This document shows, one piece after another, positions 1-54,335 of a stretch of 54,335 nt of DNA. Under the pieces are notes generated by a model. It saw only the letters and a program-made list of their open reading frames with translations, was not told the origin of the DNA and did not search any database. This DNA is from Acidimicrobiales bacterium. Lineage in GTDB: Bacteria; Actinomycetota; Acidimicrobiia; Acidimicrobiales; Iamiaceae. The stretch is from the NCBI GenBank assembly GCA_020439555.1, contig JAGQSN010000095.1, positions 1-54,335 of the forward strand, given 5' to 3'. Both the position numbers and the translations under genes were made by a program. Numbering within the stretch: position 1 is the first letter of the stretch; each line of letters begins with the position of its first letter.

Positions 1-99
1 ATCGACGCGTTCTACATCACCCACCAGGACGGATCGCTCGTCACCGACCCGGAGCTGCGGACCGAACTGGAGCGAGGCCTTCGCCACGCCGTCCGTTGA
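1..99 (+). CDS. glnD: 3' end of probable [protein-PII] uridylyltransferase (C-terminal ACT domain), partial
   Basis: Frame 1 reads IDAFYITHQDGSLVTDPELRTELERGLRHAVR* (stop 97-99). D-x-F-Y-[IV]-T...G followed by a final helix resembles GlnD C-termini; only 32 aa are visible. Confidence 0.6.
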   Translation: MDAFYITHQDGSLVTDPELRTELERGLRHAVR

Positions 100-188
100 C
101 CTCAGTGTGCGGAAGGTTCCGAGCCTCCCCGAGTCGTCGGAGGTCGAACGCCTCGCGGTGCCGTGCGTTCACGTCCATCGCACCGAAG

Positions 189-1151
189 TCAGTCGCCTCG
201 TAGGAAGCGCTCCACCTCTTCGACCAAGGCGTCAGGGTCACCGTCGGCCAGCTCCGTCCCGTCGCCCTCGGGGGGTTCGTCGTCGGACGGCAACTGTCCG
301 AGGGGTTGAACGTCGCCTTCGCCGTCTTCGGGCTCGTCGGAAGGTTCCCCGTCCTGTTCGGCTTCGGCGGCAGCTGCTGCCTCGGCGATGCGAGCGACCC
401 AGGCGGCCGTGTCCTCGTCCGTGTCGGTCAGTTCCTCGATGAGCTCGTCGATCTGGCGCTCATAGGCGGCCGCGGCGATCTGGAGGTCGACGGTCGGTTG
501 GTCGATCCCGAGCACGGTCATCGCCCTTTCGACGAGGGCGAGGGTCGCCTTCGGTGACGGTGCCCCGGACACGTATGACGGAATCGTCGCCCACAGCGAC
601 GCCGACCGGATACCAGCCGCGGCGCAGGTCGCCTGGAGGACTCCGACGATCCCGGTCGGACCCTCGTAGTTCGAGGGTCCGAAGGCGAACCGTTCGGCGA
701 GGTCGGCGTCGTCGGAGCTTCCGTGCACGGGGGTCGGCCGACTGTGCGGAACGTCGGACAGCAGCCCGCCGAGGGTGAGTACCAGCGAGCAGTCGAGAGC
801 ATCCGCGGCCTCCAGGACCGCAGCGCAGTACGTGCGCCATCGCAGATGGGGCTCCTGGCCGACGAGTACGACGAGGTCGGTCGCACCGGCCGTTCCCGCA
901 GCCCAGATCTCCGTATCGGGCCAGGCGATGGTGCGTTTGCCCTCGTCGTCGAGGCCGACCATCGGACGCGTCGAGGTGAAGTCGAAGAACTCTTCGGCGT
1001 CGATCCGGGCGACCTGTTCGGCGCCGTATCGGTCGGCGAGCCAGCGGGCCGCACCGGATGCAGCGTCACCCGCGTCGTTCCAGCCCTCGAACGCGGCGAC
1101 GAGGGTCGGTTGGCGCAGCTTCGGACGGTGGTACCAGCGCAGCGGAGTCAC
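189..1151 (-). CDS. PAC2 family (proteasome assembly chaperone/ParJ-like) protein
   Basis: AFEGWNDAGDAAS, FFDFTSTRP, EPHLRW, DVPHSRP, YEGPTGIVG and PSPKATLAL motifs; acidic tail. Confidence 0.9.
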   Translation of the reverse strand: MTPLRWYHRPKLRQPTLVAAFEGWNDAGDAASGAARWLADRYGAEQVARIDAEEFFDFTSTRPMVGLDDEGKRTIAWPDTEIWAAGTAGATDLVVLVGQEPHLRWRTYCAAVLEAADALDCSLVLTLGGLLSDVPHSRPTPVHGSSDDADLAERFAFGPSNYEGPTGIVGVLQATCAAAGIRSASLWATIPSYVSGAPSPKATLALVERAMTVLGIDQPTVDLQIAAAAYERQIDELIEELTDTDEDTAAWVARIAEAAAAAEAEQDGEPSDEPEDGEGDVQPLGQLPSDDEPPEGDGTELADGDPDALVEEVERFLRGD

Positions 1152-1299
1152 ACCTCCACGCTACCGATCGTCGCAACCCCCGGCCCTGCGCCTTCTGTGT
1201 CGACGCCGGCCCGTTCGACTCCTGCCTCTGTCCGACCAGCAGTTCGCGTTCACCGGCTCTCCAGCGGGTCGGCGGGTGGCCGCGCGTACTGTGCTGGCC

Positions 1300-1734
1300 G
1301 TGAGCGTCACCGTTTCGATCGAGACCGCAGTCGACGACGATCTCGTCGCCGCTTTCGCGCGCCTGATCCCGCAGTTGTCCAAGTCGTCACCTCCGCCGAG
1401 TCGCGAGGTGTTGGAGGAGATCGTCGCGTCGGACGCGACCCACCTTCTCGTCGCACGGGACGAAGCCGGCCGGGTGCTCGGTTCTTTGACGCTCGTTCTC
1501 TTCCGTATCCCGACCGGGCTTCGGGCATGGATAGAGGACGTGGTGGTGGACGGTGAGGCCCGCGGTCAAGGTGTCGGCGAGGCGCTCAACCGATATGCGA
1601 TCGACGTCGCAGCCGAACGCGGTGCCCGCTCGGTCGACCTGACGAGCCGTCCCAGTCGGGAGGCGGCCAACCGTCTCTACCGTCGCCTCGGCTTCGAACC
1701 GCGCGAGACGAACGTCTACCGCTACCAAGGCTGA
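1300..1734 (+). CDS. GNAT family N-acetyltransferase
   Basis: IEDVVVD..ARGQGVG (motif A), DLTSRPSREAANRLYRRLGF. Start moved to GTG 1300 within the 775-1734 ORF. Confidence 0.9.
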   Translation: MSVTVSIETAVDDDLVAAFARLIPQLSKSSPPPSREVLEEIVASDATHLLVARDEAGRVLGSLTLVLFRIPTGLRAWIEDVVVDGEARGQGVGEALNRYAIDVAAERGARSVDLTSRPSREAANRLYRRLGFEPRETNVYRYQG

Positions 1735-1754
1735 AAGCAGACGCCGGTTCCGCT

Positions 1755-1890
1755 CCTTGAGCGAGCGCAGCGAGTCGAAAGGCGGGCGGGTGGTTTCGAC
1801 TCCGTTTCGCCCGACCGTCGGGGGCCGTGGTGGTGGACCCTGGCTGTCGTTCGTCGAGCGGAGTGGAGCGTCAGCGGAACGGAGTCGAAG
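1755..1890. repeat. REP-like palindromic intergenic element / possible terminator hairpin
   Basis: GAGTCGAAA (1772-1780) pairs with TTTCGACTC (1794-1802). TTCGACTCCGTT (1795-1806) pairs with AACGGAGTCGAA (1878-1889). The unit TTGAGCGAGCGCAGCGAGTCGAAA resembles actinobacterial REP-type repeats. Confidence 0.55.
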
Positions 1891-2053
1891 CGTGGGGGAC
1901 GGGCGACGCACGAATCGTGAACATCAGGGTCGCATTGGTCACGATGAGTGACACTTCTTGGGCCTTTCGGCCCATTGTTGCGTACGTCTGTGCTGCAGGG
2001 ATGGCGGTGGCGTTTGACAGGCGGATACGCTTCCCAGCGGGGGAGGGTGACTG

Positions 2054-3238
2054 ATGGTGGATTTCGAGTTGACGTCACGGGTGTCTACCGCCGACGTCGG
2101 GGCCGATGGTCCGATCGCATTCGCCATCCCCGAAGTGAGCGACGACGACGTCGCGGCTGTGGTCTCGGTCCTCCGCAGCGGATGGATCACCACGGGCGAC
2201 GAGTGCGGAAAGCTCGAGTCCGACCTCGCCGGCTACCTCGGCGCTCGTCATGTCGTGGCCGTGTCGAGTTGCACGGCGGCCCTGGAGATTTCACTCGCCT
2301 ACCTTCACCTCCCACCTGGGGCTCGTGTGGGCGTGCCTGCTTGGACGTTCGTGTCGACCGCGCTCGCCGCCGTCCACAACAATCTGCTTCCGGTTCTGCT
2401 CGACGTGGACCCCCTCACCCTCAACCTCTCGCCCGATGCGTTGGAGGCTGCGCTCGGAGAAGGTCTGGACGCCGTGATCGCGGTTCACTTCGGCGGCGTG
2501 GCCGTGGACCCCCGGATCCACCAACTGTGCGCAGCAGCAGGGGTGCCCCTGATCGAGGACGCCGCTCACGCGTTCGGCACGAAGGACGAGCGGGGTTTCG
2601 TCGGCGGCCCGGGTACTGCTTCTGCCTGCTTCAGCTTCTACGCCACGAAGAACCTCACGTCCGGCGAAGGCGGCGCCATCGCCACCGACGACGAGGACCT
2701 TGCGACCTTCGCCCGCACGTACCGGCTTCACGGCATGAGCGCCGACGCACTCGCCCGTTACAAGCCCGGCGGATCGGTCACCTACGACATGGTCGACCCG
2801 GGGATCAAGGCGAACATGCCCGACCTGCTCGCCGCACTCGCCCGCTCTCAACTCGCCCGGTTCGAACAGTCCCAGGCGCGGCGCCGTGCGCTGCTGAACC
2901 GCTATAGGGACCTTCTGGAACCGGAGGGGATCCGTTTCGTCCCGTCGGGTCGGGTCGACGGCAGCGCGGATCATCTGGCAGTGGTCCTCCTGCCGGAGGG
3001 CACGGACCGTGACCTGGTGGTCGCCGGTCTGAAGGGCCGGGGGATCAGCCCGAGCATCCACTTCCGGCCGCTGCACCACTTCTCCTGGTTCGCCGTCAAT
3101 GCGGCCACCGGACCCGGTGGTCTTGCGACGTGTGAGGCGGTGTGGCCGCGGGCTCTCAGCCTGCCGCTGCACGTCGGACTCTCGGTTGCGGATGTGGATC
3201 GTGTGGCGGCTGCTCTGCTCGACGAGGTTGCGCTGTGA
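2054..3238 (+). CDS. DegT/DnrJ/EryC1/StrS PLP-dependent sugar aminotransferase
   Basis: SGWITTG, SSCTAAL, IEDAAHAFG and FSFYATKNLTSGEGG (PLP lysine) motifs. Confidence 0.95.
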   Translation: MVDFELTSRVSTADVGADGPIAFAIPEVSDDDVAAVVSVLRSGWITTGDECGKLESDLAGYLGARHVVAVSSCTAALEISLAYLHLPPGARVGVPAWTFVSTALAAVHNNLLPVLLDVDPLTLNLSPDALEAALGEGLDAVIAVHFGGVAVDPRIHQLCAAAGVPLIEDAAHAFGTKDERGFVGGPGTASACFSFYATKNLTSGEGGAIATDDEDLATFARTYRLHGMSADALARYKPGGSVTYDMVDPGIKANMPDLLAALARSQLARFEQSQARRRALLNRYRDLLEPEGIRFVPSGRVDGSADHLAVVLLPEGTDRDLVVAGLKGRGISPSIHFRPLHHFSWFAVNAATGPGGLATCEAVWPRALSLPLHVGLSVADVDRVAAALLDEVAL

Positions 3239-3960
3239 ACTGGTGGCTGCGGGTCCGTTCTGTGCTGGACCGGGTCGTGGCCGCGGTGCTCCTGGTCCCG
3301 TTGGCGCCGGTGATGGCGGTGTTGTCGTACCGGATCCGTCGATACGACGGCGGCCCGGGCATGATCACCGTCCCGCGTGTGGGCCGAGACGGTCGCGAGT
3401 TCGGGATGTGGAAGCTGCGCTCCATGCGAGTCGAGGACCCGAGCGGAATGGCCGGCGGCGTTCGCCTGACCGGCGAGGACGACGACCGCATCACGCCCAT
3501 CGGAGTGCGGTTGCGTGCCTACTACCTCGACGAGATGCCGCAGTTGGTGAACGTGGTTCGCGGTGAGATGGCGCTGCTCGGTCCCCGGCCGGAGGCGCCC
3601 GAGTTCGTCGACGACAGTGAAGGGTGGCGTGAGGTCCTCTCGATGCGTCCGGGTATTGCCGGCCCTACCCAACTCGTCGTCAACAACTGGGAGCGCGAGG
3701 TCATAACGGCCGATCCGACGGGTGAGACCTACACCGAAGAGGTCGTGCCGGTGAAGCTCGCGATCGACGGCTGGTACGTGCGGCGCAGTTCGCCGAAGCT
3801 CGACGCCTTGGTGGCGATCACCTTGCTGCGGCGGTTCATGCCCGGTACCGGCTCCTACACCTTGAAGAAGGTGGTCCGCCGCGAGGTTCCGGCGACCGTG
3901 GCGGTCGAGGAGTTGAGAACCTTTGCACCCGCTGTGCTCGGGGCTGAAAGTGCGGCGTGA
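3235..3960 (+). CDS. Bacterial sugar transferase (small PglC/WcaJ-type phosphoglycosyl transferase)
   Basis: RVGRDGREF..WKLRSM, DDRITPIG..LR, LDEMPQLVNV.RGEM.L.GPRPE and RPGIAG motifs. GTG start overlaps the upstream stop (GTGA). Confidence 0.93.
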   Translation: MNWWLRVRSVLDRVVAAVLLVPLAPVMAVLSYRIRRYDGGPGMITVPRVGRDGREFGMWKLRSMRVEDPSGMAGGVRLTGEDDDRITPIGVRLRAYYLDEMPQLVNVVRGEMALLGPRPEAPEFVDDSEGWREVLSMRPGIAGPTQLVVNNWEREVITADPTGETYTEEVVPVKLAIDGWYVRRSSPKLDALVAITLLRRFMPGTGSYTLKKVVRREVPATVAVEELRTFAPAVLGAESAA

Positions 3961-4055
3961 CCGGCCCTCGAATCCATCCTCTGAACGGCGGCTGATAGCG
4001 TTGAGCGCCGCCTTGTGAGTCGACGGGGCGGTTTCCGGTCCGCTGAAGTCAGGTT

Positions 4056-5876
4056 GTGGTAGTGCGCGTAGAAGGTGGGGCTCCGGCTGCGGCAAGCGTG
4101 GCTGATCCGCGCGCTCGTGCCAAGCAGTACTTCGGGGCAGTTCGTCGACGCTGGTATCTACCGGCGGCGCTGGCGGTGCTGGGTGTCGTCGCTGGATGGC
4201 TGTCGGTGCCGGGTGCGGCGAAGGTGACGACTCCCGGTGGTCAGCCGGTAGGGCCGACCTACTACCGGGCGACCCACATCCTGATCCTCGACCAGATGGA
4301 GTCTCCGGACGATTCGTCGTCCGGTCAGTCGGTGAACCTGTCCCAGGCTGCATACCTGGTCAACACGGGAGAGGTCCCGAAGCGGGTTGCGAAGAAGCTT
4401 GGAATCCCGGTAGCAGACGTCCAGTCGTCCCTCTTGGGGTTGCCTCGTACACAGGTGAACTCGGTGGAGGTGCAGGCCGTCGGTACCGACCAGGCCGAAA
4501 CCGTGAAGCTGGCCGACTCCGCCGCTGCCGAGCTGTTGGTCGTTCTCGCAGATCAGGCTCGCCACGATGCAGACACCGCCCGGGACCGGGTCATCACCAG
4601 GCTCGACGAACTGAATGCGAAGATCAGCGCGCTGAACGACCAGATCGCCGCCGATCCGCCGGACCGTCTGCAACTCGAAGCCCAGCAAAGGTCGCTCACG
4701 AACCAGTACAGCCTCGTCTACGAGCAGTTCTCGCAGATGGCGAACCGGCCGGAGGCCACCGCAGGTCTGACGAGTCTCGAGGGCGCGAAGGCGATCCAGA
4801 TCTCGAAGTCCGAGTACCAGGACACCCTGGACACGATTCGGAACGGGGCTGGGTACGTCACCGGCGAGCAGTCGCCAGTGGCCCAGGTCGAGAGCGCGCC
4901 TCGGCCGGTGGAGGAGCCCGCTGCGAGTCGTTCCTCTCGGGCGCTGACGGGTGGCGTGCTCGGCCTGTTCCTCGGCATCGCCCTCGCCCTGGTTCTGGAC
5001 AGGTTCGACAACCGCCTTCGTCGTCGTGCCGACATCGAGTCCGTTTCGGGGATGAACGTGATCGCGGAGATCCCCCCGTTGTCACGGCGTGAGCAACAGA
5101 GCCTGGAGGTGGTGGCCCACACGCAGCATCGGTCGCGTGCGGCCGAGGCATACCGCGTCGTGCGTGGGGCGATCGTGTTCGCCGAGACCGGCGGATCCGA
5201 ACCGGTGCAGCGGAACGAGGCGCTCGTCCTCATGGTTACGAGCGGTAACCCGGCTGAAGGCAAGACGACGGTCACCGCGAACCTGGCGGCCGTTCTCGCC
5301 GAGGGCGGACTGGATGTCCTCGTGGTCAACTGCGACTTCCGACGCCCGAGGGTCCACAAGTTCCTTCACCCCACCGATGACCGAGAGCCGCTCCTCGTGG
5401 CGGGCCCCGGTGGGACCGTGACGCTGACCGATACTCAGATCGACCGTGTCCGGCTCGTGACAGGAGTCGGCGAGGATGACCCGAACGCGAACCCGCTCGA
5501 CGTCGTCGCGATGCAGCGAAAGATCGTGGAGACGGCGAAGAAGCGATACGACGTCATCCTGCTCGACACGGCACCATTCCTCACCACCAACGATGCGAGC
5601 GAGTTGCTCCCGGTCACGGACCACGTGCTGTTCGTCGTGCGCTCCGGAAAGACCAGAGCCGATGCACTCGCGTACTGCTCGGAGGTGCTGGAACGGCTGG
5701 GAGCCCCGGTCCTCGGCGTCGTGGCGAACGATTCGAGGGACCAACAGGCGGCGCAGTACTACTACTACGGCTACACCAACGACGACCGGAAGCGTGGCGA
5801 CCAGGATGACAGTTCGGGGTCGCCGGCCGACGTGCGTCCGCTCACTCGGATCCGTTCGGCGGCCTCGGGTCGCTAG
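4056..5876 (+). CDS. Wzz/Wzc-like chain-length determinant fused to BY tyrosine kinase (CpsD/CapB)
   Basis: Two TM segments around a coiled coil; AEAYR, Walker A SGNPAEGKTT, DFRRP, Walker B ILLDTAP, and a C-terminal Tyr cluster QYYYYGY. Start uncertain (4056 or 4098). Confidence 0.9.
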   Translation: MVVRVEGGAPAAASVADPRARAKQYFGAVRRRWYLPAALAVLGVVAGWLSVPGAAKVTTPGGQPVGPTYYRATHILILDQMESPDDSSSGQSVNLSQAAYLVNTGEVPKRVAKKLGIPVADVQSSLLGLPRTQVNSVEVQAVGTDQAETVKLADSAAAELLVVLADQARHDADTARDRVITRLDELNAKISALNDQIAADPPDRLQLEAQQRSLTNQYSLVYEQFSQMANRPEATAGLTSLEGAKAIQISKSEYQDTLDTIRNGAGYVTGEQSPVAQVESAPRPVEEPAASRSSRALTGGVLGLFLGIALALVLDRFDNRLRRRADIESVSGMNVIAEIPPLSRREQQSLEVVAHTQHRSRAAEAYRVVRGAIVFAETGGSEPVQRNEALVLMVTSGNPAEGKTTVTANLAAVLAEGGLDVLVVNCDFRRPRVHKFLHPTDDREPLLVAGPGGTVTLTDTQIDRVRLVTGVGEDDPNANPLDVVAMQRKIVETAKKRYDVILLDTAPFLTTNDASELLPVTDHVLFVVRSGKTRADALAYCSEVLERLGAPVLGVVANDSRDQQAAQYYYYGYTNDDRKRGDQDDSSGSPADVRPLTRIRSAASGR

Positions 5877-5918
5877 GGCGAAGCGAGACGTGGCGATCAC
5901 GTCGACGCTCGTATCGCG

Positions 5919-6740
5919 GTGACCGGCGTGGAAAACGTTCCGTCCGGATCGCCGGGGATCGTGGTGGAAGCCGTCGTCGCACCGTTTCGGCAACGACCCA
6001 AGGCGCGACACCGATCCATAAAGGTCACGCCGTCATCGGTTGCCACCGACCGTGAGGACTTTCCGATCTACATCGGAGATCACGTGGACCACGGTGCGGG
6101 CGCCTTCGAGGCGATAGCGGCTGGACTCGGTCTCCCGCAGTTCGCCCGAGGCGAGCTGTACGCAATGGTCGAGCGGGCCGACTCACTGATCGTCGGATAC
6201 GAGGTACGCCCGGATGGTTCGGAGCGTCGCAAGCTCTATCTGGAGTTTCGTGAGGGCATTCGCGATGAACGTGGCGGGAACGTTCTCGTCCATGAGGCCC
6301 GCAAGTGGGAAGTGGCGCGTCCGTCCTCCGTGTCGACCGCCCGCTACTTCGGCCTCCGAGCTTCCGACCTGGGTTCTGCGTCGCGTCTCGGATGCGTCCT
6401 GTCGGCGGCCGCCTCACCCCTCGTGGATGGCTTCGGAAGACTGCTGGATCGGCTGTGGGCTGGTCATGACGACCATTCGTTCTGGCCCGTACTTTTCGTG
6501 CAGGAGTCGGAAGGAGAGCGAAGTTCTGTCGACGTCGACGCCGTGGGCTCCGGCCTCGACGTCGCAGCGGCCTTCGAGTTGGCCGCCCGTGCGATCGGCA
6601 TCTGGCCAACGGCAGGTGATGCGACGGATGCGGTGGCGGCGGTCGGGAACCACCGGCTCGACCGGATCGGTTTCGGTGTGGACCGAACCGGCGAGCATTT
6701 CGTCACCTTCTTCCACCGAGCGCCGCTCGAGGAAGGGTGA
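5919..6740 (+). CDS. Hypothetical protein (possible ABBA-barrel-like fold)
   Basis: 273-aa ORF in operon position between wzc and the JmjC genes. Strand-like motifs IVGYE, RKLYLEF, HEARKW, RSSVDV, IGFGVDR and FVTFFH. Confidence 0.7.
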   Translation: MTGVENVPSGSPGIVVEAVVAPFRQRPKARHRSIKVTPSSVATDREDFPIYIGDHVDHGAGAFEAIAAGLGLPQFARGELYAMVERADSLIVGYEVRPDGSERRKLYLEFREGIRDERGGNVLVHEARKWEVARPSSVSTARYFGLRASDLGSASRLGCVLSAAASPLVDGFGRLLDRLWAGHDDHSFWPVLFVQESEGERSSVDVDAVGSGLDVAAAFELAARAIGIWPTAGDATDAVAAVGNHRLDRIGFGVDRTGEHFVTFFHRAPLEEG

Positions 6741-6749
6741 CCCGTTGCG

Positions 6750-9452
6750 ATGAGGACGACATCTCCGAGCAGCCGGACGCTCGTATGGTCTCGACCGATT
6801 GACGCCACCGACTCGTTTCGACCTCTCCTCCGTTCGGAACCGTCGGAAGCGATGTTGGCGGCGGCCCGAGAACGCAGGCGTGGCGCGTCGACCGCAGCCC
6901 TGAGTCGCTGGCTCGAAGGAATCGACCTCGCGGCGGTCATGCGATCTCACCGCGATCCTGTGCCGGTCAGGGGAAAGCTGACTGCGGCGGGATTCGATGC
7001 ATTCGATGCAGAGGGTGCCGTCAGTTCGTTCCTCGCGTCGCACCATCTCGGTGACCCGACGCTTCCGCCGGGGGATCAGCGCCTCAAGCACGCCCGTGAC
7101 GGTCAGGACCGAAATCTCGCTCCGACGCCGGAGATGACGCTGCCACGGACATCGAAGTACGGGACGCGGCGGTGCAGTCCGGCGGCGGTCGTCGAGGCCT
7201 TGGCGACCGGTACGTCGTTCTCGATCGCGTCGATGGACGAGTCGATCCGTTCGCTGGGTGAGGTGTGCGCAGTGGTCGAGTGCGTCGCAGGCACACGAAC
7301 AGGCGCGCTCGGTTATCTGAGCGGTCCCGGCGCGATCGGCTGGGGACCTCATTTCGACGACCACAACGTGCTGGTCGTGCAGATCGTCGGCTCGAAACGC
7401 TGGTCGCTCCTGGAGCCCGTCGAGTCCCGGATGCAACTGCCCTACTCGCCCTACAGGGTGTCCGCGGATGTCTGGGACTCGGCAACGATGGAGCCGGGCG
7501 ACGCGGTGTTCATTCCACGAGGGTGGGGTCACAGCGTTGTGGGCGGCGAGTCCGGCTCGTTCCACTTGACGTTCCCGTTGAGCGTCGTGACCGCGGGGAG
7601 GGTGCTGGCAACGGTCACGACGTCGCCCAACAAGGCGAGCCTTGTCGGAGATGACATTCCCCCCGGAGCCAGGGCGGAACTGGGTCCGTTCATCGCCTCC
7701 TTGTCATCCAGGTCCGTCGAAGGGGCCGTGAACGTGGTCGCGGCTCATCGGCCGGGCCGCTGCTGGAACTCCTTCTCGGAGCTGTACAGGTTCCGTCGCC
7801 AACTCGTGGAGGGAGGACGGCCGGACGGTGACGTGACGTTCGAGATATCGGCGTCGTGTTCTCCGGTGGCCCTGGACTTCCCGGAAGACGAGTGGTCGAT
7901 CGTGGTCGCGATCGGCGGAACCGTGTTCGGTGTCGCCCGGTCCCTCGTTCCGGCGCTCGCTGCGTTGATGGTCGGTCCCGTCGGCTGGGATGACTTGATG
8001 GGGACGGTCGGAGGGCGGACCGGGATCTCCGATTTGCTCGTGGCGTTGTTGGATGCGGACGTGCTCCAACTGAACCCGGACCGTTCGCTCGGGCGGAGCA
8101 GCGTGGTCGATCACCGGTCCCGGTCGCGCTTCGATCTTCCGGCTGCGGACCGACTGGACGAACCGACCCTGGTCCAGATCGGTCCCGAGCCATGGCCGAC
8201 CCGTACGGTTCGAGGTCTGAACGGATCCGACGAATGGGAGGCGCAACTCATCTCTGCCCTCGAGAACGGTGACCGTGGGGCGAGGGAGACGTTGCGATCG
8301 CACATCGAAGGGTTCGATCTTTTCGAGGAACTCAGCCGGACCAGGTCCCCCCGACTGGCTCGCGGGCGTCTTGGCCGACACGCGCCTGCGTCGCTACGTG
8401 GACCTAGCTCCGTCGACGAGTTCATCGCCGGTCACGATGCGGCGGGCGCAAAGCTGGTTGTTGCGTCCGACTCGAACCCGTTGAACCAACGGGCTCCCGA
8501 CACGGTCCGATCGGTCGCTTACAGCGTATACAGCCCGGAAAAGATCAGCCCTGGTCGGCTGTCTGCTTTGATCGACCGATCGGTCACGGCGATCATCCTC
8601 GGGATCGACGAATCGATCGCCGAGATCGCCGAATGGGTCGGACTGCTGGAGCGTGTCGCGAGACGGCGTTCGGGTGCCAACGCCTACATCAGTTCCGGCG
8701 AAGCTCCGGGTTTCGGTAGCCACTGGGACGACCACGATGTGTTGATCATTCAGTTGTGCGGTACGAAGGGGTGGGAGGTATACGAACCGGTGGAGCGAAG
8801 TCCGATTCGACCGACCTCCCCCGAAGACGTGTCGAGTCGGCTCGTCTGGGCCGGTGACGTCCACACCGGAGATGTCATGTACGTACCTCGGGGCTGGGGC
8901 CACCGAGTGACCGGATCGGACTCGTTGAGCATCCACCTGACTTTCCCGTTGCGGGCGGTGAGCGCAGCGATGATCGCCGAGACGGCTCTTTCGACGGTCC
9001 AAACAGGCGTTGCCGATATTCCTCCCGGCAGTGGCAGGTGGGACGTTCAACTCGACTCCGAGCGGGTCCGGCGCTGCGTGGAAGAGGGACTGGCCTACTG
9101 GCGATTCCGTGCTCCTCCGCGTTGCCATCAAGACCTGTGGGCAGCGTCGTCGTTCGCCGCTCGTGGCGCTGGTGCCTCCACGCCGGCTGAGATCCGTTGG
9201 GCAGCCTGCACCGGACTCGGCGTGGTGAACACGGAAGCTGCACCTGGCAGACGGACCCTCGTGGCAGGTGGTCGGACGATCGACGTCACAGAGGACGCAG
9301 GTGCTGTGCTGGTCACGCTCCTCGACGGTGAATGGCACGCAATCCAGGATCTGACCGTGCACCCCGACCGACGCTCCGTCGATGACCTGTTGCGCCGCCT
9401 CGCTGCGGTGGGACTTGTCGAATTGCGGGCCCCACTGGGGGCTGAAGGTTGA
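6750..9452 (+). CDS. Tandem double JmjC/cupin (ROX/YcfD-like) Fe(II)/2OG hydroxylase
   Basis: Domain 1: GWGPHFDDHNVLVVQIVGSKRW...PGDAVFIPRGWGHSV. Domain 2: GFGSHWDDHDVLIIQLCGTKGW...GDVMYVPRGWGHRV. Each is followed by a winged-helix-like segment. Confidence 0.9.
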   Translation: MRTTSPSSRTLVWSRPIDATDSFRPLLRSEPSEAMLAAARERRRGASTAALSRWLEGIDLAAVMRSHRDPVPVRGKLTAAGFDAFDAEGAVSSFLASHHLGDPTLPPGDQRLKHARDGQDRNLAPTPEMTLPRTSKYGTRRCSPAAVVEALATGTSFSIASMDESIRSLGEVCAVVECVAGTRTGALGYLSGPGAIGWGPHFDDHNVLVVQIVGSKRWSLLEPVESRMQLPYSPYRVSADVWDSATMEPGDAVFIPRGWGHSVVGGESGSFHLTFPLSVVTAGRVLATVTTSPNKASLVGDDIPPGARAELGPFIASLSSRSVEGAVNVVAAHRPGRCWNSFSELYRFRRQLVEGGRPDGDVTFEISASCSPVALDFPEDEWSIVVAIGGTVFGVARSLVPALAALMVGPVGWDDLMGTVGGRTGISDLLVALLDADVLQLNPDRSLGRSSVVDHRSRSRFDLPAADRLDEPTLVQIGPEPWPTRTVRGLNGSDEWEAQLISALENGDRGARETLRSHIEGFDLFEELSRTRSPRLARGRLGRHAPASLRGPSSVDEFIAGHDAAGAKLVVASDSNPLNQRAPDTVRSVAYSVYSPEKISPGRLSALIDRSVTAIILGIDESIAEIAEWVGLLERVARRRSGANAYISSGEAPGFGSHWDDHDVLIIQLCGTKGWEVYEPVERSPIRPTSPEDVSSRLVWAGDVHTGDVMYVPRGWGHRVTGSDSLSIHLTFPLRAVSAAMIAETALSTVQTGVADIPPGSGRWDVQLDSERVRRCVEEGLAYWRFRAPPRCHQDLWAASSFAARGAGASTPAEIRWAACTGLGVVNTEAAPGRRTLVAGGRTIDVTEDAGAVLVTLLDGEWHAIQDLTVHPDRRSVDDLLRRLAAVGLVELRAPLGAEG

Positions 9453-10600
9453 GCACGGTCGAGGGTGTGACGGTCGCGGACCTTCCGGCGTTGGCAGACG
9501 TCCGGCTACCGGATCCGGCCAGATCGGAATTGGAGGCCGTGATGGCGGCGTCGAACGAGCGTCGATTGCGCCTCGCCCGGGAAGGTTGCCTCGTAGGGCT
9601 TCCCGAAGTCGGAGTCGATGCGTGGCGGGACGGCAAGGACGTCCAGCCCGCGATCACTTCCGTGACAGAGATGTCCGGATTCTCGATGGATCTCGTGACC
9701 GAAGCGTGCCTCGTCACTCATGCTGCGCACGTGGTCCCATCGGACCCGGACACGGACGCCGTGGAAGTCGGCAACGTCGCCGATGCCGGACGTGCGATCG
9801 AGGCGGGTCAGGTGATCCGATTGCTGCACGGCGCGGATCTCTTGCCGGCTGTCGGAGCACTGGCCGACGACCTCGTCGCGTGGCTCTGGGCACGTTGCGA
9901 CGTGGAGCTGTCGCTCGCAACGGCTCCTTTCGACGGGCTCGGGCTCTGGCGGGACAGTGATGTGATCGTGATTCCTCTCCTCGGGGCACTGCACGTCTCA
10001 CTCGTCGGGCCCACGAGGTCCGCCCCTGGCCCGAACGATCCCCCGAAGGGGCCGCCCATCTGGACGGGCATGGTCTCCCGATCGACTGCGTTGCGCCTGC
10101 CCCGGGGTTGGGGCTTCGTCGCATCGGCGCCGAGCGAGGTCGCATGGGCCGAGATCACCGTCCGCCGACAACGTGGTTCCGACGTCGCCCGTTTCATCGC
10201 CGACCGGGCGCCGTTCCATGTGGCCTTCCGGGAGGACGCTCCGTTCTCGCTCGACGCGGTCGACCCTGCACCGGATTCGATCTTCGGTTCGCCCGACGGT
10301 CTGCGGGACCGACTCGTCGAACTCGACCTGGATAGCCTCGCCACGATGGCCGCCGCGGACTGGAGGGCTCGACTCGCTCGCGCGACACCCGAATCGCTCG
10401 CCCGAGTGTTGGGTGGTCCGACAGGGGCGTTCGATGACTCCCTCGGTGGTCTGATGGTCGTCGATCGCCTCCCTCCCAACTCCGAGCAACTGCGAGATCA
10501 CGAGTGTGCTGTCGCTGGTGGTGGCCTCGTCGTACGGGGGCTCCCGTCGCAGCTGGCTGCCCTGCTCGAATCCGATTCCGTGGGCGAGCCCGGGAGTTGA
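9449..10600 (+). CDS. Degenerate JmjC/cupin paralogue (metal ligands lost)
   Basis: LWRDSDVIVIPLLG aligns with HWDDHDVLIIQLxG, and LPRGWGF aligns with IPRGWGH. TTGA overlap with the upstream gene. Confidence 0.75.
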   Translation: MSTVEGVTVADLPALADVRLPDPARSELEAVMAASNERRLRLAREGCLVGLPEVGVDAWRDGKDVQPAITSVTEMSGFSMDLVTEACLVTHAAHVVPSDPDTDAVEVGNVADAGRAIEAGQVIRLLHGADLLPAVGALADDLVAWLWARCDVELSLATAPFDGLGLWRDSDVIVIPLLGALHVSLVGPTRSAPGPNDPPKGPPIWTGMVSRSTALRLPRGWGFVASAPSEVAWAEITVRRQRGSDVARFIADRAPFHVAFREDAPFSLDAVDPAPDSIFGSPDGLRDRLVELDLDSLATMAAADWRARLARATPESLARVLGGPTGAFDDSLGGLMVVDRLPPNSEQLRDHECAVAGGGLVVRGLPSQLAALLESDSVGEPGS

Positions 10601-11898
10601 GTCGGTTGGGTGAACAACTGGACGGAAACCTCATCTCGGTCGAGACAGGGCTTCCGCTCCCACACGTCCGCCCCCCGCGGTCCGACGGAGCCACGTGGGA
10701 GAGGATCCTGCTCACCTCCTCGGAGACAGCGGTCGCGGACTCGATGCATCGGCTCGAGGCCCGAATGCCGATCCACGCGCTGTTGGCGGCCGAGTGGGCA
10801 ACGGTGCCGACCTCCGTCGAGATCGACGATTGGTTCGGCGGCGTGGAGCATTGGGAATTGATCGACACGCTGCTCGGCGTCGGACACGTTCCGTCCCGGA
10901 GGATCCTCGTGTGCGACGGATCCGATCTGGTCGCTCCCGAAGCGATCCCCGCCGATCCGCTCGCCTTCGACGTCGAACGACCGAACCTCCCTTGGCTGAT
11001 GAACCATGCGACTTCGGGTGGTGGGTTCCTCCTCTCGGAGGTCGACCTCGTGGACCAGGGTGTCGGCCGCAACCACGAGGACCTGGACAGGGTCACCCTG
11101 GCTCGGACGCGCTGCGACCTCGGAGTAGTGGGGGAGGGGGCAGTACTGCACCAGCCACACGACAACGCGGCGAGGATCGTGATGGCGATCGATCGTCCTG
11201 TCCTCGTTCAGACCCACGCGGCGCCGGGCGATGGTCACTCGGCACCGCTCCCGACGAGTCACCGTGTCGAGCCTGGTACCGGTCTTCTGGTCCCCATGGG
11301 TCGCGGATGGCGTGTCAGTGGAGACGGCGCCGGTGCACTCGTGTCGATGATCGTCGTTCCGCGCTGGCGGGTCGTCGATCTGGTCGAGGAGATCGAGTTC
11401 GAGTCCCTCTTCTGGCCGATGCTGCGCGCCGACGTACCGTCGGATCTCGACGAACCGATCCTCTCCTACAGCGGAAGTGTTCTGGTCGACGGCTTCGACC
11501 GGGCCGCGGAGTCGATATGCGGTGAACTCGCGCTGGCCAACATCACGGCCCGGAGGCGTGCGCGAATGCAGGCGCGCTGGTCGACGCGACTGTCTGTCGC
11601 TGCTGGCTTGTTCGGTGTATCGCTGGCGGTGGACCCGGAGGTGCGTTGTCCGTTGCCGGGCGGGCTCCAGGTTGCTTCCGTGTCGACGGACACAGAGCCC
11701 GTCCTCTACGGCGCAGGCCGTCGCTACAGGGTGGACGCAGCGGCCGCGGCGGCTGTGGCGCTGCTCAGCGACGGTCGGGTTCACACTCGTTCCGAGGTTC
11801 TGGGCTTCGCGCCTGACGGTCTCGATCCATCCATCTGGAGTTCGGGGTTGATCCAGGAAGCGATGGGCTGCGGGATCGTCGAGGTGGTCAGGACATGA
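10597..11898 (+). CDS. Degenerate JmjC/cupin paralogue with C-terminal winged-helix domain
   Basis: VEPGTGLLVPMGRGWRV aligns with LEPGMFVSIPRGWAHDV. LRADVPSDLD resembles FREDAPFSLD of the upstream paralogue, and the C-terminal RCPLPGG...LYGAG...LLSDGR...GIVEVV matches the downstream one. TTG 10597 overlaps the upstream TGA. Confidence 0.7.
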   Translation: MSRLGEQLDGNLISVETGLPLPHVRPPRSDGATWERILLTSSETAVADSMHRLEARMPIHALLAAEWATVPTSVEIDDWFGGVEHWELIDTLLGVGHVPSRRILVCDGSDLVAPEAIPADPLAFDVERPNLPWLMNHATSGGGFLLSEVDLVDQGVGRNHEDLDRVTLARTRCDLGVVGEGAVLHQPHDNAARIVMAIDRPVLVQTHAAPGDGHSAPLPTSHRVEPGTGLLVPMGRGWRVSGDGAGALVSMIVVPRWRVVDLVEEIEFESLFWPMLRADVPSDLDEPILSYSGSVLVDGFDRAAESICGELALANITARRRARMQARWSTRLSVAAGLFGVSLAVDPEVRCPLPGGLQVASVSTDTEPVLYGAGRRYRVDAAAAAAVALLSDGRVHTRSEVLGFAPDGLDPSIWSSGLIQEAMGCGIVEVVRT

Positions 11899-13190
11899 CT
11901 CTCGAACCGCTGGCACCCCTCGATCCTCTCGGCGAACTCCGGCCGTCGGAGGAGCGCGATCCGATCGCTCGCACTCTCGAGACCGCTCGTCTGCGAGGAG
12001 TGTCGGACAGCGCACGGGTGTTGAGCGAACTGCTGTCCGGCTGCGACATTTCCGAGTCCGTGCAGAGGACCGACGGCGGGACGGTGCAGATCGGTTCTCT
12101 CGCATCCGGGTTCGCGGACGTGTTCGACCCGTGGCAGATCCTCGACGGTCTGTTCGGTTCGGGAGGCGTGGACGGCCTCAAGGTGTCGGTCGTGAGGGAA
12201 CGGGCGTCGTCACCGTTGGGGAACATCGACGACGCGGTGAGTAGTCGACCGGACGCACCCTGGGTGGTCCCCGTCGGTCGGGTCATGGATGCCTTGAGCC
12301 AGGGGTTCACTGTCGTGCTCGACGGTATGGACCGTCGCAACCGCTTGCTGCGCCGATTGTCCGAGCACCTGGCACGAGCCTTTCAGTGTCCCGTGAACAT
12401 AAACGGTTACTTGAGCCTTCGTCCGGACCCTGGATTCGGGGTCCACTGGGACGACCACGAGGTCATCATCATCCAACTCCTGGGTCGCAAGCACTGGAAG
12501 ATCCACCAGCCCGTCACGCTCTCCCCGACAGGCACCACCCATCCCGTCAACGAAGCTGGAGACCTTGCCTGGGAAGGCGATCTCGAACCGGGGATGTTCG
12601 TCTCGATTCCCCGGGGGTGGGCACACGACGTGTCGGGCATGGACGAGCTGACCTTCCACCTGACCCTCACGATCCCTCGCCGGAACATCTCCCGCGTCAT
12701 CCGGTCGAGCATCGAAATGAACTCCTCGGACGCCAGGGCCGTGACACTCGTCGACGGCGGAGATCCACCGCTGGGATTCGTTCTCGACAGCATTCGCGAG
12801 AACTTTCGTGGCGTCATCGCCCGCGACCGGGCCTCATTGGCAGCGGTTTCATGTCAGATCCCGTCGGCTTTGTTCCGGGCTCTCGACCAGGAAGCCGCGG
12901 ATCCTCACCTCGCGGTCCGGAGTCCGTTGCCCGGAGGTGGCACGCGCTGGCGGGACGAACACGGTGAATCTGTCCTGTTCGCCGGCGGAGGTCATTTCCG
13001 GGTGTCCGACGGGTATCTGTCAGTTCTGGCAGAACTTCTCGACGGCAGGACACGCACGGTGCAGGAGATCGAGGCCGCCTCACCCGAACCCGCGACGGTG
13101 GTCCGCTCCGTGGTCGCCGGCGCACTCCGGGTAGGTCTCCTGGAGGTCGTCGATGATCCGACGACCTGGGGGATCGTCCGAGCGGAGTAG
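11895..13190 (+). CDS. JmjC/cupin (ROX-like) Fe(II)/2OG hydroxylase
   Basis: NINGYLS..GFGVHWDDHEVIIIQLLGRKHWKI...IPRGWAHDV..FHLT, followed by a C-terminal winged helix; ATGA overlap. Confidence 0.92.
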   Translation: MTLEPLAPLDPLGELRPSEERDPIARTLETARLRGVSDSARVLSELLSGCDISESVQRTDGGTVQIGSLASGFADVFDPWQILDGLFGSGGVDGLKVSVVRERASSPLGNIDDAVSSRPDAPWVVPVGRVMDALSQGFTVVLDGMDRRNRLLRRLSEHLARAFQCPVNINGYLSLRPDPGFGVHWDDHEVIIIQLLGRKHWKIHQPVTLSPTGTTHPVNEAGDLAWEGDLEPGMFVSIPRGWAHDVSGMDELTFHLTLTIPRRNISRVIRSSIEMNSSDARAVTLVDGGDPPLGFVLDSIRENFRGVIARDRASLAAVSCQIPSALFRALDQEAADPHLAVRSPLPGGGTRWRDEHGESVLFAGGGHFRVSDGYLSVLAELLDGRTRTVQEIEAASPEPATVVRSVVAGALRVGLLEVVDDPTTWGIVRAE

Positions 13191-13191
13191 C

Positions 13192-14496
13192 TCAGTCGGT
13201 GCCGAAGGCGGCGTCGATGCTCCCGACGAGCGTCGGGAGAGAACGCGTCGTCCGGTACTCACGCTGGACAGTCACCGAACCATGCAGACGCCGTATCGCA
13301 TGCACGATGGACGATCGGTCGTCACTGTCACCTCCGGGCGACGTGCGCGCGAACAGCGCGACCTCGTGCATCGGGAGCTCGGCTTCGGGTCGGTTGCCCC
13401 GAGCCCACAGACCTCGAACCGGGAACCGGTCGAAGGTGACATCGTCGAGCGATGTCATGTCCGCCCGGGGGACTGCCACGTGATCCGAGGTGGCGTCGAG
13501 GTAGACCCGCGGCGCGGGGATGAGGCTTATGCCGTGGCGGGCGAGTTGGCGCAGCATTCCGCGCGGCTGTTCCAGGGAGGAGCGCGGTGCGAGGACGACG
13601 GTTCCGTTCTTCTCGAGGGCGTGAACTCTCAGTTCGATGTGGTCCGGTGGCGGTGCTAGATCGGCGTGCAGGAGCAGCAACCTGCTGATCCCATCCCGTA
13701 TCCGGTCTCTCTCTACGGTGCTCGCGACCAGAACTCCGCCCTCGTCGTACAGCCCGAAACGGCGTGGTCGACCAGGGGCGTCGTCCACCGTGACGTAACA
13801 AACCGTCGGACCTCGCTCCAGTTCACGGTCGACGGCAGTCGAACGCCGCGCCCACTCGGCGATCTCGGCGTCGGTGGTGCGCACGCCGTTGGTTCGCCCG
13901 CCGACCGGGACACGGACGAGGTGGGCCTCGCGGTCCAGTTGAAGCTTCCGCCCGAGGCACGAGGTCGGCGGGATCATCTCCAGCGGCGAAGCCTGCCCAT
14001 AGCTCACCGCCGCCGATTCCTCCTTGGTGAGGTTGAACTCGGTCACGAGGTACTTGACACCGTCCACGACCTCGAAGCTCTCGACGTAGTCGCGCTGATC
14101 AGTGGCTGGGGCCAGCGCGTCCCAGGCCGAACGCACCTCGTCGAGACCGGAGGCGAGCCCGTTGAGGGCCAGGTCGAGCGCGAGCGAGGTGACGTGTCGT
14201 CTCGCTGTCTCCGGCCCTACTCCGGTCGCCTCGATGATGTCGGTCGTCAGCTCAGCGAGGGTTACGGAGCCGTCGAGGAGTTCCCAAAGGGTCGCCGTGA
14301 GTCGTGGGAAGACGAAGGGTGGGTGATCCCGCGCCCACACGATGCTGCCGTCCGATCCGAACCGCACTGTGACGACATCGGGATGGCGGATGGGCCGGGC
14401 GTGCTCGGCTGCGCGGTGCAGCGTGACGTCGAGATCCGAAGTGGCCGAGGGTAGACCCCCTGCTGGAACGGTCACCTCAAAGGTGGGAGGAGACAC
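13192..14496 (-). CDS. PqqD/RRE domain fused to degenerate HprK-like domain
   Basis: N-terminal RHPDVVTVRFG...TATLWELLDGSVTLAELTTDI...LALDLALNGL is PqqD-like. C-terminal LRVHALEKNGTVVLAP resembles the HprK pre-P-loop strands but lacks GxSGxGKS. Confidence 0.75.
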   Translation of the reverse strand: MSPPTFEVTVPAGGLPSATSDLDVTLHRAAEHARPIRHPDVVTVRFGSDGSIVWARDHPPFVFPRLTATLWELLDGSVTLAELTTDIIEATGVGPETARRHVTSLALDLALNGLASGLDEVRSAWDALAPATDQRDYVESFEVVDGVKYLVTEFNLTKEESAAVSYGQASPLEMIPPTSCLGRKLQLDREAHLVRVPVGGRTNGVRTTDAEIAEWARRSTAVDRELERGPTVCYVTVDDAPGRPRRFGLYDEGGVLVASTVERDRIRDGISRLLLLHADLAPPPDHIELRVHALEKNGTVVLAPRSSLEQPRGMLRQLARHGISLIPAPRVYLDATSDHVAVPRADMTSLDDVTFDRFPVRGLWARGNRPEAELPMHEVALFARTSPGGDSDDRSSIVHAIRRLHGSVTVQREYRTTRSLPTLVGSIDAAFGTD

Positions 14497-14534
14497 GGGT
14501 GCCTCGCGTGCGGCCGACCGTCGGCAGGAGGTGC

Positions 14535-15119
14535 TCAGTTGCAGACGCAGGTCATGTTGATTCGAAGTTGACCGTCAGGGTCGTCCTGGTAGTAGCCGCC
14601 TCCACCCTGGCAGTCAGGTGTCGCCTGCTGAGTCCCGTTCGAGGTGAAGTTGAACGTCCCGCCGCCGTTACGGAAGCGGAAAGAGCCGCCGTTGTTGCAG
14701 TTGCCGGCAACGTTCACGGTGCAGGCCTGGTTGGCGGAGTTCGTGAATCCGTTGACGGTCAGGTTGACGATGCCGTTGTCGTCGTTGACGCTGCCGGAGA
14801 TCGCTCCGTTGAGGGTGAACTTTCCGCCGACGTTGGACGGACCGAAGTTCCAAGTACCGCAGCAGTTGTTGCCCCAGCACTCCGTCGATCCCACAGAGCA
14901 GTTGTTCGAGTTCTTGGTGATCTGGGATATCGACCCGCCGCTGCAGGAGGCCGCGGCGGCGTAGTCGGGTGCCACCGACAGTCCCTCGATCCGTGGCGCC
15001 GTCCAAACGGCTGCCGCGGCGGCGCCGCCGAATGCCGCCTTGATCGCGGCACGCCTCGAAACGGCCTGCTCGTCGTTCGTTCGTTCGTTCGAATCGTCGG
15101 CGGTTGGTGTTTCAGCCAT
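14535..15119 (-). CDS. Tat-signal, Asn/Cys/Gly-rich secreted protein; putative modification substrate (194 aa)
   Basis: ATG at 15119 with a GGAGG upstream. Leader SRRAAIK..AAAAAVWTAPRIEGLSVAPDYAAAA; the 137-aa mature part has 10 Cys and 23 Asn by manual count. Confidence 0.85.
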   Translation of the reverse strand: MAETPTADDSNERTNDEQAVSRRAAIKAAFGGAAAAAVWTAPRIEGLSVAPDYAAAASCSGGSISQITKNSNNCSVGSTECWGNNCCGTWNFGPSNVGGKFTLNGAISGSVNDDNGIVNLTVNGFTNSANQACTVNVAGNCNNGGSFRFRNGGGTFNFTSNGTQQATPDCQGGGGYYQDDPDGQLRINMTCVCN

Positions 15120-15564
15120 CGACCAGTCCCTCCTCCAGGTCGTCGAGCACACGCTCGGCGAACATCTCCGGGTTGTCGACCACGTACGTGGCCAGGATTT
15201 GACGTTGGGGCGAGATGAGGTACGCGATGCGGTTCGCGTAGGCGGCAGTCCCGTCCTCGCCTGCCACGCCGTAGGCAACCCCGACCTTCCGATCGAGGTC
15301 GCTGAGCAGGGGGAATCCGAGGTCGTACTTGTCGGCGAAGGCACGAAGGTCTTCGACCGGATCGAACGATGCACCGAGCACTCGGCATCCGAACCCGTCG
15401 AACACCTCGATGTGGTCCCTGAGTCCCTGCGCCTGTGCGACGCACCCAGGTGTGTCCGCTTTCGGGTACCAGTAGAGCAGCGTCAACTGGTCCCCCAAGG
15501 ACTGGTTCTTGCCCTGCTGGTCCAACAGCGTGAAGTCGGGCGCGCGCTCCCCCACGTCGAGCAT
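15112..15564 (-). CDS. bcp: Peroxiredoxin, BCP/PrxQ type
   Basis: VGERAPDFTLLDQ, YWYPKADTPGC (PxxxTxxC), VLGASFD, FPLLSD and NRIAYLI. ATG at 15564. Confidence 0.9.
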   Translation of the reverse strand: MLDVGERAPDFTLLDQQGKNQSLGDQLTLLYWYPKADTPGCVAQAQGLRDHIEVFDGFGCRVLGASFDPVEDLRAFADKYDLGFPLLSDLDRKVGVAYGVAGEDGTAAYANRIAYLISPQRQILATYVVDNPEMFAERVLDDLEEGLVDG

Positions 15565-15654
15565 GGTCCGCACCGTAGTCGCGACCCGCCACTCGGACAA
15601 CGGACCGAGCGCAGAATGTACAGAGATAGTTCGAAAGGCCCAAGCGGCCATTAC

Positions 15655-16551
15655 TCAGAACGTGCAGAACAATGCCTGCTTCACCTGTCTGTCCAGGGTG
15701 TAGTCGATGCCGATGTCGAGTTTCAGGTGAGCCAGCCGGTCTGTTCGCTCTGCGGCGAAGCGGTGAAGCTCGGAGAATGCAGCTGATCGTCTCAGGAAGC
15801 GGTCGGATCCGCTGAAGGGAACCCCATCGAAGTAGACGCCTTCGCTCTGGGGCTTCACCGCGTAGTGGAAACCTTCGAACTCGTCGGGGAGGAAGAGTTC
15901 GCCGTCGGTCTTCGTGATGTGGATCGAGGATCGTAGGGCGTTGTGGACGTCGCTCAGGGTTGCAGTCGGGTAGTGGGCGTAGATGTTGCGGTGGTCGATA
16001 CCGTCGGCCGTCAGGCGGTAGGAGAGCCCGCCGGGGCGGGTCAGTGGCCCGAAACCTGTGTAGAAGTTGATCGAGTCGATCGCTTCGATTCCGTCGAGGT
16101 TCTGCGCTGTGACGTCGAGCGACACGACGTCACAGCGTTCGAGCGGGGCCCGGTGGATAGCGGCGTCGATTCCCAGACCTTGGTCGATCGCTGCGAGGAA
16201 CGTTTCGATGCCTTTGCTGCCGTCGGTCAAGCGGTACCAGTACAGCTCCCATGACAGTTCATCTCCGTGCGCCACGACGGAAGCCACGATCCTGTCGTTG
16301 CCGACAGATGACCTCAACGTCGTGATCACATCGCCCCATCGGTGCATCCGGCCCGGGTCGCAGGCGAGGAGGAACGCAGTGCTCGACAGAGAGCCTGTCG
16401 GTGCAGGATCGAGGCCTACCTCCGTCGCTTCGCGCAGCAGGAATCCCGTACGAGCAGGTCTCCCTTCGGTCGCAGCGAGACACTCGCAGAGTTCGTCCAA
16501 AGTGGCTGTCGGGTCGGGTCGGGTCGTAGCCGTCCCGTCCTTCTCACTCAT
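15655..16551 (-). CDS. Hypothetical protein (possible beta-barrel enzyme)
   Basis: 298-aa ORF overlapping the PhyH stop by 8 bp. Aromatic strand motifs WELYWY, VVSLDV, INFYTG, RNIYAHY, YAVK, GVYF and LDIGIDY. Confidence 0.75.
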   Translation of the reverse strand: MSEKDGTATTRPDPTATLDELCECLAATEGRPARTGFLLREATEVGLDPAPTGSLSSTAFLLACDPGRMHRWGDVITTLRSSVGNDRIVASVVAHGDELSWELYWYRLTDGSKGIETFLAAIDQGLGIDAAIHRAPLERCDVVSLDVTAQNLDGIEAIDSINFYTGFGPLTRPGGLSYRLTADGIDHRNIYAHYPTATLSDVHNALRSSIHITKTDGELFLPDEFEGFHYAVKPQSEGVYFDGVPFSGSDRFLRRSAAFSELHRFAAERTDRLAHLKLDIGIDYTLDRQVKQALFCTF

Positions 16552-17629
16552 CTGTCGCCGTTTCGATCTCGTCCACGAGATCGTGGAGCATCTCGACGGG
16601 TGGAGTCTGCGTGGTCCCGTCGAGGAGACCCCGCAGCGCTTCTTCCTCGATCCCGTCGAGCTGGCATTCGAAGTTGCGGGTCACGGGTCGTGACGGATTC
16701 CTGGAGTACAGGAGCGCGGGAGTCTCCTCGAGGAAGAACTGTTCGTCCACGTCGAACTGCAGGTAACCCGACTCCGTTCGGGCGAAGTGGACGAGGCTTC
16801 CCCCGCTTCGGTGGCACCACATTCCGACTGCCAGGCGTGGCGTCGCGGAGTTGTTGTCGAAGGACATGTGGATCAGACGGTTGTCCCAGATCGCAGCCTC
16901 GCCGGCCTTGAGCGGTACAGCGACCGACCTCGCGCGCAGTTCGTCACGGAACCGCAGCCAGGGCCAGATCGCCTTGGTGCCGCAGGGACCGCCGGGCAGG
17001 AGGTGCGAGCGTGGGACGACGCGGACCATGCCGTTGGAATCGGTGGCGTCGTCGAGTGCGACGTAGATGATGTAGGACCGATCCCCGCTGAGTTCGTCCA
17101 CGTACATCCAGTCGCGGTGCTCCTCGAGGGTCGACCTGTCGCCGCTGAACTTGGCGAGGTAGGTGTAGAGGAATGGGGTGAACCCTGACATCCAGGTTCG
17201 TTCCATCCCACCCATCTCTTCGTGCATGACCTTGCTGGCTTCACGGCGGAAGGTGAGGTCTGGCAGGAAGAAGTCGTTGTGGAAGCCCGTACGGTCGGCC
17301 GGAAATCGATCGAGGAAGAAGCCACGGAGTCGAGCACACGAATCCGAATCGAGTTGGATTCCGGGCAGCCTCACCCACCCTTCGCGTCGCAACACCTCGT
17401 CGAGAGCGGGGTCGTTGAGAACCCGATCTCCGTCAGGCCACTGGTCCCGCGACCGAACCGACGGGACCCATTCGGTCTCGGGAGACTGAGGTGACGTCTC
17501 GAATTGCCCTCGCATGATGAGCTCGTCTCGCTTCAACCACCGCGACGCCTCCACGGGGAGGTGCCTGGTGTTCGTCGTGGGCCGCAACCCTATTTCCCGT
17601 CGGATCGGTTCGTCGCCGCTGATCGACAC
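16544..17629 (-). CDS. Phytanoyl-CoA dioxygenase (PhyH) family Fe(II)/2OG dioxygenase
   Basis: REGWVRL, EHRDW (HxD), YVALDDATDSNG.VRVVPRSH, LKAGEAAIWDNRLIHMS and PRLA motifs. Start uncertain (17629 or 17515). Confidence 0.9.
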   Translation of the reverse strand: MSISGDEPIRREIGLRPTTNTRHLPVEASRWLKRDELIMRGQFETSPQSPETEWVPSVRSRDQWPDGDRVLNDPALDEVLRREGWVRLPGIQLDSDSCARLRGFFLDRFPADRTGFHNDFFLPDLTFRREASKVMHEEMGGMERTWMSGFTPFLYTYLAKFSGDRSTLEEHRDWMYVDELSGDRSYIIYVALDDATDSNGMVRVVPRSHLLPGGPCGTKAIWPWLRFRDELRARSVAVPLKAGEAAIWDNRLIHMSFDNNSATPRLAVGMWCHRSGGSLVHFARTESGYLQFDVDEQFFLEETPALLYSRNPSRPVTRNFECQLDGIEEEALRGLLDGTTQTPPVEMLHDLVDEIETATDE

Positions 17630-17665
17630 GGCAGGACTCGGATTAGGTCCGGGCGCATCAGGGCG

Positions 17666-18919
17666 TCAGGCTTCCCCCGCGACGAACCCGAGTTTCGTCA
17701 GGTCTTCGATCAGGCCCAGATCCGTCTCCTCGGGCCGCTTCGTACCGTCGAGATTCCTCCACACCTGCGTAGCCGAAGGGTTCAGGTGGGCGATCGAGCG
17801 ATCGGTTAGCCGGTACAGGACGGCCTCTTCGGCGACGACGACCGACACGACGTCGGCCGGCCGGTGAGGGTGAGGACCGGGCAGCGAAGGTGGGACCCGG
17901 AGGGGTTCTCCGCCTACGGGTGCCGGTGCTGTCGCCTCCATCAGCGCTGCGGCAGCTTCCCTACTGTCCCCGTACCGGATGGCGAGGGCAGGGACATGAT
18001 TGGCGAAGGACGCGAACGCGAAGAGGCAACCGGTTGGATCGGTCGTCACGTCGAAGGAGTTCTCCAGGCATGCCATCACGGACTGTGCAGGTCTGAGTGG
18101 AGTGATCTCGATAACCCGCTGCTGTTCGTCGTCCTCGTCGACTCGGTCGAGGACGACGAACAGCAGCGGCGTCGCGTCGACCGGGACCGTTGCCGTGGGC
18201 GGATGGAGCGATCGGAGCGAGAGGAGTCCCGGGCGCCTCATCGAGACCGGCCTCGGGGACGCAATGACTCGGTGACCGGTAACAGCGACCACCTCGTCGT
18301 TCACGATCCCCCCGAATCGGTCGAGTGCGAGCCCGAACGTGCTCTTGCCGCTCCCTGACGGTCCGGTCACGAGGACAGCCCCATCCTGGGTGAGGACCGT
18401 GGCTGCGTGCAGGTGGGGCCAGCCCGGTTCGGCGGTGAGCGTTCGATGCGTCAACCAGGGGAGGATCTGTTCGACGACGGCGTTCTCGTCGAGGAGATAG
18501 GTGCAACCTTCGACGATCAGTTCGACCGCGTCGCCGAGGTGACGGCACTCGATCACAGCGTCCACGCTTCGGCGGGTCTCGACGATGCTCGCGCCGAAAG
18601 CCCGCCGGAGCGGATCCAGTGCGGCCTCGTCGGCCGCTACGGGTACCTCGCCCCAGGACTGGAGGATCGAGTGCGTCGACGGCTTCGGGGGAACCGGACG
18701 CGCGGCGACTGCTCGCCGGCGCGCCTGGATGTGGCGCCACGGTCCGATGACGGGCGCGGCCAGGACCTTCTCGACGTTCCAGATCCGCTCCCCGAGCCGT
18801 CGGATCGCAGTGGAGGTTCCGGATCGATCGTGCGACGGAACGTCGTTCCCGGCTCCACGGTCGAGGCCTGGATCGAGTTCGCCGCTCCCACCTGTGGTGG
18901 TCTCCACGTTGGCTTCCAC
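17666..18919 (-). CDS. HprK-related kinase with C-terminal PqqD/RRE domain
   Basis: HLHAATV..GAVLVTGPSGSGKST and VNDEV kinase motifs. The C-terminal DVVSVVVAEEAVLY...HLNPSATQVWRNLDG...LIEDLTKLGFV is PqqD-like. Confidence 0.88.
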   Translation of the reverse strand: MEANVETTTGGSGELDPGLDRGAGNDVPSHDRSGTSTAIRRLGERIWNVEKVLAAPVIGPWRHIQARRRAVAARPVPPKPSTHSILQSWGEVPVAADEAALDPLRRAFGASIVETRRSVDAVIECRHLGDAVELIVEGCTYLLDENAVVEQILPWLTHRTLTAEPGWPHLHAATVLTQDGAVLVTGPSGSGKSTFGLALDRFGGIVNDEVVAVTGHRVIASPRPVSMRRPGLLSLRSLHPPTATVPVDATPLLFVVLDRVDEDDEQQRVIEITPLRPAQSVMACLENSFDVTTDPTGCLFAFASFANHVPALAIRYGDSREAAAALMEATAPAPVGGEPLRVPPSLPGPHPHRPADVVSVVVAEEAVLYRLTDRSIAHLNPSATQVWRNLDGTKRPEETDLGLIEDLTKLGFVAGEA

Positions 18920-19043
18920 GTGCTCGTTCCGTCAGGCGGTGTTTGAACCCTGCCAGATCGTAGTTGGAGCAGATGCGACGGTCATTGGACCGTGGAGCGG
19001 CGCTACCGAACAGCCACGTGCGGAATGAGCAGTCGGGGAGACG

Positions 19044-20084
19044 TCAGTTGAGGGTCAGATACACGTATCCGTCGACGCCGTGGTAGCCGTGCTCGTTCGT
19101 GCCGGCCGCGCCACCGTTGGACCCGGCCCGCGCCGTCACCGAACCGGTTACACCCAGCACGAACGCGGAGCCGCTTCCGCCGCCACCGCCACCGTCGTTG
19201 TTGCCGCCACCGGCGTCGCCGCCACCGCCGCCGCCGCCGCCCCAGTGGCCGCCGCCACCGCCGCCTCCGCCGCCGCTGTCGTCAGATCCATCGGACTGGC
19301 CCGCACCTCCGTTCCCGCCGGAGCTCTGTGTCCCTGCGCCACCGTCGTTGCTGTCGGAAGGCCAACCCGATTCACCTCCGGCGCCTCCGCTGGACGTCCA
19401 GCCGCCCCCGCCGCCCTTGCCGCCGTAGGTGATCTGACCGGCTCCGCCGGAGAGGCCGGCGGAGGCGTTGTTGTTCGCGATCGACGTGCTCAGGTTCGAG
19501 CCGCCGTAACCGCCGTGGTAGCCCGGATCGTCTCCGGAACCGCCGCCACCTCCGCCGCCTGGGGCGACGATGTTTATCGACGTCGAGTACGACAAGCGCG
19601 TCGCGCCGCCGCCGCCACCACCGGCTCCGGCGTTGCTCGGTCCGTCGGCGGCGTTGCCGCCCTTGGGGGAACCGGTTCCGCCGCTACCGGATGTGGACCC
19701 GATCCGGTCGGCGTTGCGGCCCTGCTGCCCGATGACGATGGTGAGGGTGTAGTAGCCGGCTCCGCCTGGTGCGGCGATGTCGCCCTCGAGTTCTGTGCCT
19801 TTCCCTCCGGCACCACCGCTGAGACCCGACTTCGTGCCGCTACCGCCGCCTCCGCCTGCGCCGCTGATGCGGAAGTGGACGCTCCGCGCCTTCGGAACCC
19901 CGACGGAATAGGTACCGGCCGCTGTGCGGCTCTATGGGAAGTCCGAGGTGGCGGCGGCAGCGGGTGATGCCAGGCTGTCGACGACAACGGGTGCCGCCCA
20001 CGCTGCGCCGGCGACCAGTGCCCCGGCTCGCAGGACGCGGCGACGTTCGACGCTCAGATCTGCGCCCGGTACTTCTTCCACCAT
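19044..20084 (-). pseudogene. Tat-signal glycine-rich secreted protein (346 codons) with one in-frame TAG at codon 51
   Basis: GGAGGG RBS and ATG at 20084, giving MVEEVPGADLSVERRRVLRAGALVAGAAWAAPVVVDSLASPAAAATSDFP*(19934-19932). The frame then stays open (SRTAAGTYSVGVP...ISGAGGGGG...TLTIVIG...GGGGGAT...) into the 19044-19595 ORF. Confidence 0.8.
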
Positions 20085-20278
20085 CGAGTTCCCTCCAGAC
20101 ACTCAGTGCTTGCGAGGGTAGTCGGGGTCAGGTGCGCGTTGGAAGGCAGGAGATGTACGTCACCCGAGTCTCACCTCTGCTCCGGCTCGGTTCTCCTGCG
20201 GGTTGTCGTCGGATGGGATGAGGTTCCCTCGGACCGGAACGCCGCTATTTCCCCTGCCGCCGAAGTAGCGTCCTCGTC

Positions 20279-20752
20279 ATGTCCAGGTTCGGGGCGTGGG
20301 GAGCGTCCGCTCACCTGGTGGTCGGTGCTGCGCTGTGTTGCATGATCATCATCGCCGTGTTTCCGTACAGACTCGAGTACGCGGCCCACGTGATTGCAGG
20401 CATCGGACTCGCCGGCATCGTTGTCGGATGGACCACCGGTGGCGATCGCGATCGAAACGGCATGTCGATCGACTGGCGGGTAGCGCTGTCGGTCGTGGGT
20501 GGCGTTGCAGTCGCCGGAGTGGCATCGGACCTGACTGTCACAGGCCCGCTGGACGTGCTCGACGTGACGAACACCGTGATGGGTGGCCTGATGGGGTTGG
20601 TGATCCTGCAGTCGGGCTGGGAGGTGCTTCCCACCGAGCGCCCCGGCAGGGTGCGGCTCGCGGTATCCGGTGCTCTCATCGTCGGTATCGGGTTCGCTCT
20701 GCGATATCCGCTCCAGCACCTGCTGAAGAGTGTCTGGTGGTACGGGACGTGA
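20279..20752 (+). CDS. Hypothetical integral membrane protein
   Basis: About five hydrophobic segments; AHVIAG and DVLDVTNTVMGG are loosely VanZ-like. Coupled to the next gene by GTGA. Confidence 0.65.
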   Translation: MSRFGAWGASAHLVVGAALCCMIIIAVFPYRLEYAAHVIAGIGLAGIVVGWTTGGDRDRNGMSIDWRVALSVVGGVAVAGVASDLTVTGPLDVLDVTNTVMGGLMGLVILQSGWEVLPTERPGRVRLAVSGALIVGIGFALRYPLQHLLKSVWWYGT

Positions 20753-21153
20753 GCCGTGGGCTTCGTGTCGGGATCTGCTTGGCGGTGCTGTTGGCCGGTG
20801 GGATCCAGGTTTCGGTGGCCTTCAGCCGTTCGCTGATCCCGTATCGGATCGACGGGACGTTGCGACGGACGGGTGTGGTGACCGACTCGCACCAGCAGTT
20901 GCTGACGCTCACGGTCGACAAGACGACCTATGAAGTGGACGACACGCGGGTTGCGGGGATTCGGATCGGTCGCCACATAACCAAGGATCCGTGGTCTGCG
21001 ACGATGCTTCTCGACGGGCGCAAGCCGTTCCGCCTGGCGGTGGGCGACGAGGTGTTCCGGTTCCTTCTTCTGACAGTCCTCGCGTGTTCTGCGGCCTGGT
21101 TGCTGACCGGGAAGGCGGGGCGAGGAGCAGGCGATCCCGACGAGACATCATGA
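20749..21153 (+). CDS. Hypothetical protein with N- and C-terminal TM helices
   Basis: GTG 20749 overlaps the upstream stop and its own stop overlaps the deacetylase ATG. A beta-rich middle lies between two TMs. Confidence 0.65.
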   Translation: MSRGLRVGICLAVLLAGGIQVSVAFSRSLIPYRIDGTLRRTGVVTDSHQQLLTLTVDKTTYEVDDTRVAGIRIGRHITKDPWSATMLLDGRKPFRLAVGDEVFRFLLLTVLACSAAWLLTGKAGRGAGDPDETS

Positions 21154-22136
21154 ATTCGCTCCGGACCCAGATCGCTGCCCGCGTCCATGCTCGGACGCCA
21201 CTCCCCAGAACTCCGAGAGCAGTTCGCGTTCTCACCTACCACGGGCTGGTCGAAACGAAGCTCGATCCCCGCCTGGAGCGGAACTTCCACACTTTCGATC
21301 AGTTTCGATCCCACCTCCGGATTCTCAGGCGACACCGAGTCGTCTCGGTGGACGAACTGGAGGCGGGTGAGGTCCCGAGCGGTCCGTGGCACCCAGGCCG
21401 CTCGACAGTGGTGATCACCTTCGACGACGGATACAGCAACAACTTGGAAGCGGCCTCGATGCTCGAGGCTGCGGGATTACCGTGGGCGGTGTTCGTGTCG
21501 ACGGGGGCGATCGGAACGGGTGTCCCGATCTGGACGAACACACTGGCGATGCTTCTTCTACACGGTCGACCGCGTTCCGGAACGGTCGACCTCGCAGGTA
21601 AGTGTTGGCCTCTCGCTTCGCGCGAGGACCGACTGGCCTGCTTCAACTCGGTACGCGGGGGTTTCAAGACCTTGGCAAGGGCAACGCGGCTTGCCGCGAT
21701 GGACGACCTGGCCGGGCAGTTCGACGACGGTGAGGTCGAGCGGCTCGTCGTGGACATCCCGTCGATGTCGATGTTGTCCTGGGAGGACCTCGACGAGATG
21801 AGTCGATCAGGGGTCACGGTCGGCAGTCATGGAGTGCACCACGAACTGCACAACCCGGCGCAGCCCGACGACGTGCTCAGGGACGAACTGAAGGGTTCCA
21901 GAGACGACATCGTTCGGAGGCTCCAGGTTCGGTGCACGACCTTGGCCTACCCCAACGGTGACTACACCTCACGGTCGATCGAACTTGCGGATGAGATCGG
22001 ATACCGCACGGCATTCACCACCGAGGACGGCCTCGCGACGCCTGATCGTCGGATGCTCGCGTTGCCGCGTATCAGCGCCCCGGGCACCGAGAGCGGATTC
22101 ATTCGGGCACTCCTCGCCGGGACCGCTGCGCGATAG
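21150..22136 (+). CDS. Polysaccharide deacetylase (NodB/CE4)
   Basis: VLTYHG, VITFDDGY, LSWEDL, VGSHGVHH, LAYPNG and LPRI motifs. Confidence 0.93.
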   Translation: MNSLRTQIAARVHARTPLPRTPRAVRVLTYHGLVETKLDPRLERNFHTFDQFRSHLRILRRHRVVSVDELEAGEVPSGPWHPGRSTVVITFDDGYSNNLEAASMLEAAGLPWAVFVSTGAIGTGVPIWTNTLAMLLLHGRPRSGTVDLAGKCWPLASREDRLACFNSVRGGFKTLARATRLAAMDDLAGQFDDGEVERLVVDIPSMSMLSWEDLDEMSRSGVTVGSHGVHHELHNPAQPDDVLRDELKGSRDDIVRRLQVRCTTLAYPNGDYTSRSIELADEIGYRTAFTTEDGLATPDRRMLALPRISAPGTESGFIRALLAGTAAR

Positions 22137-22202
22137 CGCCACCGGCGTTGCGATACGGCGACCGTGGACGGATCGACGGCCTTGGCTCGGCTCCGTTTCC
22201 AG

Positions 22203-24059
22203 TCACGAACGTGGCAGAGGGCGGAGGTGGCGTTCGGCCCACTCCTGCAGAGCGAGAAGGTGCCACAGAGGCCTCGAGTTGTCCTGGCCCATCTGATGGG
22301 AGTCGACCAACTGTCGGACCTCGTTCCGGTCGAACGCGTCCGCTAGTACGACCGGGTTCTCCACGACGCGCTCGACCAGTCGATCGGACAGAGCGCCTCG
22401 GAACCAGTTTGCCAACGGCGGATCGAATCCCTTCTTCGGCTTCGTGATGATCGACTCCGGCACGTAGTCCGCCAAGGCCTGGCGGAGTGGCAGCTTGCCG
22501 ATGCCCCCGTCCATGCAGACCTCGGGATCGGTGGCGATCGCGGCGCTGACGACCTCGTCGTCCAACAACGGGACGCGCACCTCGAGCGACTCGTGCATGC
22601 TGGCGCGGTCGACCTTCAGGAGCATCTTCTCGAGGTGGCCGACCATTTCGTTCCGTCGGAGCCACTGTGCGAGTTCAGCGCGCTTGGGGACACTCTCGAG
22701 GTCGTAGAGGTCGAAGTCGCCCGGGAGTTCCCCGAGGCCCGGTGCGATGGACCTCAACCGACGGCCGCCGAACTCGGAGTGGGGCAGCGAGACCATGTCC
22801 CCGATGGTCCCGATCGTGGAACCTTCGTTCGGCTGGAGGGACGGCCAACGATGCAGCGCCTTGCGGACGGCGCGGCGGGCGAGGGGTGGAAGGTGAAACG
22901 TCTGCCGCCACCGGAGCGCGTTCCACATCCTCGGATACCCGAAGAACAACTCGTCACCACCATCGCCCGAGAGCGCGACGGTCACGTGCTTTCTGGCCAG
23001 TCTCGACACCAGCATCGTCGGGAACGCCGAGATGTCACCGAAGGGTTCGCCGTAGGCATCGATCACGTCGTCGAAAAGGTTCAGAGCGTCCGTCTCGGTG
23101 ATCGTCTCGACCTGGTGTGCGACCTGGAGTTGCCTCGCATACCGGGCGGCCTGCCCGCTCTCGTCGAGGTCGACGTCGTCGGTTCCGATGGTGAAGGCAG
23201 GCACCGGTGCCGAGTGGCCCGCGTGCGCGACAGCCGTAACGAGTGGCGAATCGATGCCACCCGAGAGAAAGGTGCCCACCGGGACGTCGGCGACCAGTTG
23301 CCGGTCTACGGCGGTTCGGATCGCGGAAAGGACTTGACGCTGAGCCTCGTCTCCCCGCAGGAGCGGTGGCGAGGCCTCGGGAACGGCCCAGTACCTCGTG
23401 TGCCGGACCGGGCCGTTCGGCGACCATCGGACGATGCTTCCCTGTGGAACCTGTCGAGTTCCCTCGACGATGCCGTACGGCGACGGCACGTAACCGAATC
23501 GGAGGAACAGCGCTGTGACGTCGGGTCGGAGTCTCTGGCGCTCGCACCACGGATGGCGGATGACGGCGTCGTACTGGGAGGAGAAGACGATCCCCTTCGG
23601 GTGCTCGAGCCAGGCCAGCGGCTTGATGCCGAGTGGATCGCGGGCGAGGAGGACGGAATGGTCGCGCCGGTCGACGAGGGCGAGGGCGAACATTCCGTTC
23701 AAGCGAGGGAGCGCGTCCTCTCCCCAGCGGACCAGCGCGTGCAGGACCACCTCGGTGTCCGAGCGCGAAACGAAACGGACTCCCTCGCTCTCGAGGTCTG
23801 CGCGGAGGGACCTGTGGTTGTAGATCTCACCGTTGAACACCAGTGCCCAACGTCCATCGGGTGTGGTCATGGGCTGGTGGCCGGCAGGGGAGAGGTCCAT
23901 CACGGCCAGACGCCTGAATCCGAGCGCGGAGTGGCTGTCGACCAGGTGTCCGGAATCGTCCGGCCCCCGGCGGGCGAGTAGATCCGTGAGTCGGTGGGTC
24001 GCTTCGACCTCGGCGTCGGTCAGTTCACCGCGTGAGATCGTGCCGACGAAGCCACACAT
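22203..24059 (-). CDS. asnB: Asparagine synthase (glutamine-hydrolysing) family amidotransferase
   Basis: MCGF N-terminus, RRGPD, FNGEIYN, LSGGIDS, ALSGDGGDELFFGY and KVDRASM..SLEVRVP. Confidence 0.95.
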   Translation of the reverse strand: MCGFVGTISRGELTDAEVEATHRLTDLLARRGPDDSGHLVDSHSALGFRRLAVMDLSPAGHQPMTTPDGRWALVFNGEIYNHRSLRADLESEGVRFVSRSDTEVVLHALVRWGEDALPRLNGMFALALVDRRDHSVLLARDPLGIKPLAWLEHPKGIVFSSQYDAVIRHPWCERQRLRPDVTALFLRFGYVPSPYGIVEGTRQVPQGSIVRWSPNGPVRHTRYWAVPEASPPLLRGDEAQRQVLSAIRTAVDRQLVADVPVGTFLSGGIDSPLVTAVAHAGHSAPVPAFTIGTDDVDLDESGQAARYARQLQVAHQVETITETDALNLFDDVIDAYGEPFGDISAFPTMLVSRLARKHVTVALSGDGGDELFFGYPRMWNALRWRQTFHLPPLARRAVRKALHRWPSLQPNEGSTIGTIGDMVSLPHSEFGGRRLRSIAPGLGELPGDFDLYDLESVPKRAELAQWLRRNEMVGHLEKMLLKVDRASMHESLEVRVPLLDDEVVSAAIATDPEVCMDGGIGKLPLRQALADYVPESIITKPKKGFDPPLANWFRGALSDRLVERVVENPVVLADAFDRNEVRQLVDSHQMGQDNSRPLWHLLALQEWAERHLRPLPRS

Positions 24060-24133
24060 CTCCCCCTCCTTCGGCTCCGGTGCGTCGACGGATCGTATGC
24101 GTTCGACATCCGGAGCAGTGCAGTGCCCGACAC

Positions 24134-25357
24134 CTATCGACGCCGCTGGATGGCCGTCTCGTAGAAGCTGATCCAGTCGTCGAGTTGATCGTGAAGTCCG
24201 AATCGGGTTCTCGCCCGTTCAGCGCCCGCGTTGCCCATGGCGGCTCTCTTGTCGCCGTCTGCGGCGAGAGCATCGATGGCGCTCGCCATCGATGCGGGGT
24301 CCCGGCGCCCAACGACCAGGCCGGTGCGACCGTGTTCCACGTTGTCCGCAAGTCCGTACGCGTCCGTGCTGACGACCGGGACCCCGTGTGCCTGGGCCTC
24401 GAGAGCGGCGTTGCAGAATCCCTCGAACGTCGACGCCTGGACGAAGAGATCGGCCCACTGGAACTGCTGTGCCACTTCGTCCGCCGGAAGAGCACCGACG
24501 AAGGTCACGATCTCGTCGAGACCGAGGTCGTGCCGCCAGTAGTGGACCCATTCGAAAAGGTCACCGTCACCGACGATGCGGACCTCGACGTGGAGCCCTT
24601 GGTGCACCGCTCTTGCGATGGCGTCCAGCATGTGGTCGTAACCCTTGACCCAGTGGAGCCTCCCGACAGCCAGAATCCGCAGTGGCGAGTCGACGGTGCC
24701 GAGTCGTCCCGGCCGGGGCTCGGAGATCTGGATGGAGTCGGCGTCGACGGCGGGAGGGATGACGGTGTGGGCAAGGTTCTCCGGTGCCCCGCGTTCCAAC
24801 GCTCTCCTCCACAGCGCCTCGCTGAGGACGTGGATGCCGTCGGCGGAGGTCCAGACGTCGCGGTAGTGGTTCGCGTTCTCCAACCCGACGTAGGCGAGAT
24901 CGAAGCCGCGGAAGGACACGGTCATCGCGGTGCCACCGTGTTGGCCGATGTCGGTGCGTCCTACGGCCAGTGAGCCGAACTCGAAGTGCACGACGTCGGC
25001 CCGGAGGCGTTGAACGGGTGCGTCCGCCAGGAGATGCCTGATCCGCGCGCCCCATCCATCGGTGTCGTTGCTCAGGTAGTTGCGTCGGACTGGTGCGGGA
25101 ATCGCGGCGGCAGCGCGCGCGTGTTCGGCCAACGAAGCCGTGATGGTTCCGCGGCGAATCGATGGCGCGGTCAGGTGAACCCTGTCGCGGAGCCCGTGGA
25201 TCCTGTGACCTGCGGCGAAGTTGTCCCACTCCTCCTTCGGGGACGAGGCGCAGACGATGTGGACGTCGACTCCACGTTCGGCGAGCCCGACGGCCTTGTT
25301 GCTGACGAACGTCTCGGACAGCTTCGGGAACGTGGGCACGACGAGAACCACCCTCAC
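24134..25357 (-). CDS. GT4 glycosyltransferase (WcaL-like)
   Basis: FPKLSETFV, VSFRGFD, VGRLHWVKG and EGFCNAALEAQA (Ex7E). Confidence 0.92.
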   Translation of the reverse strand: MRVVLVVPTFPKLSETFVSNKAVGLAERGVDVHIVCASSPKEEWDNFAAGHRIHGLRDRVHLTAPSIRRGTITASLAEHARAAAAIPAPVRRNYLSNDTDGWGARIRHLLADAPVQRLRADVVHFEFGSLAVGRTDIGQHGGTAMTVSFRGFDLAYVGLENANHYRDVWTSADGIHVLSEALWRRALERGAPENLAHTVIPPAVDADSIQISEPRPGRLGTVDSPLRILAVGRLHWVKGYDHMLDAIARAVHQGLHVEVRIVGDGDLFEWVHYWRHDLGLDEIVTFVGALPADEVAQQFQWADLFVQASTFEGFCNAALEAQAHGVPVVSTDAYGLADNVEHGRTGLVVGRRDPASMASAIDALAADGDKRAAMGNAGAERARTRFGLHDQLDDWISFYETAIQRRR

Positions 25358-26553
25358 CGTCCGGCCACCTCGTGGAACAGCGTGGTGAAGGATTCGATCT
25401 GGTCGGCGAGCCTGAAGTGTCGCTCGACACGCTCGCGGCCAGAGTCGCCGAATCGGCGTCGCAGACCCGGATCTGAAGCAAGGTCGCCAAGGCGTCGCGC
25501 CGTGATCTCCGGCGAACGGACGGGTACGACGAAGCCGTCGACGCCGTCGCGGACGGCTTCGGCCATCCCCCCGGCGTCGGTGGTGACGACCGGCAACGCG
25601 GTCGCCATGGCTTCGAGCACAGCGTTGGAGATCCCTTCCGTGAAGCTGGTGTGGAGGAAGACGTCCGAATCCCGCAGGAGCGCGCCTACCCCGTCTGCCG
25701 ATATCGGCCCCAGAAGCTGGACGCAGTCAACGAGTCCGAGGTCGTCGATCGTGTAGCGCAGGTGTTGCGAGTCCGGGCCTTTGCCGACGATGCGAAGTTC
25801 GACGTCGAAACCGAGATCACGCGCGATGCCGACGGCCCGGATCGCGTGCTCGTAGTTCTTCGCCAGTCCCAGGTTTCCCACCGCCACAGCGCGCAACGCG
25901 CCGGTCGCGTTCCCCGTCCGAACCGGGAACGAGTCCGGGTCGATGGCAGGACGGATGATGCGCACCTTCTCATCACGGAGTCCCCAGCGGGCTGCATCCG
26001 CGGCGATCGATTCGGAAACGCAATGGACCGCGGCCGAGCGTTCGAAGACCGTTCTCAAGGCGTCACGGTGCGCGTGACGCCGGGGATTCCACGGAGCCAC
26101 GGTGACGAGCGATCCTCTACAGGATGTGACGACCGGAATCCCGAGTTCGAAGATGTCGAGGTCGGCGGTCAGCGAGTTGATCCAGGGCACGTAGAGGACG
26201 TCTGCGCCGGACCCGGCGACCGGGTCGCCGTCGAGCGTGGTTCGCAGCATGCCTCGGAGTCGATTTCCGGCGTCGGTCGGGGATGCCGACCGGAGGACGA
26301 GCCGCGCCATCGCTCGGGAGTTCGGGCGGTCGGGTCCCGGTATCCATGACGCTCGAAGATCCGCCATGTACGTCTGCGGAGGGGGCGCCGACGAGACGAA
26401 CGTGATCTCGGTCCCTGCGGCGCGGAGGCCTCGGACGAGCCGGTCGATGAAGGTCTCGGGCGGCCATCCGCCGGAGATGATTGCGACGTGTAGAGGTCTG
26501 CTGCGGGCCGAGTCGCCGAATCCGGCTGCCGAACCACGTGCGAATCGGTCCAT
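25354..26553 (-). CDS. GT4 glycosyltransferase
   Basis: PPETFI, TSCRG and EGISNAVLEAMA..LPVVTTDAGG; stop overlaps the next gene's start. Confidence 0.92.
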   Translation of the reverse strand: MDRFARGSAAGFGDSARSRPLHVAIISGGWPPETFIDRLVRGLRAAGTEITFVSSAPPPQTYMADLRASWIPGPDRPNSRAMARLVLRSASPTDAGNRLRGMLRTTLDGDPVAGSGADVLYVPWINSLTADLDIFELGIPVVTSCRGSLVTVAPWNPRRHAHRDALRTVFERSAAVHCVSESIAADAARWGLRDEKVRIIRPAIDPDSFPVRTGNATGALRAVAVGNLGLAKNYEHAIRAVGIARDLGFDVELRIVGKGPDSQHLRYTIDDLGLVDCVQLLGPISADGVGALLRDSDVFLHTSFTEGISNAVLEAMATALPVVTTDAGGMAEAVRDGVDGFVVPVRSPEITARRLGDLASDPGLRRRFGDSGRERVERHFRLADQIESFTTLFHEVAGR

Positions 26554-26615
26554 CAACGCCGCGAACCGTAGCGTGTCGTCCAGCCGACATTTCCGAGGGG
26601 GAGCACGCGGTACCG

Positions 26616-28328
26616 ATGAGCGCGTTCTGCGACCTGCACGTCGACTTCCGTTCGACAGCTCCCGCCGTGACGCGCCTCATGCAGCCGTGGCGTCGTGTGG
26701 CGGGGGAGGACGCCGATCCGTGGATCGGGGTCGCGGGCGAGATCGAGCCTTCCCACGTGCGGCTCCCGGGATGGGACGTCTGGGCAGTGGGCCCGGTGTT
26801 CACCTATCGGTCCGACGACAACGATCCCTTGCACCGCTTCGCGATCGACCTCCAAGTCGGGGCGGCGCAGCCATCCGCGCTCGACTCGCAAGCTGCGGTC
26901 TTCGCCTGGGACAGTCGGGCTCGCCGGCTACACGTGATCACGGACCGGATGGGCACCGTCCACGTCTACCGGTCCGGTAACGATTCGGTCGGGACCTTCA
27001 GTCCGGCGGTCGCTGGATCGGGTGGCCACAGGTTGGACTGGATAGGCATCACCGGTTTCTGCGGCTTCGGCTTCTACCCCGGTGATCGAACGGCCCTGGA
27101 AGACGTACGCATCGTCCGTCCCGCGACCTGGCTCCTACTGGACGACCGGGGAGCCACGGTGTCGGAGCGACGGACGTGGACGTGGACGTTCGAGCCTGCG
27201 AACCGCAGCGTCGACGAGACACTCGAAGCCTTCGATGACGTGTGGACGAGGGTGCTGGCTCGCCGGCTGCGGGGATCCCGGGCGGTGATTCCGCTGTCGG
27301 GTGGGCTGGACTCTCGGACGATCCTCGCTGCCGCGACCTCCGCCGCGGTCGGTGCAGACGTCCGGACCTTCACCTACGGCTATCCGGGGTCGCGGGTCGA
27401 GACCTCGGTGGCTCGGCGGGTGGGCGCGGCCCGGGGAGCGTCTCCGCTCGAGCAGACGGTTGGGCCGTACCTGCTCGACCGGTTCGACGAAGTATTCGAT
27501 GCGGTCGAGGGTTTCGTCGGCCTCACCCTGCCCCGCCAGGCGGGTGCGTCCGACGTCATCGGGTCGCTCGGTGACCGCGTTGTGGGAGGTCACTGGGGCG
27601 ACGTCTGGTTCGACTCGATCGGATCGGGCTCCGAGACGGTCTCACCGGTGGAACGTGCGCTCACGATCTTCGCCAAGCGTGGTCGGTCGACGCTCTTCGA
27701 CGAGCTCTGTCGCCCTCATCTGAACGGGCTCGAACCGGAAGACGTCCTCCGCGGCCTGATCGCCGACGAGGTCGCTCGTCTCCCGGACCTGGGTGATCCG
27801 GCCATGCTGCTCAAGGCCCTCAAGACCGAGCAATGGTCCTTCCGCTGGACCCTCGCCGGCACCAGGGCGTATCAGTTGGGCGCATCGGTCGACCTGCCTT
27901 TCTACGCCGACGAGGTCGTTGATCTCTTCCTCACGGTTCCGCAACGGATGTTGTCCGGTCGAGCCCTTCAAGTTGCCTACCTCCGTCGCTTCCACCCCGA
28001 CCTGGCGGCGATCCGCTGGCAACAGAGCGGTACGACGTTGCTCGACCGATGGTGGGAGCGACCGGCCGCCAAGGCCGAACGGGCGGTCCGCAAGGTGTCT
28101 CGTACCGCCCTGCGCAGGTCGGTGCTCGAGAGGAACTGGGAGGTCCAATTCCTGGGTGAGGGGCGGTCGGCCCGGTTGGAGTCACTCGTCCGACCACTGG
28201 TCGAGAGAGACCTTCTGACGAAGGCTGGTGCGACCGAAGCACTGGACGAGTTCGCAGTTCACCCGGCGCCGGACAAGGCCCATCGCATCGACGTCATGGT
28301 CGCCCTGGCGGCGGTACTCGATAGATGA
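26616..28328 (+). CDS. Asparagine synthase-related protein lacking the N-terminal catalytic Cys
   Basis: RBS GAGGGGGAG before ATG 26616. ITDRMG..VY, PLSGGLDSR, FTYG and LPF motifs present; no MCG start. Confidence 0.85.
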   Translation: MSAFCDLHVDFRSTAPAVTRLMQPWRRVAGEDADPWIGVAGEIEPSHVRLPGWDVWAVGPVFTYRSDDNDPLHRFAIDLQVGAAQPSALDSQAAVFAWDSRARRLHVITDRMGTVHVYRSGNDSVGTFSPAVAGSGGHRLDWIGITGFCGFGFYPGDRTALEDVRIVRPATWLLLDDRGATVSERRTWTWTFEPANRSVDETLEAFDDVWTRVLARRLRGSRAVIPLSGGLDSRTILAAATSAAVGADVRTFTYGYPGSRVETSVARRVGAARGASPLEQTVGPYLLDRFDEVFDAVEGFVGLTLPRQAGASDVIGSLGDRVVGGHWGDVWFDSIGSGSETVSPVERALTIFAKRGRSTLFDELCRPHLNGLEPEDVLRGLIADEVARLPDLGDPAMLLKALKTEQWSFRWTLAGTRAYQLGASVDLPFYADEVVDLFLTVPQRMLSGRALQVAYLRRFHPDLAAIRWQQSGTTLLDRWWERPAAKAERAVRKVSRTALRRSVLERNWEVQFLGEGRSARLESLVRPLVERDLLTKAGATEALDEFAVHPAPDKAHRIDVMVALAAVLDR

Positions 28329-28506
28329 CTTCGAAGCTGCCACCGGAACTCTGCTGGGACCCGGCGCGCGCCGGCATGGATGGAACGCGCGGTCGCGTGG
28401 AAGAATGGCCGACCGCACCCCCCTGGGCCGCTCCAGCGGTCGCCCTGACATTCTCTGATCTCATGCTGAGAGGACGACTCGTGGCCAGGAATATGTTTCT
28501 ATCGGC

Positions 28507-30324
28507 GTGTTCGCGTTGAAGGCGACCACGTCGTCGTCCTCCACGGACGATCGCGGTTGGTGGGCGTCCTTTCGGCCGTATTTCGGGTCCCGGAAGCTGG
28601 ACATGGCCGGAATGGCCGTCGCGTCGATGCTCGCCGGTGCCGTGGAGGCTGTCCTCCTGGTGATGATCGCGAACATCGCGCTCATCGTCGGTGGATCGGA
28701 TCAGAGCCAGGGACTCGCGGCGAACCTCGGTCCGATCGACGCCCTCAACCTGAGCGTCGGACAATCTCTCGTGTTCGCTCTCGGCCTCGGTTTGCTTCGG
28801 AGCGTCCTCCAGGTCGCCGATGCTGCGATAGCGGGCCGGATGATCGCCGAGCTCATCCGCGACATTCGTGCATCGGTGTTCCAGGACTACATCAGGACGT
28901 CGTGGGCGGAGCAGTCGAGTCACAGCGAAGCAGACATCCAAGACCTCTTGGTCCGTCACGTGAACAGGGCGACAGGGGCCGTCAGTGCCATCGCCCGCGG
29001 CATCAGCACCTCATGTCTCGTGCTCGCGCTGTTGGCATCAGCGGTGGTGGTGGACCCGTTGTCCGCAGGACTCCTGGTGGTGGCAGGTGGTCTGCTCTTC
29101 GTGGTGATCCGGCCGCTGACCCGGCTCGCGAAGGGTATCGCCAGGCGCCAAGTAGTGGCCGGCCAGCACTATGCCGAAGTTTCACTCGAAGCCATCTCGA
29201 CCAGCCAGGAGATCCGCGCTTTCGGTGTGAACGACAGGGTCGCGGATCGCCTGCGCAAGGCGACAGACGCGGAGGTCGAACCGACGCGCCACTCGTTCGT
29301 CCTGCGTGAGATCGTCACGTCGTCGTACCAACTGGCCACGATCCTGCTGCTCCTCAGCGGACTCTTCGCTGTCTACAAGTTCGTCGATCGACCGCTCGCG
29401 TCGCTGGGTGCGATCGTCGTGATCCTGGTGCGAGCCCTGAACCAGACCGGCCAGATCCAGTCCTACTACCACCTGCTCACCGAGACCGGGCCCTTCCTCG
29501 ATCGCCTCGCGGACGAGACGGAGAAGTTCCGGGCCAACGTTCCCAGTTCCGGCAACACGAGAATCGCCGCACCCGAACGGCTCGTACTCGAACACGTGAC
29601 CTACGAATACCTGCCGGGACGTCCCGCCGTCGAAGACGTCTCGATCGAGGTGTCGCGAGGGGAGACGGTCGGTCTGATCGGGCCGTCCGGGAGCGGCAAG
29701 TCCACCATCATCCAGATCATCCTGCGACTTCGTCAGCCCGACTCGGGTCGCTATCTGCTCGACGGCGTCGATGCTGCAGATGTCGACGACGAGTCCTGGT
29801 TCGACCAGATCGCGTTCGTCCCTCAGGATTCTCGGCTCATCGCGGGGACCGTTGCCGACAACATCGCCTTCTTCCGTCCCGACGTGACCCGTGCCCAGAT
29901 CGAGGACGCCGCCAAACGGGCATACGTCCACGAGGAGATCCTCGCGCTCCCCGACGGCTACGAGACCGATCTCGGGAGCCGGGGTGGCTCGCTGTCGGGG
30001 GGTCAACGACAGCGGGTGACCATCGCACGTGCCCTGGTGAGAGATCCATCGATCCTCGTTCTCGACGAACCGACCAGTGCCCTGGACATGCGATCCGAGT
30101 CTCTCGTGCATCAGACCTTCGCCGAGTTGAAGGGGCGAGTGACGATCTTCGTGATCGCGCACCGGTTGTCCACCCTGAACACTTGCGATCGGCTTCTCGT
30201 CATGGGCGACGGGCGGGTCCAGGCGTATGGTTCGAGAACCGAACTCGAGCGCGACAGTGCCTTCTACCGTGAGGCTCTCCGACTGTCGAAGATCCGCGGC
30301 GGCGATGAAGGTGAGCGAAGCTGA
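28507..30324 (+). CDS. ABC transporter permease/ATPase fusion (MsbA/PglK/Wzk-like)
   Basis: N-terminal TMD, GPSGSGKST, FVPQD, LSGGQRQR, LVLDEPTSALD and IAHRLST. Confidence 0.95.
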   Translation: MFALKATTSSSSTDDRGWWASFRPYFGSRKLDMAGMAVASMLAGAVEAVLLVMIANIALIVGGSDQSQGLAANLGPIDALNLSVGQSLVFALGLGLLRSVLQVADAAIAGRMIAELIRDIRASVFQDYIRTSWAEQSSHSEADIQDLLVRHVNRATGAVSAIARGISTSCLVLALLASAVVVDPLSAGLLVVAGGLLFVVIRPLTRLAKGIARRQVVAGQHYAEVSLEAISTSQEIRAFGVNDRVADRLRKATDAEVEPTRHSFVLREIVTSSYQLATILLLLSGLFAVYKFVDRPLASLGAIVVILVRALNQTGQIQSYYHLLTETGPFLDRLADETEKFRANVPSSGNTRIAAPERLVLEHVTYEYLPGRPAVEDVSIEVSRGETVGLIGPSGSGKSTIIQIILRLRQPDSGRYLLDGVDAADVDDESWFDQIAFVPQDSRLIAGTVADNIAFFRPDVTRAQIEDAAKRAYVHEEILALPDGYETDLGSRGGSLSGGQRQRVTIARALVRDPSILVLDEPTSALDMRSESLVHQTFAELKGRVTIFVIAHRLSTLNTCDRLLVMGDGRVQAYGSRTELERDSAFYREALRLSKIRGGDEGERS

Positions 30325-32186
30325 TGTGCGGGTTTGCGGGCGTCGTCGGTGTTGCCGGCGACGCTGACGGGGCCGCATGGGCGTCGTGGGCGTCGCGACA
30401 GCTCGAGCGCCGTGGACCGGATGCATCCGGTGAGTGGTCAGATCCCGACGCCGGAGTTCACATGGGCTTCCGGCGACTATCGATCATCGACCTGAGCGGA
30501 GCGGGTTCACAGCCCATGATCGGTCCATCGGGCCGGTCCGTTCTTCTCTTCAACGGCGAGCTCTACGAGCATGTTCAACTGCGGCGGAGGCTCGAGAGGG
30601 ATGGGGTCTGCTTCCGCGGCCGGTCGGACACCGAGGTCGTGGCCGCTGCGCTGGAGAGGTGGGGACCGAAGGCGCTCGACCGTTTCGATGGCATGTTCGG
30701 CTTGGCGTGGTATCTGCCTGCTGAACGGCGTCTGCTCCTGGCTCGGGACCACGCCGGGATCAAACCGTTGTTCATCGGCCATGGACCTTCGGGACGTGGC
30801 GTCTCGTTCGCCTCGCAGTACGACGTCGTGGCGAACGGGCCGTGGGGGCGCGCAGACCTGGATCCCGAGGCTCTGGCCCTGTATCTCGAGCTTCATCACA
30901 TCCCGGCGCCATACGGCCTCCTTCGTGGTACTGGTCAGTTGGGCCCTGGGGAGTTGCTCGAGGTCGTCGACGGCCGACTCGCGGGTCGTCGCGATTGGTG
31001 GACCCTGCCCTCCTATGCCCCTGCCTCTTCCGCATCCGACACGATCGATGTCCTGCACGAGGTCCTGGGGCAGTCGGTGAGCGATCAGTTGGTGGCCGAC
31101 CGACCGGTGGGAACGTTCCTGTCCGGGGGTGTCGACTCCGCACTGGTCACCGCTTTGGCGGTGGAGGCGTCGGCGGCTCCGGTCGAAGCCTTCACGATCT
31201 CGTTTCCCGGCGAGGCCAACGATGAGGCTGGGATGGCCGCCGCCTTCGCATCACAACTCGGTGTGCTGCACCACGTGGAGCGGATCACCGACGACGACGC
31301 GATCGGCGCGGTCGAGGACGCCGTCGCCGCGTCGGCCGAACCCGTCGGTGACTTCTCGATCATCCCCACCACCGTCCTGTCCAGGTTCGCCGCCGAACGC
31401 GTAACCGTCGCTCTGTCCGGTGACGGCGGAGACGAACTGTTCTTCGGGTATGTAAGGCCATGGTCCCTGCTCAGGTCCGGAAGGTGGTTCAGGGCGCCGT
31501 ACCGAGTGCGCCGGGGTCGCTACCTCGCGGGACGCCTGCCCGGAGTGCCGGCCGTTTCGGAGGCAGTCGCCGCACGCAGTGCCGGTGACTACTACCGAGG
31601 GGTGAACAGCCGCACGACGACCTGGCGAGATCGACTGGCTCCAGGTCTGCCGACGCCACCGGACTTGTCCTGGTATCGCACTCGAAGCCGTTCCGATCGC
31701 CGGGAGTTGATCGAGTTGTCACGCCGTGCGGAGTTCTACGGCCAGCTCCAGCGAGTGTTGAGAAAGGTGGACCTTGCGTCGATGCACAACAGCTTGGAGG
31801 TCCGGGTCCCGGTGCTCAGCCGAACGGTCATCGAGCTGAGCGCGACCGTGGATGTGGACGATGCACTCAGGGCGGGGCAGCGCAAGGGGCCGTTGCGGGA
31901 TCTGCTGGCTCGGCTGACACCGACCGTGGAACAGCAGAGCGCAAAACAGGGATTCACACCACCGTTGACACGCTGGATCGATGGACCGCTACGACCGATG
32001 ATCGAAGAGCAGCTCGGTGCCGTGTCCTGGGAGCTGGACGGCATCTGCGACCAGGCGGCTCTCAGGGCGCTCACGGACCCTGCGATGCCTTTCAGGCATT
32101 GGAGAGCTTGGACGGTCTTGTCGCTCGAATGGTGGTTGCAGCGGCTTGCTGCCATGCCGATCGACTTCCGACAGGCCGTCTCGTGA
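30324..32186 (+). CDS. asnB: Asparagine synthase (glutamine-hydrolysing) family amidotransferase, second copy
   Basis: MCGF, RRGPD, FNGELY, LSGGVDS, ALSGDGGDELFFGY and KVDLASM. Confidence 0.95.
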   Translation: MCGFAGVVGVAGDADGAAWASWASRQLERRGPDASGEWSDPDAGVHMGFRRLSIIDLSGAGSQPMIGPSGRSVLLFNGELYEHVQLRRRLERDGVCFRGRSDTEVVAAALERWGPKALDRFDGMFGLAWYLPAERRLLLARDHAGIKPLFIGHGPSGRGVSFASQYDVVANGPWGRADLDPEALALYLELHHIPAPYGLLRGTGQLGPGELLEVVDGRLAGRRDWWTLPSYAPASSASDTIDVLHEVLGQSVSDQLVADRPVGTFLSGGVDSALVTALAVEASAAPVEAFTISFPGEANDEAGMAAAFASQLGVLHHVERITDDDAIGAVEDAVAASAEPVGDFSIIPTTVLSRFAAERVTVALSGDGGDELFFGYVRPWSLLRSGRWFRAPYRVRRGRYLAGRLPGVPAVSEAVAARSAGDYYRGVNSRTTTWRDRLAPGLPTPPDLSWYRTRSRSDRRELIELSRRAEFYGQLQRVLRKVDLASMHNSLEVRVPVLSRTVIELSATVDVDDALRAGQRKGPLRDLLARLTPTVEQQSAKQGFTPPLTRWIDGPLRPMIEEQLGAVSWELDGICDQAALRALTDPAMPFRHWRAWTVLSLEWWLQRLAAMPIDFRQAVS

Positions 32187-33343
32187 CAGTCCGCGAGTCG
32201 CCGTGGTCGGTGATGTACACGATCCCGAACTTCGTCACGGCGGGTTCGGGCAGAGCCCTCGCAAACGTGGCCCTCCGCCTCGATCGGAACCATTTCAGCC
32301 CGATCGTCGGCGTTGCTCGCCGTCACGACACAGCGATCGAACAGGAGCTGGAAGCCGCGGGCGTCCCCGTCGTGGAGATCGACCTTCGAGTTCCGCCGCG
32401 CCCATACCAAGGATTGCCGGGCCGCGTGCGCCGCCGAGCAGAAGAACTGGCCGCCCATGACGTCAGCGTGGTCCACTCCTTCGACTACGGCGACGGCTAC
32501 ACGGAGGCCCTGGTCTCGCGTTCTGCGGGCGCCGCATACGTGTCGACCAAGAAGAACATGGGGTGGGGGAGCCGAGCGTGGACGGTTCGATCTCTCGTCT
32601 CGAACCGCATCGCGGTGCAGAACGAGGAGATGTTCCGTCGCTTCTTCTCACGCCCGTGGTACCGGAGCCGAACCCGGTACATACCCCGCGGCGTCGTAAC
32701 CGAGCACTTCAAACCGTTCGGTGACGTCGGCGCTGAGTTCCGGATCGCCCACGGAATCGACGCCGGTGCCGTGGTGGCCGTCACCGTGGCGAGCATCACG
32801 CCCCGGAAGAACCAGATCCAGACCGTCAGAGCGCTTTCCCATTTGCCGGAGCTGGTGCTCGTGCTCGTCGGGCCCGACTTCGAGGACGGCTACGGGGCAG
32901 AGTTGGATGCTGTCGTGGCAGAACTGGGAGTGGGCGATCGGGTCGTACGGATCGGGCCGCTCGACGACGTTCGCCCGGCGTTGTGGGCAGCTGACCTGTT
33001 CGTCCTCACGTCGCGGGCGGAAGGCTCGCCGGTCGCGCTGATCGAGGCGATGAGTGCAGGTCTGCCGGTCGTTGCCACCGACATCCCTGGCATTCACGAG
33101 TTCCTATCCTCATTTCCGCACGCTGATCTGGTAGCCGTCGACGACGTGGAGAGTCTCGTGTCGAAGTTGGAAGCGCTCGTCCGGTCCCGGGACCTTCGTG
33201 AGACCAGGCGCACCGCTTCTCTCGATCTCGTCGCCAGACGCTCGATCGACCTGGAGGTGGCTAGAACCGAATCGATGTACCTGGAACTCCTTTGGGGCGG
33301 CCGAGACAACCGCCGAGACACGAACGTTGAAGCAAATGACTGA
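32183..33343 (+). CDS. GT4 glycosyltransferase
   Basis: ASITPRKNQ and DLFVLTSRAEGSPVALIEAMSAGLPVVATD; GTGA overlap. Confidence 0.92.
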   Translation: MTVRESPWSVMYTIPNFVTAGSGRALANVALRLDRNHFSPIVGVARRHDTAIEQELEAAGVPVVEIDLRVPPRPYQGLPGRVRRRAEELAAHDVSVVHSFDYGDGYTEALVSRSAGAAYVSTKKNMGWGSRAWTVRSLVSNRIAVQNEEMFRRFFSRPWYRSRTRYIPRGVVTEHFKPFGDVGAEFRIAHGIDAGAVVAVTVASITPRKNQIQTVRALSHLPELVLVLVGPDFEDGYGAELDAVVAELGVGDRVVRIGPLDDVRPALWAADLFVLTSRAEGSPVALIEAMSAGLPVVATDIPGIHEFLSSFPHADLVAVDDVESLVSKLEALVRSRDLRETRRTASLDLVARRSIDLEVARTESMYLELLWGGRDNRRDTNVEAND

Positions 33344-34133
33344 ACCGACGAGTGTGAAGGTCCGTTCGGGGCGGCGGCTCATCTGGTACGAGGCTCGCCC
33401 GGACGACGCGTTCTGGCACGAACACTGGGGGGTGAAGGTCTCCCCGGCGTACTACGAGGACGCGCGTCGCCGCGACCTCGGAAGGGATGAACTCGGTCGA
33501 GTGCTGGCCGAGGTCTTCGACCGGGAAGGTCGCCTGATCGAAGCCGGCTGTGGTGCGGGCTGGTACGTCGCGGCCCTGGGAAGCGCCGGCTACGACGTCG
33601 ACGGAGTCGAGTCGTCCGAGCCGTTGGTTCAACTCGTGAACAGGGTCGAGCCTTCGTTGCCGGTCCGCCGTGCTGACGTCACTGCACTCCCAGAGGCTGA
33701 CGAGACCTATAGGTCGTACTTGTCGATCGGCGTCGTCGAACACCGCGAGGCGGGGCCGCAGCCGTTCCTGTCGGAGGCATTTCGCGTCCTGGAACCGGGC
33801 GGCCGGGCGGTGTTCACCGTCCCGTCCTTCGGTCCGGTCCGCCGCTTCAAGGCGCGGGTCGGCCTGTACGGCAGGCAGTGTCCGCCGCACCTCGAATTCT
33901 TCCAGTACGGGTACACCGGTGATGAACTGGCGGAACTGATCGCCGAAGCGGGCTTTCTCGTCGACCGAGTCGGCTACTACGGAACCTACCGGCTCCTCAG
34001 CGAGGAGATCCCGCTGTATCGATGGGCGACACGCCAACGGGGCGGAGAACGCTTGGTACGGCGACCCATCGATCGGCTGCTCGCCGGTCGCGACGGCCAC
34101 ATGGTTCTGGTCGTTGCCACGAAGCCGTCGTAG
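33336..34133 (+). CDS. Class I SAM-dependent methyltransferase
   Basis: LIEAGCGAG, ADVTALP, SIGVVEH and EAFRVLEPGG. Confidence 0.9.
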   Translation: MTEPTSVKVRSGRRLIWYEARPDDAFWHEHWGVKVSPAYYEDARRRDLGRDELGRVLAEVFDREGRLIEAGCGAGWYVAALGSAGYDVDGVESSEPLVQLVNRVEPSLPVRRADVTALPEADETYRSYLSIGVVEHREAGPQPFLSEAFRVLEPGGRAVFTVPSFGPVRRFKARVGLYGRQCPPHLEFFQYGYTGDELAELIAEAGFLVDRVGYYGTYRLLSEEIPLYRWATRQRGGERLVRRPIDRLLAGRDGHMVLVVATKPS

Positions 34134-34144
34134 GAGGAGCGGAG

Positions 34145-35239
34145 TTGAGCTCTGTCGGACGCCCGGAGCCACGCGTGCCGAGGCCGGCCGACCGATCCGA
34201 GCCGCTTCGGGTATGGGTGTCGAACATGCCCGAAGCCGATCTCTTCGACAGGCATCAGCGACTCTGGTTGGTCCCGATCGTCCGTGCTCACCTCGACGCA
34301 GACGATGATCCGGCCGTCCTCGCGGACCGCTACGGATCGCTCCTCAGCCATTACGTCCTGTGTGGCCCGGACGAGGCGGAGGTGGCCCTCCTGCCACGAC
34401 TGGTTACCAGTGGAGACGATCCCTCGATCCGTCCGACCGTCGACGAGGCGGAACGGCGCGGTCTTCGAACTCTCGTGTTCGGGGGAGGGGATCTGGAACC
34501 GGTCGTCAGATCAGCGGCCGCGATCGTCGTTCACCCTGGGCCGACGCGAGGTGCACAACCCGACGCGGACGTGCTCGCACAGCCCTACTTCGTGACGGAT
34601 CGCTGGCGTGGACCGATGGAGAGAAGCGACACCGAGCGACCCTCGGTGGCGTTCTGCGGCCAAGGTGCGTCGCGCCCGGGTGCCGGTGTCGTCCAGTTGG
34701 TTCGACGTGGCGCCTCATCGCTGAGAAATCGTGGCCGGGGGTCCGTCGTGCCAGCGCCGGTTCGGGGCCACATCCGGCTCCGTGCTCGTGCCCTCGCATC
34801 CTTGGCTCGACATCCAGGGGTGGATGACAGGTTCGTGATCCGTGACCGGTACCGGGCCGGCGGTGGCGGGCCCGCTGCCCGTGCGCGTGCAGAGGAGGAG
34901 TTCGACGACAACCTGCGGTGCGCGACCTACGCGTTGTGCGTCAGGGGCACGGGCAACTTCTCTGCCCGGTTCTACGAGGCGCTCAGCTTCGGACGGGTTC
35001 CCTTGTTCGTGAACACATCCTGCGTGCTGCCGTTCGAGGATGAGATCATTTGGCGTGACCACGTCGTATGGGCCGACGATTCCGAAGTCGAGGAACTGGG
35101 CGATCGCCTGGTCGCCGCTCATTCACGAGGAGTGGGCGAACGTCGGTTACCTCATGCGATCCGTTTGCTGTGGGAGCAACGTCTGAGCCAGGACGGCTAC
35201 TTCAGTCACCTTCCGGGCGCGGTCCGTCGACTCCTCTGA
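34145..35239 (+). CDS. Exostosin (GT47)-family protein
   Basis: AFCG, YALCVRGTGNFSARFYEALSFGRVP..LPFEDEIIW. AGGAGG before TTG 34145. Confidence 0.8.
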   Translation: MSSVGRPEPRVPRPADRSEPLRVWVSNMPEADLFDRHQRLWLVPIVRAHLDADDDPAVLADRYGSLLSHYVLCGPDEAEVALLPRLVTSGDDPSIRPTVDEAERRGLRTLVFGGGDLEPVVRSAAAIVVHPGPTRGAQPDADVLAQPYFVTDRWRGPMERSDTERPSVAFCGQGASRPGAGVVQLVRRGASSLRNRGRGSVVPAPVRGHIRLRARALASLARHPGVDDRFVIRDRYRAGGGGPAARARAEEEFDDNLRCATYALCVRGTGNFSARFYEALSFGRVPLFVNTSCVLPFEDEIIWRDHVVWADDSEVEELGDRLVAAHSRGVGERRLPHAIRLLWEQRLSQDGYFSHLPGAVRRLL

Positions 35240-37295
35240 GGTTCCGCTGCACGGTCCTCAGCAGTCCGGCCCAGGTGCCGAGTCCATAACCGACGTGCAT
35301 GGTGACTATGGCCGTGGCGACGGTGAGTGGCTTGGTCTTCAACTGGGACCCGTCGTCGGAACCGGTGGAGCGGACCGCTTCGACGGTGCCCGCAGCGACG
35401 ACTGCGGCGTACGAGGCCAGGACGATGCCCAACGGGCGACGCGAGCGTCCCACCGCTGCTGCCGACGCGGTAGCCGCGACCGACGCGACGAATGCGGCGG
35501 GGACGACGTGACGCCAGGACGGAACCGTCCGGTGTTTCTCCATCACGCGTACCTTGTAGAAGCCGTAGCCGTGGTATTGACGCCAGAGTCCCCCGACGGT
35601 TCCTCTGCTGAAGTAGGTCGACCTGATCGCAGGGTCCATCCAGATCCGTCCGCCCGCCCGCGTCATCCGGAGGTTGAACTCGTCGTCCTGATTCCGGACG
35701 AGTGTTTCGTCGAAGGTCCCGATCCTGTCGAACACCTCTCTCCTGTAGGCGCCGAACGCGAGGGTGTCGACGTGTCCCGCCGTCTCGGACGTGCGAAACG
35801 CGACTCCGCCGACCCCGACGCGGCTGCTTTGCGCGGCCGCTATCGACGCTGCCTCGTCCGTCTCTCCGATCGTCTCCATGGGGCCGCCGACGCAAGCGTC
35901 TCCTGTCGCACGGAGGGCGTCGATGCACTGGCGGAGGTAGTCGGGTGCAATCACGCAGTGGCCATCGACCCTCACGACGACCTCGCCCTTCGCCACGGCC
36001 AGGCCGAGGTTCATCGATACGGGCACGATCCGCTGCGGGTTGTTCAGCACCTGTATCGCCGTGCCGCATTCGGCTGCGATCCTGTGAGCCAGATCAGCCG
36101 TTCCATCCTCCGAGGCGCCGTCGACCACGATCACCTGTGGAGTCTCCACGTCGTCCTGGGTGAGCACCGCTCGAAGCGACCTCTCCAGATATCTGCCTTC
36201 GTTGCGCACGGGCATGATGACCGAGATCGACGGGTCATCTCGCAGCGGCGGGAGGGCGAGTGGTCGCACTCTGCTGAGAACATCGTCGAACAAGGCGGTC
36301 CACGCCCCCCTTACTGCAGGCCATGACGAGTTCTCGGCGATGGCTCGTCCGTTGACTGAGAGTGTGTCGGCCAGTGTCGGGTCGTCCAGCAAACGTCCCA
36401 GCGCGGTTGCCATCGCCTCGGGATCGTCGCTAGGAACCAGAAGCGCGTCGGTCCCGTCTCGCAGAAGCGAAGGGACTCCGCCGACACACGTCGCGACTAT
36501 GGGGAGGCCAGCGGCCGCGGCCTCGAGAAGGCTGACCGGCGTGTTGTCGATCCGGTTCGTGTGCAGATAGATGTCGTGAGCGTCGAACGCCCGATCCTTG
36601 GCGTCACGATCGAGGAAGCCGACCACGTCCACCACGTCGCCGAGGGCGTGTCGCTCGATCTCTGCCAGGACGTCCGAGGTGGACCCCTTCTCCTGACCGG
36701 CCATCGTGAGGTGTACCTCGGGGTGGTTGTTGCGCAGGAGGGCAACCGCGCGCACGGCGAGTTCGGGGTTGTACACGGGGTGGAACGTCCGCATCCACAG
36801 GATCCGAGGTGTCGCCTTGCGCCTTCGACGGAACACGATCGTCTCGGTGTCGGCGAGGTTCGGCAGGACGGTGACGTCGAACTCCTCGAAGGCGTCGGTC
36901 AGATAGCTCGAAGGGGCGACTATTCGATCGGCTCGGCGTAGAACTCGGCCGGTCCACCGTGGGTGCTGCGCCCTGTGGGTCGGAAGATTCCCGCCGTGCA
37001 GGACCATCACCAGCGGAATGCCGAGTCGAGAGGCCGCAGCGCTGGCGGCATCGACCGTCACGAATGCCGGACCGCTGAAGACCGACAGCACGATCACGTC
37101 GACGGTTCCGCGCCAGCGCGAGATACTCGTCAGAGTGTCGATCAGGCGGGAAGCACGTCCGACCTTGCTGGAGGTCTCGAGCACGGACCATCCCTCGGAG
37201 CGGAACCGGTCGGCGAGGAGCTCGCCCTGAGTGGTCACCCACCCCGGGTTTCGACCGAGCATCGGTCCGACGAATCCGATCGTCGGCGTCCTCAT
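35202..37295 (-). CDS. GT4-GT2 bifunctional glycosyltransferase
   Basis: N-terminal DNTPVSLLEAAAAGLPIV (GT4). C-terminal ISVIMPVRNE, VVDGASEDGT, RVDGH and RNQDDEFNLR (ExoA-like GT2). Confidence 0.92.
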   Translation of the reverse strand: MRTPTIGFVGPMLGRNPGWVTTQGELLADRFRSEGWSVLETSSKVGRASRLIDTLTSISRWRGTVDVIVLSVFSGPAFVTVDAASAAASRLGIPLVMVLHGGNLPTHRAQHPRWTGRVLRRADRIVAPSSYLTDAFEEFDVTVLPNLADTETIVFRRRRKATPRILWMRTFHPVYNPELAVRAVALLRNNHPEVHLTMAGQEKGSTSDVLAEIERHALGDVVDVVGFLDRDAKDRAFDAHDIYLHTNRIDNTPVSLLEAAAAGLPIVATCVGGVPSLLRDGTDALLVPSDDPEAMATALGRLLDDPTLADTLSVNGRAIAENSSWPAVRGAWTALFDDVLSRVRPLALPPLRDDPSISVIMPVRNEGRYLERSLRAVLTQDDVETPQVIVVDGASEDGTADLAHRIAAECGTAIQVLNNPQRIVPVSMNLGLAVAKGEVVVRVDGHCVIAPDYLRQCIDALRATGDACVGGPMETIGETDEAASIAAAQSSRVGVGGVAFRTSETAGHVDTLAFGAYRREVFDRIGTFDETLVRNQDDEFNLRMTRAGGRIWMDPAIRSTYFSRGTVGGLWRQYHGYGFYKVRVMEKHRTVPSWRHVVPAAFVASVAATASAAAVGRSRRPLGIVLASYAAVVAAGTVEAVRSTGSDDGSQLKTKPLTVATAIVTMHVGYGLGTWAGLLRTVQRNLRGVDGPRPEGD

Positions 37296-37361
37296 CGTTT
37301 CCCCCGGGTCGACTCTGCCATGGCTGGCGTTCCTTGCCGCACCCTACGATGAGCAAATGCA

Positions 37362-38765
37362 TTGGAGCGAGATCGACTCGTGACGACTCTCGCCGGGAGG
37401 ACGCCCCTCACTCGGGGGTCGGCACAGCCCACCGAGGACGGGATCCTGCGCTTGTTCGCCACGCCTTCCGCGTGGGTCGTGATGGTCATCGCGTCCTCCG
37501 CGTACGGCGTGGTCCTTTCCAAGTCCTCGCTGCTCTCCACCGGGCACATGCTGCTCACGTTCGTCGTGTTCGGAGCGGTCACGCTCGTGGCCCGCTCTCC
37601 GGATCTGCTGCTGGCCGTGACGGTCTACTGCGGGCTGTGCGACGTCCTTTGGCGTGAGACATCGGCGCGTGGACCTTACGAAGCTGCCAAGTATCTGCTG
37701 GTCATAGGTTTCACGGTCTTGGCGGTGCGGTTCGTTCGGCGCGCACAGTTGTCGCCGTTCGCGTTCGCTTTGGTCGCGCTCCTGGTGCCCGGCGCGATGG
37801 TCGGTGTATGGCGGCTCGGACCGTTGGTCGCACGCGAGTACCTCGTGGCATACCTGGCGGGTCTCGTGGCCATAGCCGCAGCGCTCTGGGGATGTGGGAA
37901 CCTGAGACTGTCGACGACGGAGGTGCGGGGGTTGTACACGATCGCGCTATCGCCGATCGTCGCGGTGACAGCGGTTGCCACATCCTCCACGCTGGGGGCG
38001 GGGCAGATCGAGTTCTCGGACGATGTCAGCTTCGTCGCGTCGGGTGGTTTCGGTCCGAACCAGGTGTCCTCGGTGGTGTGTTTCGGCGCACTGCTATGCC
38101 TCTTGGTCGTCCTGCAACCGAAGGTGGGTGCGAGCACTCGCATCCTGGCCATGGTCACGGCGGTCTGGCTCGTCGGCCAAGGGATCCTGACCTTCTCACG
38201 AGGGGGACTTTTCGGCCTCGTGCTCGCCATCGGTTCGATCGTCCTTGCCGCAATGACATCTGCCGGTCACCGGTCTCGCGCTCTTTCGTTCGCGGTGGTC
38301 GTGGTAGTCCTGGCGACATTCATCCTGTCGTGGGCTGCATCCTTCACCGGCGGCAGTTCCGAAAAGCGGTTCAGTTCCGTCGACTCGACGAACCGTGTGG
38401 CGATCGCTGGAGACGACGTCCGGCTCTTCTTCCAGCACCCGATCCTCGGCGTTGGTGTCGGTCTGTCGAAGACTGAACGGGCAACGTGGTCCGGTGTGGC
38501 TCCTCACACCGAGTACACGAGACTCTTGGCGGAGCACGGACTGTTCGGCGTGGGTGTGATCCTGGTGCTCGCAGCGGCGTCGATCCGGTTGGTTCGTCGC
38601 GCCGCGGGGTGGGGGAGGATGGCCACCACGGCACTCATCGTGATGTCTCTGTCCCAGATGGTTCACAGCGCGACGAGGATCGGTTCCATCGCGGTGGCGT
38701 TCGCGCTGGCTTCCCTGATCGTCGACGGTTCGACCCGCCAACCCGTGGGGGAGCCGGCTCATTGA
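37362..38765 (+). CDS. O-antigen ligase/polymerase (Wzy_C) family membrane protein
   Basis: About 12 TMs; GPNQ, LTFSRGG, HPILGVG.G and PHTEYTRLLAEHGLFG. Confidence 0.88.
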   Translation: MERDRLVTTLAGRTPLTRGSAQPTEDGILRLFATPSAWVVMVIASSAYGVVLSKSSLLSTGHMLLTFVVFGAVTLVARSPDLLLAVTVYCGLCDVLWRETSARGPYEAAKYLLVIGFTVLAVRFVRRAQLSPFAFALVALLVPGAMVGVWRLGPLVAREYLVAYLAGLVAIAAALWGCGNLRLSTTEVRGLYTIALSPIVAVTAVATSSTLGAGQIEFSDDVSFVASGGFGPNQVSSVVCFGALLCLLVVLQPKVGASTRILAMVTAVWLVGQGILTFSRGGLFGLVLAIGSIVLAAMTSAGHRSRALSFAVVVVVLATFILSWAASFTGGSSEKRFSSVDSTNRVAIAGDDVRLFFQHPILGVGVGLSKTERATWSGVAPHTEYTRLLAEHGLFGVGVILVLAAASIRLVRRAAGWGRMATTALIVMSLSQMVHSATRIGSIAVAFALASLIVDGSTRQPVGEPAH

Positions 38766-39772
38766 CCGATCTCCGCATCCTCGGACCCGAGCGTTCGATC
38801 ACCTTCGATCGGTTCCTGTCGACGCTGGGCGACAGCGGTTTTCGGGCGAGCCGAGTCGAGAACGGACCGGACCTGGCGGTACTCGTACCCGACACATCAC
38901 AGATGGAGTTGCTCCGATCGGCCTGGTCCGCCCGTCGGGCGGGCGTGGCCGTTTTCGCCATCGATGACGACTCGGGGACGCTTGGAAGTCGCCTCCACCG
39001 TTTCCCGCTGAAGATCGTCACGGATCGACTCGTCAGCAGATGGGTTCGCGTCTCCGAACTCGACAGGACCGACTTGGCCGTCCACCTACAACAGGTCGGC
39101 GCCCTGAGAAGCGGAGACTCCGTCTGCAGATCCGGAGTGGATGCAGTGGCACTCGACGACCTGAGTGCCATCGTTACCGTCCACTGCGCGGCCTTCCCGG
39201 ATTCCGCCATGACAAGGCTCGGTCCTGCGGTCGTCGAGCGTTACTACAGGTGGCAGTTCGTCGGTGCCCATCCGCTCCCGTTCGCTCGGGGAGCATTCGA
39301 CGGGGGTCGCCTTGTCGGGTTCGTGTTCGGCGGCCTGAGGAAGGATGCCGTATCGGGTTTCTCTCGACGTTTTCTGGCTTCTGTGCTCGCAGCGGTGGTC
39401 CACCATCCGCTCGAGGCGCGGCACTTGGGGTGGGACCGGGTCAGGCCCGTCATACGTCTGATGCTCGGACGCAGAGCTCGACCCGCAGGGACACCAGGAG
39501 TGGCCGAAACGAACCGTGCTGAGGTGTCGTTCGACAGTCCGTCCTTCGGCGTCCTGTCGATCGCGCTCGAACCTTCAGCGCGGGGCAGCGGATTGGCTTC
39601 TGAACTGATCCGCGCAGCCGAACGTGAAGCCGTGGCAGCAGGGTGTGGTCGTATGCACCTGACCGTCGAGCGGAACAACCGTCGTGCGATCCGCTTCTAC
39701 GAACGGGAAGGCTGGACGCAGGCCACGACTCGGGACGGTGCGACCGTCCAGATGTGGAAACTGCTGCGGTGA
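38762..39772 (+). CDS. GNAT family acyltransferase with N-terminal extension
   Basis: VLSIALEPSARGSGLA and LTVERNNRRAIRFYEREGW; TTGA overlap. Confidence 0.85.
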   Translation: MTDLRILGPERSITFDRFLSTLGDSGFRASRVENGPDLAVLVPDTSQMELLRSAWSARRAGVAVFAIDDDSGTLGSRLHRFPLKIVTDRLVSRWVRVSELDRTDLAVHLQQVGALRSGDSVCRSGVDAVALDDLSAIVTVHCAAFPDSAMTRLGPAVVERYYRWQFVGAHPLPFARGAFDGGRLVGFVFGGLRKDAVSGFSRRFLASVLAAVVHHPLEARHLGWDRVRPVIRLMLGRRARPAGTPGVAETNRAEVSFDSPSFGVLSIALEPSARGSGLASELIRAAEREAVAAGCGRMHLTVERNNRRAIRFYEREGWTQATTRDGATVQMWKLLR

Positions 39773-39793
39773 CTCGAGCGCGTTGTCATGCGG

Positions 39794-41146
39794 TCAGTCG
39801 CGGAGCGGTCGTCGGATGATCTGAGGCTTGCCGGACGGGGAGTCGGGAATGGTGTCCACCCTGACCCATGCAAGCTCCAGCGATTCGCCCACGGCCTCTC
39901 TCAACCTGGCTGATGCCCTTTCCAGGACACCTGGCGGCACTTCTGTTGAGGAGCGGTACTCGATGACGAGGCTGTCGTCTGACGGTATGACCGAGAACTG
40001 CTCGATCTCAGGTTCGTGTTCGAACACCCCGGTGAAGGTGTGCACCGTGATCGTCCGGCCACCGGGTGAGATCCAGACATCGGTTTCCCTGCCCACGACT
40101 CGTTCGAGCTGCGGAAACTCGAGGCCGTGCGGCGACGCCTCAGGTCTGGCGGGGGCAACAGCCAGATCGCCGAGAGCGAACCGGATGATCGGCATCGCGA
40201 GCGCGTCGATCCGCGTGACGACAACCCGCCCCATCTGACCCGGCGGCACCGGCTCGTCGTGGTCGTCCAGCAATTCGACGACCACGTGAGGTGACATCAC
40301 GTAATACGGGCCGTCGAACCGTTGTGCGGCGATCATGAAGCCCTCGGTCGCGCCGTAGGTGTCCACTACGGGAGCATCGAAGGCATCGGCGAGGTGGCGC
40401 CGGTGCGCCGGGTAGAGCTTGTCCCCCCAACTGATCGCCGATTCGAAGCGGATGGTCCGTCCCTCTTCGAGCGCCACCCTCGCCAGTGCGTCGATGGACG
40501 ATGCATATCCGCCGATGTGACGCCACTTCCGCTTGCCGTACCCGTCGAGGACCTCGAGCATGTCGGACCTGGTCAGGCCGAAGGCCGTCACGTAGCTCGT
40601 GCGCAACATGCGGTCCTTGACCCGCTTCACGACACCGCGATCGGGTGTCATGCCCGTCTGCAGGAGGGGATCTCCTATCCGATAGCCGGCCCACTCCCAC
40701 CACAACGTCTGAATAGCCTGGGCTCGGCTGATCTCTGCGGGTGTCGACCAGAGAGTGCTCTGGAAACCCGATGATCCGCTGCTGACGACCTTCACCAGCT
40801 TGCCGGAGCCCGGAGTGATCAATCGCTCGCCTTCGGACCTGAGGTCGGCCTTGGTGAGGATCGGGAATCGCCTGAGCCACTCGTAGGGATCTTCCGAAGC
40901 CTGGATTCCCAACTCGCGATAGTGGGCGACCTCCCGTGAGGCATGTGCGAGAAGTTTGGCCAGGCCGTCACGCTCCATCTGACGGAGAGAGGCCGAATCG
41001 AGATGCTGGATCAGGCGCCATCGGCGCAGTTCGCGCATGAACTCGGTTCGCAGCACCGTGTCACCGAACGGGAGGGCGGCATGCTCCAGGAACGCGTTGT
41101 ACGCGCGGTCGAGGCGTGTGCGTCGGTGCGACGTGTCGTTCGTCAT
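39794..41146 (-). CDS. Phenylacetate-CoA ligase-like (CapK-like) adenylating enzyme
   Basis: FPILTKADLR, SSGSSG, DTYGATE, PIIRFALGD, GRETD and SGKPQ. Confidence 0.88.
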   Translation of the reverse strand: MTNDTSHRRTRLDRAYNAFLEHAALPFGDTVLRTEFMRELRRWRLIQHLDSASLRQMERDGLAKLLAHASREVAHYRELGIQASEDPYEWLRRFPILTKADLRSEGERLITPGSGKLVKVVSSGSSGFQSTLWSTPAEISRAQAIQTLWWEWAGYRIGDPLLQTGMTPDRGVVKRVKDRMLRTSYVTAFGLTRSDMLEVLDGYGKRKWRHIGGYASSIDALARVALEEGRTIRFESAISWGDKLYPAHRRHLADAFDAPVVDTYGATEGFMIAAQRFDGPYYVMSPHVVVELLDDHDEPVPPGQMGRVVVTRIDALAMPIIRFALGDLAVAPARPEASPHGLEFPQLERVVGRETDVWISPGGRTITVHTFTGVFEHEPEIEQFSVIPSDDSLVIEYRSSTEVPPGVLERASARLREAVGESLELAWVRVDTIPDSPSGKPQIIRRPLRD

Positions 41147-43446
41147 CGGTGCGTCTCCGCAGCCAGTACCTCACCGACTCGATCCAGGTAGGTCGCATAG
41201 GTGAACCTGCCGACGCCGTCGAGACCTTTCGCAGCGAGGCGGTCGTGCTCGTTGAACGCCTGTCGCAGTCCGTCGGACCAGCGACCATCGTCGACCAGCA
41301 CACCTCCGCCGGTCTCTCTCAGGACCTGGCCGACACTCGAGATCGGCGCGGTCACCGGTGTACATCCGAACGCAAGCGCTTCGGCGAGCACCTTCGGAAA
41401 GCCTTCGGAGGAGGAGGGAAGGACCAGGGCATGGGCATCGGTCAGAAAGCTCTCCACCTCAGATCGTGTCACCCATCCGTGCGACCTGATCGGTGCCGAG
41501 CTTTCGACCGAACGCTCCTCGACCCAGGAGCGGAGCGGGCCGTCCCCGAGAACGTCGAGTTCGATGTCCATGCCCTCGTCGTGGAGGGCCTCGACGGCTT
41601 CGATTGCGATCCGCACCCCTTTGGCGGCTTCGAGCCTGCCGACGAACACGACGCGAAACGGGGGTTCCGTGGTCTTGGCGGCCGCCGCGCGGCGCCCCGC
41701 TTCGACCTCATCGTCAGTGAGTGTCGGATTGTCGAAAGCGCGGACGAAGTCAGGTTGGTTCGGCCATCGACCGTTCACGCTCACGGTCGCTCTGGCCAGT
41801 CCGTTGCGCAGCCACCAACGCTGTAGTCGGTAGGTCGCAGCGTCCCGGTGCTCCGGGGCCCAGTTCCCGGCATACTTCACCCACCTCGCCCTGGGGGAGC
41901 GTCGCGCCAGAAGGACCGACAACGCGACCATCGAAATACCCGCTGGGCATCGGACGTGGGCAACGTCAGCGTGCCGCAGTTCGCGGTCGATGGCGATCGC
42001 CCAGGCGGGCACCGCTCGCAGCGCGAGCACGCGGTCGACCGGTCGTGGTCCACCGGCCGGCGGGACGGGCACGAAGCGCACGTTCGAAGCCTCGGCGGGC
42101 AGGGCCACCCCTGGTGGGGGGCCGCCGTGTAGGGGCGCGACGTGGACAAGTTCGGACGCCAGCGTCGCCAGGTGGTCGATCTCGCGGGTCGTCGGACCGA
42201 ACGCGACGATCGATCCGTCGGTTGCCCGGTAGTGCTCGGTGTGGGAGATCACCACGATGCGTGGCTTGCGCTTGGCAGCGACTAGTTCGTCGAGGATCTC
42301 GCCGTAGTCGGCCGCTCGGTGTCTCCACGTCCCGGAGGAACGGGCGCAGAGGTTCGCTTCCCGGCCCATGGAGACCCGGCGCCGTCCGTCGGTGAGCAGG
42401 GACGCGAGAGCGGTTGCCAATGGAGTGGCTTCTGTACTGGAGACCAGTCCAGTGCGGCCGTCGATGACTGCCTCAGCCGCTCCGGTACCTGCGGCGACCA
42501 CCGCCGGAATGCCGGACAGAGCTGCCTCGACCACGGCGATCCCGAATCCTTCGACGTCACCGGACGAGGTCGAGGTGCTCGTCATGGCGAACAGGTCCGC
42601 CGCTGCGTAGGCGTCGGTGACCTCGTCCGAGTCGAGTTGTCCGGTGATGAAGAGTCGGTCGGATACGCCGAGTTCGGCGGCGCGTGCTGCCATGTCCTCA
42701 CGATCGGTCGGCGCACCGACCAGCACGTAGGCGACGTCCGGCACGGATTCCGCAACTGCAGGCAGCGCCTCGATGACCTTTCGCTGTCCCTTGCGTTCGG
42801 TCAGATTGCCGACGGTCAGGACGACGGGCCGGTCGCCGAGACCCCATCGTTCCCGGAACCGTTGTCGGCGGCTGGGATCCGGTGCGAATCGTGTGCCGTC
42901 GGCGCCGTTCGGAATCACCGTGGCGTCGACGTGTGCGGCCATCTCCCGTATCAGGCCAGCGGTGAACGCGCTGACCGCTACGACGCGGTCGGACTGCTCG
43001 ATGACTCTACGGGTGAGGCGGCGTTGCCATGCCGGGCCGCCTAGTTCGGAGCCGTGGATGACTGACACGACCGGCACGCCCGCTCTGACCGATGCCGGCA
43101 CTGCGAACCACAACACCCGGCCACCGGAGGCGATGACGACGTCAGGGCGATGTGCCGACAGTGCCCGCCTCAGAGCGCTTAGCCGACGTCGTGCGGTCAC
43201 CAGGGGATTGGGGCCGTCGGGCAGTCGGGAGATGGCGATCGGCGAGGATTCTCGAAACCGCTTCTGCTCCGCTGGTGCCGCGTAGTGCTGCGATCCGAGC
43301 AGTGCGACGTCGAAGCCCAGTTCGTCCAGAGCCACCGATAACTGATGGGCGTGGGTGCCGATGCCGCCCGGTCCCGGTGGCAACTCGCTGGCGACCACCA
43401 GTACCCGACCCCGGCAGGCATCGACGGGGTCCGTTTCGCGGTTCAT
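41143..43446 (-). CDS. Tandem GT4-GT4 glycosyltransferase
   Basis: Two GT-B modules: PGGIG...EGFGIAVVEA and VGRLEAAKG...EGFPKVLAEA. Confidence 0.92.
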   Translation of the reverse strand: MNRETDPVDACRGRVLVVASELPPGPGGIGTHAHQLSVALDELGFDVALLGSQHYAAPAEQKRFRESSPIAISRLPDGPNPLVTARRRLSALRRALSAHRPDVVIASGGRVLWFAVPASVRAGVPVVSVIHGSELGGPAWQRRLTRRVIEQSDRVVAVSAFTAGLIREMAAHVDATVIPNGADGTRFAPDPSRRQRFRERWGLGDRPVVLTVGNLTERKGQRKVIEALPAVAESVPDVAYVLVGAPTDREDMAARAAELGVSDRLFITGQLDSDEVTDAYAAADLFAMTSTSTSSGDVEGFGIAVVEAALSGIPAVVAAGTGAAEAVIDGRTGLVSSTEATPLATALASLLTDGRRRVSMGREANLCARSSGTWRHRAADYGEILDELVAAKRKPRIVVISHTEHYRATDGSIVAFGPTTREIDHLATLASELVHVAPLHGGPPPGVALPAEASNVRFVPVPPAGGPRPVDRVLALRAVPAWAIAIDRELRHADVAHVRCPAGISMVALSVLLARRSPRARWVKYAGNWAPEHRDAATYRLQRWWLRNGLARATVSVNGRWPNQPDFVRAFDNPTLTDDEVEAGRRAAAAKTTEPPFRVVFVGRLEAAKGVRIAIEAVEALHDEGMDIELDVLGDGPLRSWVEERSVESSAPIRSHGWVTRSEVESFLTDAHALVLPSSSEGFPKVLAEALAFGCTPVTAPISSVGQVLRETGGGVLVDDGRWSDGLRQAFNEHDRLAAKGLDGVGRFTYATYLDRVGEVLAAETHR

Positions 43447-45158
43447 CTCGCGTCGCTTTCAGGTGTCGCGCGGGTGTGCGACTCGTCGTGTCGGGGGTTC
43501 AGGACAGGAATAGGAGGTCGATCGGCAACCAGCATTCGAGCCGCCTCGTCCGTCTGGCGGATGCGCCTGATGCTGGACGGCAGGAGCGAGATCTGGACGG
43601 CGGCCCTGAGGAGCCGCCGGGCACGGCTCCCCGAGCCCCCGATCTGGCTGAGGAGACTCAGGTAGCGCATGTTGGCGACCTGATCCGGCCTGAAGTAGCG
43701 CTGCCACAGGTACGACTGTGTAGTGGCGGGCAGGTGGCGGGCGGCGAGCGATCGGCGGGCCGAAGCACGGGTAACCCTCCGGGCTTCGTGGGTGCGCAGG
43801 CCTCCGGACGGGGCGTGGTGGTGGAACACCATCACGGACGGGTCATAGACGAGCAGTGCGCCGCTCAGGTGAAGCCGCATTCCCAGATCGTGGTCGGCCC
43901 GTGGGCCCCTGTCGTAGGCCGTGTCGAACAAACCGGACCGGATCAGCGCAGCACGCGTGACCATCGAATTGTTCGTGGGGAAGACGTCGCTGATCCGACG
44001 GTGAAGAAATCCTGGAGGAGGGGGACCAGCCGTCGCGTCGTCGACGCCGCCACACGAAGCGTCGATACCCGTTCCGAGTCGGCGGAGGTGTTGTTCGACC
44101 AGGTCGTCGGGGATCTCGTCGTCGTCGTCGATGAAGAGGAAGGCGTCCCCCGTGGCGTACCGGATCGCCGCGTTGCGAGCGGTCGACTGCCCTGGAGTGT
44201 CCTGGCATATGACGGTGATGGGCAATCCGGGTGCTGCTCGGATGAGGTCCTCGCGTCGACGACTGGATGCGGTCTGATCGACGACGATCACCTCGTGCAC
44301 CGGAACGGTCTGCTCGGCGAGTTGGCCGAGCAACGGAATCAGGAACGGATACCTGTCGACGGTTGGCAGTACGACGGACACACGTCGTTCCGTGTCGCCC
44401 TCGGAGGGTCGGGAATTCCTGTACACCAGTGCTCTGGTGGTTCGCGTCGAGAAGATGGCGCGCCCCAGGTCGGCAGCATCACGGAGTCGGACCTGACCTG
44501 TCGTCAAGCCTCGCAGCGCCGCCCAAGTTGCCCACTTCTGCCCACGGTGGTGGCACAGTGACCTGATCGAATCGAGCGGCGAGGGCGGCGGATCGACGAT
44601 GTTCGGTCCCACAGCCAGGTTCGGTACGTTCCGCACGATCGCTCCGGCCTGTATCCAGCGAAGCCCGAGGTCGAGTGATGCGCCCGACAACACGTCCATC
44701 GTGGTGTCCGGTGGACCCAGTTGCTCCAAGACAGCATTCCGGACCAGAAGTGCACGAAAGGAGACTCTCCAGGACGACACCTCGACGTCCCTCGCCACCG
44801 GTGCGTTGAGCATCCAGGTCGGACTCACATGGTCCAGCAGTTCGGGAGCGGCGCCCAGGCCGAGAGACACGCCGGCGTGCCACACATCTCCAGGACCGTC
44901 GAGCAGTCCTCGCAATGTGTCGATGCTGGGAAGAGATAGGCGTTCGTCGAGGAAGAGGGTCGCGGCAGAACCGTCGACGTCGGAGAACGCGTTCGCGACG
45001 GCCGATGGAGTTGCGATGACGTTCCACGAACGTCCATGCGGCCAAGACCTGACCGGGGCAGCGCGATCGGAGGTGATCGTGACTAGATCGATCACATTCC
45101 CCTCCATCGCGGGCACCGTATCGAAGGTCGCGCAACCGTCGGAAGTGTCCGCCGGCAC
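43443..45158 (-). CDS. GT2 glycosyltransferase with N-terminal degenerate GT-A-like domain
   Basis: VSVVLPTVDR, VIVVDQ, ARNAAI, FIDDD and GLFD...DHDLGMRL. Start 45158 or 45107. Confidence 0.88.
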   Translation of the reverse strand: MPADTSDGCATFDTVPAMEGNVIDLVTITSDRAAPVRSWPHGRSWNVIATPSAVANAFSDVDGSAATLFLDERLSLPSIDTLRGLLDGPGDVWHAGVSLGLGAAPELLDHVSPTWMLNAPVARDVEVSSWRVSFRALLVRNAVLEQLGPPDTTMDVLSGASLDLGLRWIQAGAIVRNVPNLAVGPNIVDPPPSPLDSIRSLCHHRGQKWATWAALRGLTTGQVRLRDAADLGRAIFSTRTTRALVYRNSRPSEGDTERRVSVVLPTVDRYPFLIPLLGQLAEQTVPVHEVIVVDQTASSRRREDLIRAAPGLPITVICQDTPGQSTARNAAIRYATGDAFLFIDDDDEIPDDLVEQHLRRLGTGIDASCGGVDDATAGPPPPGFLHRRISDVFPTNNSMVTRAALIRSGLFDTAYDRGPRADHDLGMRLHLSGALLVYDPSVMVFHHHAPSGGLRTHEARRVTRASARRSLAARHLPATTQSYLWQRYFRPDQVANMRYLSLLSQIGGSGSRARRLLRAAVQISLLPSSIRRIRQTDEAARMLVADRPPIPVLNPRHDESHTRATPESDAR

Positions 45159-45213
45159 TCACGGCGGCGAGGTCGGCGCAAGGAGCATGCCGCCGGCCGA
45201 GGGCACGACTCGG

Positions 45214-45870
45214 TCACTTTCGTACCGCGAACACCCCGAAGCCCAGCGGTGAGTCATCAGGCTGATCGAAACGGCCGAAGATCGCGCTGAACATGAGCCC
45301 GATCAACTTCATCGGCAAGTAGCGGCGGTTCCATTTGCCAACAGGTCTCTGAAGGAACTGCGCCAGTGTCGAGATCCTGCCACCAAGTCGGGTCATAGTC
45401 AGAATCTCGAAGTCCGGTTCAAGGTGTGCCTTGATCACCTGATCCGTGAATCTCCAGTAGTCGACCTCATCGTGGAGCGGATAGAGCAGAGGCACGACGA
45501 GGACGAGAGTTCCACCCGGACGAAGCGTCCGAGCCATCTCGGAGAATGCTGCCGGAACGTTTCTAACGTGCTGGAGTACCGAGGCACAGAGGAAGGCGTC
45601 CTGAGAACCGTCTTCGAAGTGCATGTCCGTCGCGTCGAGGAATGAAGTGAAGTCTCTAGCGACGTTCGTCACCTCGAACGAGTCCGCATTTGGAAAGAAG
45701 CGTCCCAGGTTGTAGTGGAGCTCCCCTCCGATCTCGACCACCCTTCCTCGGCAGTTGGGCCCAACAATATCGAGGAAGCGGTCCTGGTATGCTCGAAAGA
45801 AGCTCTCCCTTCTGAACTGACTTGCTGTCACCTCACTGATGAATGGTGGACAAACAAAGTTGGTGTTCAC
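45214..45870 (-). CDS. Class I SAM-dependent methyltransferase
   Basis: VVEIGG, LDATDMHF, SVLQHV, RTLRPGG..VP..YPLH and DYWRFT. Confidence 0.85.
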   Translation of the reverse strand: MNTNFVCPPFISEVTASQFRRESFFRAYQDRFLDIVGPNCRGRVVEIGGELHYNLGRFFPNADSFEVTNVARDFTSFLDATDMHFEDGSQDAFLCASVLQHVRNVPAAFSEMARTLRPGGTLVLVVPLLYPLHDEVDYWRFTDQVIKAHLEPDFEILTMTRLGGRISTLAQFLQRPVGKWNRRYLPMKLIGLMFSAIFGRFDQPDDSPLGFGVFAVRK

Positions 45871-46087
45871 GTGGGGAGTCCCTCCTTGGAGGTTAGAGCT
45901 GGACCGGCGGTGCCCGTGAAATCAGCGGCTTCTGAGGGAGTGCCTAGATGCAAGGACGTGGATCCTAGTCGACGGTAGGAAATCGGTCTATCTGCGCTGA
46001 AGGGTGCGATCGATGGGATTGCCGCGGAAGTATCCGCAGATGTACGATGGGAGCTGACGAGCTGGCTGTCAGAAGGGGGAGGGGCAG

Positions 46088-47026
46088 GTGAGAGTTGTGG
46101 TTACCGGTGCCGCAGGATTCATCGGATCACACCTCTGCGAGGCACTCCTTGAAGATGGTCATGAAGTCGTTGGCGTGGACTGCTTCACGGACTACTACCC
46201 GCGCAGGTTCAAGGAACTCAATCTCCTCAACGCGAGAGATCAGGCGAAGTTCGAGTTCATCGAGGCTGACCTGCGCAGTGATTCGCTTGAGCCGATTCTC
46301 AGCGGCTGCGATGCGGTCGTCAATGAGGCTGCCACCCCTGGATTGCTCTTGAGCTGGGATGATTTCGATCGATATCAATCGACCAATCTCACGGCAGTCA
46401 AGCGTCTCCTTGACGCGGCGATCGCTGTAGGTATTGGACACTTCGTTCAAGCATCTACTTCTTCAGTCTACGGAGCAGACGCGACGGGTGACGAGGAGAG
46501 CCATTGCCTCCCAGTTTCTCCGTACGGGGTGACCAAACTTGCGGCAGAGCACCTTCTGAGAGCTCACAGCGAAACCGCGGACCTACCTCTGACCATTCTT
46601 CGATACTTTTCGATCTACGGTCCGCGTCAGAGGCCTGACATGGCGTACAGAATCTTCTGCGAACGTTTGCTGAACAATGAACCGATAGTCGTGTTCGGCG
46701 ATGGGCTGCAGAGCCGCTCGAACACGTATGTCTCCGATTGCGTCGACGCGACGATCGCGGCACTTCACCGAGAGCCGGATGGATCGGTGTTCAACATCGG
46801 CGGAGGTCAAGAGGTCGAACTGCTGCACGCGATCGACATCCTGGCCGGGCATCTCGGCGTCGTCCCGGTGTTGGAGCATCGGCCTGCTCGGCGTGGTGAT
46901 CAGCGCCGGACATGTGCCGACACGACCCGTGCGAGGAAGGAACTGGGTTGGGAGCCCACCGTGCTGCCGGAGGAAGGCCTCCGAGCGGAGGTTTCCTGGG
47001 TGCGGTCGTCCCTGGGCCTCGATTAG
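46088..47026 (+). CDS. NAD-dependent epimerase/dehydratase (UDP-glucuronate epimerase-like)
   Basis: VTGAAGFIGSH, STSSVYG, YGVTK and LRYFSIYGPRQRPDMA. Confidence 0.95.
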   Translation: MRVVVTGAAGFIGSHLCEALLEDGHEVVGVDCFTDYYPRRFKELNLLNARDQAKFEFIEADLRSDSLEPILSGCDAVVNEAATPGLLLSWDDFDRYQSTNLTAVKRLLDAAIAVGIGHFVQASTSSVYGADATGDEESHCLPVSPYGVTKLAAEHLLRAHSETADLPLTILRYFSIYGPRQRPDMAYRIFCERLLNNEPIVVFGDGLQSRSNTYVSDCVDATIAALHREPDGSVFNIGGGQEVELLHAIDILAGHLGVVPVLEHRPARRGDQRRTCADTTRARKELGWEPTVLPEEGLRAEVSWVRSSLGLD

Positions 47027-47039
47027 GCGTCGCCCAGGT

Positions 47040-47984
47040 TCAGGCTTCCAGAGACCGGAACCATGCGATGGTCTCGCGAAGACCGGTGTCGAGATCCACT
47101 GGTTCCAGGCTCGGCACCAGCGAACGGACCCTTTGCTGGTCGGCCTGGCTGTCGCGAACGTCTCCGGGTCGTGGCTGGACGTGGTCGCGCTCGAGCGGAT
47201 GACCGAGTATCTCCTCGAGATGGTCGATGAGTTCCAACAGTGAGTACCGCGTCCCGAACGCGAGGTTCACAGGTTGGTTGGAGGACGACCCTTTCGCGAG
47301 GACGTCGGAGATCACTGCTGCAACCGAACCGACGAAGGTGAAGTCCCTCGTCTGTCCACCATCACCGTGTACGGACAACGGTTCTCCGGCCAGCGCGGCC
47401 GAAACGAACGCGGGGACGACCGCCGCATAGGCGTGACCGGCACGTTGAAGCGGTCCGAAGACGTTGAAGAAGCGGAACGCCACCCCCGAGAAGCCGAACA
47501 CCTGTTGATAGCTCAGCACGTACGACTCGGTCGCCAACTTGCTGACGGCGTAGGGGCTCACCGGCATGGGCTGAAGGGTCTCGACCTTCGGGAGCACGGG
47601 GTTCGCTCCGTAGACCGAGGAGGACGACGCAGCCACGATCCGGTTCACTCCGGCTGCACGCATGGCCTCGAGAACACGAATCGTGCCGGTCGCGTTGTTG
47701 TCGTGGGAGGCGATCGGGTCCTCGATGGATTTGGGGACCGATGGTCTCGCCGCGAGGTGGACGACGGCGTCGGTACCGGCGAGGACTTCGGTCAGGTGGT
47801 CCTGGTCGAGGATGTCTCCTTCGACGAGGTCTACGCCGCTGAGGTTCGCGACGTTGTCAGCGAACCCGGTCGACAAGTTGTCGTAGGCGACCACGGAGGC
47901 GGCGGTGCCGGTGTCGACGAGATGGCGCGCGAGGTTCGCTCCGATGAAGCCGGCACCACCCGTGATCACAATCCTGTCGAGCAT
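47040..47984 (-). CDS. NAD-dependent epimerase (WbpP-like UDP-GlcNAc(A) 4-epimerase)
   Basis: ITGGAGFIG, HLAARPSVPKS, SSSSVYG, YAVSK, FFNVFGPLQ and YAAVVP. Confidence 0.93.
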   Translation of the reverse strand: MLDRIVITGGAGFIGANLARHLVDTGTAASVVAYDNLSTGFADNVANLSGVDLVEGDILDQDHLTEVLAGTDAVVHLAARPSVPKSIEDPIASHDNNATGTIRVLEAMRAAGVNRIVAASSSSVYGANPVLPKVETLQPMPVSPYAVSKLATESYVLSYQQVFGFSGVAFRFFNVFGPLQRAGHAYAAVVPAFVSAALAGEPLSVHGDGGQTRDFTFVGSVAAVISDVLAKGSSSNQPVNLAFGTRYSLLELIDHLEEILGHPLERDHVQPRPGDVRDSQADQQRVRSLVPSLEPVDLDTGLRETIAWFRSLEA

Positions 47985-48081
47985 CCGGCTCCTACCGTTC
48001 CCCAGCCTGCTTGGTCAGGCTCCCGTCGATCACGCTAGGCAGCAGGACCGTGGGGGTTCCACCTGATGGAGAAACCAGCGG

Positions 48082-48834
48082 TCATCTGGGATTGCCGTTC
48101 TCGAGTCGCTTCTGGGGGACGTCGACGGCGCGAACTGCGGCCACCAGGTTCGGCGGCCATGGGGGACCATCGACCGTTTGGTTGTCGAGGCCGGTGAAGG
48201 TCGAGTAGCCGACTTCGCGGAGGAACTCGTGAATTGGACCAGCGGTCTCGTTCAGCTCGACCACGACTATCGGGTGGTCGCGTTCGAGCAGCCCACGGGC
48301 GCCGTGGAGAACGTCGAGTTCAGGGCCGTCGACATCAATCTTCAGAAAGGAGACCTTGTCGATGGTCGAGAGAAGGGAGTCGATCGACAGGAGTGGGGCT
48401 ACTCCGGCAGCCCGCGGAAGGACCTCGACCTGGCTGAAGCCGCTGGAACGCAGAGAAGTCGTGAGCGTTGCGGCGATGTCCGGGTCGGCCTCCACGGCTA
48501 CGACCCGACCTGTCGACCCGACCGTTCGTGCCATCACTCGGGTGATGAAGCCGTAGTTGGAACCAACATCGATCGTCGTGTCGCCCGGCGCGACCTCGGA
48601 CACGATCAATCTGCAGATGAGGTTCTCAACGCCCTGCGAAGCGGCTCGTTCGAAGATCGTGAAGGGTGCAACGAAAGGGAACGAGAGACCTTCCCACGAG
48701 ACGTCCCCCCTGACCATGGGTTCTCGCAAGTGGAGAGCTCGTCGGAGCCGAGGCGTGACCAACCTCTGGGCGATACGGACCAGCGGCGCAGGAGCAGCCC
48801 TGCGAAGTCGATAGGCAGTAGCCGGAATCTCCAT
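48082..48834 (-). CDS. FkbM family methyltransferase
   Basis: IDVGSNYG, VVAVEADP and FLKIDVDGPELDVLHGA. Confidence 0.88.
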   Translation of the reverse strand: MEIPATAYRLRRAAPAPLVRIAQRLVTPRLRRALHLREPMVRGDVSWEGLSFPFVAPFTIFERAASQGVENLICRLIVSEVAPGDTTIDVGSNYGFITRVMARTVGSTGRVVAVEADPDIAATLTTSLRSSGFSQVEVLPRAAGVAPLLSIDSLLSTIDKVSFLKIDVDGPELDVLHGARGLLERDHPIVVVELNETAGPIHEFLREVGYSTFTGLDNQTVDGPPWPPNLVAAVRAVDVPQKRLENGNPR

Positions 48835-48858
48835 GGACTGATCTTGTCGCCGAAGTCG

Positions 48859-49680
48859 TCAGTCGACGAAACCGCAAGCCTCCGCGCCATGTCGGGAAAT
48901 CAACTTCGCCCGAAACTGTGGGCCGAGGAAGATCGCGTCGCCCCAGAGACTCTGGCCGATCGCCGAGGTGGCAAAGCGGTAGACCCCGAACGGGCGGTAC
49001 CCGTGCGCCGACAACTTCTCCGTCAGTTCGTGCAACAGCACTCCGCCTTCGTAGCCCGGTACCAGGCGCACCTCGGAGATGATGACATCGATCGCGGACC
49101 GTTCCAACAATTCCGAGGCTCCGTCCAGCACGAGGGGCTCAGCGCCTTCGACGTCGATCTTCATGACGTCGATGTGGTCGATTCCCTTCTCATTGCAATA
49201 GCTGTCGATACGCCGGGTCGCGACCTCGACACCTTCGTAGGAATGACCCTTCGCCGTCAGGTCGAACTCCTTGGCGTGGTCGAGCAACGAATTCGATCCG
49301 CCGCCGAACGCTTCGTTGTCCACGTGGAAGGTCGCCACTCCGTCCCGGTCCGAGATGGCCGCTCGCACGCATGTGATCTGCGGGAGTTGACTCAGGTTCT
49401 TCGACAAGCGTTCGAAGGTCTCGGGTGTCGGCTCGAAGCAGGTGATCGAAGCTTCGGGCCACCGCTTGTGGAAGCTGTGGGCGACGTATCCGATGTTCGC
49501 TCCCACGTCGAAGACCGTCTTCGGCTTCGGGACCAACGCGGCTGCATCGCCGAACGCGTCTCTCGTTCCCCAGCGGAGATGTGTGCCGATCCGGTGTCGA
49601 ACCTTGCGGACCATCCCCTTGCGGAGCAGGTAGCGGTGGAGGAGGTCATCTGGTTTCGCCGTGTTGACTGCCACGACCAC
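48859..49680 (-). CDS. FkbM family methyltransferase
   Basis: VFDVGANIG, CFEPTP and IDVMKIDVEGAE. Start approximate. Confidence 0.9.
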   Translation of the reverse strand: MVVAVNTAKPDDLLHRYLLRKGMVRKVRHRIGTHLRWGTRDAFGDAAALVPKPKTVFDVGANIGYVAHSFHKRWPEASITCFEPTPETFERLSKNLSQLPQITCVRAAISDRDGVATFHVDNEAFGGGSNSLLDHAKEFDLTAKGHSYEGVEVATRRIDSYCNEKGIDHIDVMKIDVEGAEPLVLDGASELLERSAIDVIISEVRLVPGYEGGVLLHELTEKLSAHGYRPFGVYRFATSAIGQSLWGDAIFLGPQFRAKLISRHGAEACGFVD

Positions 49681-49794
49681 ATCTTGACAGGGCAGACAGG
49701 CGGAGGGGCGTGGCGTGGACGATCGACGAGTTCGTCCCACAGGAGCCATCGGAGTCCCGCGAACGTGACGAGGGGACGTCGAGACGATGCGACC

Positions 49795-50910
49795 TCAGCC
49801 GGACGCGGAGAGGCGAGTGATGGTTCCCGATTCGGAGAGGACGTAGGCCTCGCCGTCGGCGTCGGTGCCGAAGGACATGGGTCGCTCCACCGCGACCTCC
49901 AAGTCGGTTGCCGTCGCGTCGCCTCCTTCGTCCAAGCGCACAGCACGGATCCGCCCCACGCAGTAGTCGGTGAACAGGAACGCACCCTCGAGACCGGACA
50001 ACTCCTTCCCCCGGTAAGGGAAGCCGCCGACGATCGAACACGCGCCGCCGTCGCGGCCGTACTCGAACACCGGCGGAACAGCGTCGTCGGGGCGTCGGCC
50101 GTCGCCGTCGAGGTAGGGCGCGGATCCCTCGTAACCGCTCCACCCGAAGTTCGCGCCTTCGATCTCGTTCGCTGCGACGTGGTCGACCTCCTCGGTCGTG
50201 TTCTGACCGACGTCACCGATCCAGAGGCTCCCGTCGGAGTCGAACGCGAACCGCCACGGGTTCCGCAGGCCCTTCGCAACCTGCTGCACCTTCCCGGTCG
50301 AGAGATCAATGGCGAGCAACTTCCCGAGGGGCGTCAAGTCGTCCTGTGCACGGTTCTCGGGGTCGTCGCCGGCCCCACCGTCACCCATGCCGAGCCAGAG
50401 CCGTCCGTCGGGTCCCAACACGATGTTGCCGCCGTTGTGGTTCGGGAAAGGTTGCTCGACCTCGAACACCGTCCGCCGTGACCCCTCGTCGACCGCATCG
50501 CCGTCGGTCCGGTAGGCCTCGACGTTCGAGTTCCCGTCGAGGCCGGTGAAGCTGACGAACAAGGTGTCGCCGGACTCGTCGAACGCCATCCCGAGCAGAC
50601 CCTGCTCGCCCTGGGCTTCGGTCCGATCGGAGATGTCGAGAACAGGATCACCGACGGCCTTCAGACTGCCGTCGGCGGCCTTCCGTAGGCGACGAACCGT
50701 CCCTGTCCGCTCGGCCAACCACAGGGCATCGTCACCGGGTCGGGGGGTGAGCACGATCGGTTGGTCGAACCGGCCGACCACTGTGCCGACCACCTTGACC
50801 GGTGCAGCGTTGTCGGTTCGAGGTGCAGTAGGAGGGCCACCCGCGCGGGGCGTGGACGCCGCGCCGGAACCGTCGCTCCCGCATGCGACCCCGAACAGCA
50901 CGAGGAACAC
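49795..50910 (-). CDS. PQQ-dependent sugar dehydrogenase (GSDH family) lipoprotein
   Basis: Lipobox-like GVAC, GEQGLLGMAF, NHNGG.I..GPDG.L..G.GDGG, GLRNPWRF.FD and GDVGQ. Start uncertain. Confidence 0.9.
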   Translation of the reverse strand: MFLVLFGVACGSDGSGAASTPRAGGPPTAPRTDNAAPVKVVGTVVGRFDQPIVLTPRPGDDALWLAERTGTVRRLRKAADGSLKAVGDPVLDISDRTEAQGEQGLLGMAFDESGDTLFVSFTGLDGNSNVEAYRTDGDAVDEGSRRTVFEVEQPFPNHNGGNIVLGPDGRLWLGMGDGGAGDDPENRAQDDLTPLGKLLAIDLSTGKVQQVAKGLRNPWRFAFDSDGSLWIGDVGQNTTEEVDHVAANEIEGANFGWSGYEGSAPYLDGDGRRPDDAVPPVFEYGRDGGACSIVGGFPYRGKELSGLEGAFLFTDYCVGRIRAVRLDEGGDATATDLEVAVERPMSFGTDADGEAYVLSESGTITRLSASG

Positions 50911-51078
50911 AGCGAGGACACCGAAGGCGCGGTTCCATGTGTGAACCGTGGAGCCTGCAAGGCTGTCCCGGCGTGGCCGGGCGATGTGACTCGCGCCCGT
51001 CGAGGCAGAGCAACGTTGCCGGCGGGCTTGCGAATCGACCGCATCAACCGCCACGCTTCGTGTGGGAGGAGGGGAACA

Positions 51079-53187
51079 GTGGGGGGAACTGGGGTTCACG
51101 GTACGGAAGCTAGGTCCGCAGGCCGTGGAGCGTTCCGCAACGACGTTCAGGGCCTGCGCGCCTTGGCGGTCCTCATCGTCGTCGCCTACCACGCGAATCT
51201 CGGTTTCCCGGGCGGCTTCGTAGGGGTCGACGTCTTCTTCGTGATCTCGGGATTCGTGATCACGGCGAAGCTCCTTCGGGAATCTCGACGAGACGGCCGG
51301 ATCCTCTTCGGCGAGTTCTACCTGCAACGCGCCCGGCGTCTCCTACCTGCGTTGGCGGTGATGCTCGCTGCCGTTGCCGTCTGTGCCGTCGTCTTCGGAC
51401 CGATCGGAAGCGTGCACGAGACACTCTCGTTGGGGCGGTTCGCGAGCTTGTTCTCCGCGAACATCGGACTCCTGGGCGAAGGCGACACGAAGGCGTACTT
51501 CGCGGTGGGCGCGGATCGGAACGCGTTGCTGCACACCTGGTCCCTTGGCGTCGAGGAGCAGTTCTACCTGGGGTTTCCGCTCCTGATCGCGTTGCTCGTG
51601 GTCCGGAGACGGCGCCGCCGGACCCAACAGGGCGACCTCTGGTCGTTCCTGGTGCTCGGCGCTCTCACGTTGCTCTCCTTCGCAGTGGCTGCGGCTCTGG
51701 TCATCCGGCCGTCCGAACGACTCGGGAGCCAGTTCGCCTTCTACGCGATCCCGACCCGAGCATGGGAGTTCCTCGTGGGGGCGTTGCTCGCGATGGTCGT
51801 CGATCGGCCTTCACGATGGTCTCGACGGACGGCCAACATGACGGCAGTCGTGGGGATGCTGCTGCTGGTCTACGCGACCTTCGCCCTCTCGGGCGGAACT
51901 CCCTTCCCTGGCATCGCCGCGTTGCCACCGGTTCTCGGCACCGCGCTCCTGATCGCAGCGGGATCCGGCGGTCCCACCCTGTTCAGCCCGGTCCTGGAAC
52001 ATCGGCTCGCTCGATGGATCGGAGACCGGTCCTACTCCTGGTACATCTGGCACTGGCCGATGATCGTCTTCTCTCGTGCGACGTTCCCCGACGCCGGTTG
52101 GACGGTACCGGCGGCGGCCGTGCTGTCGTTGGCGGTGTCCGCAGCCTCCTACCGCTACATCGAGGAGCGGTTCCGCCACCGTCCGGTGAGCAGCGATGCT
52201 GCGCCCGCCCCGACACTGACGTCCCACTCGGCCGACCGGGGCCTCGTGCGCCTTCGACTTCCGGTCGTGTGCGTGGTTTTCCCGTTGCTGTTGATCACGA
52301 CGGTCTCACACGTTCAACCATCGCTCACCAAACTTGACTGGCTCGGCAACACCGACGTCATCTACCGCGCTCACCTCGACACCGAACTGGGATGCAAAGG
52401 CATCCCCTACGGAGCCCCGACTCCGTGTCGATGGGAAGGCGGGGACAAGGGGGTGGCCGTCCTGTTCGGCGACTCCTTCGCCGGGCATGTGAGCGAACCG
52501 TTCGTACACGCCGCTACCGCCGCTGGATACGACGCCGTCGTGGTCACGATGGCCGGGTGCACCCCGATGGATGTCGAGGACCACGGCAAGTCGCCGGACT
52601 TCCACCGAAGCTGCCGCGAATTCGTCGAGAAGTCGATCGAGGCTATCGTCGCCGACCCGCCCGCTCAGATCGTCATCGGAACCGATCTCCAGACGTTCGT
52701 GTCCGAACCGGACCGTTGGGTCAGGCGGTCATCGTCGGAGCCGTGGGCACGTGACGAAGCGGAACGTTCGGCTGTCGTCACATCAGCTTTCGAGCAGTTC
52801 GTCGTCGACGTCGAACGTGCCGGCGCCGCTCTCACGTTGCTCCAGCCGCCGCCGCGCCTGGCCGGAGAGTGGCAACTGGGCGACTGTGCGCCGATATCGG
52901 TCGGGCTTGCCCCCGGTTCATGCGCTCACAGCGAGGCACGGTCGGAGGCCGAACGAGGCCGCTCGGATGCGGTCGAAGCCATCGACAACGCCGCTCGGGT
53001 TACCGACTCGTTCGTGAGCGACCCCGCCGACGTGATCTGCAGCCGGGATGAGTGCGCTGCGTGGCGGGCGGATCGATGGTGGTATCGGGACGTGGGGCAC
53101 CTGACCGTGCCGGGAGCGGAGGCGCTCACTCCGATGTTCGAGCGTCTGATCGCACGCGGGTCGGCAGCAGCGGGCAAGGCACCCTGA
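51079..53187 (+). CDS. Acyltransferase-3 + SGNH fusion (OafA/OatA-like O-acyltransferase)
   Basis: FRNDVQGLRALAV, GVDVFFVISGFVIT, HTWSLGVEEQFY, SYSWYIWHWP, and SGNH GDSFA and DVGH. RBS before GTG 51079. Confidence 0.93.
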   Translation: MGGTGVHGTEARSAGRGAFRNDVQGLRALAVLIVVAYHANLGFPGGFVGVDVFFVISGFVITAKLLRESRRDGRILFGEFYLQRARRLLPALAVMLAAVAVCAVVFGPIGSVHETLSLGRFASLFSANIGLLGEGDTKAYFAVGADRNALLHTWSLGVEEQFYLGFPLLIALLVVRRRRRRTQQGDLWSFLVLGALTLLSFAVAAALVIRPSERLGSQFAFYAIPTRAWEFLVGALLAMVVDRPSRWSRRTANMTAVVGMLLLVYATFALSGGTPFPGIAALPPVLGTALLIAAGSGGPTLFSPVLEHRLARWIGDRSYSWYIWHWPMIVFSRATFPDAGWTVPAAAVLSLAVSAASYRYIEERFRHRPVSSDAAPAPTLTSHSADRGLVRLRLPVVCVVFPLLLITTVSHVQPSLTKLDWLGNTDVIYRAHLDTELGCKGIPYGAPTPCRWEGGDKGVAVLFGDSFAGHVSEPFVHAATAAGYDAVVVTMAGCTPMDVEDHGKSPDFHRSCREFVEKSIEAIVADPPAQIVIGTDLQTFVSEPDRWVRRSSSEPWARDEAERSAVVTSAFEQFVVDVERAGAALTLLQPPPRLAGEWQLGDCAPISVGLAPGSCAHSEARSEAERGRSDAVEAIDNAARVTDSFVSDPADVICSRDECAAWRADRWWYRDVGHLTVPGAEALTPMFERLIARGSAAAGKAP

Positions 53188-53270
53188 CCCACGGGTTGGA
53201 TTCGCGGCCTCCCGGGCGGGGCCGTCCTGGCTCCTTCGGGCGTGTCGTGCGCAACTAGAGTCAGTCGTTC

Positions 53271-53786
53271 GTGGAACTGACACCTACGGCCCTCATGGCC
53301 CACGCTCGCACCGAGGGCGGACGGCGCGCCATCCGGTACTCGGCGACGTCGGTCATCTGCGTCGGCGTCACCCAGGTGCTGCTCCTGGTGTTCCTCCTCG
53401 GTTTCGAGTGGAAGGGCACCCGGTCCAACCTGGCCGCCACGATGATCACGTCCGTCCCGGCGTTCGCCCTCAACAAGTACTGGGTCTGGGGCAAGCGGGG
53501 ACGGGCCCACATGCGCCGCGAGGTCATCCCGTTCTGGGCGTTCACCGTCGCCGGCTGGACGCTGTCGACGTTCATGGTCGCCCTCGTCCAGCACGTCGGT
53601 GAACCCCAGTCGGCCACCCGGACCATCGCCGTCATGGGCGCGAACATCGCCGGTTTCGGTCTGCTGTGGGTCCTGAAGTACCTGTTCCTCGACAAGATCA
53701 TGTTCGGCCCCGAACACCACACCCCCTACGACGAGGACATCGAACGCGAAGAGGCCGGCCTGCCGCCGCTTCTCGACGAGGTCTGA
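53271..53786 (+). CDS. GtrA family membrane protein
   Basis: Four TMs; IRY, AFALNKYWVW and KYLFLDKIMF. Confidence 0.85.
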   Translation: MELTPTALMAHARTEGGRRAIRYSATSVICVGVTQVLLLVFLLGFEWKGTRSNLAATMITSVPAFALNKYWVWGKRGRAHMRREVIPFWAFTVAGWTLSTFMVALVQHVGEPQSATRTIAVMGANIAGFGLLWVLKYLFLDKIMFGPEHHTPYDEDIEREEAGLPPLLDEV

Positions 53787-53796
53787 GACTTCCCTC

Positions 53797-54335
53797 GTGA
53801 CCGACGCGCCTCCGACACTCCACGGACACGAACTCTCCCCGGCGGTGCGGGCCGCTGCGGTGGCCGCCCGAGGGTTCATGCCGACCGACGAAGGCGACGC
53901 CCTCTGGGTGGCCGCCGTCGAAGCAGCGACAGCGGTGGACGGCCCGTTCCTGGAGATCGGGTCCTACTGCGGCAAGTCCTCGATCTGGCTCGGTGCGGCG
54001 GCCCATGCCACTGACCGAGTCCTGTTCGCCCTCGACCATCACCGTGGTTCCGAGGAGAACCAGGCCGGTTGGGAACACCACGAACCCGATCTCGTCGACT
54101 CGGAGATCGGCCGCATGGACACCCTTCCGCGCTTCCGTCGGACCCTGTTCGATGCCGGCCTCGAACCCTCGGTGGTTGCCGTGGTCGGTGATTCGCCGAC
54201 GGTCGGCCGGTACTGGACGACGCCGCTCGCGTTCCTGTTCATCGACGGCGGTCACGGCACCGAACCAGCCCACCGGGACTACGAGACCTGGACGCCCCAC
54301 GTCGTCGCCGGCGGCACGCTGTGCATCCACGACGT
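53797..54335 (+). CDS. Class I SAM-dependent methyltransferase (Methyltransf_24-like), 3'-partial
   Basis: Absent from the ORF track because it has no stop in the window. Reads RGFMPTDEG, FLEIGSYCGKS, DHHRGSEE and LFIDGGH. Confidence 0.9.
   Translation, partial: MTDAPPTLHGHELSPAVRAAAVAARGFMPTDEGDALWVAAVEAATAVDGPFLEIGSYCGKSSIWLGAAAHATDRVLFALDHHRGSEENQAGWEHHEPDLVDSEIGRMDTLPRFRRTLFDAGLEPSVVAVVGDSPTVGRYWTTPLAFLFIDGGHGTEPAHRDYETWTPHVVAGGTLCIHD

What the first reader, a model, noticed from the sequence alone, without database searches (positions are those of the whole stretch)
5919..20084. Candidate undescribed RRE-guided modification system for Tat-exported proteins, embedded in a glycan locus
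Seen: two convergent operons encode five JmjC domains, a PhyH dioxygenase, a kinase-PqqD fusion, a PqqD-pseudokinase fusion, a peroxiredoxin, two unknown proteins and two genes sharing an unusual Tat leader. No peptidase, radical SAM enzyme, YcaO or lanthipeptide synthetase is present. Established: PqqD/RRE domains bind leader peptides, JmjC enzymes hydroxylate protein residues, and Tat exports proteins after cytoplasmic maturation. Inference: the signal peptide doubles as a RiPP-style leader. Full-size proteins would be hydroxylated or phosphorylated in the cytoplasm, exported, and freed by signal peptidase, possibly with a link to the surrounding glycan pathway.
Basis: partly seen in the sequence, partly recalled or inferred. 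Interest (0 to 1): 0.92.

Follow-up and report, generated by a model that had tools for sequence, protein, structure and literature searches.

The report
Address-tagged exported protein tailoring cluster
A conserved bacterial gene cluster pairs a small folded protein, whose predicted export signal also carries a known peptide-docking motif, with hydroxylase, kinase and prenyltransferase-like enzymes that likely modify it before secretion, an enzyme set we found in no paper searched.

Summary
The cluster is real and conserved. Its 194-aa protein has a twin-arginine leader whose WxAP–AxA stretch is better conserved than the mature domain (83% vs 46%) and fits the published RRE-binding motif. Across Acidimicrobiales, 18 of 52 leader hits lie within 5 kb of PqqD (≤0.6 expected), and RRE–leader fusions are common (123 of 150 hits). 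The JmjC set goes with this leader subfamily (10 of 11 genes vs 0 of 43). Corrections: two of five JmjC domains lack iron ligands in every orthologue examined; both 'unknown' proteins are prenyltransferase-type barrels; JmjC tails are RRE-like; the second leader gene has a stop at codon 51; the glycan link is not conserved. Binding, export and chemistry are untested. The scan already noted the leader+PqqD+HprK core on other DNA (28 findings) but not the JmjC/prenyltransferase version. Closest published systems: linear polyphosphorylated peptides and bufferins. Verdict: new variant of RRE-guided modification.

The parts
5919..6740 (+). ABBA aromatic-prenyltransferase-fold protein 1 (273 aa); its likely orthologue in G261 is fused behind an RRE-like N-terminus
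   Evidence: Atlas model TM 0.74 to tryptophan-DMAT clusters, feature score 0.91-0.96 to clusters with a minority of PF11468/PF19156 members; 28% global identity to the C-domain of L090:10680-12383, blastp E 1e-4; no Pfam/NCBIfam hit
6750..9452 (+). Tandem JmjC protein (900 aa); both domains keep HxD, K and distal H; each ends in a winged-helix/RRE-like domain
   Evidence: PF08007 x2; motifs; C-terminal JmjC profile vs PqqD profile 73%, E 3e-5, reversed control E 0.41
9449..10600 (+). Degenerate JmjC paralogue without iron ligands (383 aa)
   Evidence: blastp to active paralogues E 1e-13 to 1e-4; ligands missing in 3 of 3 orthologues
10597..11898 (+). Degenerate JmjC paralogue without iron ligands (about 433 aa; TTG start overlapping the upstream stop)
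   Evidence: hhalign full length to the active family 99.9%, E 2e-31; ligands missing in 4 of 4 orthologues; junction
11895..13190 (+). Intact JmjC hydroxylase of the NO66/MINA53/YcfD type (431 aa)
   Evidence: PF08007 2e-16; family profile hits NO66 2e-20, MINA 7e-19, YcfD 3e-9
13192..14496 (-). N-terminal PqqD/RRE fused to a domain that is probably a dead HprK-like kinase (no Walker A)
   Evidence: PF05402 2.5e-5; conserved family; weak hhalign to HprK families
14535..15119 (-). Predicted substrate: 194-aa protein, twin-arginine leader plus 137-aa Gly/Asn/Cys-rich beta-sandwich (24 Gly, 23 Asn, 10 Cys)
   Evidence: 26 relatives at E<=1e-3; alignment; AF2 mature part pLDDT about 80-96; no clear PDB match, best Z 7.3; composition
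14949..15059 (-). Leader residues 21-57: S-RR-x-x-I-K, Gly/Ala hydrophobic stretch, W-x-A-P-x-I (RRE-type motif), subfamily motif S-x-x-P-D-Y, A-x-A predicted cleavage site
   Evidence: Sequence; identity to relatives 67% (21-39) and 83% (40-57) vs 46% mature and 13% N-extension
15112..15564 (-). PrxQ/BCP-type peroxiredoxin whose stop overlaps the substrate's start
   Evidence: PF00578 7.5e-27; close relatives next to leader genes in L003, L011, L013, L016, L027, L031, L034
15655..16551 (-). ABBA aromatic-prenyltransferase-fold protein 2 (298 aa)
   Evidence: AF2 model (pLDDT 57): Foldseek top hits KgpF, DciF, LimF, PirF, PagF, E 5e-6 to 2e-5; VIA rows 1-18 all ABBA prenyltransferases, Z 9.0-13.5, next row 6.6
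16544..17629 (-). PhyH-type Fe/2-oxoglutarate dioxygenase with HxD and distal H
   Evidence: PF05721 2.4e-14; sequence
17666..18919 (-). HprK-like kinase with His, Walker A and DE signature, plus a C-terminal RRE-like domain
   Evidence: Alignment; profile hits HPr kinase structures 2e-8 and TbiB1 RRE 0.059
19044..20084 (-). Second leader gene (Gly-rich, 346 codons), interrupted by TAG at 19932-19934 in this population
   Evidence: Translation; TAG kept in X1 and X5, TGG in X7; intact relatives L005, L039, L042
4056..5876 (+). Wzc-type tyrosine autokinase of the flanking glycan locus (context; same strand, 42 bp before 5919)
   Evidence: TIGR01007 3.5e-28

Best explanation
The cluster is likely a leader-guided tailoring line for a small folded protein that is predicted to be exported by Tat: RRE-type domains would bind the WxAP stretch of its twin-arginine signal and bring it to the neighbouring enzymes before export. 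Shown: gene order, intact catalytic motifs in three JmjC domains, the PhyH and the kinase, RRE or RRE-like domains on the kinase, its partner and the JmjC tails, prenyltransferase folds, and conserved linkage. Inferred: the discrete-looking RRE of 13192-14496 and the RRE-like tails hold the leader and delay export; the active JmjC domains, probably paired with their dead paralogues as partner subunits, add hydroxyl groups to side chains (Asn is the best guess); the kinase, probably with its dead partner, phosphorylates Ser/Thr near the mature start; the peroxiredoxin helps form disulfides in the cytoplasm; the two barrels, where present, may prenylate an aromatic residue; signal peptidase I removes the leader at AxA, which explains the missing peptidase. 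The product would be a disulfide-bonded surface or secreted beta-sandwich. The glycan locus is a frequent neighbourhood, not a required part.
For: Leader segment 40-57 is 83% identical across 21 relatives vs 46% for the mature domain. WxxPx[IV] fits the RRE motif [Y/W]xxPx[L/V/I/F/A] (PMC13381572; PMC12710340). 18 of 52 leader hits in 20 other genomes lie within 5 kb of a PF05402 hit, at most 0.6 expected, in 13 of 20 genomes. All 4 contigs of this genome with PF05402 carry a leader gene or a cut Gly-rich relative. In-frame RRE+leader fusion in G102; 123 of the best 150 relatives keep the RR..PxV..P..AxA pattern and 145 of 150 a PqqD domain; 2 of 4 tested pass TIGR01409. Same four-gene JmjC operon with kinase and RRE fusion in L010 and L011, part of it in L012, L016, L034; a parallel cluster in complete genome G261 with two leader genes, JmjC pairs, PhyH, both barrels and peroxiredoxin. 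JmjC within 10 kb for 10 of 11 subfamily leader genes vs 0 of 43 others; these JmjCs form one clade, 100/100. Sister JmjCs sit beside small Asp-rich ORFs in 15 of 24 loci, so the family looks peptide-directed. A JmjC RiPP hydroxylase is published (BipG, PMC12707348). TatC is in the genome; lasso B2 and SipW were not found in this 77%-complete genome.
Against: No biochemical test. 34 of 52 leader hits have no PF05402 within 5 kb and 30 of 47 PqqD clusters have no leader hit within 5 kb; of 17 such clusters fetched, one gave a weak leader hit. G227 has a clade JmjC with HprK and Wzc but no detected leader. The 194-aa leader misses TIGR01409. In the RRE fusions the twin arginines lie about 90 residues from the start and the Trp is mostly Ala/Val/Leu. 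A winged-helix tail is a general feature of YcfD/NO66-type enzymes (recalled), so the RRE-likeness of JmjC tails (73%) need not mean leader binding. In bufferins the signal peptide proved dispensable for modification (PMC11626156). Asn richness (median 0.13 vs 0.055) fails in L037 (0.02, 0.05) and is confounded by kinship. The barrels were not found in the stretches of L010 and L011 and occur in G033 without leader or JmjC. Seven of the nine subfamily loci were found with the window's own family.
Confidence: 0.6

Rival explanations
1. The RRE domains are signal-peptide chaperones that guard folding and Tat export (like dedicated Tat proofreading chaperones, recalled); the exported protein is not covalently tailored, and the oxygenases act on other substrates.
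For: Many leader genes have only an RRE or nothing nearby; RRE-leader fusions carry Pro/Thr or Cys-rich tails; dead enzyme copies are common; masking of a signal by an RRE partner is proposed for bufferins (PMC12452194).
Against: RRE or RRE-like domains are fused to catalytic domains (kinase, JmjC, barrel in G261, thioredoxin-like in L004), and the enzyme set changes with the leader subfamily.
Confidence: 0.13
2. The leader is a RiPP leader that only looks like a Tat signal; the modified protein stays in the cell or membrane-anchored, or leaves by the MsbA-like transporter at 28507.
For: No TIGR01409 hit for the window protein; internal RR in fusions; LPP clusters use an MsbA-like transporter (PMC13381572).
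Against: RR, hydrophobic stretch and AxA are kept across the family; mature parts are Cys-rich beta proteins, one with an LPxTG-type sorting motif; TatC present.
Confidence: 0.12
3. The oxygenases, barrels and kinase make or decorate a small molecule or the surrounding glycan, and the leader protein is a carrier, lectin or bystander.
For: Same strand and 42 bp from wzc; glycan genes on both sides; best VIA hits are small-molecule prenyltransferases; PhyH enzymes often take small substrates (recalled).
Against: L010, L016 and L090 have the cluster with no Wzc or glycosyltransferase in the stretch held; the JmjCs belong to a protein-hydroxylase family; RREs bind peptides.
Confidence: 0.09
4. It is a conventional RiPP: only a short core next to the leader is modified and cut out by outside proteases; the folded domain is a follower.
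For: Some family members are short peptides (L056, L075); the TAG allele would give a 50-aa leader-only peptide.
Against: The 137-aa mature part is predicted to fold as one domain with conserved Cys spread to the last residues; no peptidase in the cluster.
Confidence: 0.06

Closest known systems
Linear polyphosphorylated peptides (LPP) of Bacillota (Popov et al. 2026, PMC13381572; abstract, passages and section 6 read)
   Same: RRE, HprK-like kinase, [Y/W]xxP leader motif, precursors up to 200 aa with conserved N-terminus and variable rest, signal-peptidase-type release, location in capsule loci.
   Different: LPP has a dedicated SipW-type peptidase, a discrete RRE and an NTP transferase, and the text has no word starting with 'Tat'; here a twin-arginine leader, fused RREs, no dedicated peptidase, and JmjC, PhyH, peroxiredoxin and prenyltransferase-fold genes.
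Bufferins and related MNIO-modified proteins (PMC11626156, PMC12452194; passages read)
   Same: RiPP-type modification of a small folded Cys-rich protein with an export signal instead of a classical leader; RRE-type partner; general export and signal peptidase.
   Different: Sec, not Tat; MNIO and DUF2063, none found here; signal dispensable for modification in the E. coli test.
HPr-rel-A system (TIGR04352/TIGR04353) and paeninodin-type lasso tailoring kinases
   Same: HprK-related kinase with PqqD-family domain.
   Different: Kinase scores 31.9 bits vs cut-off 200; no lasso B2 found; the family has no described substrate that my searches found.
Ribosomal oxygenases YcfD/NO66/MINA53 and the RiPP JmjC BipG (PMC12707348; passages read)
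   Same: PF08007 fold and HxD...H site; side-chain hydroxylation of proteins or precursor peptides.
   Different: Five copies with two conserved dead paralogues, own N-terminal extension, separate clade tied to the leader genes.
Cyanobactin prenyltransferases (LynF/PagF/KgpF/LimF) and DMATS/NphB barrels
   Same: ABBA barrel; top Foldseek hits are peptide prenyltransferases.
   Different: About 10% identity, no Pfam hit, active site not mapped; come as a divergent pair, one RRE-fused in G261.

Membership tests
LPP (Popov 2026) | SipW/archaeal-type signal peptidase in the cluster | tested here: not met
   None in the window; TIGR02228 not found in the 77%-complete genome
LPP (Popov 2026) | RRE plus HprK-like kinase | tested here: met
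   (RREs are fused, not discrete)
LPP (Popov 2026) | NTP_transf_5 nucleotidyltransferase in the cluster | tested here: not met
   Not in the window; present at two other RRE loci of the genome
LPP (Popov 2026) | Leader consensus YxxPxVLxHQxIxFETxxS | tested here: not met
   Only the [Y/W]xxPx[I/V] core is shared
Lasso peptide system | B2 peptidase and macrolactam cyclase | tested here: not met
   PF13471 not found in the genome; three asparagine-synthase-like genes score 24-138 bits on NF033535 vs cut-off 525
Bufferin / MNIO RiPP | MNIO enzyme and DUF2063 partner | tested here: not met
   No such Pfam hit among the window ORFs scanned
RRE-dependent RiPP in the broad sense | RRE domain with a co-occurring precursor bearing a recognition motif | tested here: met
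RRE-dependent RiPP in the broad sense | Leader-dependent covalent modification of the precursor | not testable with these tools
   Needs co-expression and mass spectrometry
Tat substrate | S/T-RR-x-x-hydrophobic-K, hydrophobic stretch, AxA | tested here: inconclusive
   Pattern present (consensus recalled) but TIGR01409 not hit; 2 of 4 fusion relatives pass it
YcfD/NO66-type JmjC hydroxylase | PF08007 fold with HxD...H and 2OG lysine | tested here: met
   Met for three domains, not for the two dead paralogues
ABBA aromatic prenyltransferase | PT barrel fold | tested here: met
   298 aa; 273 aa: Atlas model only
ABBA aromatic prenyltransferase | Diphosphate-binding residues and prenyl transfer | not tested
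   Model confidence too low (pLDDT 57) to map the site
HPr-rel-A system | TIGR04352 and TIGR04353 over cut-off | tested here: not met
   31.9 vs 200 bits; TIGR04353 not hit

The most novel reading that the evidence does not exclude
A Tat signal peptide serves as a universal RiPP-style address for whole folded proteins, and in this branch an assembly line built from enzyme/pseudo-enzyme pairs (JmjC with dead JmjC, kinase with dead kinase, two prenyltransferase barrels), most carrying their own RRE-like domain, hydroxylates, phosphorylates and prenylates a disulfide-rich surface protein before export.
Probability: 0.3. Interest if true: 0.9.

Novelty: new variant of a known kind. Interest (0 to 1): 0.7.

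Why it matters
If true, it extends RRE-guided chemistry from peptides to Tat-exported folded proteins and gives the uncharacterised PqqD/HprK cassettes a testable substrate class. The leader sits on very different mature domains (about 10 to 1000 aa), so it could be a portable tag for modifying and secreting proteins. It also offers a new JmjC clade with conserved pseudo-enzyme partners and a new pair of prenyltransferase-fold proteins, with a complete genome (G261) to work from.

Tried and rejected
Co-folding of the 13192-14496 RRE with the leader: no verdict, score 0.28 vs mark 0.32. Fold searches with the 194-aa model: no Foldseek match at E<=0.001, best VIA Z 7.3 among generic beta-sandwiches. 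Word-index searches found no relative of the 273- and 298-aa proteins; A6 found only its seeds in 301 order genomes, A7 nothing in 300 other phylum genomes or viral contigs; PDB sequence searches with A6, A7, A3 gave nothing usable; the two barrels do not align to each other by profile. The RRE fusion protein alone found 1 of 40 relatives. Promoter/terminator scan at chance level. One RNA run has 8 short contigs on the stretch, mostly over the kinase and PhyH genes; DNA carry-over not excluded, so not used. First tree attempt captured 5 rows only, redone (the motif filter kept 31 domains and missed some loci). Rejected: lasso system, LPP membership, five active JmjCs, a required glycan link, a frameshift for the second leader gene. 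Paper searches with no relevant hit: 0 papers; 3 unrelated; scan look-ups with no hit.
Full report
Setting. The window is contig C281 of a 3.2-Mb, 77%-complete genome. A same-genus genome (G021) has a 15,441-bp contig matching the record titled Aquihabitans sp., so the organism is probably an Aquihabitans-like member of the Acidimicrobiia. The best holders among public runs are labelled activated sludge.

Observation. Two convergent gene runs end 1 bp apart at 13190/13192, with 4- or 8-bp overlaps at five junctions. The plus run follows wzc (4056-5876) after 42 bp. Pfam and NCBIfam confirm JmjC, PqqD, PhyH, peroxiredoxin and an HprK-related kinase, and give no peptidase, radical SAM, YcaO or lanthipeptide hit among the ORFs scanned. 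Three asparagine-synthase-like genes further right score far below the lasso cyclase cut-off, two of them best on the EPS amidotransferase model. Lasso B2 and SipW were not found in the genome; TatC was.

JmjC genes. There are five JmjC-fold domains of the NO66/MINA53/YcfD type. Both domains of the 900-aa protein and the 431-aa protein keep HxD, K and H. The 383-aa and 433-aa proteins lack these ligands here and in all orthologues aligned (3 of 3, 4 of 4), although the 433-aa family aligns full length to the active family (99.9%). Dead/active neighbours recur in L010, L012 and L034, which suggests partner subunits (inference). The last 92 residues of 16 of these proteins align to a PqqD profile (73%, E 3e-5; reversed control E 0.41). 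PMC12710340 (abstract, passages, sections 6 and 7 read) notes PF08007 proteins with RRE-like folds and bacterial homologues in RiPP-like contexts.

Kinase pair. The 417-aa kinase keeps His, Walker A and DE and has a conserved RRE-like tail. The 434-aa protein has an N-terminal PqqD; its C-domain aligns weakly to HprK families across the Walker A region, which is lost (probability 22-28%).

The two unknowns. Both look like ABBA prenyltransferase barrels. For the 298-aa protein an AF2 model of modest confidence (pLDDT 57) gave cyanobactin peptide prenyltransferases as top Foldseek hits, and all 18 top VIA rows were ABBA prenyltransferases (Z 9.0-13.5, next 6.6). For the 273-aa protein the Atlas model matches tryptophan-DMAT clusters at TM 0.74. 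The 298-aa protein has relatives in 2 of 300 other genomes of the order; in both places a 273-like sequence lies next to it, fused behind an RRE-like N-terminus in G261 (28% identity, E 1e-4) and in pieces in G033 (recognised by eye). Catalysis was not tested.

The leader proteins. The 194-aa protein has 25 relatives at E<=1e-3 besides itself. In 22 aligned members, residues 40-57 (WxAP to AxA) are 83% identical to the window protein, the twin-arginine and hydrophobic part 67%, the mature domain 46%, the N-extension 13%. The motif matches the RRE recognition motif [Y/W]xxPx[L/V/I/F/A] given in PMC13381572 and the W/Y/LxxP group of PMC12710340, where WxxP was validated for StsA. The mature part is predicted to be a well-folded beta-sandwich with no clear PDB match. 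The second leader gene has TAG at codon 51, kept in two runs of one study and TGG in one low-depth contig of another; intact relatives exist. It is probably a recent nonsense allele.

Linkage to RREs. The genome has 8 leader genes on 7 contigs; PqqD or HprK genes adjoin those on C141, C181, C281 and C338, and the remaining PqqD contig (C220) has a cut Gly-rich relative. In 151 genomes of the order, 22 have leader hits. Leaving out G000 and G160, 18 of 52 hits lie within 5 kb of a PF05402 hit (15 within 2 kb), against at most 0.6 expected from hit density, in 13 of 20 genomes; 17 of 47 PqqD clusters have a leader hit within 5 kb. One of the 52 (L086) looks like an ordinary Tat signal and was kept in that count. 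Kin are not independent. An in-frame RRE+leader fusion in G102 has 438 relatives at E<=1e-10; of the best 150, 145 have a PqqD domain and 123 the RR..PxV..P..AxA pattern.

Linkage to JmjC. The four-gene operon with kinase and RRE fusion recurs in L010 and L011, partly in L012, L016, L021, L028, L034, and JmjC plus other 2OG oxygenases in L014/L015. Complete genome G261, of another family, has two leader genes, two JmjCs each near a probable dead paralogue, HprK, an RRE fusion, PhyH, both barrels, a peroxiredoxin fusion and a Rieske oxygenase. Among leader genes with at least 8 kb of context and at least 60 mature residues, after dropping nine duplicate loci and L086, JmjC lies within 10 kb for 10 of 11 genes with the S-x-x-P-D/E-Y/F-A motif (8 of 9 loci) and 0 of 43 others; the window's broken second gene, not counted, would be one non-subfamily case with JmjC. 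Seven of the nine loci were found with the window's own family. From the enzyme side, none of 24 further JmjC loci has a leader gene; 15 have a small Asp-rich ORF beside the JmjC instead. In a tree of 31 active domains, 17 leader-linked ones form a clade (100/100) with two rows lacking a detected leader (G227; G042, contig end), apart from the Asp-rich-peptide group.

Glycan link. Wzc or a glycosyltransferase lies within 10 kb for 4 of 11 subfamily genes and 12 of 43 others (own profiles, no null). L010, L016 and L090 show none in the stretch held. LPP clusters also sit in capsule loci with unknown meaning. A link through an NTP_transf_5 enzyme acting in trans is possible (two copies elsewhere in the genome) but untested.

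Mechanism. Most likely (0.6): RRE-type domains bind the WxAP stretch, hold the precursor in the cytoplasm and present it to the JmjCs (hydroxylation; Asn a guess from composition), the kinase (Ser/Thr; Ser58 is conserved), the peroxiredoxin (disulfides) and, where present, the barrels; Tat exports the folded product and signal peptidase cuts at AxA. All of these steps are inferred. My rough odds: functional RRE-leader link 0.85, Tat export 0.7, hydroxylation of the precursor 0.6, prenylation 0.3, direct glycan link 0.2.

Known systems and novelty. LPP (PMC13381572; abstract, passages, section 6) shares RRE, HprK, leader core, long precursors, signal-peptidase-type release and capsule loci, but fails membership on peptidase, nucleotidyltransferase and leader consensus. 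Bufferins (PMC11626156, PMC12452194; passages) share the idea of a modified, exported folded protein but use Sec and MNIO. BipG/PbsQ (PMC12707348, PMC12257519; passages) are JmjC-type RiPP hydroxylases. Searches found no paper on a twin-arginine leader with PqqD/HprK or on this enzyme set; the library lacks most subscription papers and I opened no supplements. The scan's earlier notes describe the leader+PqqD+HprK core in at least 25 genomes and pointed me to the LPP paper; none with JmjC was found. Verdict: new variant of RRE-guided modification, interest 0.7.

Noticed in passing
L114-L118, L120, L121, L123-L125, L128-L131, L135 (e.g. L128:8418-10919): A widespread Acidimicrobiia unit: small Asp/Gly-repeat peptide with a conserved acidic N-terminal stretch, a YcfD-type JmjC, and usually a conserved ~300-aa gene (sucrase/ferredoxin-like by recall; no NCBIfam hit). 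15 of 24 JmjC loci have the peptide. Looks like its own RiPP-type hydroxylation system; one paper search found nothing.
   Followed up: partly
L065:9686-10261 and P0029-P0178: Large family of single proteins with PqqD/RRE fused in front of a twin-arginine leader and a variable Pro/Thr- or Cys-rich tail.
   Followed up: partly
L090:1-18545 (G261): Larger sister cluster in a complete genome with several extra 2OG oxygenases, a Rieske oxygenase, a methyltransferase-peroxiredoxin fusion and an RRE-barrel fusion; left edge not fetched.
   Followed up: partly
L004:3831-4598 (G000:C181): PqqD fused to a thioredoxin/AhpC-like domain next to a 14-Cys leader protein; fits a redox step tied to the RRE.
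   Followed up: no
L047:8794-10752: Leader protein with an LPxTG-type sorting motif that runs on in frame into a PqqD-like segment.
   Followed up: no
L003:1-2937 (G000:C168): Second wzc-peroxiredoxin-leader paralogue unit in the same genome; contig ends inside the leader gene.
   Followed up: partly
L012, L018, L019, L023, L026, L034: Two small conserved ORFs (about 88 and 100 aa) recur near subfamily leader genes in these loci but were not seen in the window.
   Followed up: no
L119, L122 and L127: JmjC genes beside small possible precursor ORFs, with queuosine-like genes (L119, L122) or YcaO/TfuA-like genes (L127); labels by eye and recall.
   Followed up: no
window:15655-16551: The Atlas lists a 505-aa giant-virus cluster carrying Cupin_8/JmjC whose model matches this barrel (TM 0.68), a possible JmjC-barrel fusion.
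   Followed up: partly
window:48178-50481 and 52926-53879: Long ORFs without Pfam or NCBIfam hit; the gene caller prefers the opposite strand there, so probably shadows.
   Followed up: no
window:26616-28328: Divergent asparagine-synthase-like gene (weak hits only) beside an MsbA-like transporter in the glycan locus.
   Followed up: no

Follow-up and report, generated by a model that had tools for sequence, protein, structure and literature searches.

Two unrelated proteins encoded in the 54,335-nucleotide stretch of DNA analyzed here (the window) begin with the same kind of leader, in which a W-x-A-P-x-[IV] motif lies within a twin-arginine export signal. The explanation that best accounts for the data, to which we assign a probability of about two in three, is that this leader would serve as a docking site for an RRE and then as a Tat export signal, with RRE-linked enzymes modifying the cargo first. 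At the genomic level the evidence supports WxAPx[IV] as the docking site of lasso-type RREs. The shared export-type signal is likely to mark whole proteins for chemical modification before export, because the leader contains a motif of the kind that is gripped by an adaptor and because the leader genes lie mostly beside RRE and kinase-like genes.

A shared leader on two unrelated proteins

The features of the window that are considered here are as follows.

6750 to 13190, plus strand: four convergent genes, of which two encode JmjC domains (three in total), one is weakly JmjC-like and one is unassigned
13192 to 14496, minus strand: N-terminal RRE (14388 to 14128) fused to a domain of a family that lacks Walker A
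14535 to 14948, minus strand: mature part of protein 1, Asn/Cys-rich (10 Cys), beginning SCSGGS
14949 to 15119, minus strand: leader 1, with RR, h-region, WTAPRI, an EGLSVAPDY extension and an AAAA site
15112 to 15651, minus strand: BCP-type peroxiredoxin, its stop overlapping the start of gene 1
15655 to 16551, minus strand: unnamed 298-aa protein
16544 to 17629, minus strand: PhyH-type 2OG-Fe(II) dioxygenase (PF05721, 54.6 bits)
17666 to 18919, minus strand: fusion of an HprK-fold kinase and a short lasso-type RRE, start codon uncertain
19044 to 19931, minus strand: Gly-rich body of protein 2 (295 residues, 110 Gly, no Cys)
19932 to 19934, minus strand: in-frame TAG, five codons past leader 2 (AAAA/TSDFP, then stop)
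19950 to 20084, minus strand: leader 2, with ATG, GGAGGG upstream, RR, h-region, WAAPVV and an AAAA site

Our translation gave the same two leader sequences as the first-pass annotation, each with RR, an h-region, W-x-A-P-x-[IV] and an AxA site. Leader 1 is 57 aa long (15119 to 14949; WTAPRI at 15005 to 14988), and leader 2 is 45 aa long (20084 to 19950; WAAPVV at 20000 to 19983). If cleavage occurs after AAAA, the W lies 19 and 17 residues before the cut, respectively. The mature parts had been described as unrelated, and the top BLAST score between them was 15 bits (E 0.98), which confirms a shared leader on two unrelated proteins. A paralogue of protein 1 is present on another contig of the same genome (C168), and an Atlas search with protein 1 returned nothing above 0.9.

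The leaders have the features of Tat signals at the N terminus (twin-arginine motif, h-region and AxA site), and the host genome encodes TatC (contig C428, 228 bits). The Tat signal model TIGR01409 matched 49 of 58 leaders at an E value of ≤0.1. Leader 1 scored 16.3 bits against a cut-off of 16.7, and leader 2 had no match at this E value.

The leader of gene 2 is real, but the in-frame TAG had been overlooked; because the leader-2 frame ends there (19934 to 19932), gene 2 is broken and represents a nonsense allele in this assembly. The 295-codon Gly-rich body stays in frame behind the TAG and shares 53% identity over 133 aa with its orthologue in another genome (G092), which also has the leader and in which an aromatic residue (Phe) occupies the place of the TAG. 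A contig from one other sample has TGG (Trp) instead. A pure sequencing error is unlikely because contigs of two samples, X1 and X3, one of which is possibly the source sample of the assembly, also have TAG.

RRE and kinase genes adjoining the leader genes

The first-pass annotation had placed each leader gene directly upstream of a PqqD-containing gene, and both downstream genes do encode an RRE. The product of the gene at 13192 to 14496 matched PF05402 in Pfam above the cut-off (25.0 versus 23.4 bits). The fusion protein at 17666 to 18919 had no Pfam PqqD match as a protein and a partial one in a DNA search (E 0.008), and its C-terminal 66 residues have a lasso RRE-like fold that overlays TbiB1 over all 66 residues (Z 9.5, 1.7 Å). 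The RRE profile was nearest to TbiB1, PbaB1 and TfuB1; Pfam, profile and fold overlay thus all indicated a B1-like winged-helix RRE.

The kinase part of the second fusion had escaped the first-pass annotation. It spans approximately 18424 to 17909, ahead of the RRE part (approximately 17869 to 17672), contains HAA, the Walker A sequence GPSGSGKST and DE, and overlays HPrK with Z scores of 10.4 to 10.7. In HPr-rel-A and HprK-related systems the kinase travels with PqqD-family genes; the window kinase, unlike HprK-related kinases A and B, scored 31.9 and 15.9 bits with TIGR04352 and TIGR04355, for which the cut-offs are 200.

We infer from sequence comparison that the C-terminal domain of 13192 to 14496 is a degenerate kinase, its family resembling HprK-like kinases. 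It lacks Walker A and is connected to HprK-like kinases by a transitive HMM link (44 bits), and direct profile comparison with the kinase alignment was weak (probability, 1%). A single-sequence fold of 13195 to 14496 had a pLDDT of 33, too low for use. The one pair for which a complex was predicted, the first RRE with leader 1, scored 0.02, a result that speaks neither for nor against docking. For neither RRE fusion protein did large protein searches return relatives.

Other genes of the window may supply further tailoring enzymes. The PhyH-type dioxygenase is one possible candidate, and the four convergent genes could possibly act on the leader-1 subtype. A general link between JmjC genes and leaders found no support: JmjC was detected in 26 of 201 genomes and in none of the regions within 8 kb of the four leader genes of one genome (G200). 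There is no NTase in the window, and NTP transferase genes adjoin leader genes on two other contigs of the same genome (C181 and C220). Separately, in clusters that look like the unnamed 298-aa protein, 11 to 41% of members carry the aromatic prenyltransferase domain PF11468, a lead only. A promoter search found no sigma-70-like promoter, and the number of terminator-like sites, two, was at chance level. Contigs from RNA runs gave three short identical pieces only, which are not evidence of transcription.

The leader repertoire and its association with RRE genes

The annotation had recommended a genome scan for more motif-bearing substrates. The leader pattern matched 8 times in the six frames of the 77%-complete genome, six beyond the two in the window, compared to 1 match in reversed frames and 0 to 4 in 10 local shuffles. 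An HMM of the eight leaders scored them, its own seeds, at 47.8 to 65.4 bits and the next ORF at 11.6. Six of the eight are within approximately 3 kb of an RRE gene, and each of its five HprK-like kinase genes is separated from a leader gene by at most one other gene. The motif is not a general feature of Tat signals in this genome: Tat-like signals outside the leader family mostly lack it, and among 110 Tat-like candidates selected loosely it was present in 8, of which 7 belong to the family.

Across other genomes the leader tracked the machinery with few exceptions; leader genomes nearly always had RRE and HprK-like genes, often adjacent. In the organism's own order, PF05402 was found in 21/23 leader genomes versus 53/177 others and the kinase in 21/23 versus 25/177, and in a sample of the phylum Actinomycetota PF05402/PqqD was found in 19/19 versus 94/281. 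These counts ignore kinship, so that related genomes are not independent, and the kinase and RRE profiles of the study were built in part from leader loci. For a short-type leader of another order, the same comparison gave 7/8 versus 7/73 for PF05402 above the cut-off and 14/17 versus 22/114 for the kinase, with real exceptions; the prior expectation that the short type is independent of PqqD was mostly not borne out by these counts. In a scan that started from the kinase, 13 of 15 loci (9 of 11 new loci) had a gene with a WxxP leader no more than 8 kb away; because only four close kinases served as queries, the scan covers only their relatives. One genome (G569) had 43 leader matches, and in another (G500) tatA, tatC and an S26 peptidase gene lie among the leader genes.

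It could be argued that WxxP is a mere subtype of actinobacterial Tat signal and that its link to RREs comes from shared mobile EPS islands. Leader genomes without the machinery do exist: neither G652 (99% complete, 3 leaders) nor G691 (1 leader) had a kinase, an NTase or a convincing RRE, and G666 has a leader and only weak machinery remnants. A Tat protein family of approximately 525 aa has W-x-x-P-x-L-like stretches in three genomes (L031, L033 and L034), all without PF05402 matches. Orphan leader genes are many (35 of 56 in the order sample had no PqqD within 10 kb, among the matches listed), kinship inflates the counts, and six genomes with a strong kinase and no leader match had no WxxP leader near the kinase in any case. 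However, the link is seen repeatedly, across many families, two orders and two leader architectures, and it holds when the scan starts from the kinase. An RRE gene was within 1.5 kb at 26 of 44 motif loci versus 0 of 12 other Tat matches, and the motif with its spacing matches a structurally defined RRE ligand. We consider the subtype explanation very improbable.

Comparison with known systems

The closest parallels are the linear polyphosphorylated peptide (LPP) systems of Bacillota (LppA/K/B/S/D/N; PMC13381572), which likewise combine an RRE and an HprK-like kinase with no lasso cyclase, occur at capsule/EPS loci, and have precursors with variable C termini and a [Y/W]xxPx[V/I/L] leader motif approximately 16 residues before a signal-peptidase-type cut. 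Their clusters also include an uncharacterized NTP transferase, for which the matching genes here are those on contigs C181 and C220. Lasso B1 proteins bind [Y/W]xxPx[L/V/I], and the Y of LppA is at −16 (PMC13381572); the W of PbaA is at −15. The spacing is similar here: 43 of the 58 long-type leaders have the W 15 to 17 residues ahead of the final AxA end. In two proteins in which an RRE and a leader are fused, the W is missing.

There are also differences from LPP. The LPP consensus YxxPxVLxHQxIxFETxxS is not found here: the leaders have W rather than Y, have RR and an h-region and lack HQxIxFET. The RREs are mostly fused, the host phylum is Actinomycetota, and the cargo proteins are mostly 100 to 570 aa, scattered and 8 in number (43 in G569), compared to 1 to 3 precursors of 35 to 200 aa per LPP cluster. 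No counterpart of the dedicated SipW-like leader peptidase of LPP was seen in the window: a Pfam scan of 43 window ORFs found no peptidase, and the one S26 gene found in the genome is on contig C342.

An alternative is that the leader is a RiPP leader, that a dedicated enzyme resembling signal peptidase removes it and that an ABC pump exports the product, as happens in LPP; Tat would then make no use of RR and the h-region. An MsbA-like ABC gene is present in the window (28459 to 30324, 8 kb away, among EPS genes), three short-type loci have an S26 peptidase gene next to a leader gene, and the TIGR01409 results for leaders 1 and 2 point the same way. Nevertheless, such a route seems unlikely, given that the twin-arginine motif with hydrophobic residues at +3/+4 recurs in both leader types, that the LPP consensus has neither RR nor h-region, that the sizes and even Cys counts of the cargo suit folded export, and that the only S26 gene found in the genome is on another contig.

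Paeninodin-type lasso peptides share a WxxPx[L/I/V] leader, a B1-like RRE and tailoring by an HprK-like kinase and an NTP transferase, whereas here the cargo proteins are large and the 77%-complete genome had no match to the transglutaminase-like B2 peptidase (PF13471). The window's asparagine synthetases scored 137.9 and 105.3 bits with the lasso cyclase model NF033535, far below its cut-off of 525, and were above the asparagine synthase cut-off; a lasso peptide was rejected on these grounds. In bufferins and other MNIO-modified RiPPs with Sec signal peptides an export signal likewise replaces the usual leader; their authors present preliminary data that the recognition sequence includes the signal and suggest that the signal stays hidden until modification has taken place (PMC12452194). 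Bufferins differ in using Sec rather than Tat, a DUF2063-RRE partner and MNIO chemistry, with no defined RRE motif; Pfam found neither an MNIO nor a DUF2063-RRE domain in the 43 window ORFs, and the window signal is of the twin-arginine type.

The window system thus works like the LPP and phosphorylated-lasso systems and is neither. What is new is that full-size cargo proteins form a repertoire that extends across the genome and that there are two actinobacterial leader types. The main text of the LPP paper contains neither "Tat" nor "twin-arginine" (PMC13381572), and a listing-level literature search found no description of a Tat-type leader paired with an RRE.

A proposed route of modification and export

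If docking follows the structures known from lasso and LPP systems, the first pocket of the RRE would receive W and P and the second [IV], and the next residues would add a beta strand. The HprK-fold kinase might then phosphorylate a Ser or Thr just past the cleavage site, as LppK phosphorylates Ser3 (PMC13381572). Ser or Thr was present at +1 to +3 in 50 of 58 long-type and 22 of 28 further leaders, although the acceptor is not invariant and actinobacterial signal peptides are in any case often followed by Ser or Thr. NTP_transf_5 enzymes of other loci in the genome could extend the phosphate, and oxygenases of the JmjC and PhyH types may modify cargo of the leader-1 subtype. The RRE would hide the signal until modification ends; TatC would then take the leader, and signal peptidase would cut at AxA. 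Because the leader would dock to the RRE first and act as a Tat signal afterwards, the cargo would be modified before its exit. One enzyme set could serve many scattered cargo genes, whose products are most likely cell-surface proteins made alongside exopolysaccharide.

An RRE could also act as a private export-control chaperone, as for Tat redox enzymes, with the kinases and nucleotidyltransferases working elsewhere, for example on exopolysaccharide intermediates. The position of the loci inside EPS islands, cargo parts without a common conserved modification site and the existence of stand-alone and redoxin-fused RREs would fit such a role. However, at many loci the RRE is fused directly to a kinase, an NTase or a degenerate kinase, which ties the enzymes to whatever the RRE binds, and LPP clusters use the same three enzymes to phosphorylate their precursor. 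A role limited to export control therefore appears improbable, and modification before Tat export remains the preferred reading.

Its widest form is tentative, at somewhat below even odds: Actinomycetota may have a genome-wide modification and sorting pathway in which a bifunctional Tat/RRE leader directs up to dozens of unrelated full-size surface proteins, ahead of their export, to kinases and nucleotidyltransferases tethered by RREs and, in some subtypes, to JmjC hydroxylases, the leader subtypes choosing the enzymes. RiPP logic would then apply to a secretome.

Implications

If the proposed route is correct, a recurrent and unexplained type of actinobacterial Tat signal would have a function, and RREs would be seen to handle folded proteins on their way out of the cell instead of small peptides. 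The functions of NTP_transf_5 and of LPP-like products could be tested on large, easily handled substrates, and the leader would constitute a portable "modify then export" tag. In actinobacteria of activated sludge and soil, a so far unrecognized (poly)phosphate or phospho-sugar modification, tied to EPS loci, would then be expected on many surface proteins.

Two leaders and the genes around them

Translation placed the twin-arginine leaders at 15119-14949 and 20084-19950 on the minus strand, as in the first-pass annotation, and the mature parts, described there as unrelated, do not align. The second gene had been taken to encode a secreted protein; its leader was confirmed, but an in-frame TAG five codons past the leader had been missed, and a Gly-rich body continues in frame behind it. 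The TAG is present in contigs of sequencing runs X1 and X3; one X2 contig (depth 3.4) has TGG in its place, 38 bases from the contig end, possibly an error. The G092 orthologue has Phe at this position. A nonsense allele is the best reading of gene 2. A family of Gly-rich leader-bearing proteins, four of them in the source genome, ends in a hydrophobic strand (window 19044-19931; loci L001, L005, L006/L007, L009, and L092); a relative with the shorter leader described below weakly matches the ALK/LTK glycine-rich domain.

20084-13192, minus strand: gene run; leader-2 protein, kinase-RRE, PhyH dioxygenase, unnamed protein, peroxiredoxin, leader-1 protein, RRE fusion
17666-18919, minus strand: kinase-RRE; retains the kinase family's HAA, Walker A, and DE motifs
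13192-14496, minus strand: RRE fusion; N-terminal PF05402 (PqqD/RRE) domain above cut-off
6750-13190: JmjC genes beside the machinery; four genes converge on the run, two with clear JmjC domains

Genes within the run overlap or are separated by short gaps. The predicted model of 17666-18919 (pLDDT 78) overlays HPr kinases (Z 10.4-10.7). Its last 66 residues superimpose on two lasso RREs, TbiB1 (Z 9.5, 1.7 A) and 6jx3 (Z 9.1); judged from the sequence, most of helix 2 is missing from this RRE. Beyond its RRE, 13192-14496 falls into a family without Walker A, and the HMM of that family gives scores to true kinases as well. Because direct comparison of this part with kinases was weak, we only infer that it is a degenerate kinase. 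The family recurs next to or fused to RREs (window 13192-14100; L004:4594-5625; L002:1562-2944; L094:8993-9787; L098:8334-9113).

RRE-redoxin fusions were seen at L004:3834-4601 (contig C181) and L099:6779-7579 (G365); these and the window's peroxiredoxin (15112-15651), which overlaps gene 1, may handle thiols of Cys-rich cargo. Look-alikes of the unnamed protein (15655-16551) are annotated in part as aromatic prenyltransferase, and a giant-virus protein cluster that carries JmjC/cupin shows a similar fold (TM 0.68). The remaining window is an EPS island with a Wzc-like kinase, glycosyltransferases, asparagine synthetases, and an O-antigen ligase; three asparagine-synthetase-like genes lie within 22203-32186, one without a glutaminase domain match.

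Leader repertoire of the source genome

The pattern RR-x(8-22)-W-x-A-P-x-[IV], combined with a hydrophobic filter, matched 8 times in the genome, once in reversed frames, and 0 to 4 times in 10 local shuffles. The scan for further motif-bearing substrates that the first-pass annotation had proposed gave eight leader genes in total, the window's two included; with an HMM of these leaders, scores dropped from 47.8 to 11.6 bits before the next of 50,576 open frames. An RRE gene lies within about 3 kb of six (the window's two and those on C141, which overlaps the right end of the window, C181, C338, and C405, joined to C220 through a 35-base overlap); of the others, C168 stops at the contig end and C40 has no RRE neighbor. 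Leader loci hold 5/5 HprK-like kinases and 9/10 RRE-like domains of the genome, and nucleotidyltransferases were found on C181, C220, and C274. The motif occurred in 8 of 110 loosely defined Tat-like candidates (seven family members and one chance match), many of which are spurious and from which the filter excluded leader 2. TatC is present; the lasso B2 peptidase was not found in this genome, which is 77% complete.

Linkage of leader and machinery

The first-pass annotation stated that docking would be refuted if the motif were equally common in Tat signals of genomes lacking these RRE proteins. At the genomic level, the leader went with RRE genes in both samples and with kinase genes in the order sample, with exceptions; kin genomes are non-independent, and the counts describe a pattern, not a probability. 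A leader match at E<1e-4 was obtained in 23 of 200 further genomes from the order; PF05402 was present in 21/23 versus 53/177 others and the kinase in 21/23 versus 25/177. The 23 include G149, where the match is to a long protein from a different family; G149 was dropped for the Fisher tests but is counted here. In G057 the RRE was found by the analysis's own profile. In the phylum sample (300 genomes, Actinomycetota according to the title of L136), PF05402 was present in 19/19 leader genomes versus 94/281 others. Among the PqqD matches listed, at least 17 of 56 order-sample leader matches lay within 3 kb of PqqD and at least 21 within 10 kb; among those listed for the phylum sample, at least 15 of 32 tabulated (G017's omitted) lay within 3 kb.

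An RRE or kinase lay within 1.5 kb of 26/44 motif loci versus 0/12 other Tat matches, with profiles partly trained on these loci. Scanning from four close kinases instead found a leader gene within 8 kb in 13/15 loci, or 9/11 without four loci from genomes already sampled above. Tat proteins of ~525 aa with a W-x-x-P-x-L-like stretch were seen at L031, L033, and L034, in genomes without PqqD matches.

Unpublished genomes enter the order tallies (G143, plus G042 in the JmjC count), the phylum tallies (G408, G443, G365, and G341, 4 of the 19, plus G201, G218, and G266), kinase-first loci L137, L139, and L141 (G365, G408, and G695), and some rows of alignments A2, A3, A4, A6, and A7. Alignment rows aside, no genome is flagged unpublished in the G000, G092, G057, G200, and short-type results.

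A shorter leader form, with the h-region after WxxP, was found in another taxonomic order. It had been expected to be independent of PqqD; this was contradicted by PF05402 counts over cut-off in one family (7/8 short-type genomes versus 7/73). In the eighth genome, a kinase that ends in an RRE-like tail adjoins the leaders, as does a nucleotidyltransferase. Across the short-type order, the kinase was present in 14/17 leader genomes versus 22/114; exceptions to the link are real in G652 and G691 and nearly so in G666. Machinery lay within 1.5 kb of 0/21 short-type loci, so most cargo genes are dispersed. G569 had 43 leader matches at E<=0.01, tatA and tatC sit between leader genes in G500, and L086-L091 carry S26 signal peptidase, AraC regulator, Wzc, and phosphatase genes. 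The G566 locus has pilin and LPXTG genes.

The leader-1 subtype, EGLSxxPxY, was found in G000, G057, and G200, and in 3/3 a JmjC gene adjoins leader, kinase, or RRE genes (elsewhere L097:3471-4955 and L120:4529-6388), against a JmjC background of 26/201 genomes. These three cases are a lead only. G057 also has a sulfotransferase-like gene alongside its JmjC genes.

Proposed role of the leader and comparison with known systems

RREs of lasso and linear polyphosphorylated peptide (LPP) systems bind [Y/W]xxPx[L/V/I] via beta-strand addition, and the aromatic residue of the motif lies at -15 or -16; the LPP kinase LppK places several phosphates on Ser3, and clusters of this kind are located in capsule loci (PMC13381572). 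The RRE profile of the leader loci was nearest to lasso B1 proteins. In 58 long leaders, for which W and P were selection criteria and spacing was not, W lay 15-17 residues ahead of the last AxA end in 43 and Ser or Thr at most 3 residues past that end in 50. Two proteins carry an RRE fused ahead of a twin-arginine leader and cargo (L119:4504-5124, G033; L093:18409-19074, G193); both lack the W of WxxP, which is what recruitment of the RRE by the motif would predict.

On the basis of the B1-like RRE, the W spacing, the Ser/Thr position, and the loss of W in the fusions, we think that the leader would recruit RRE-tethered enzymes and stay masked until modification is complete, and that Tat would then use the unmasked leader for export; binding, chemistry, and export are each inferred. 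This proposed mode of action resembles LPP and paeninodin tailoring. However, the leader consensus and dedicated peptidase of LPP systems were not matched, and neither the B2 peptidase nor the cyclase of lasso systems was found. Bufferins offer a precedent for an export signal that doubles as a recognition sequence, but for Sec (PMC12452194, PMC12710340). A term search of PMC7470986 gave no relevant matches, and no Tat/RRE description was found in the open-access literature searched. What is added here is the scale, with many unrelated full-size cargo proteins per genome, together with two leader architectures and a quantified linkage with its exceptions.
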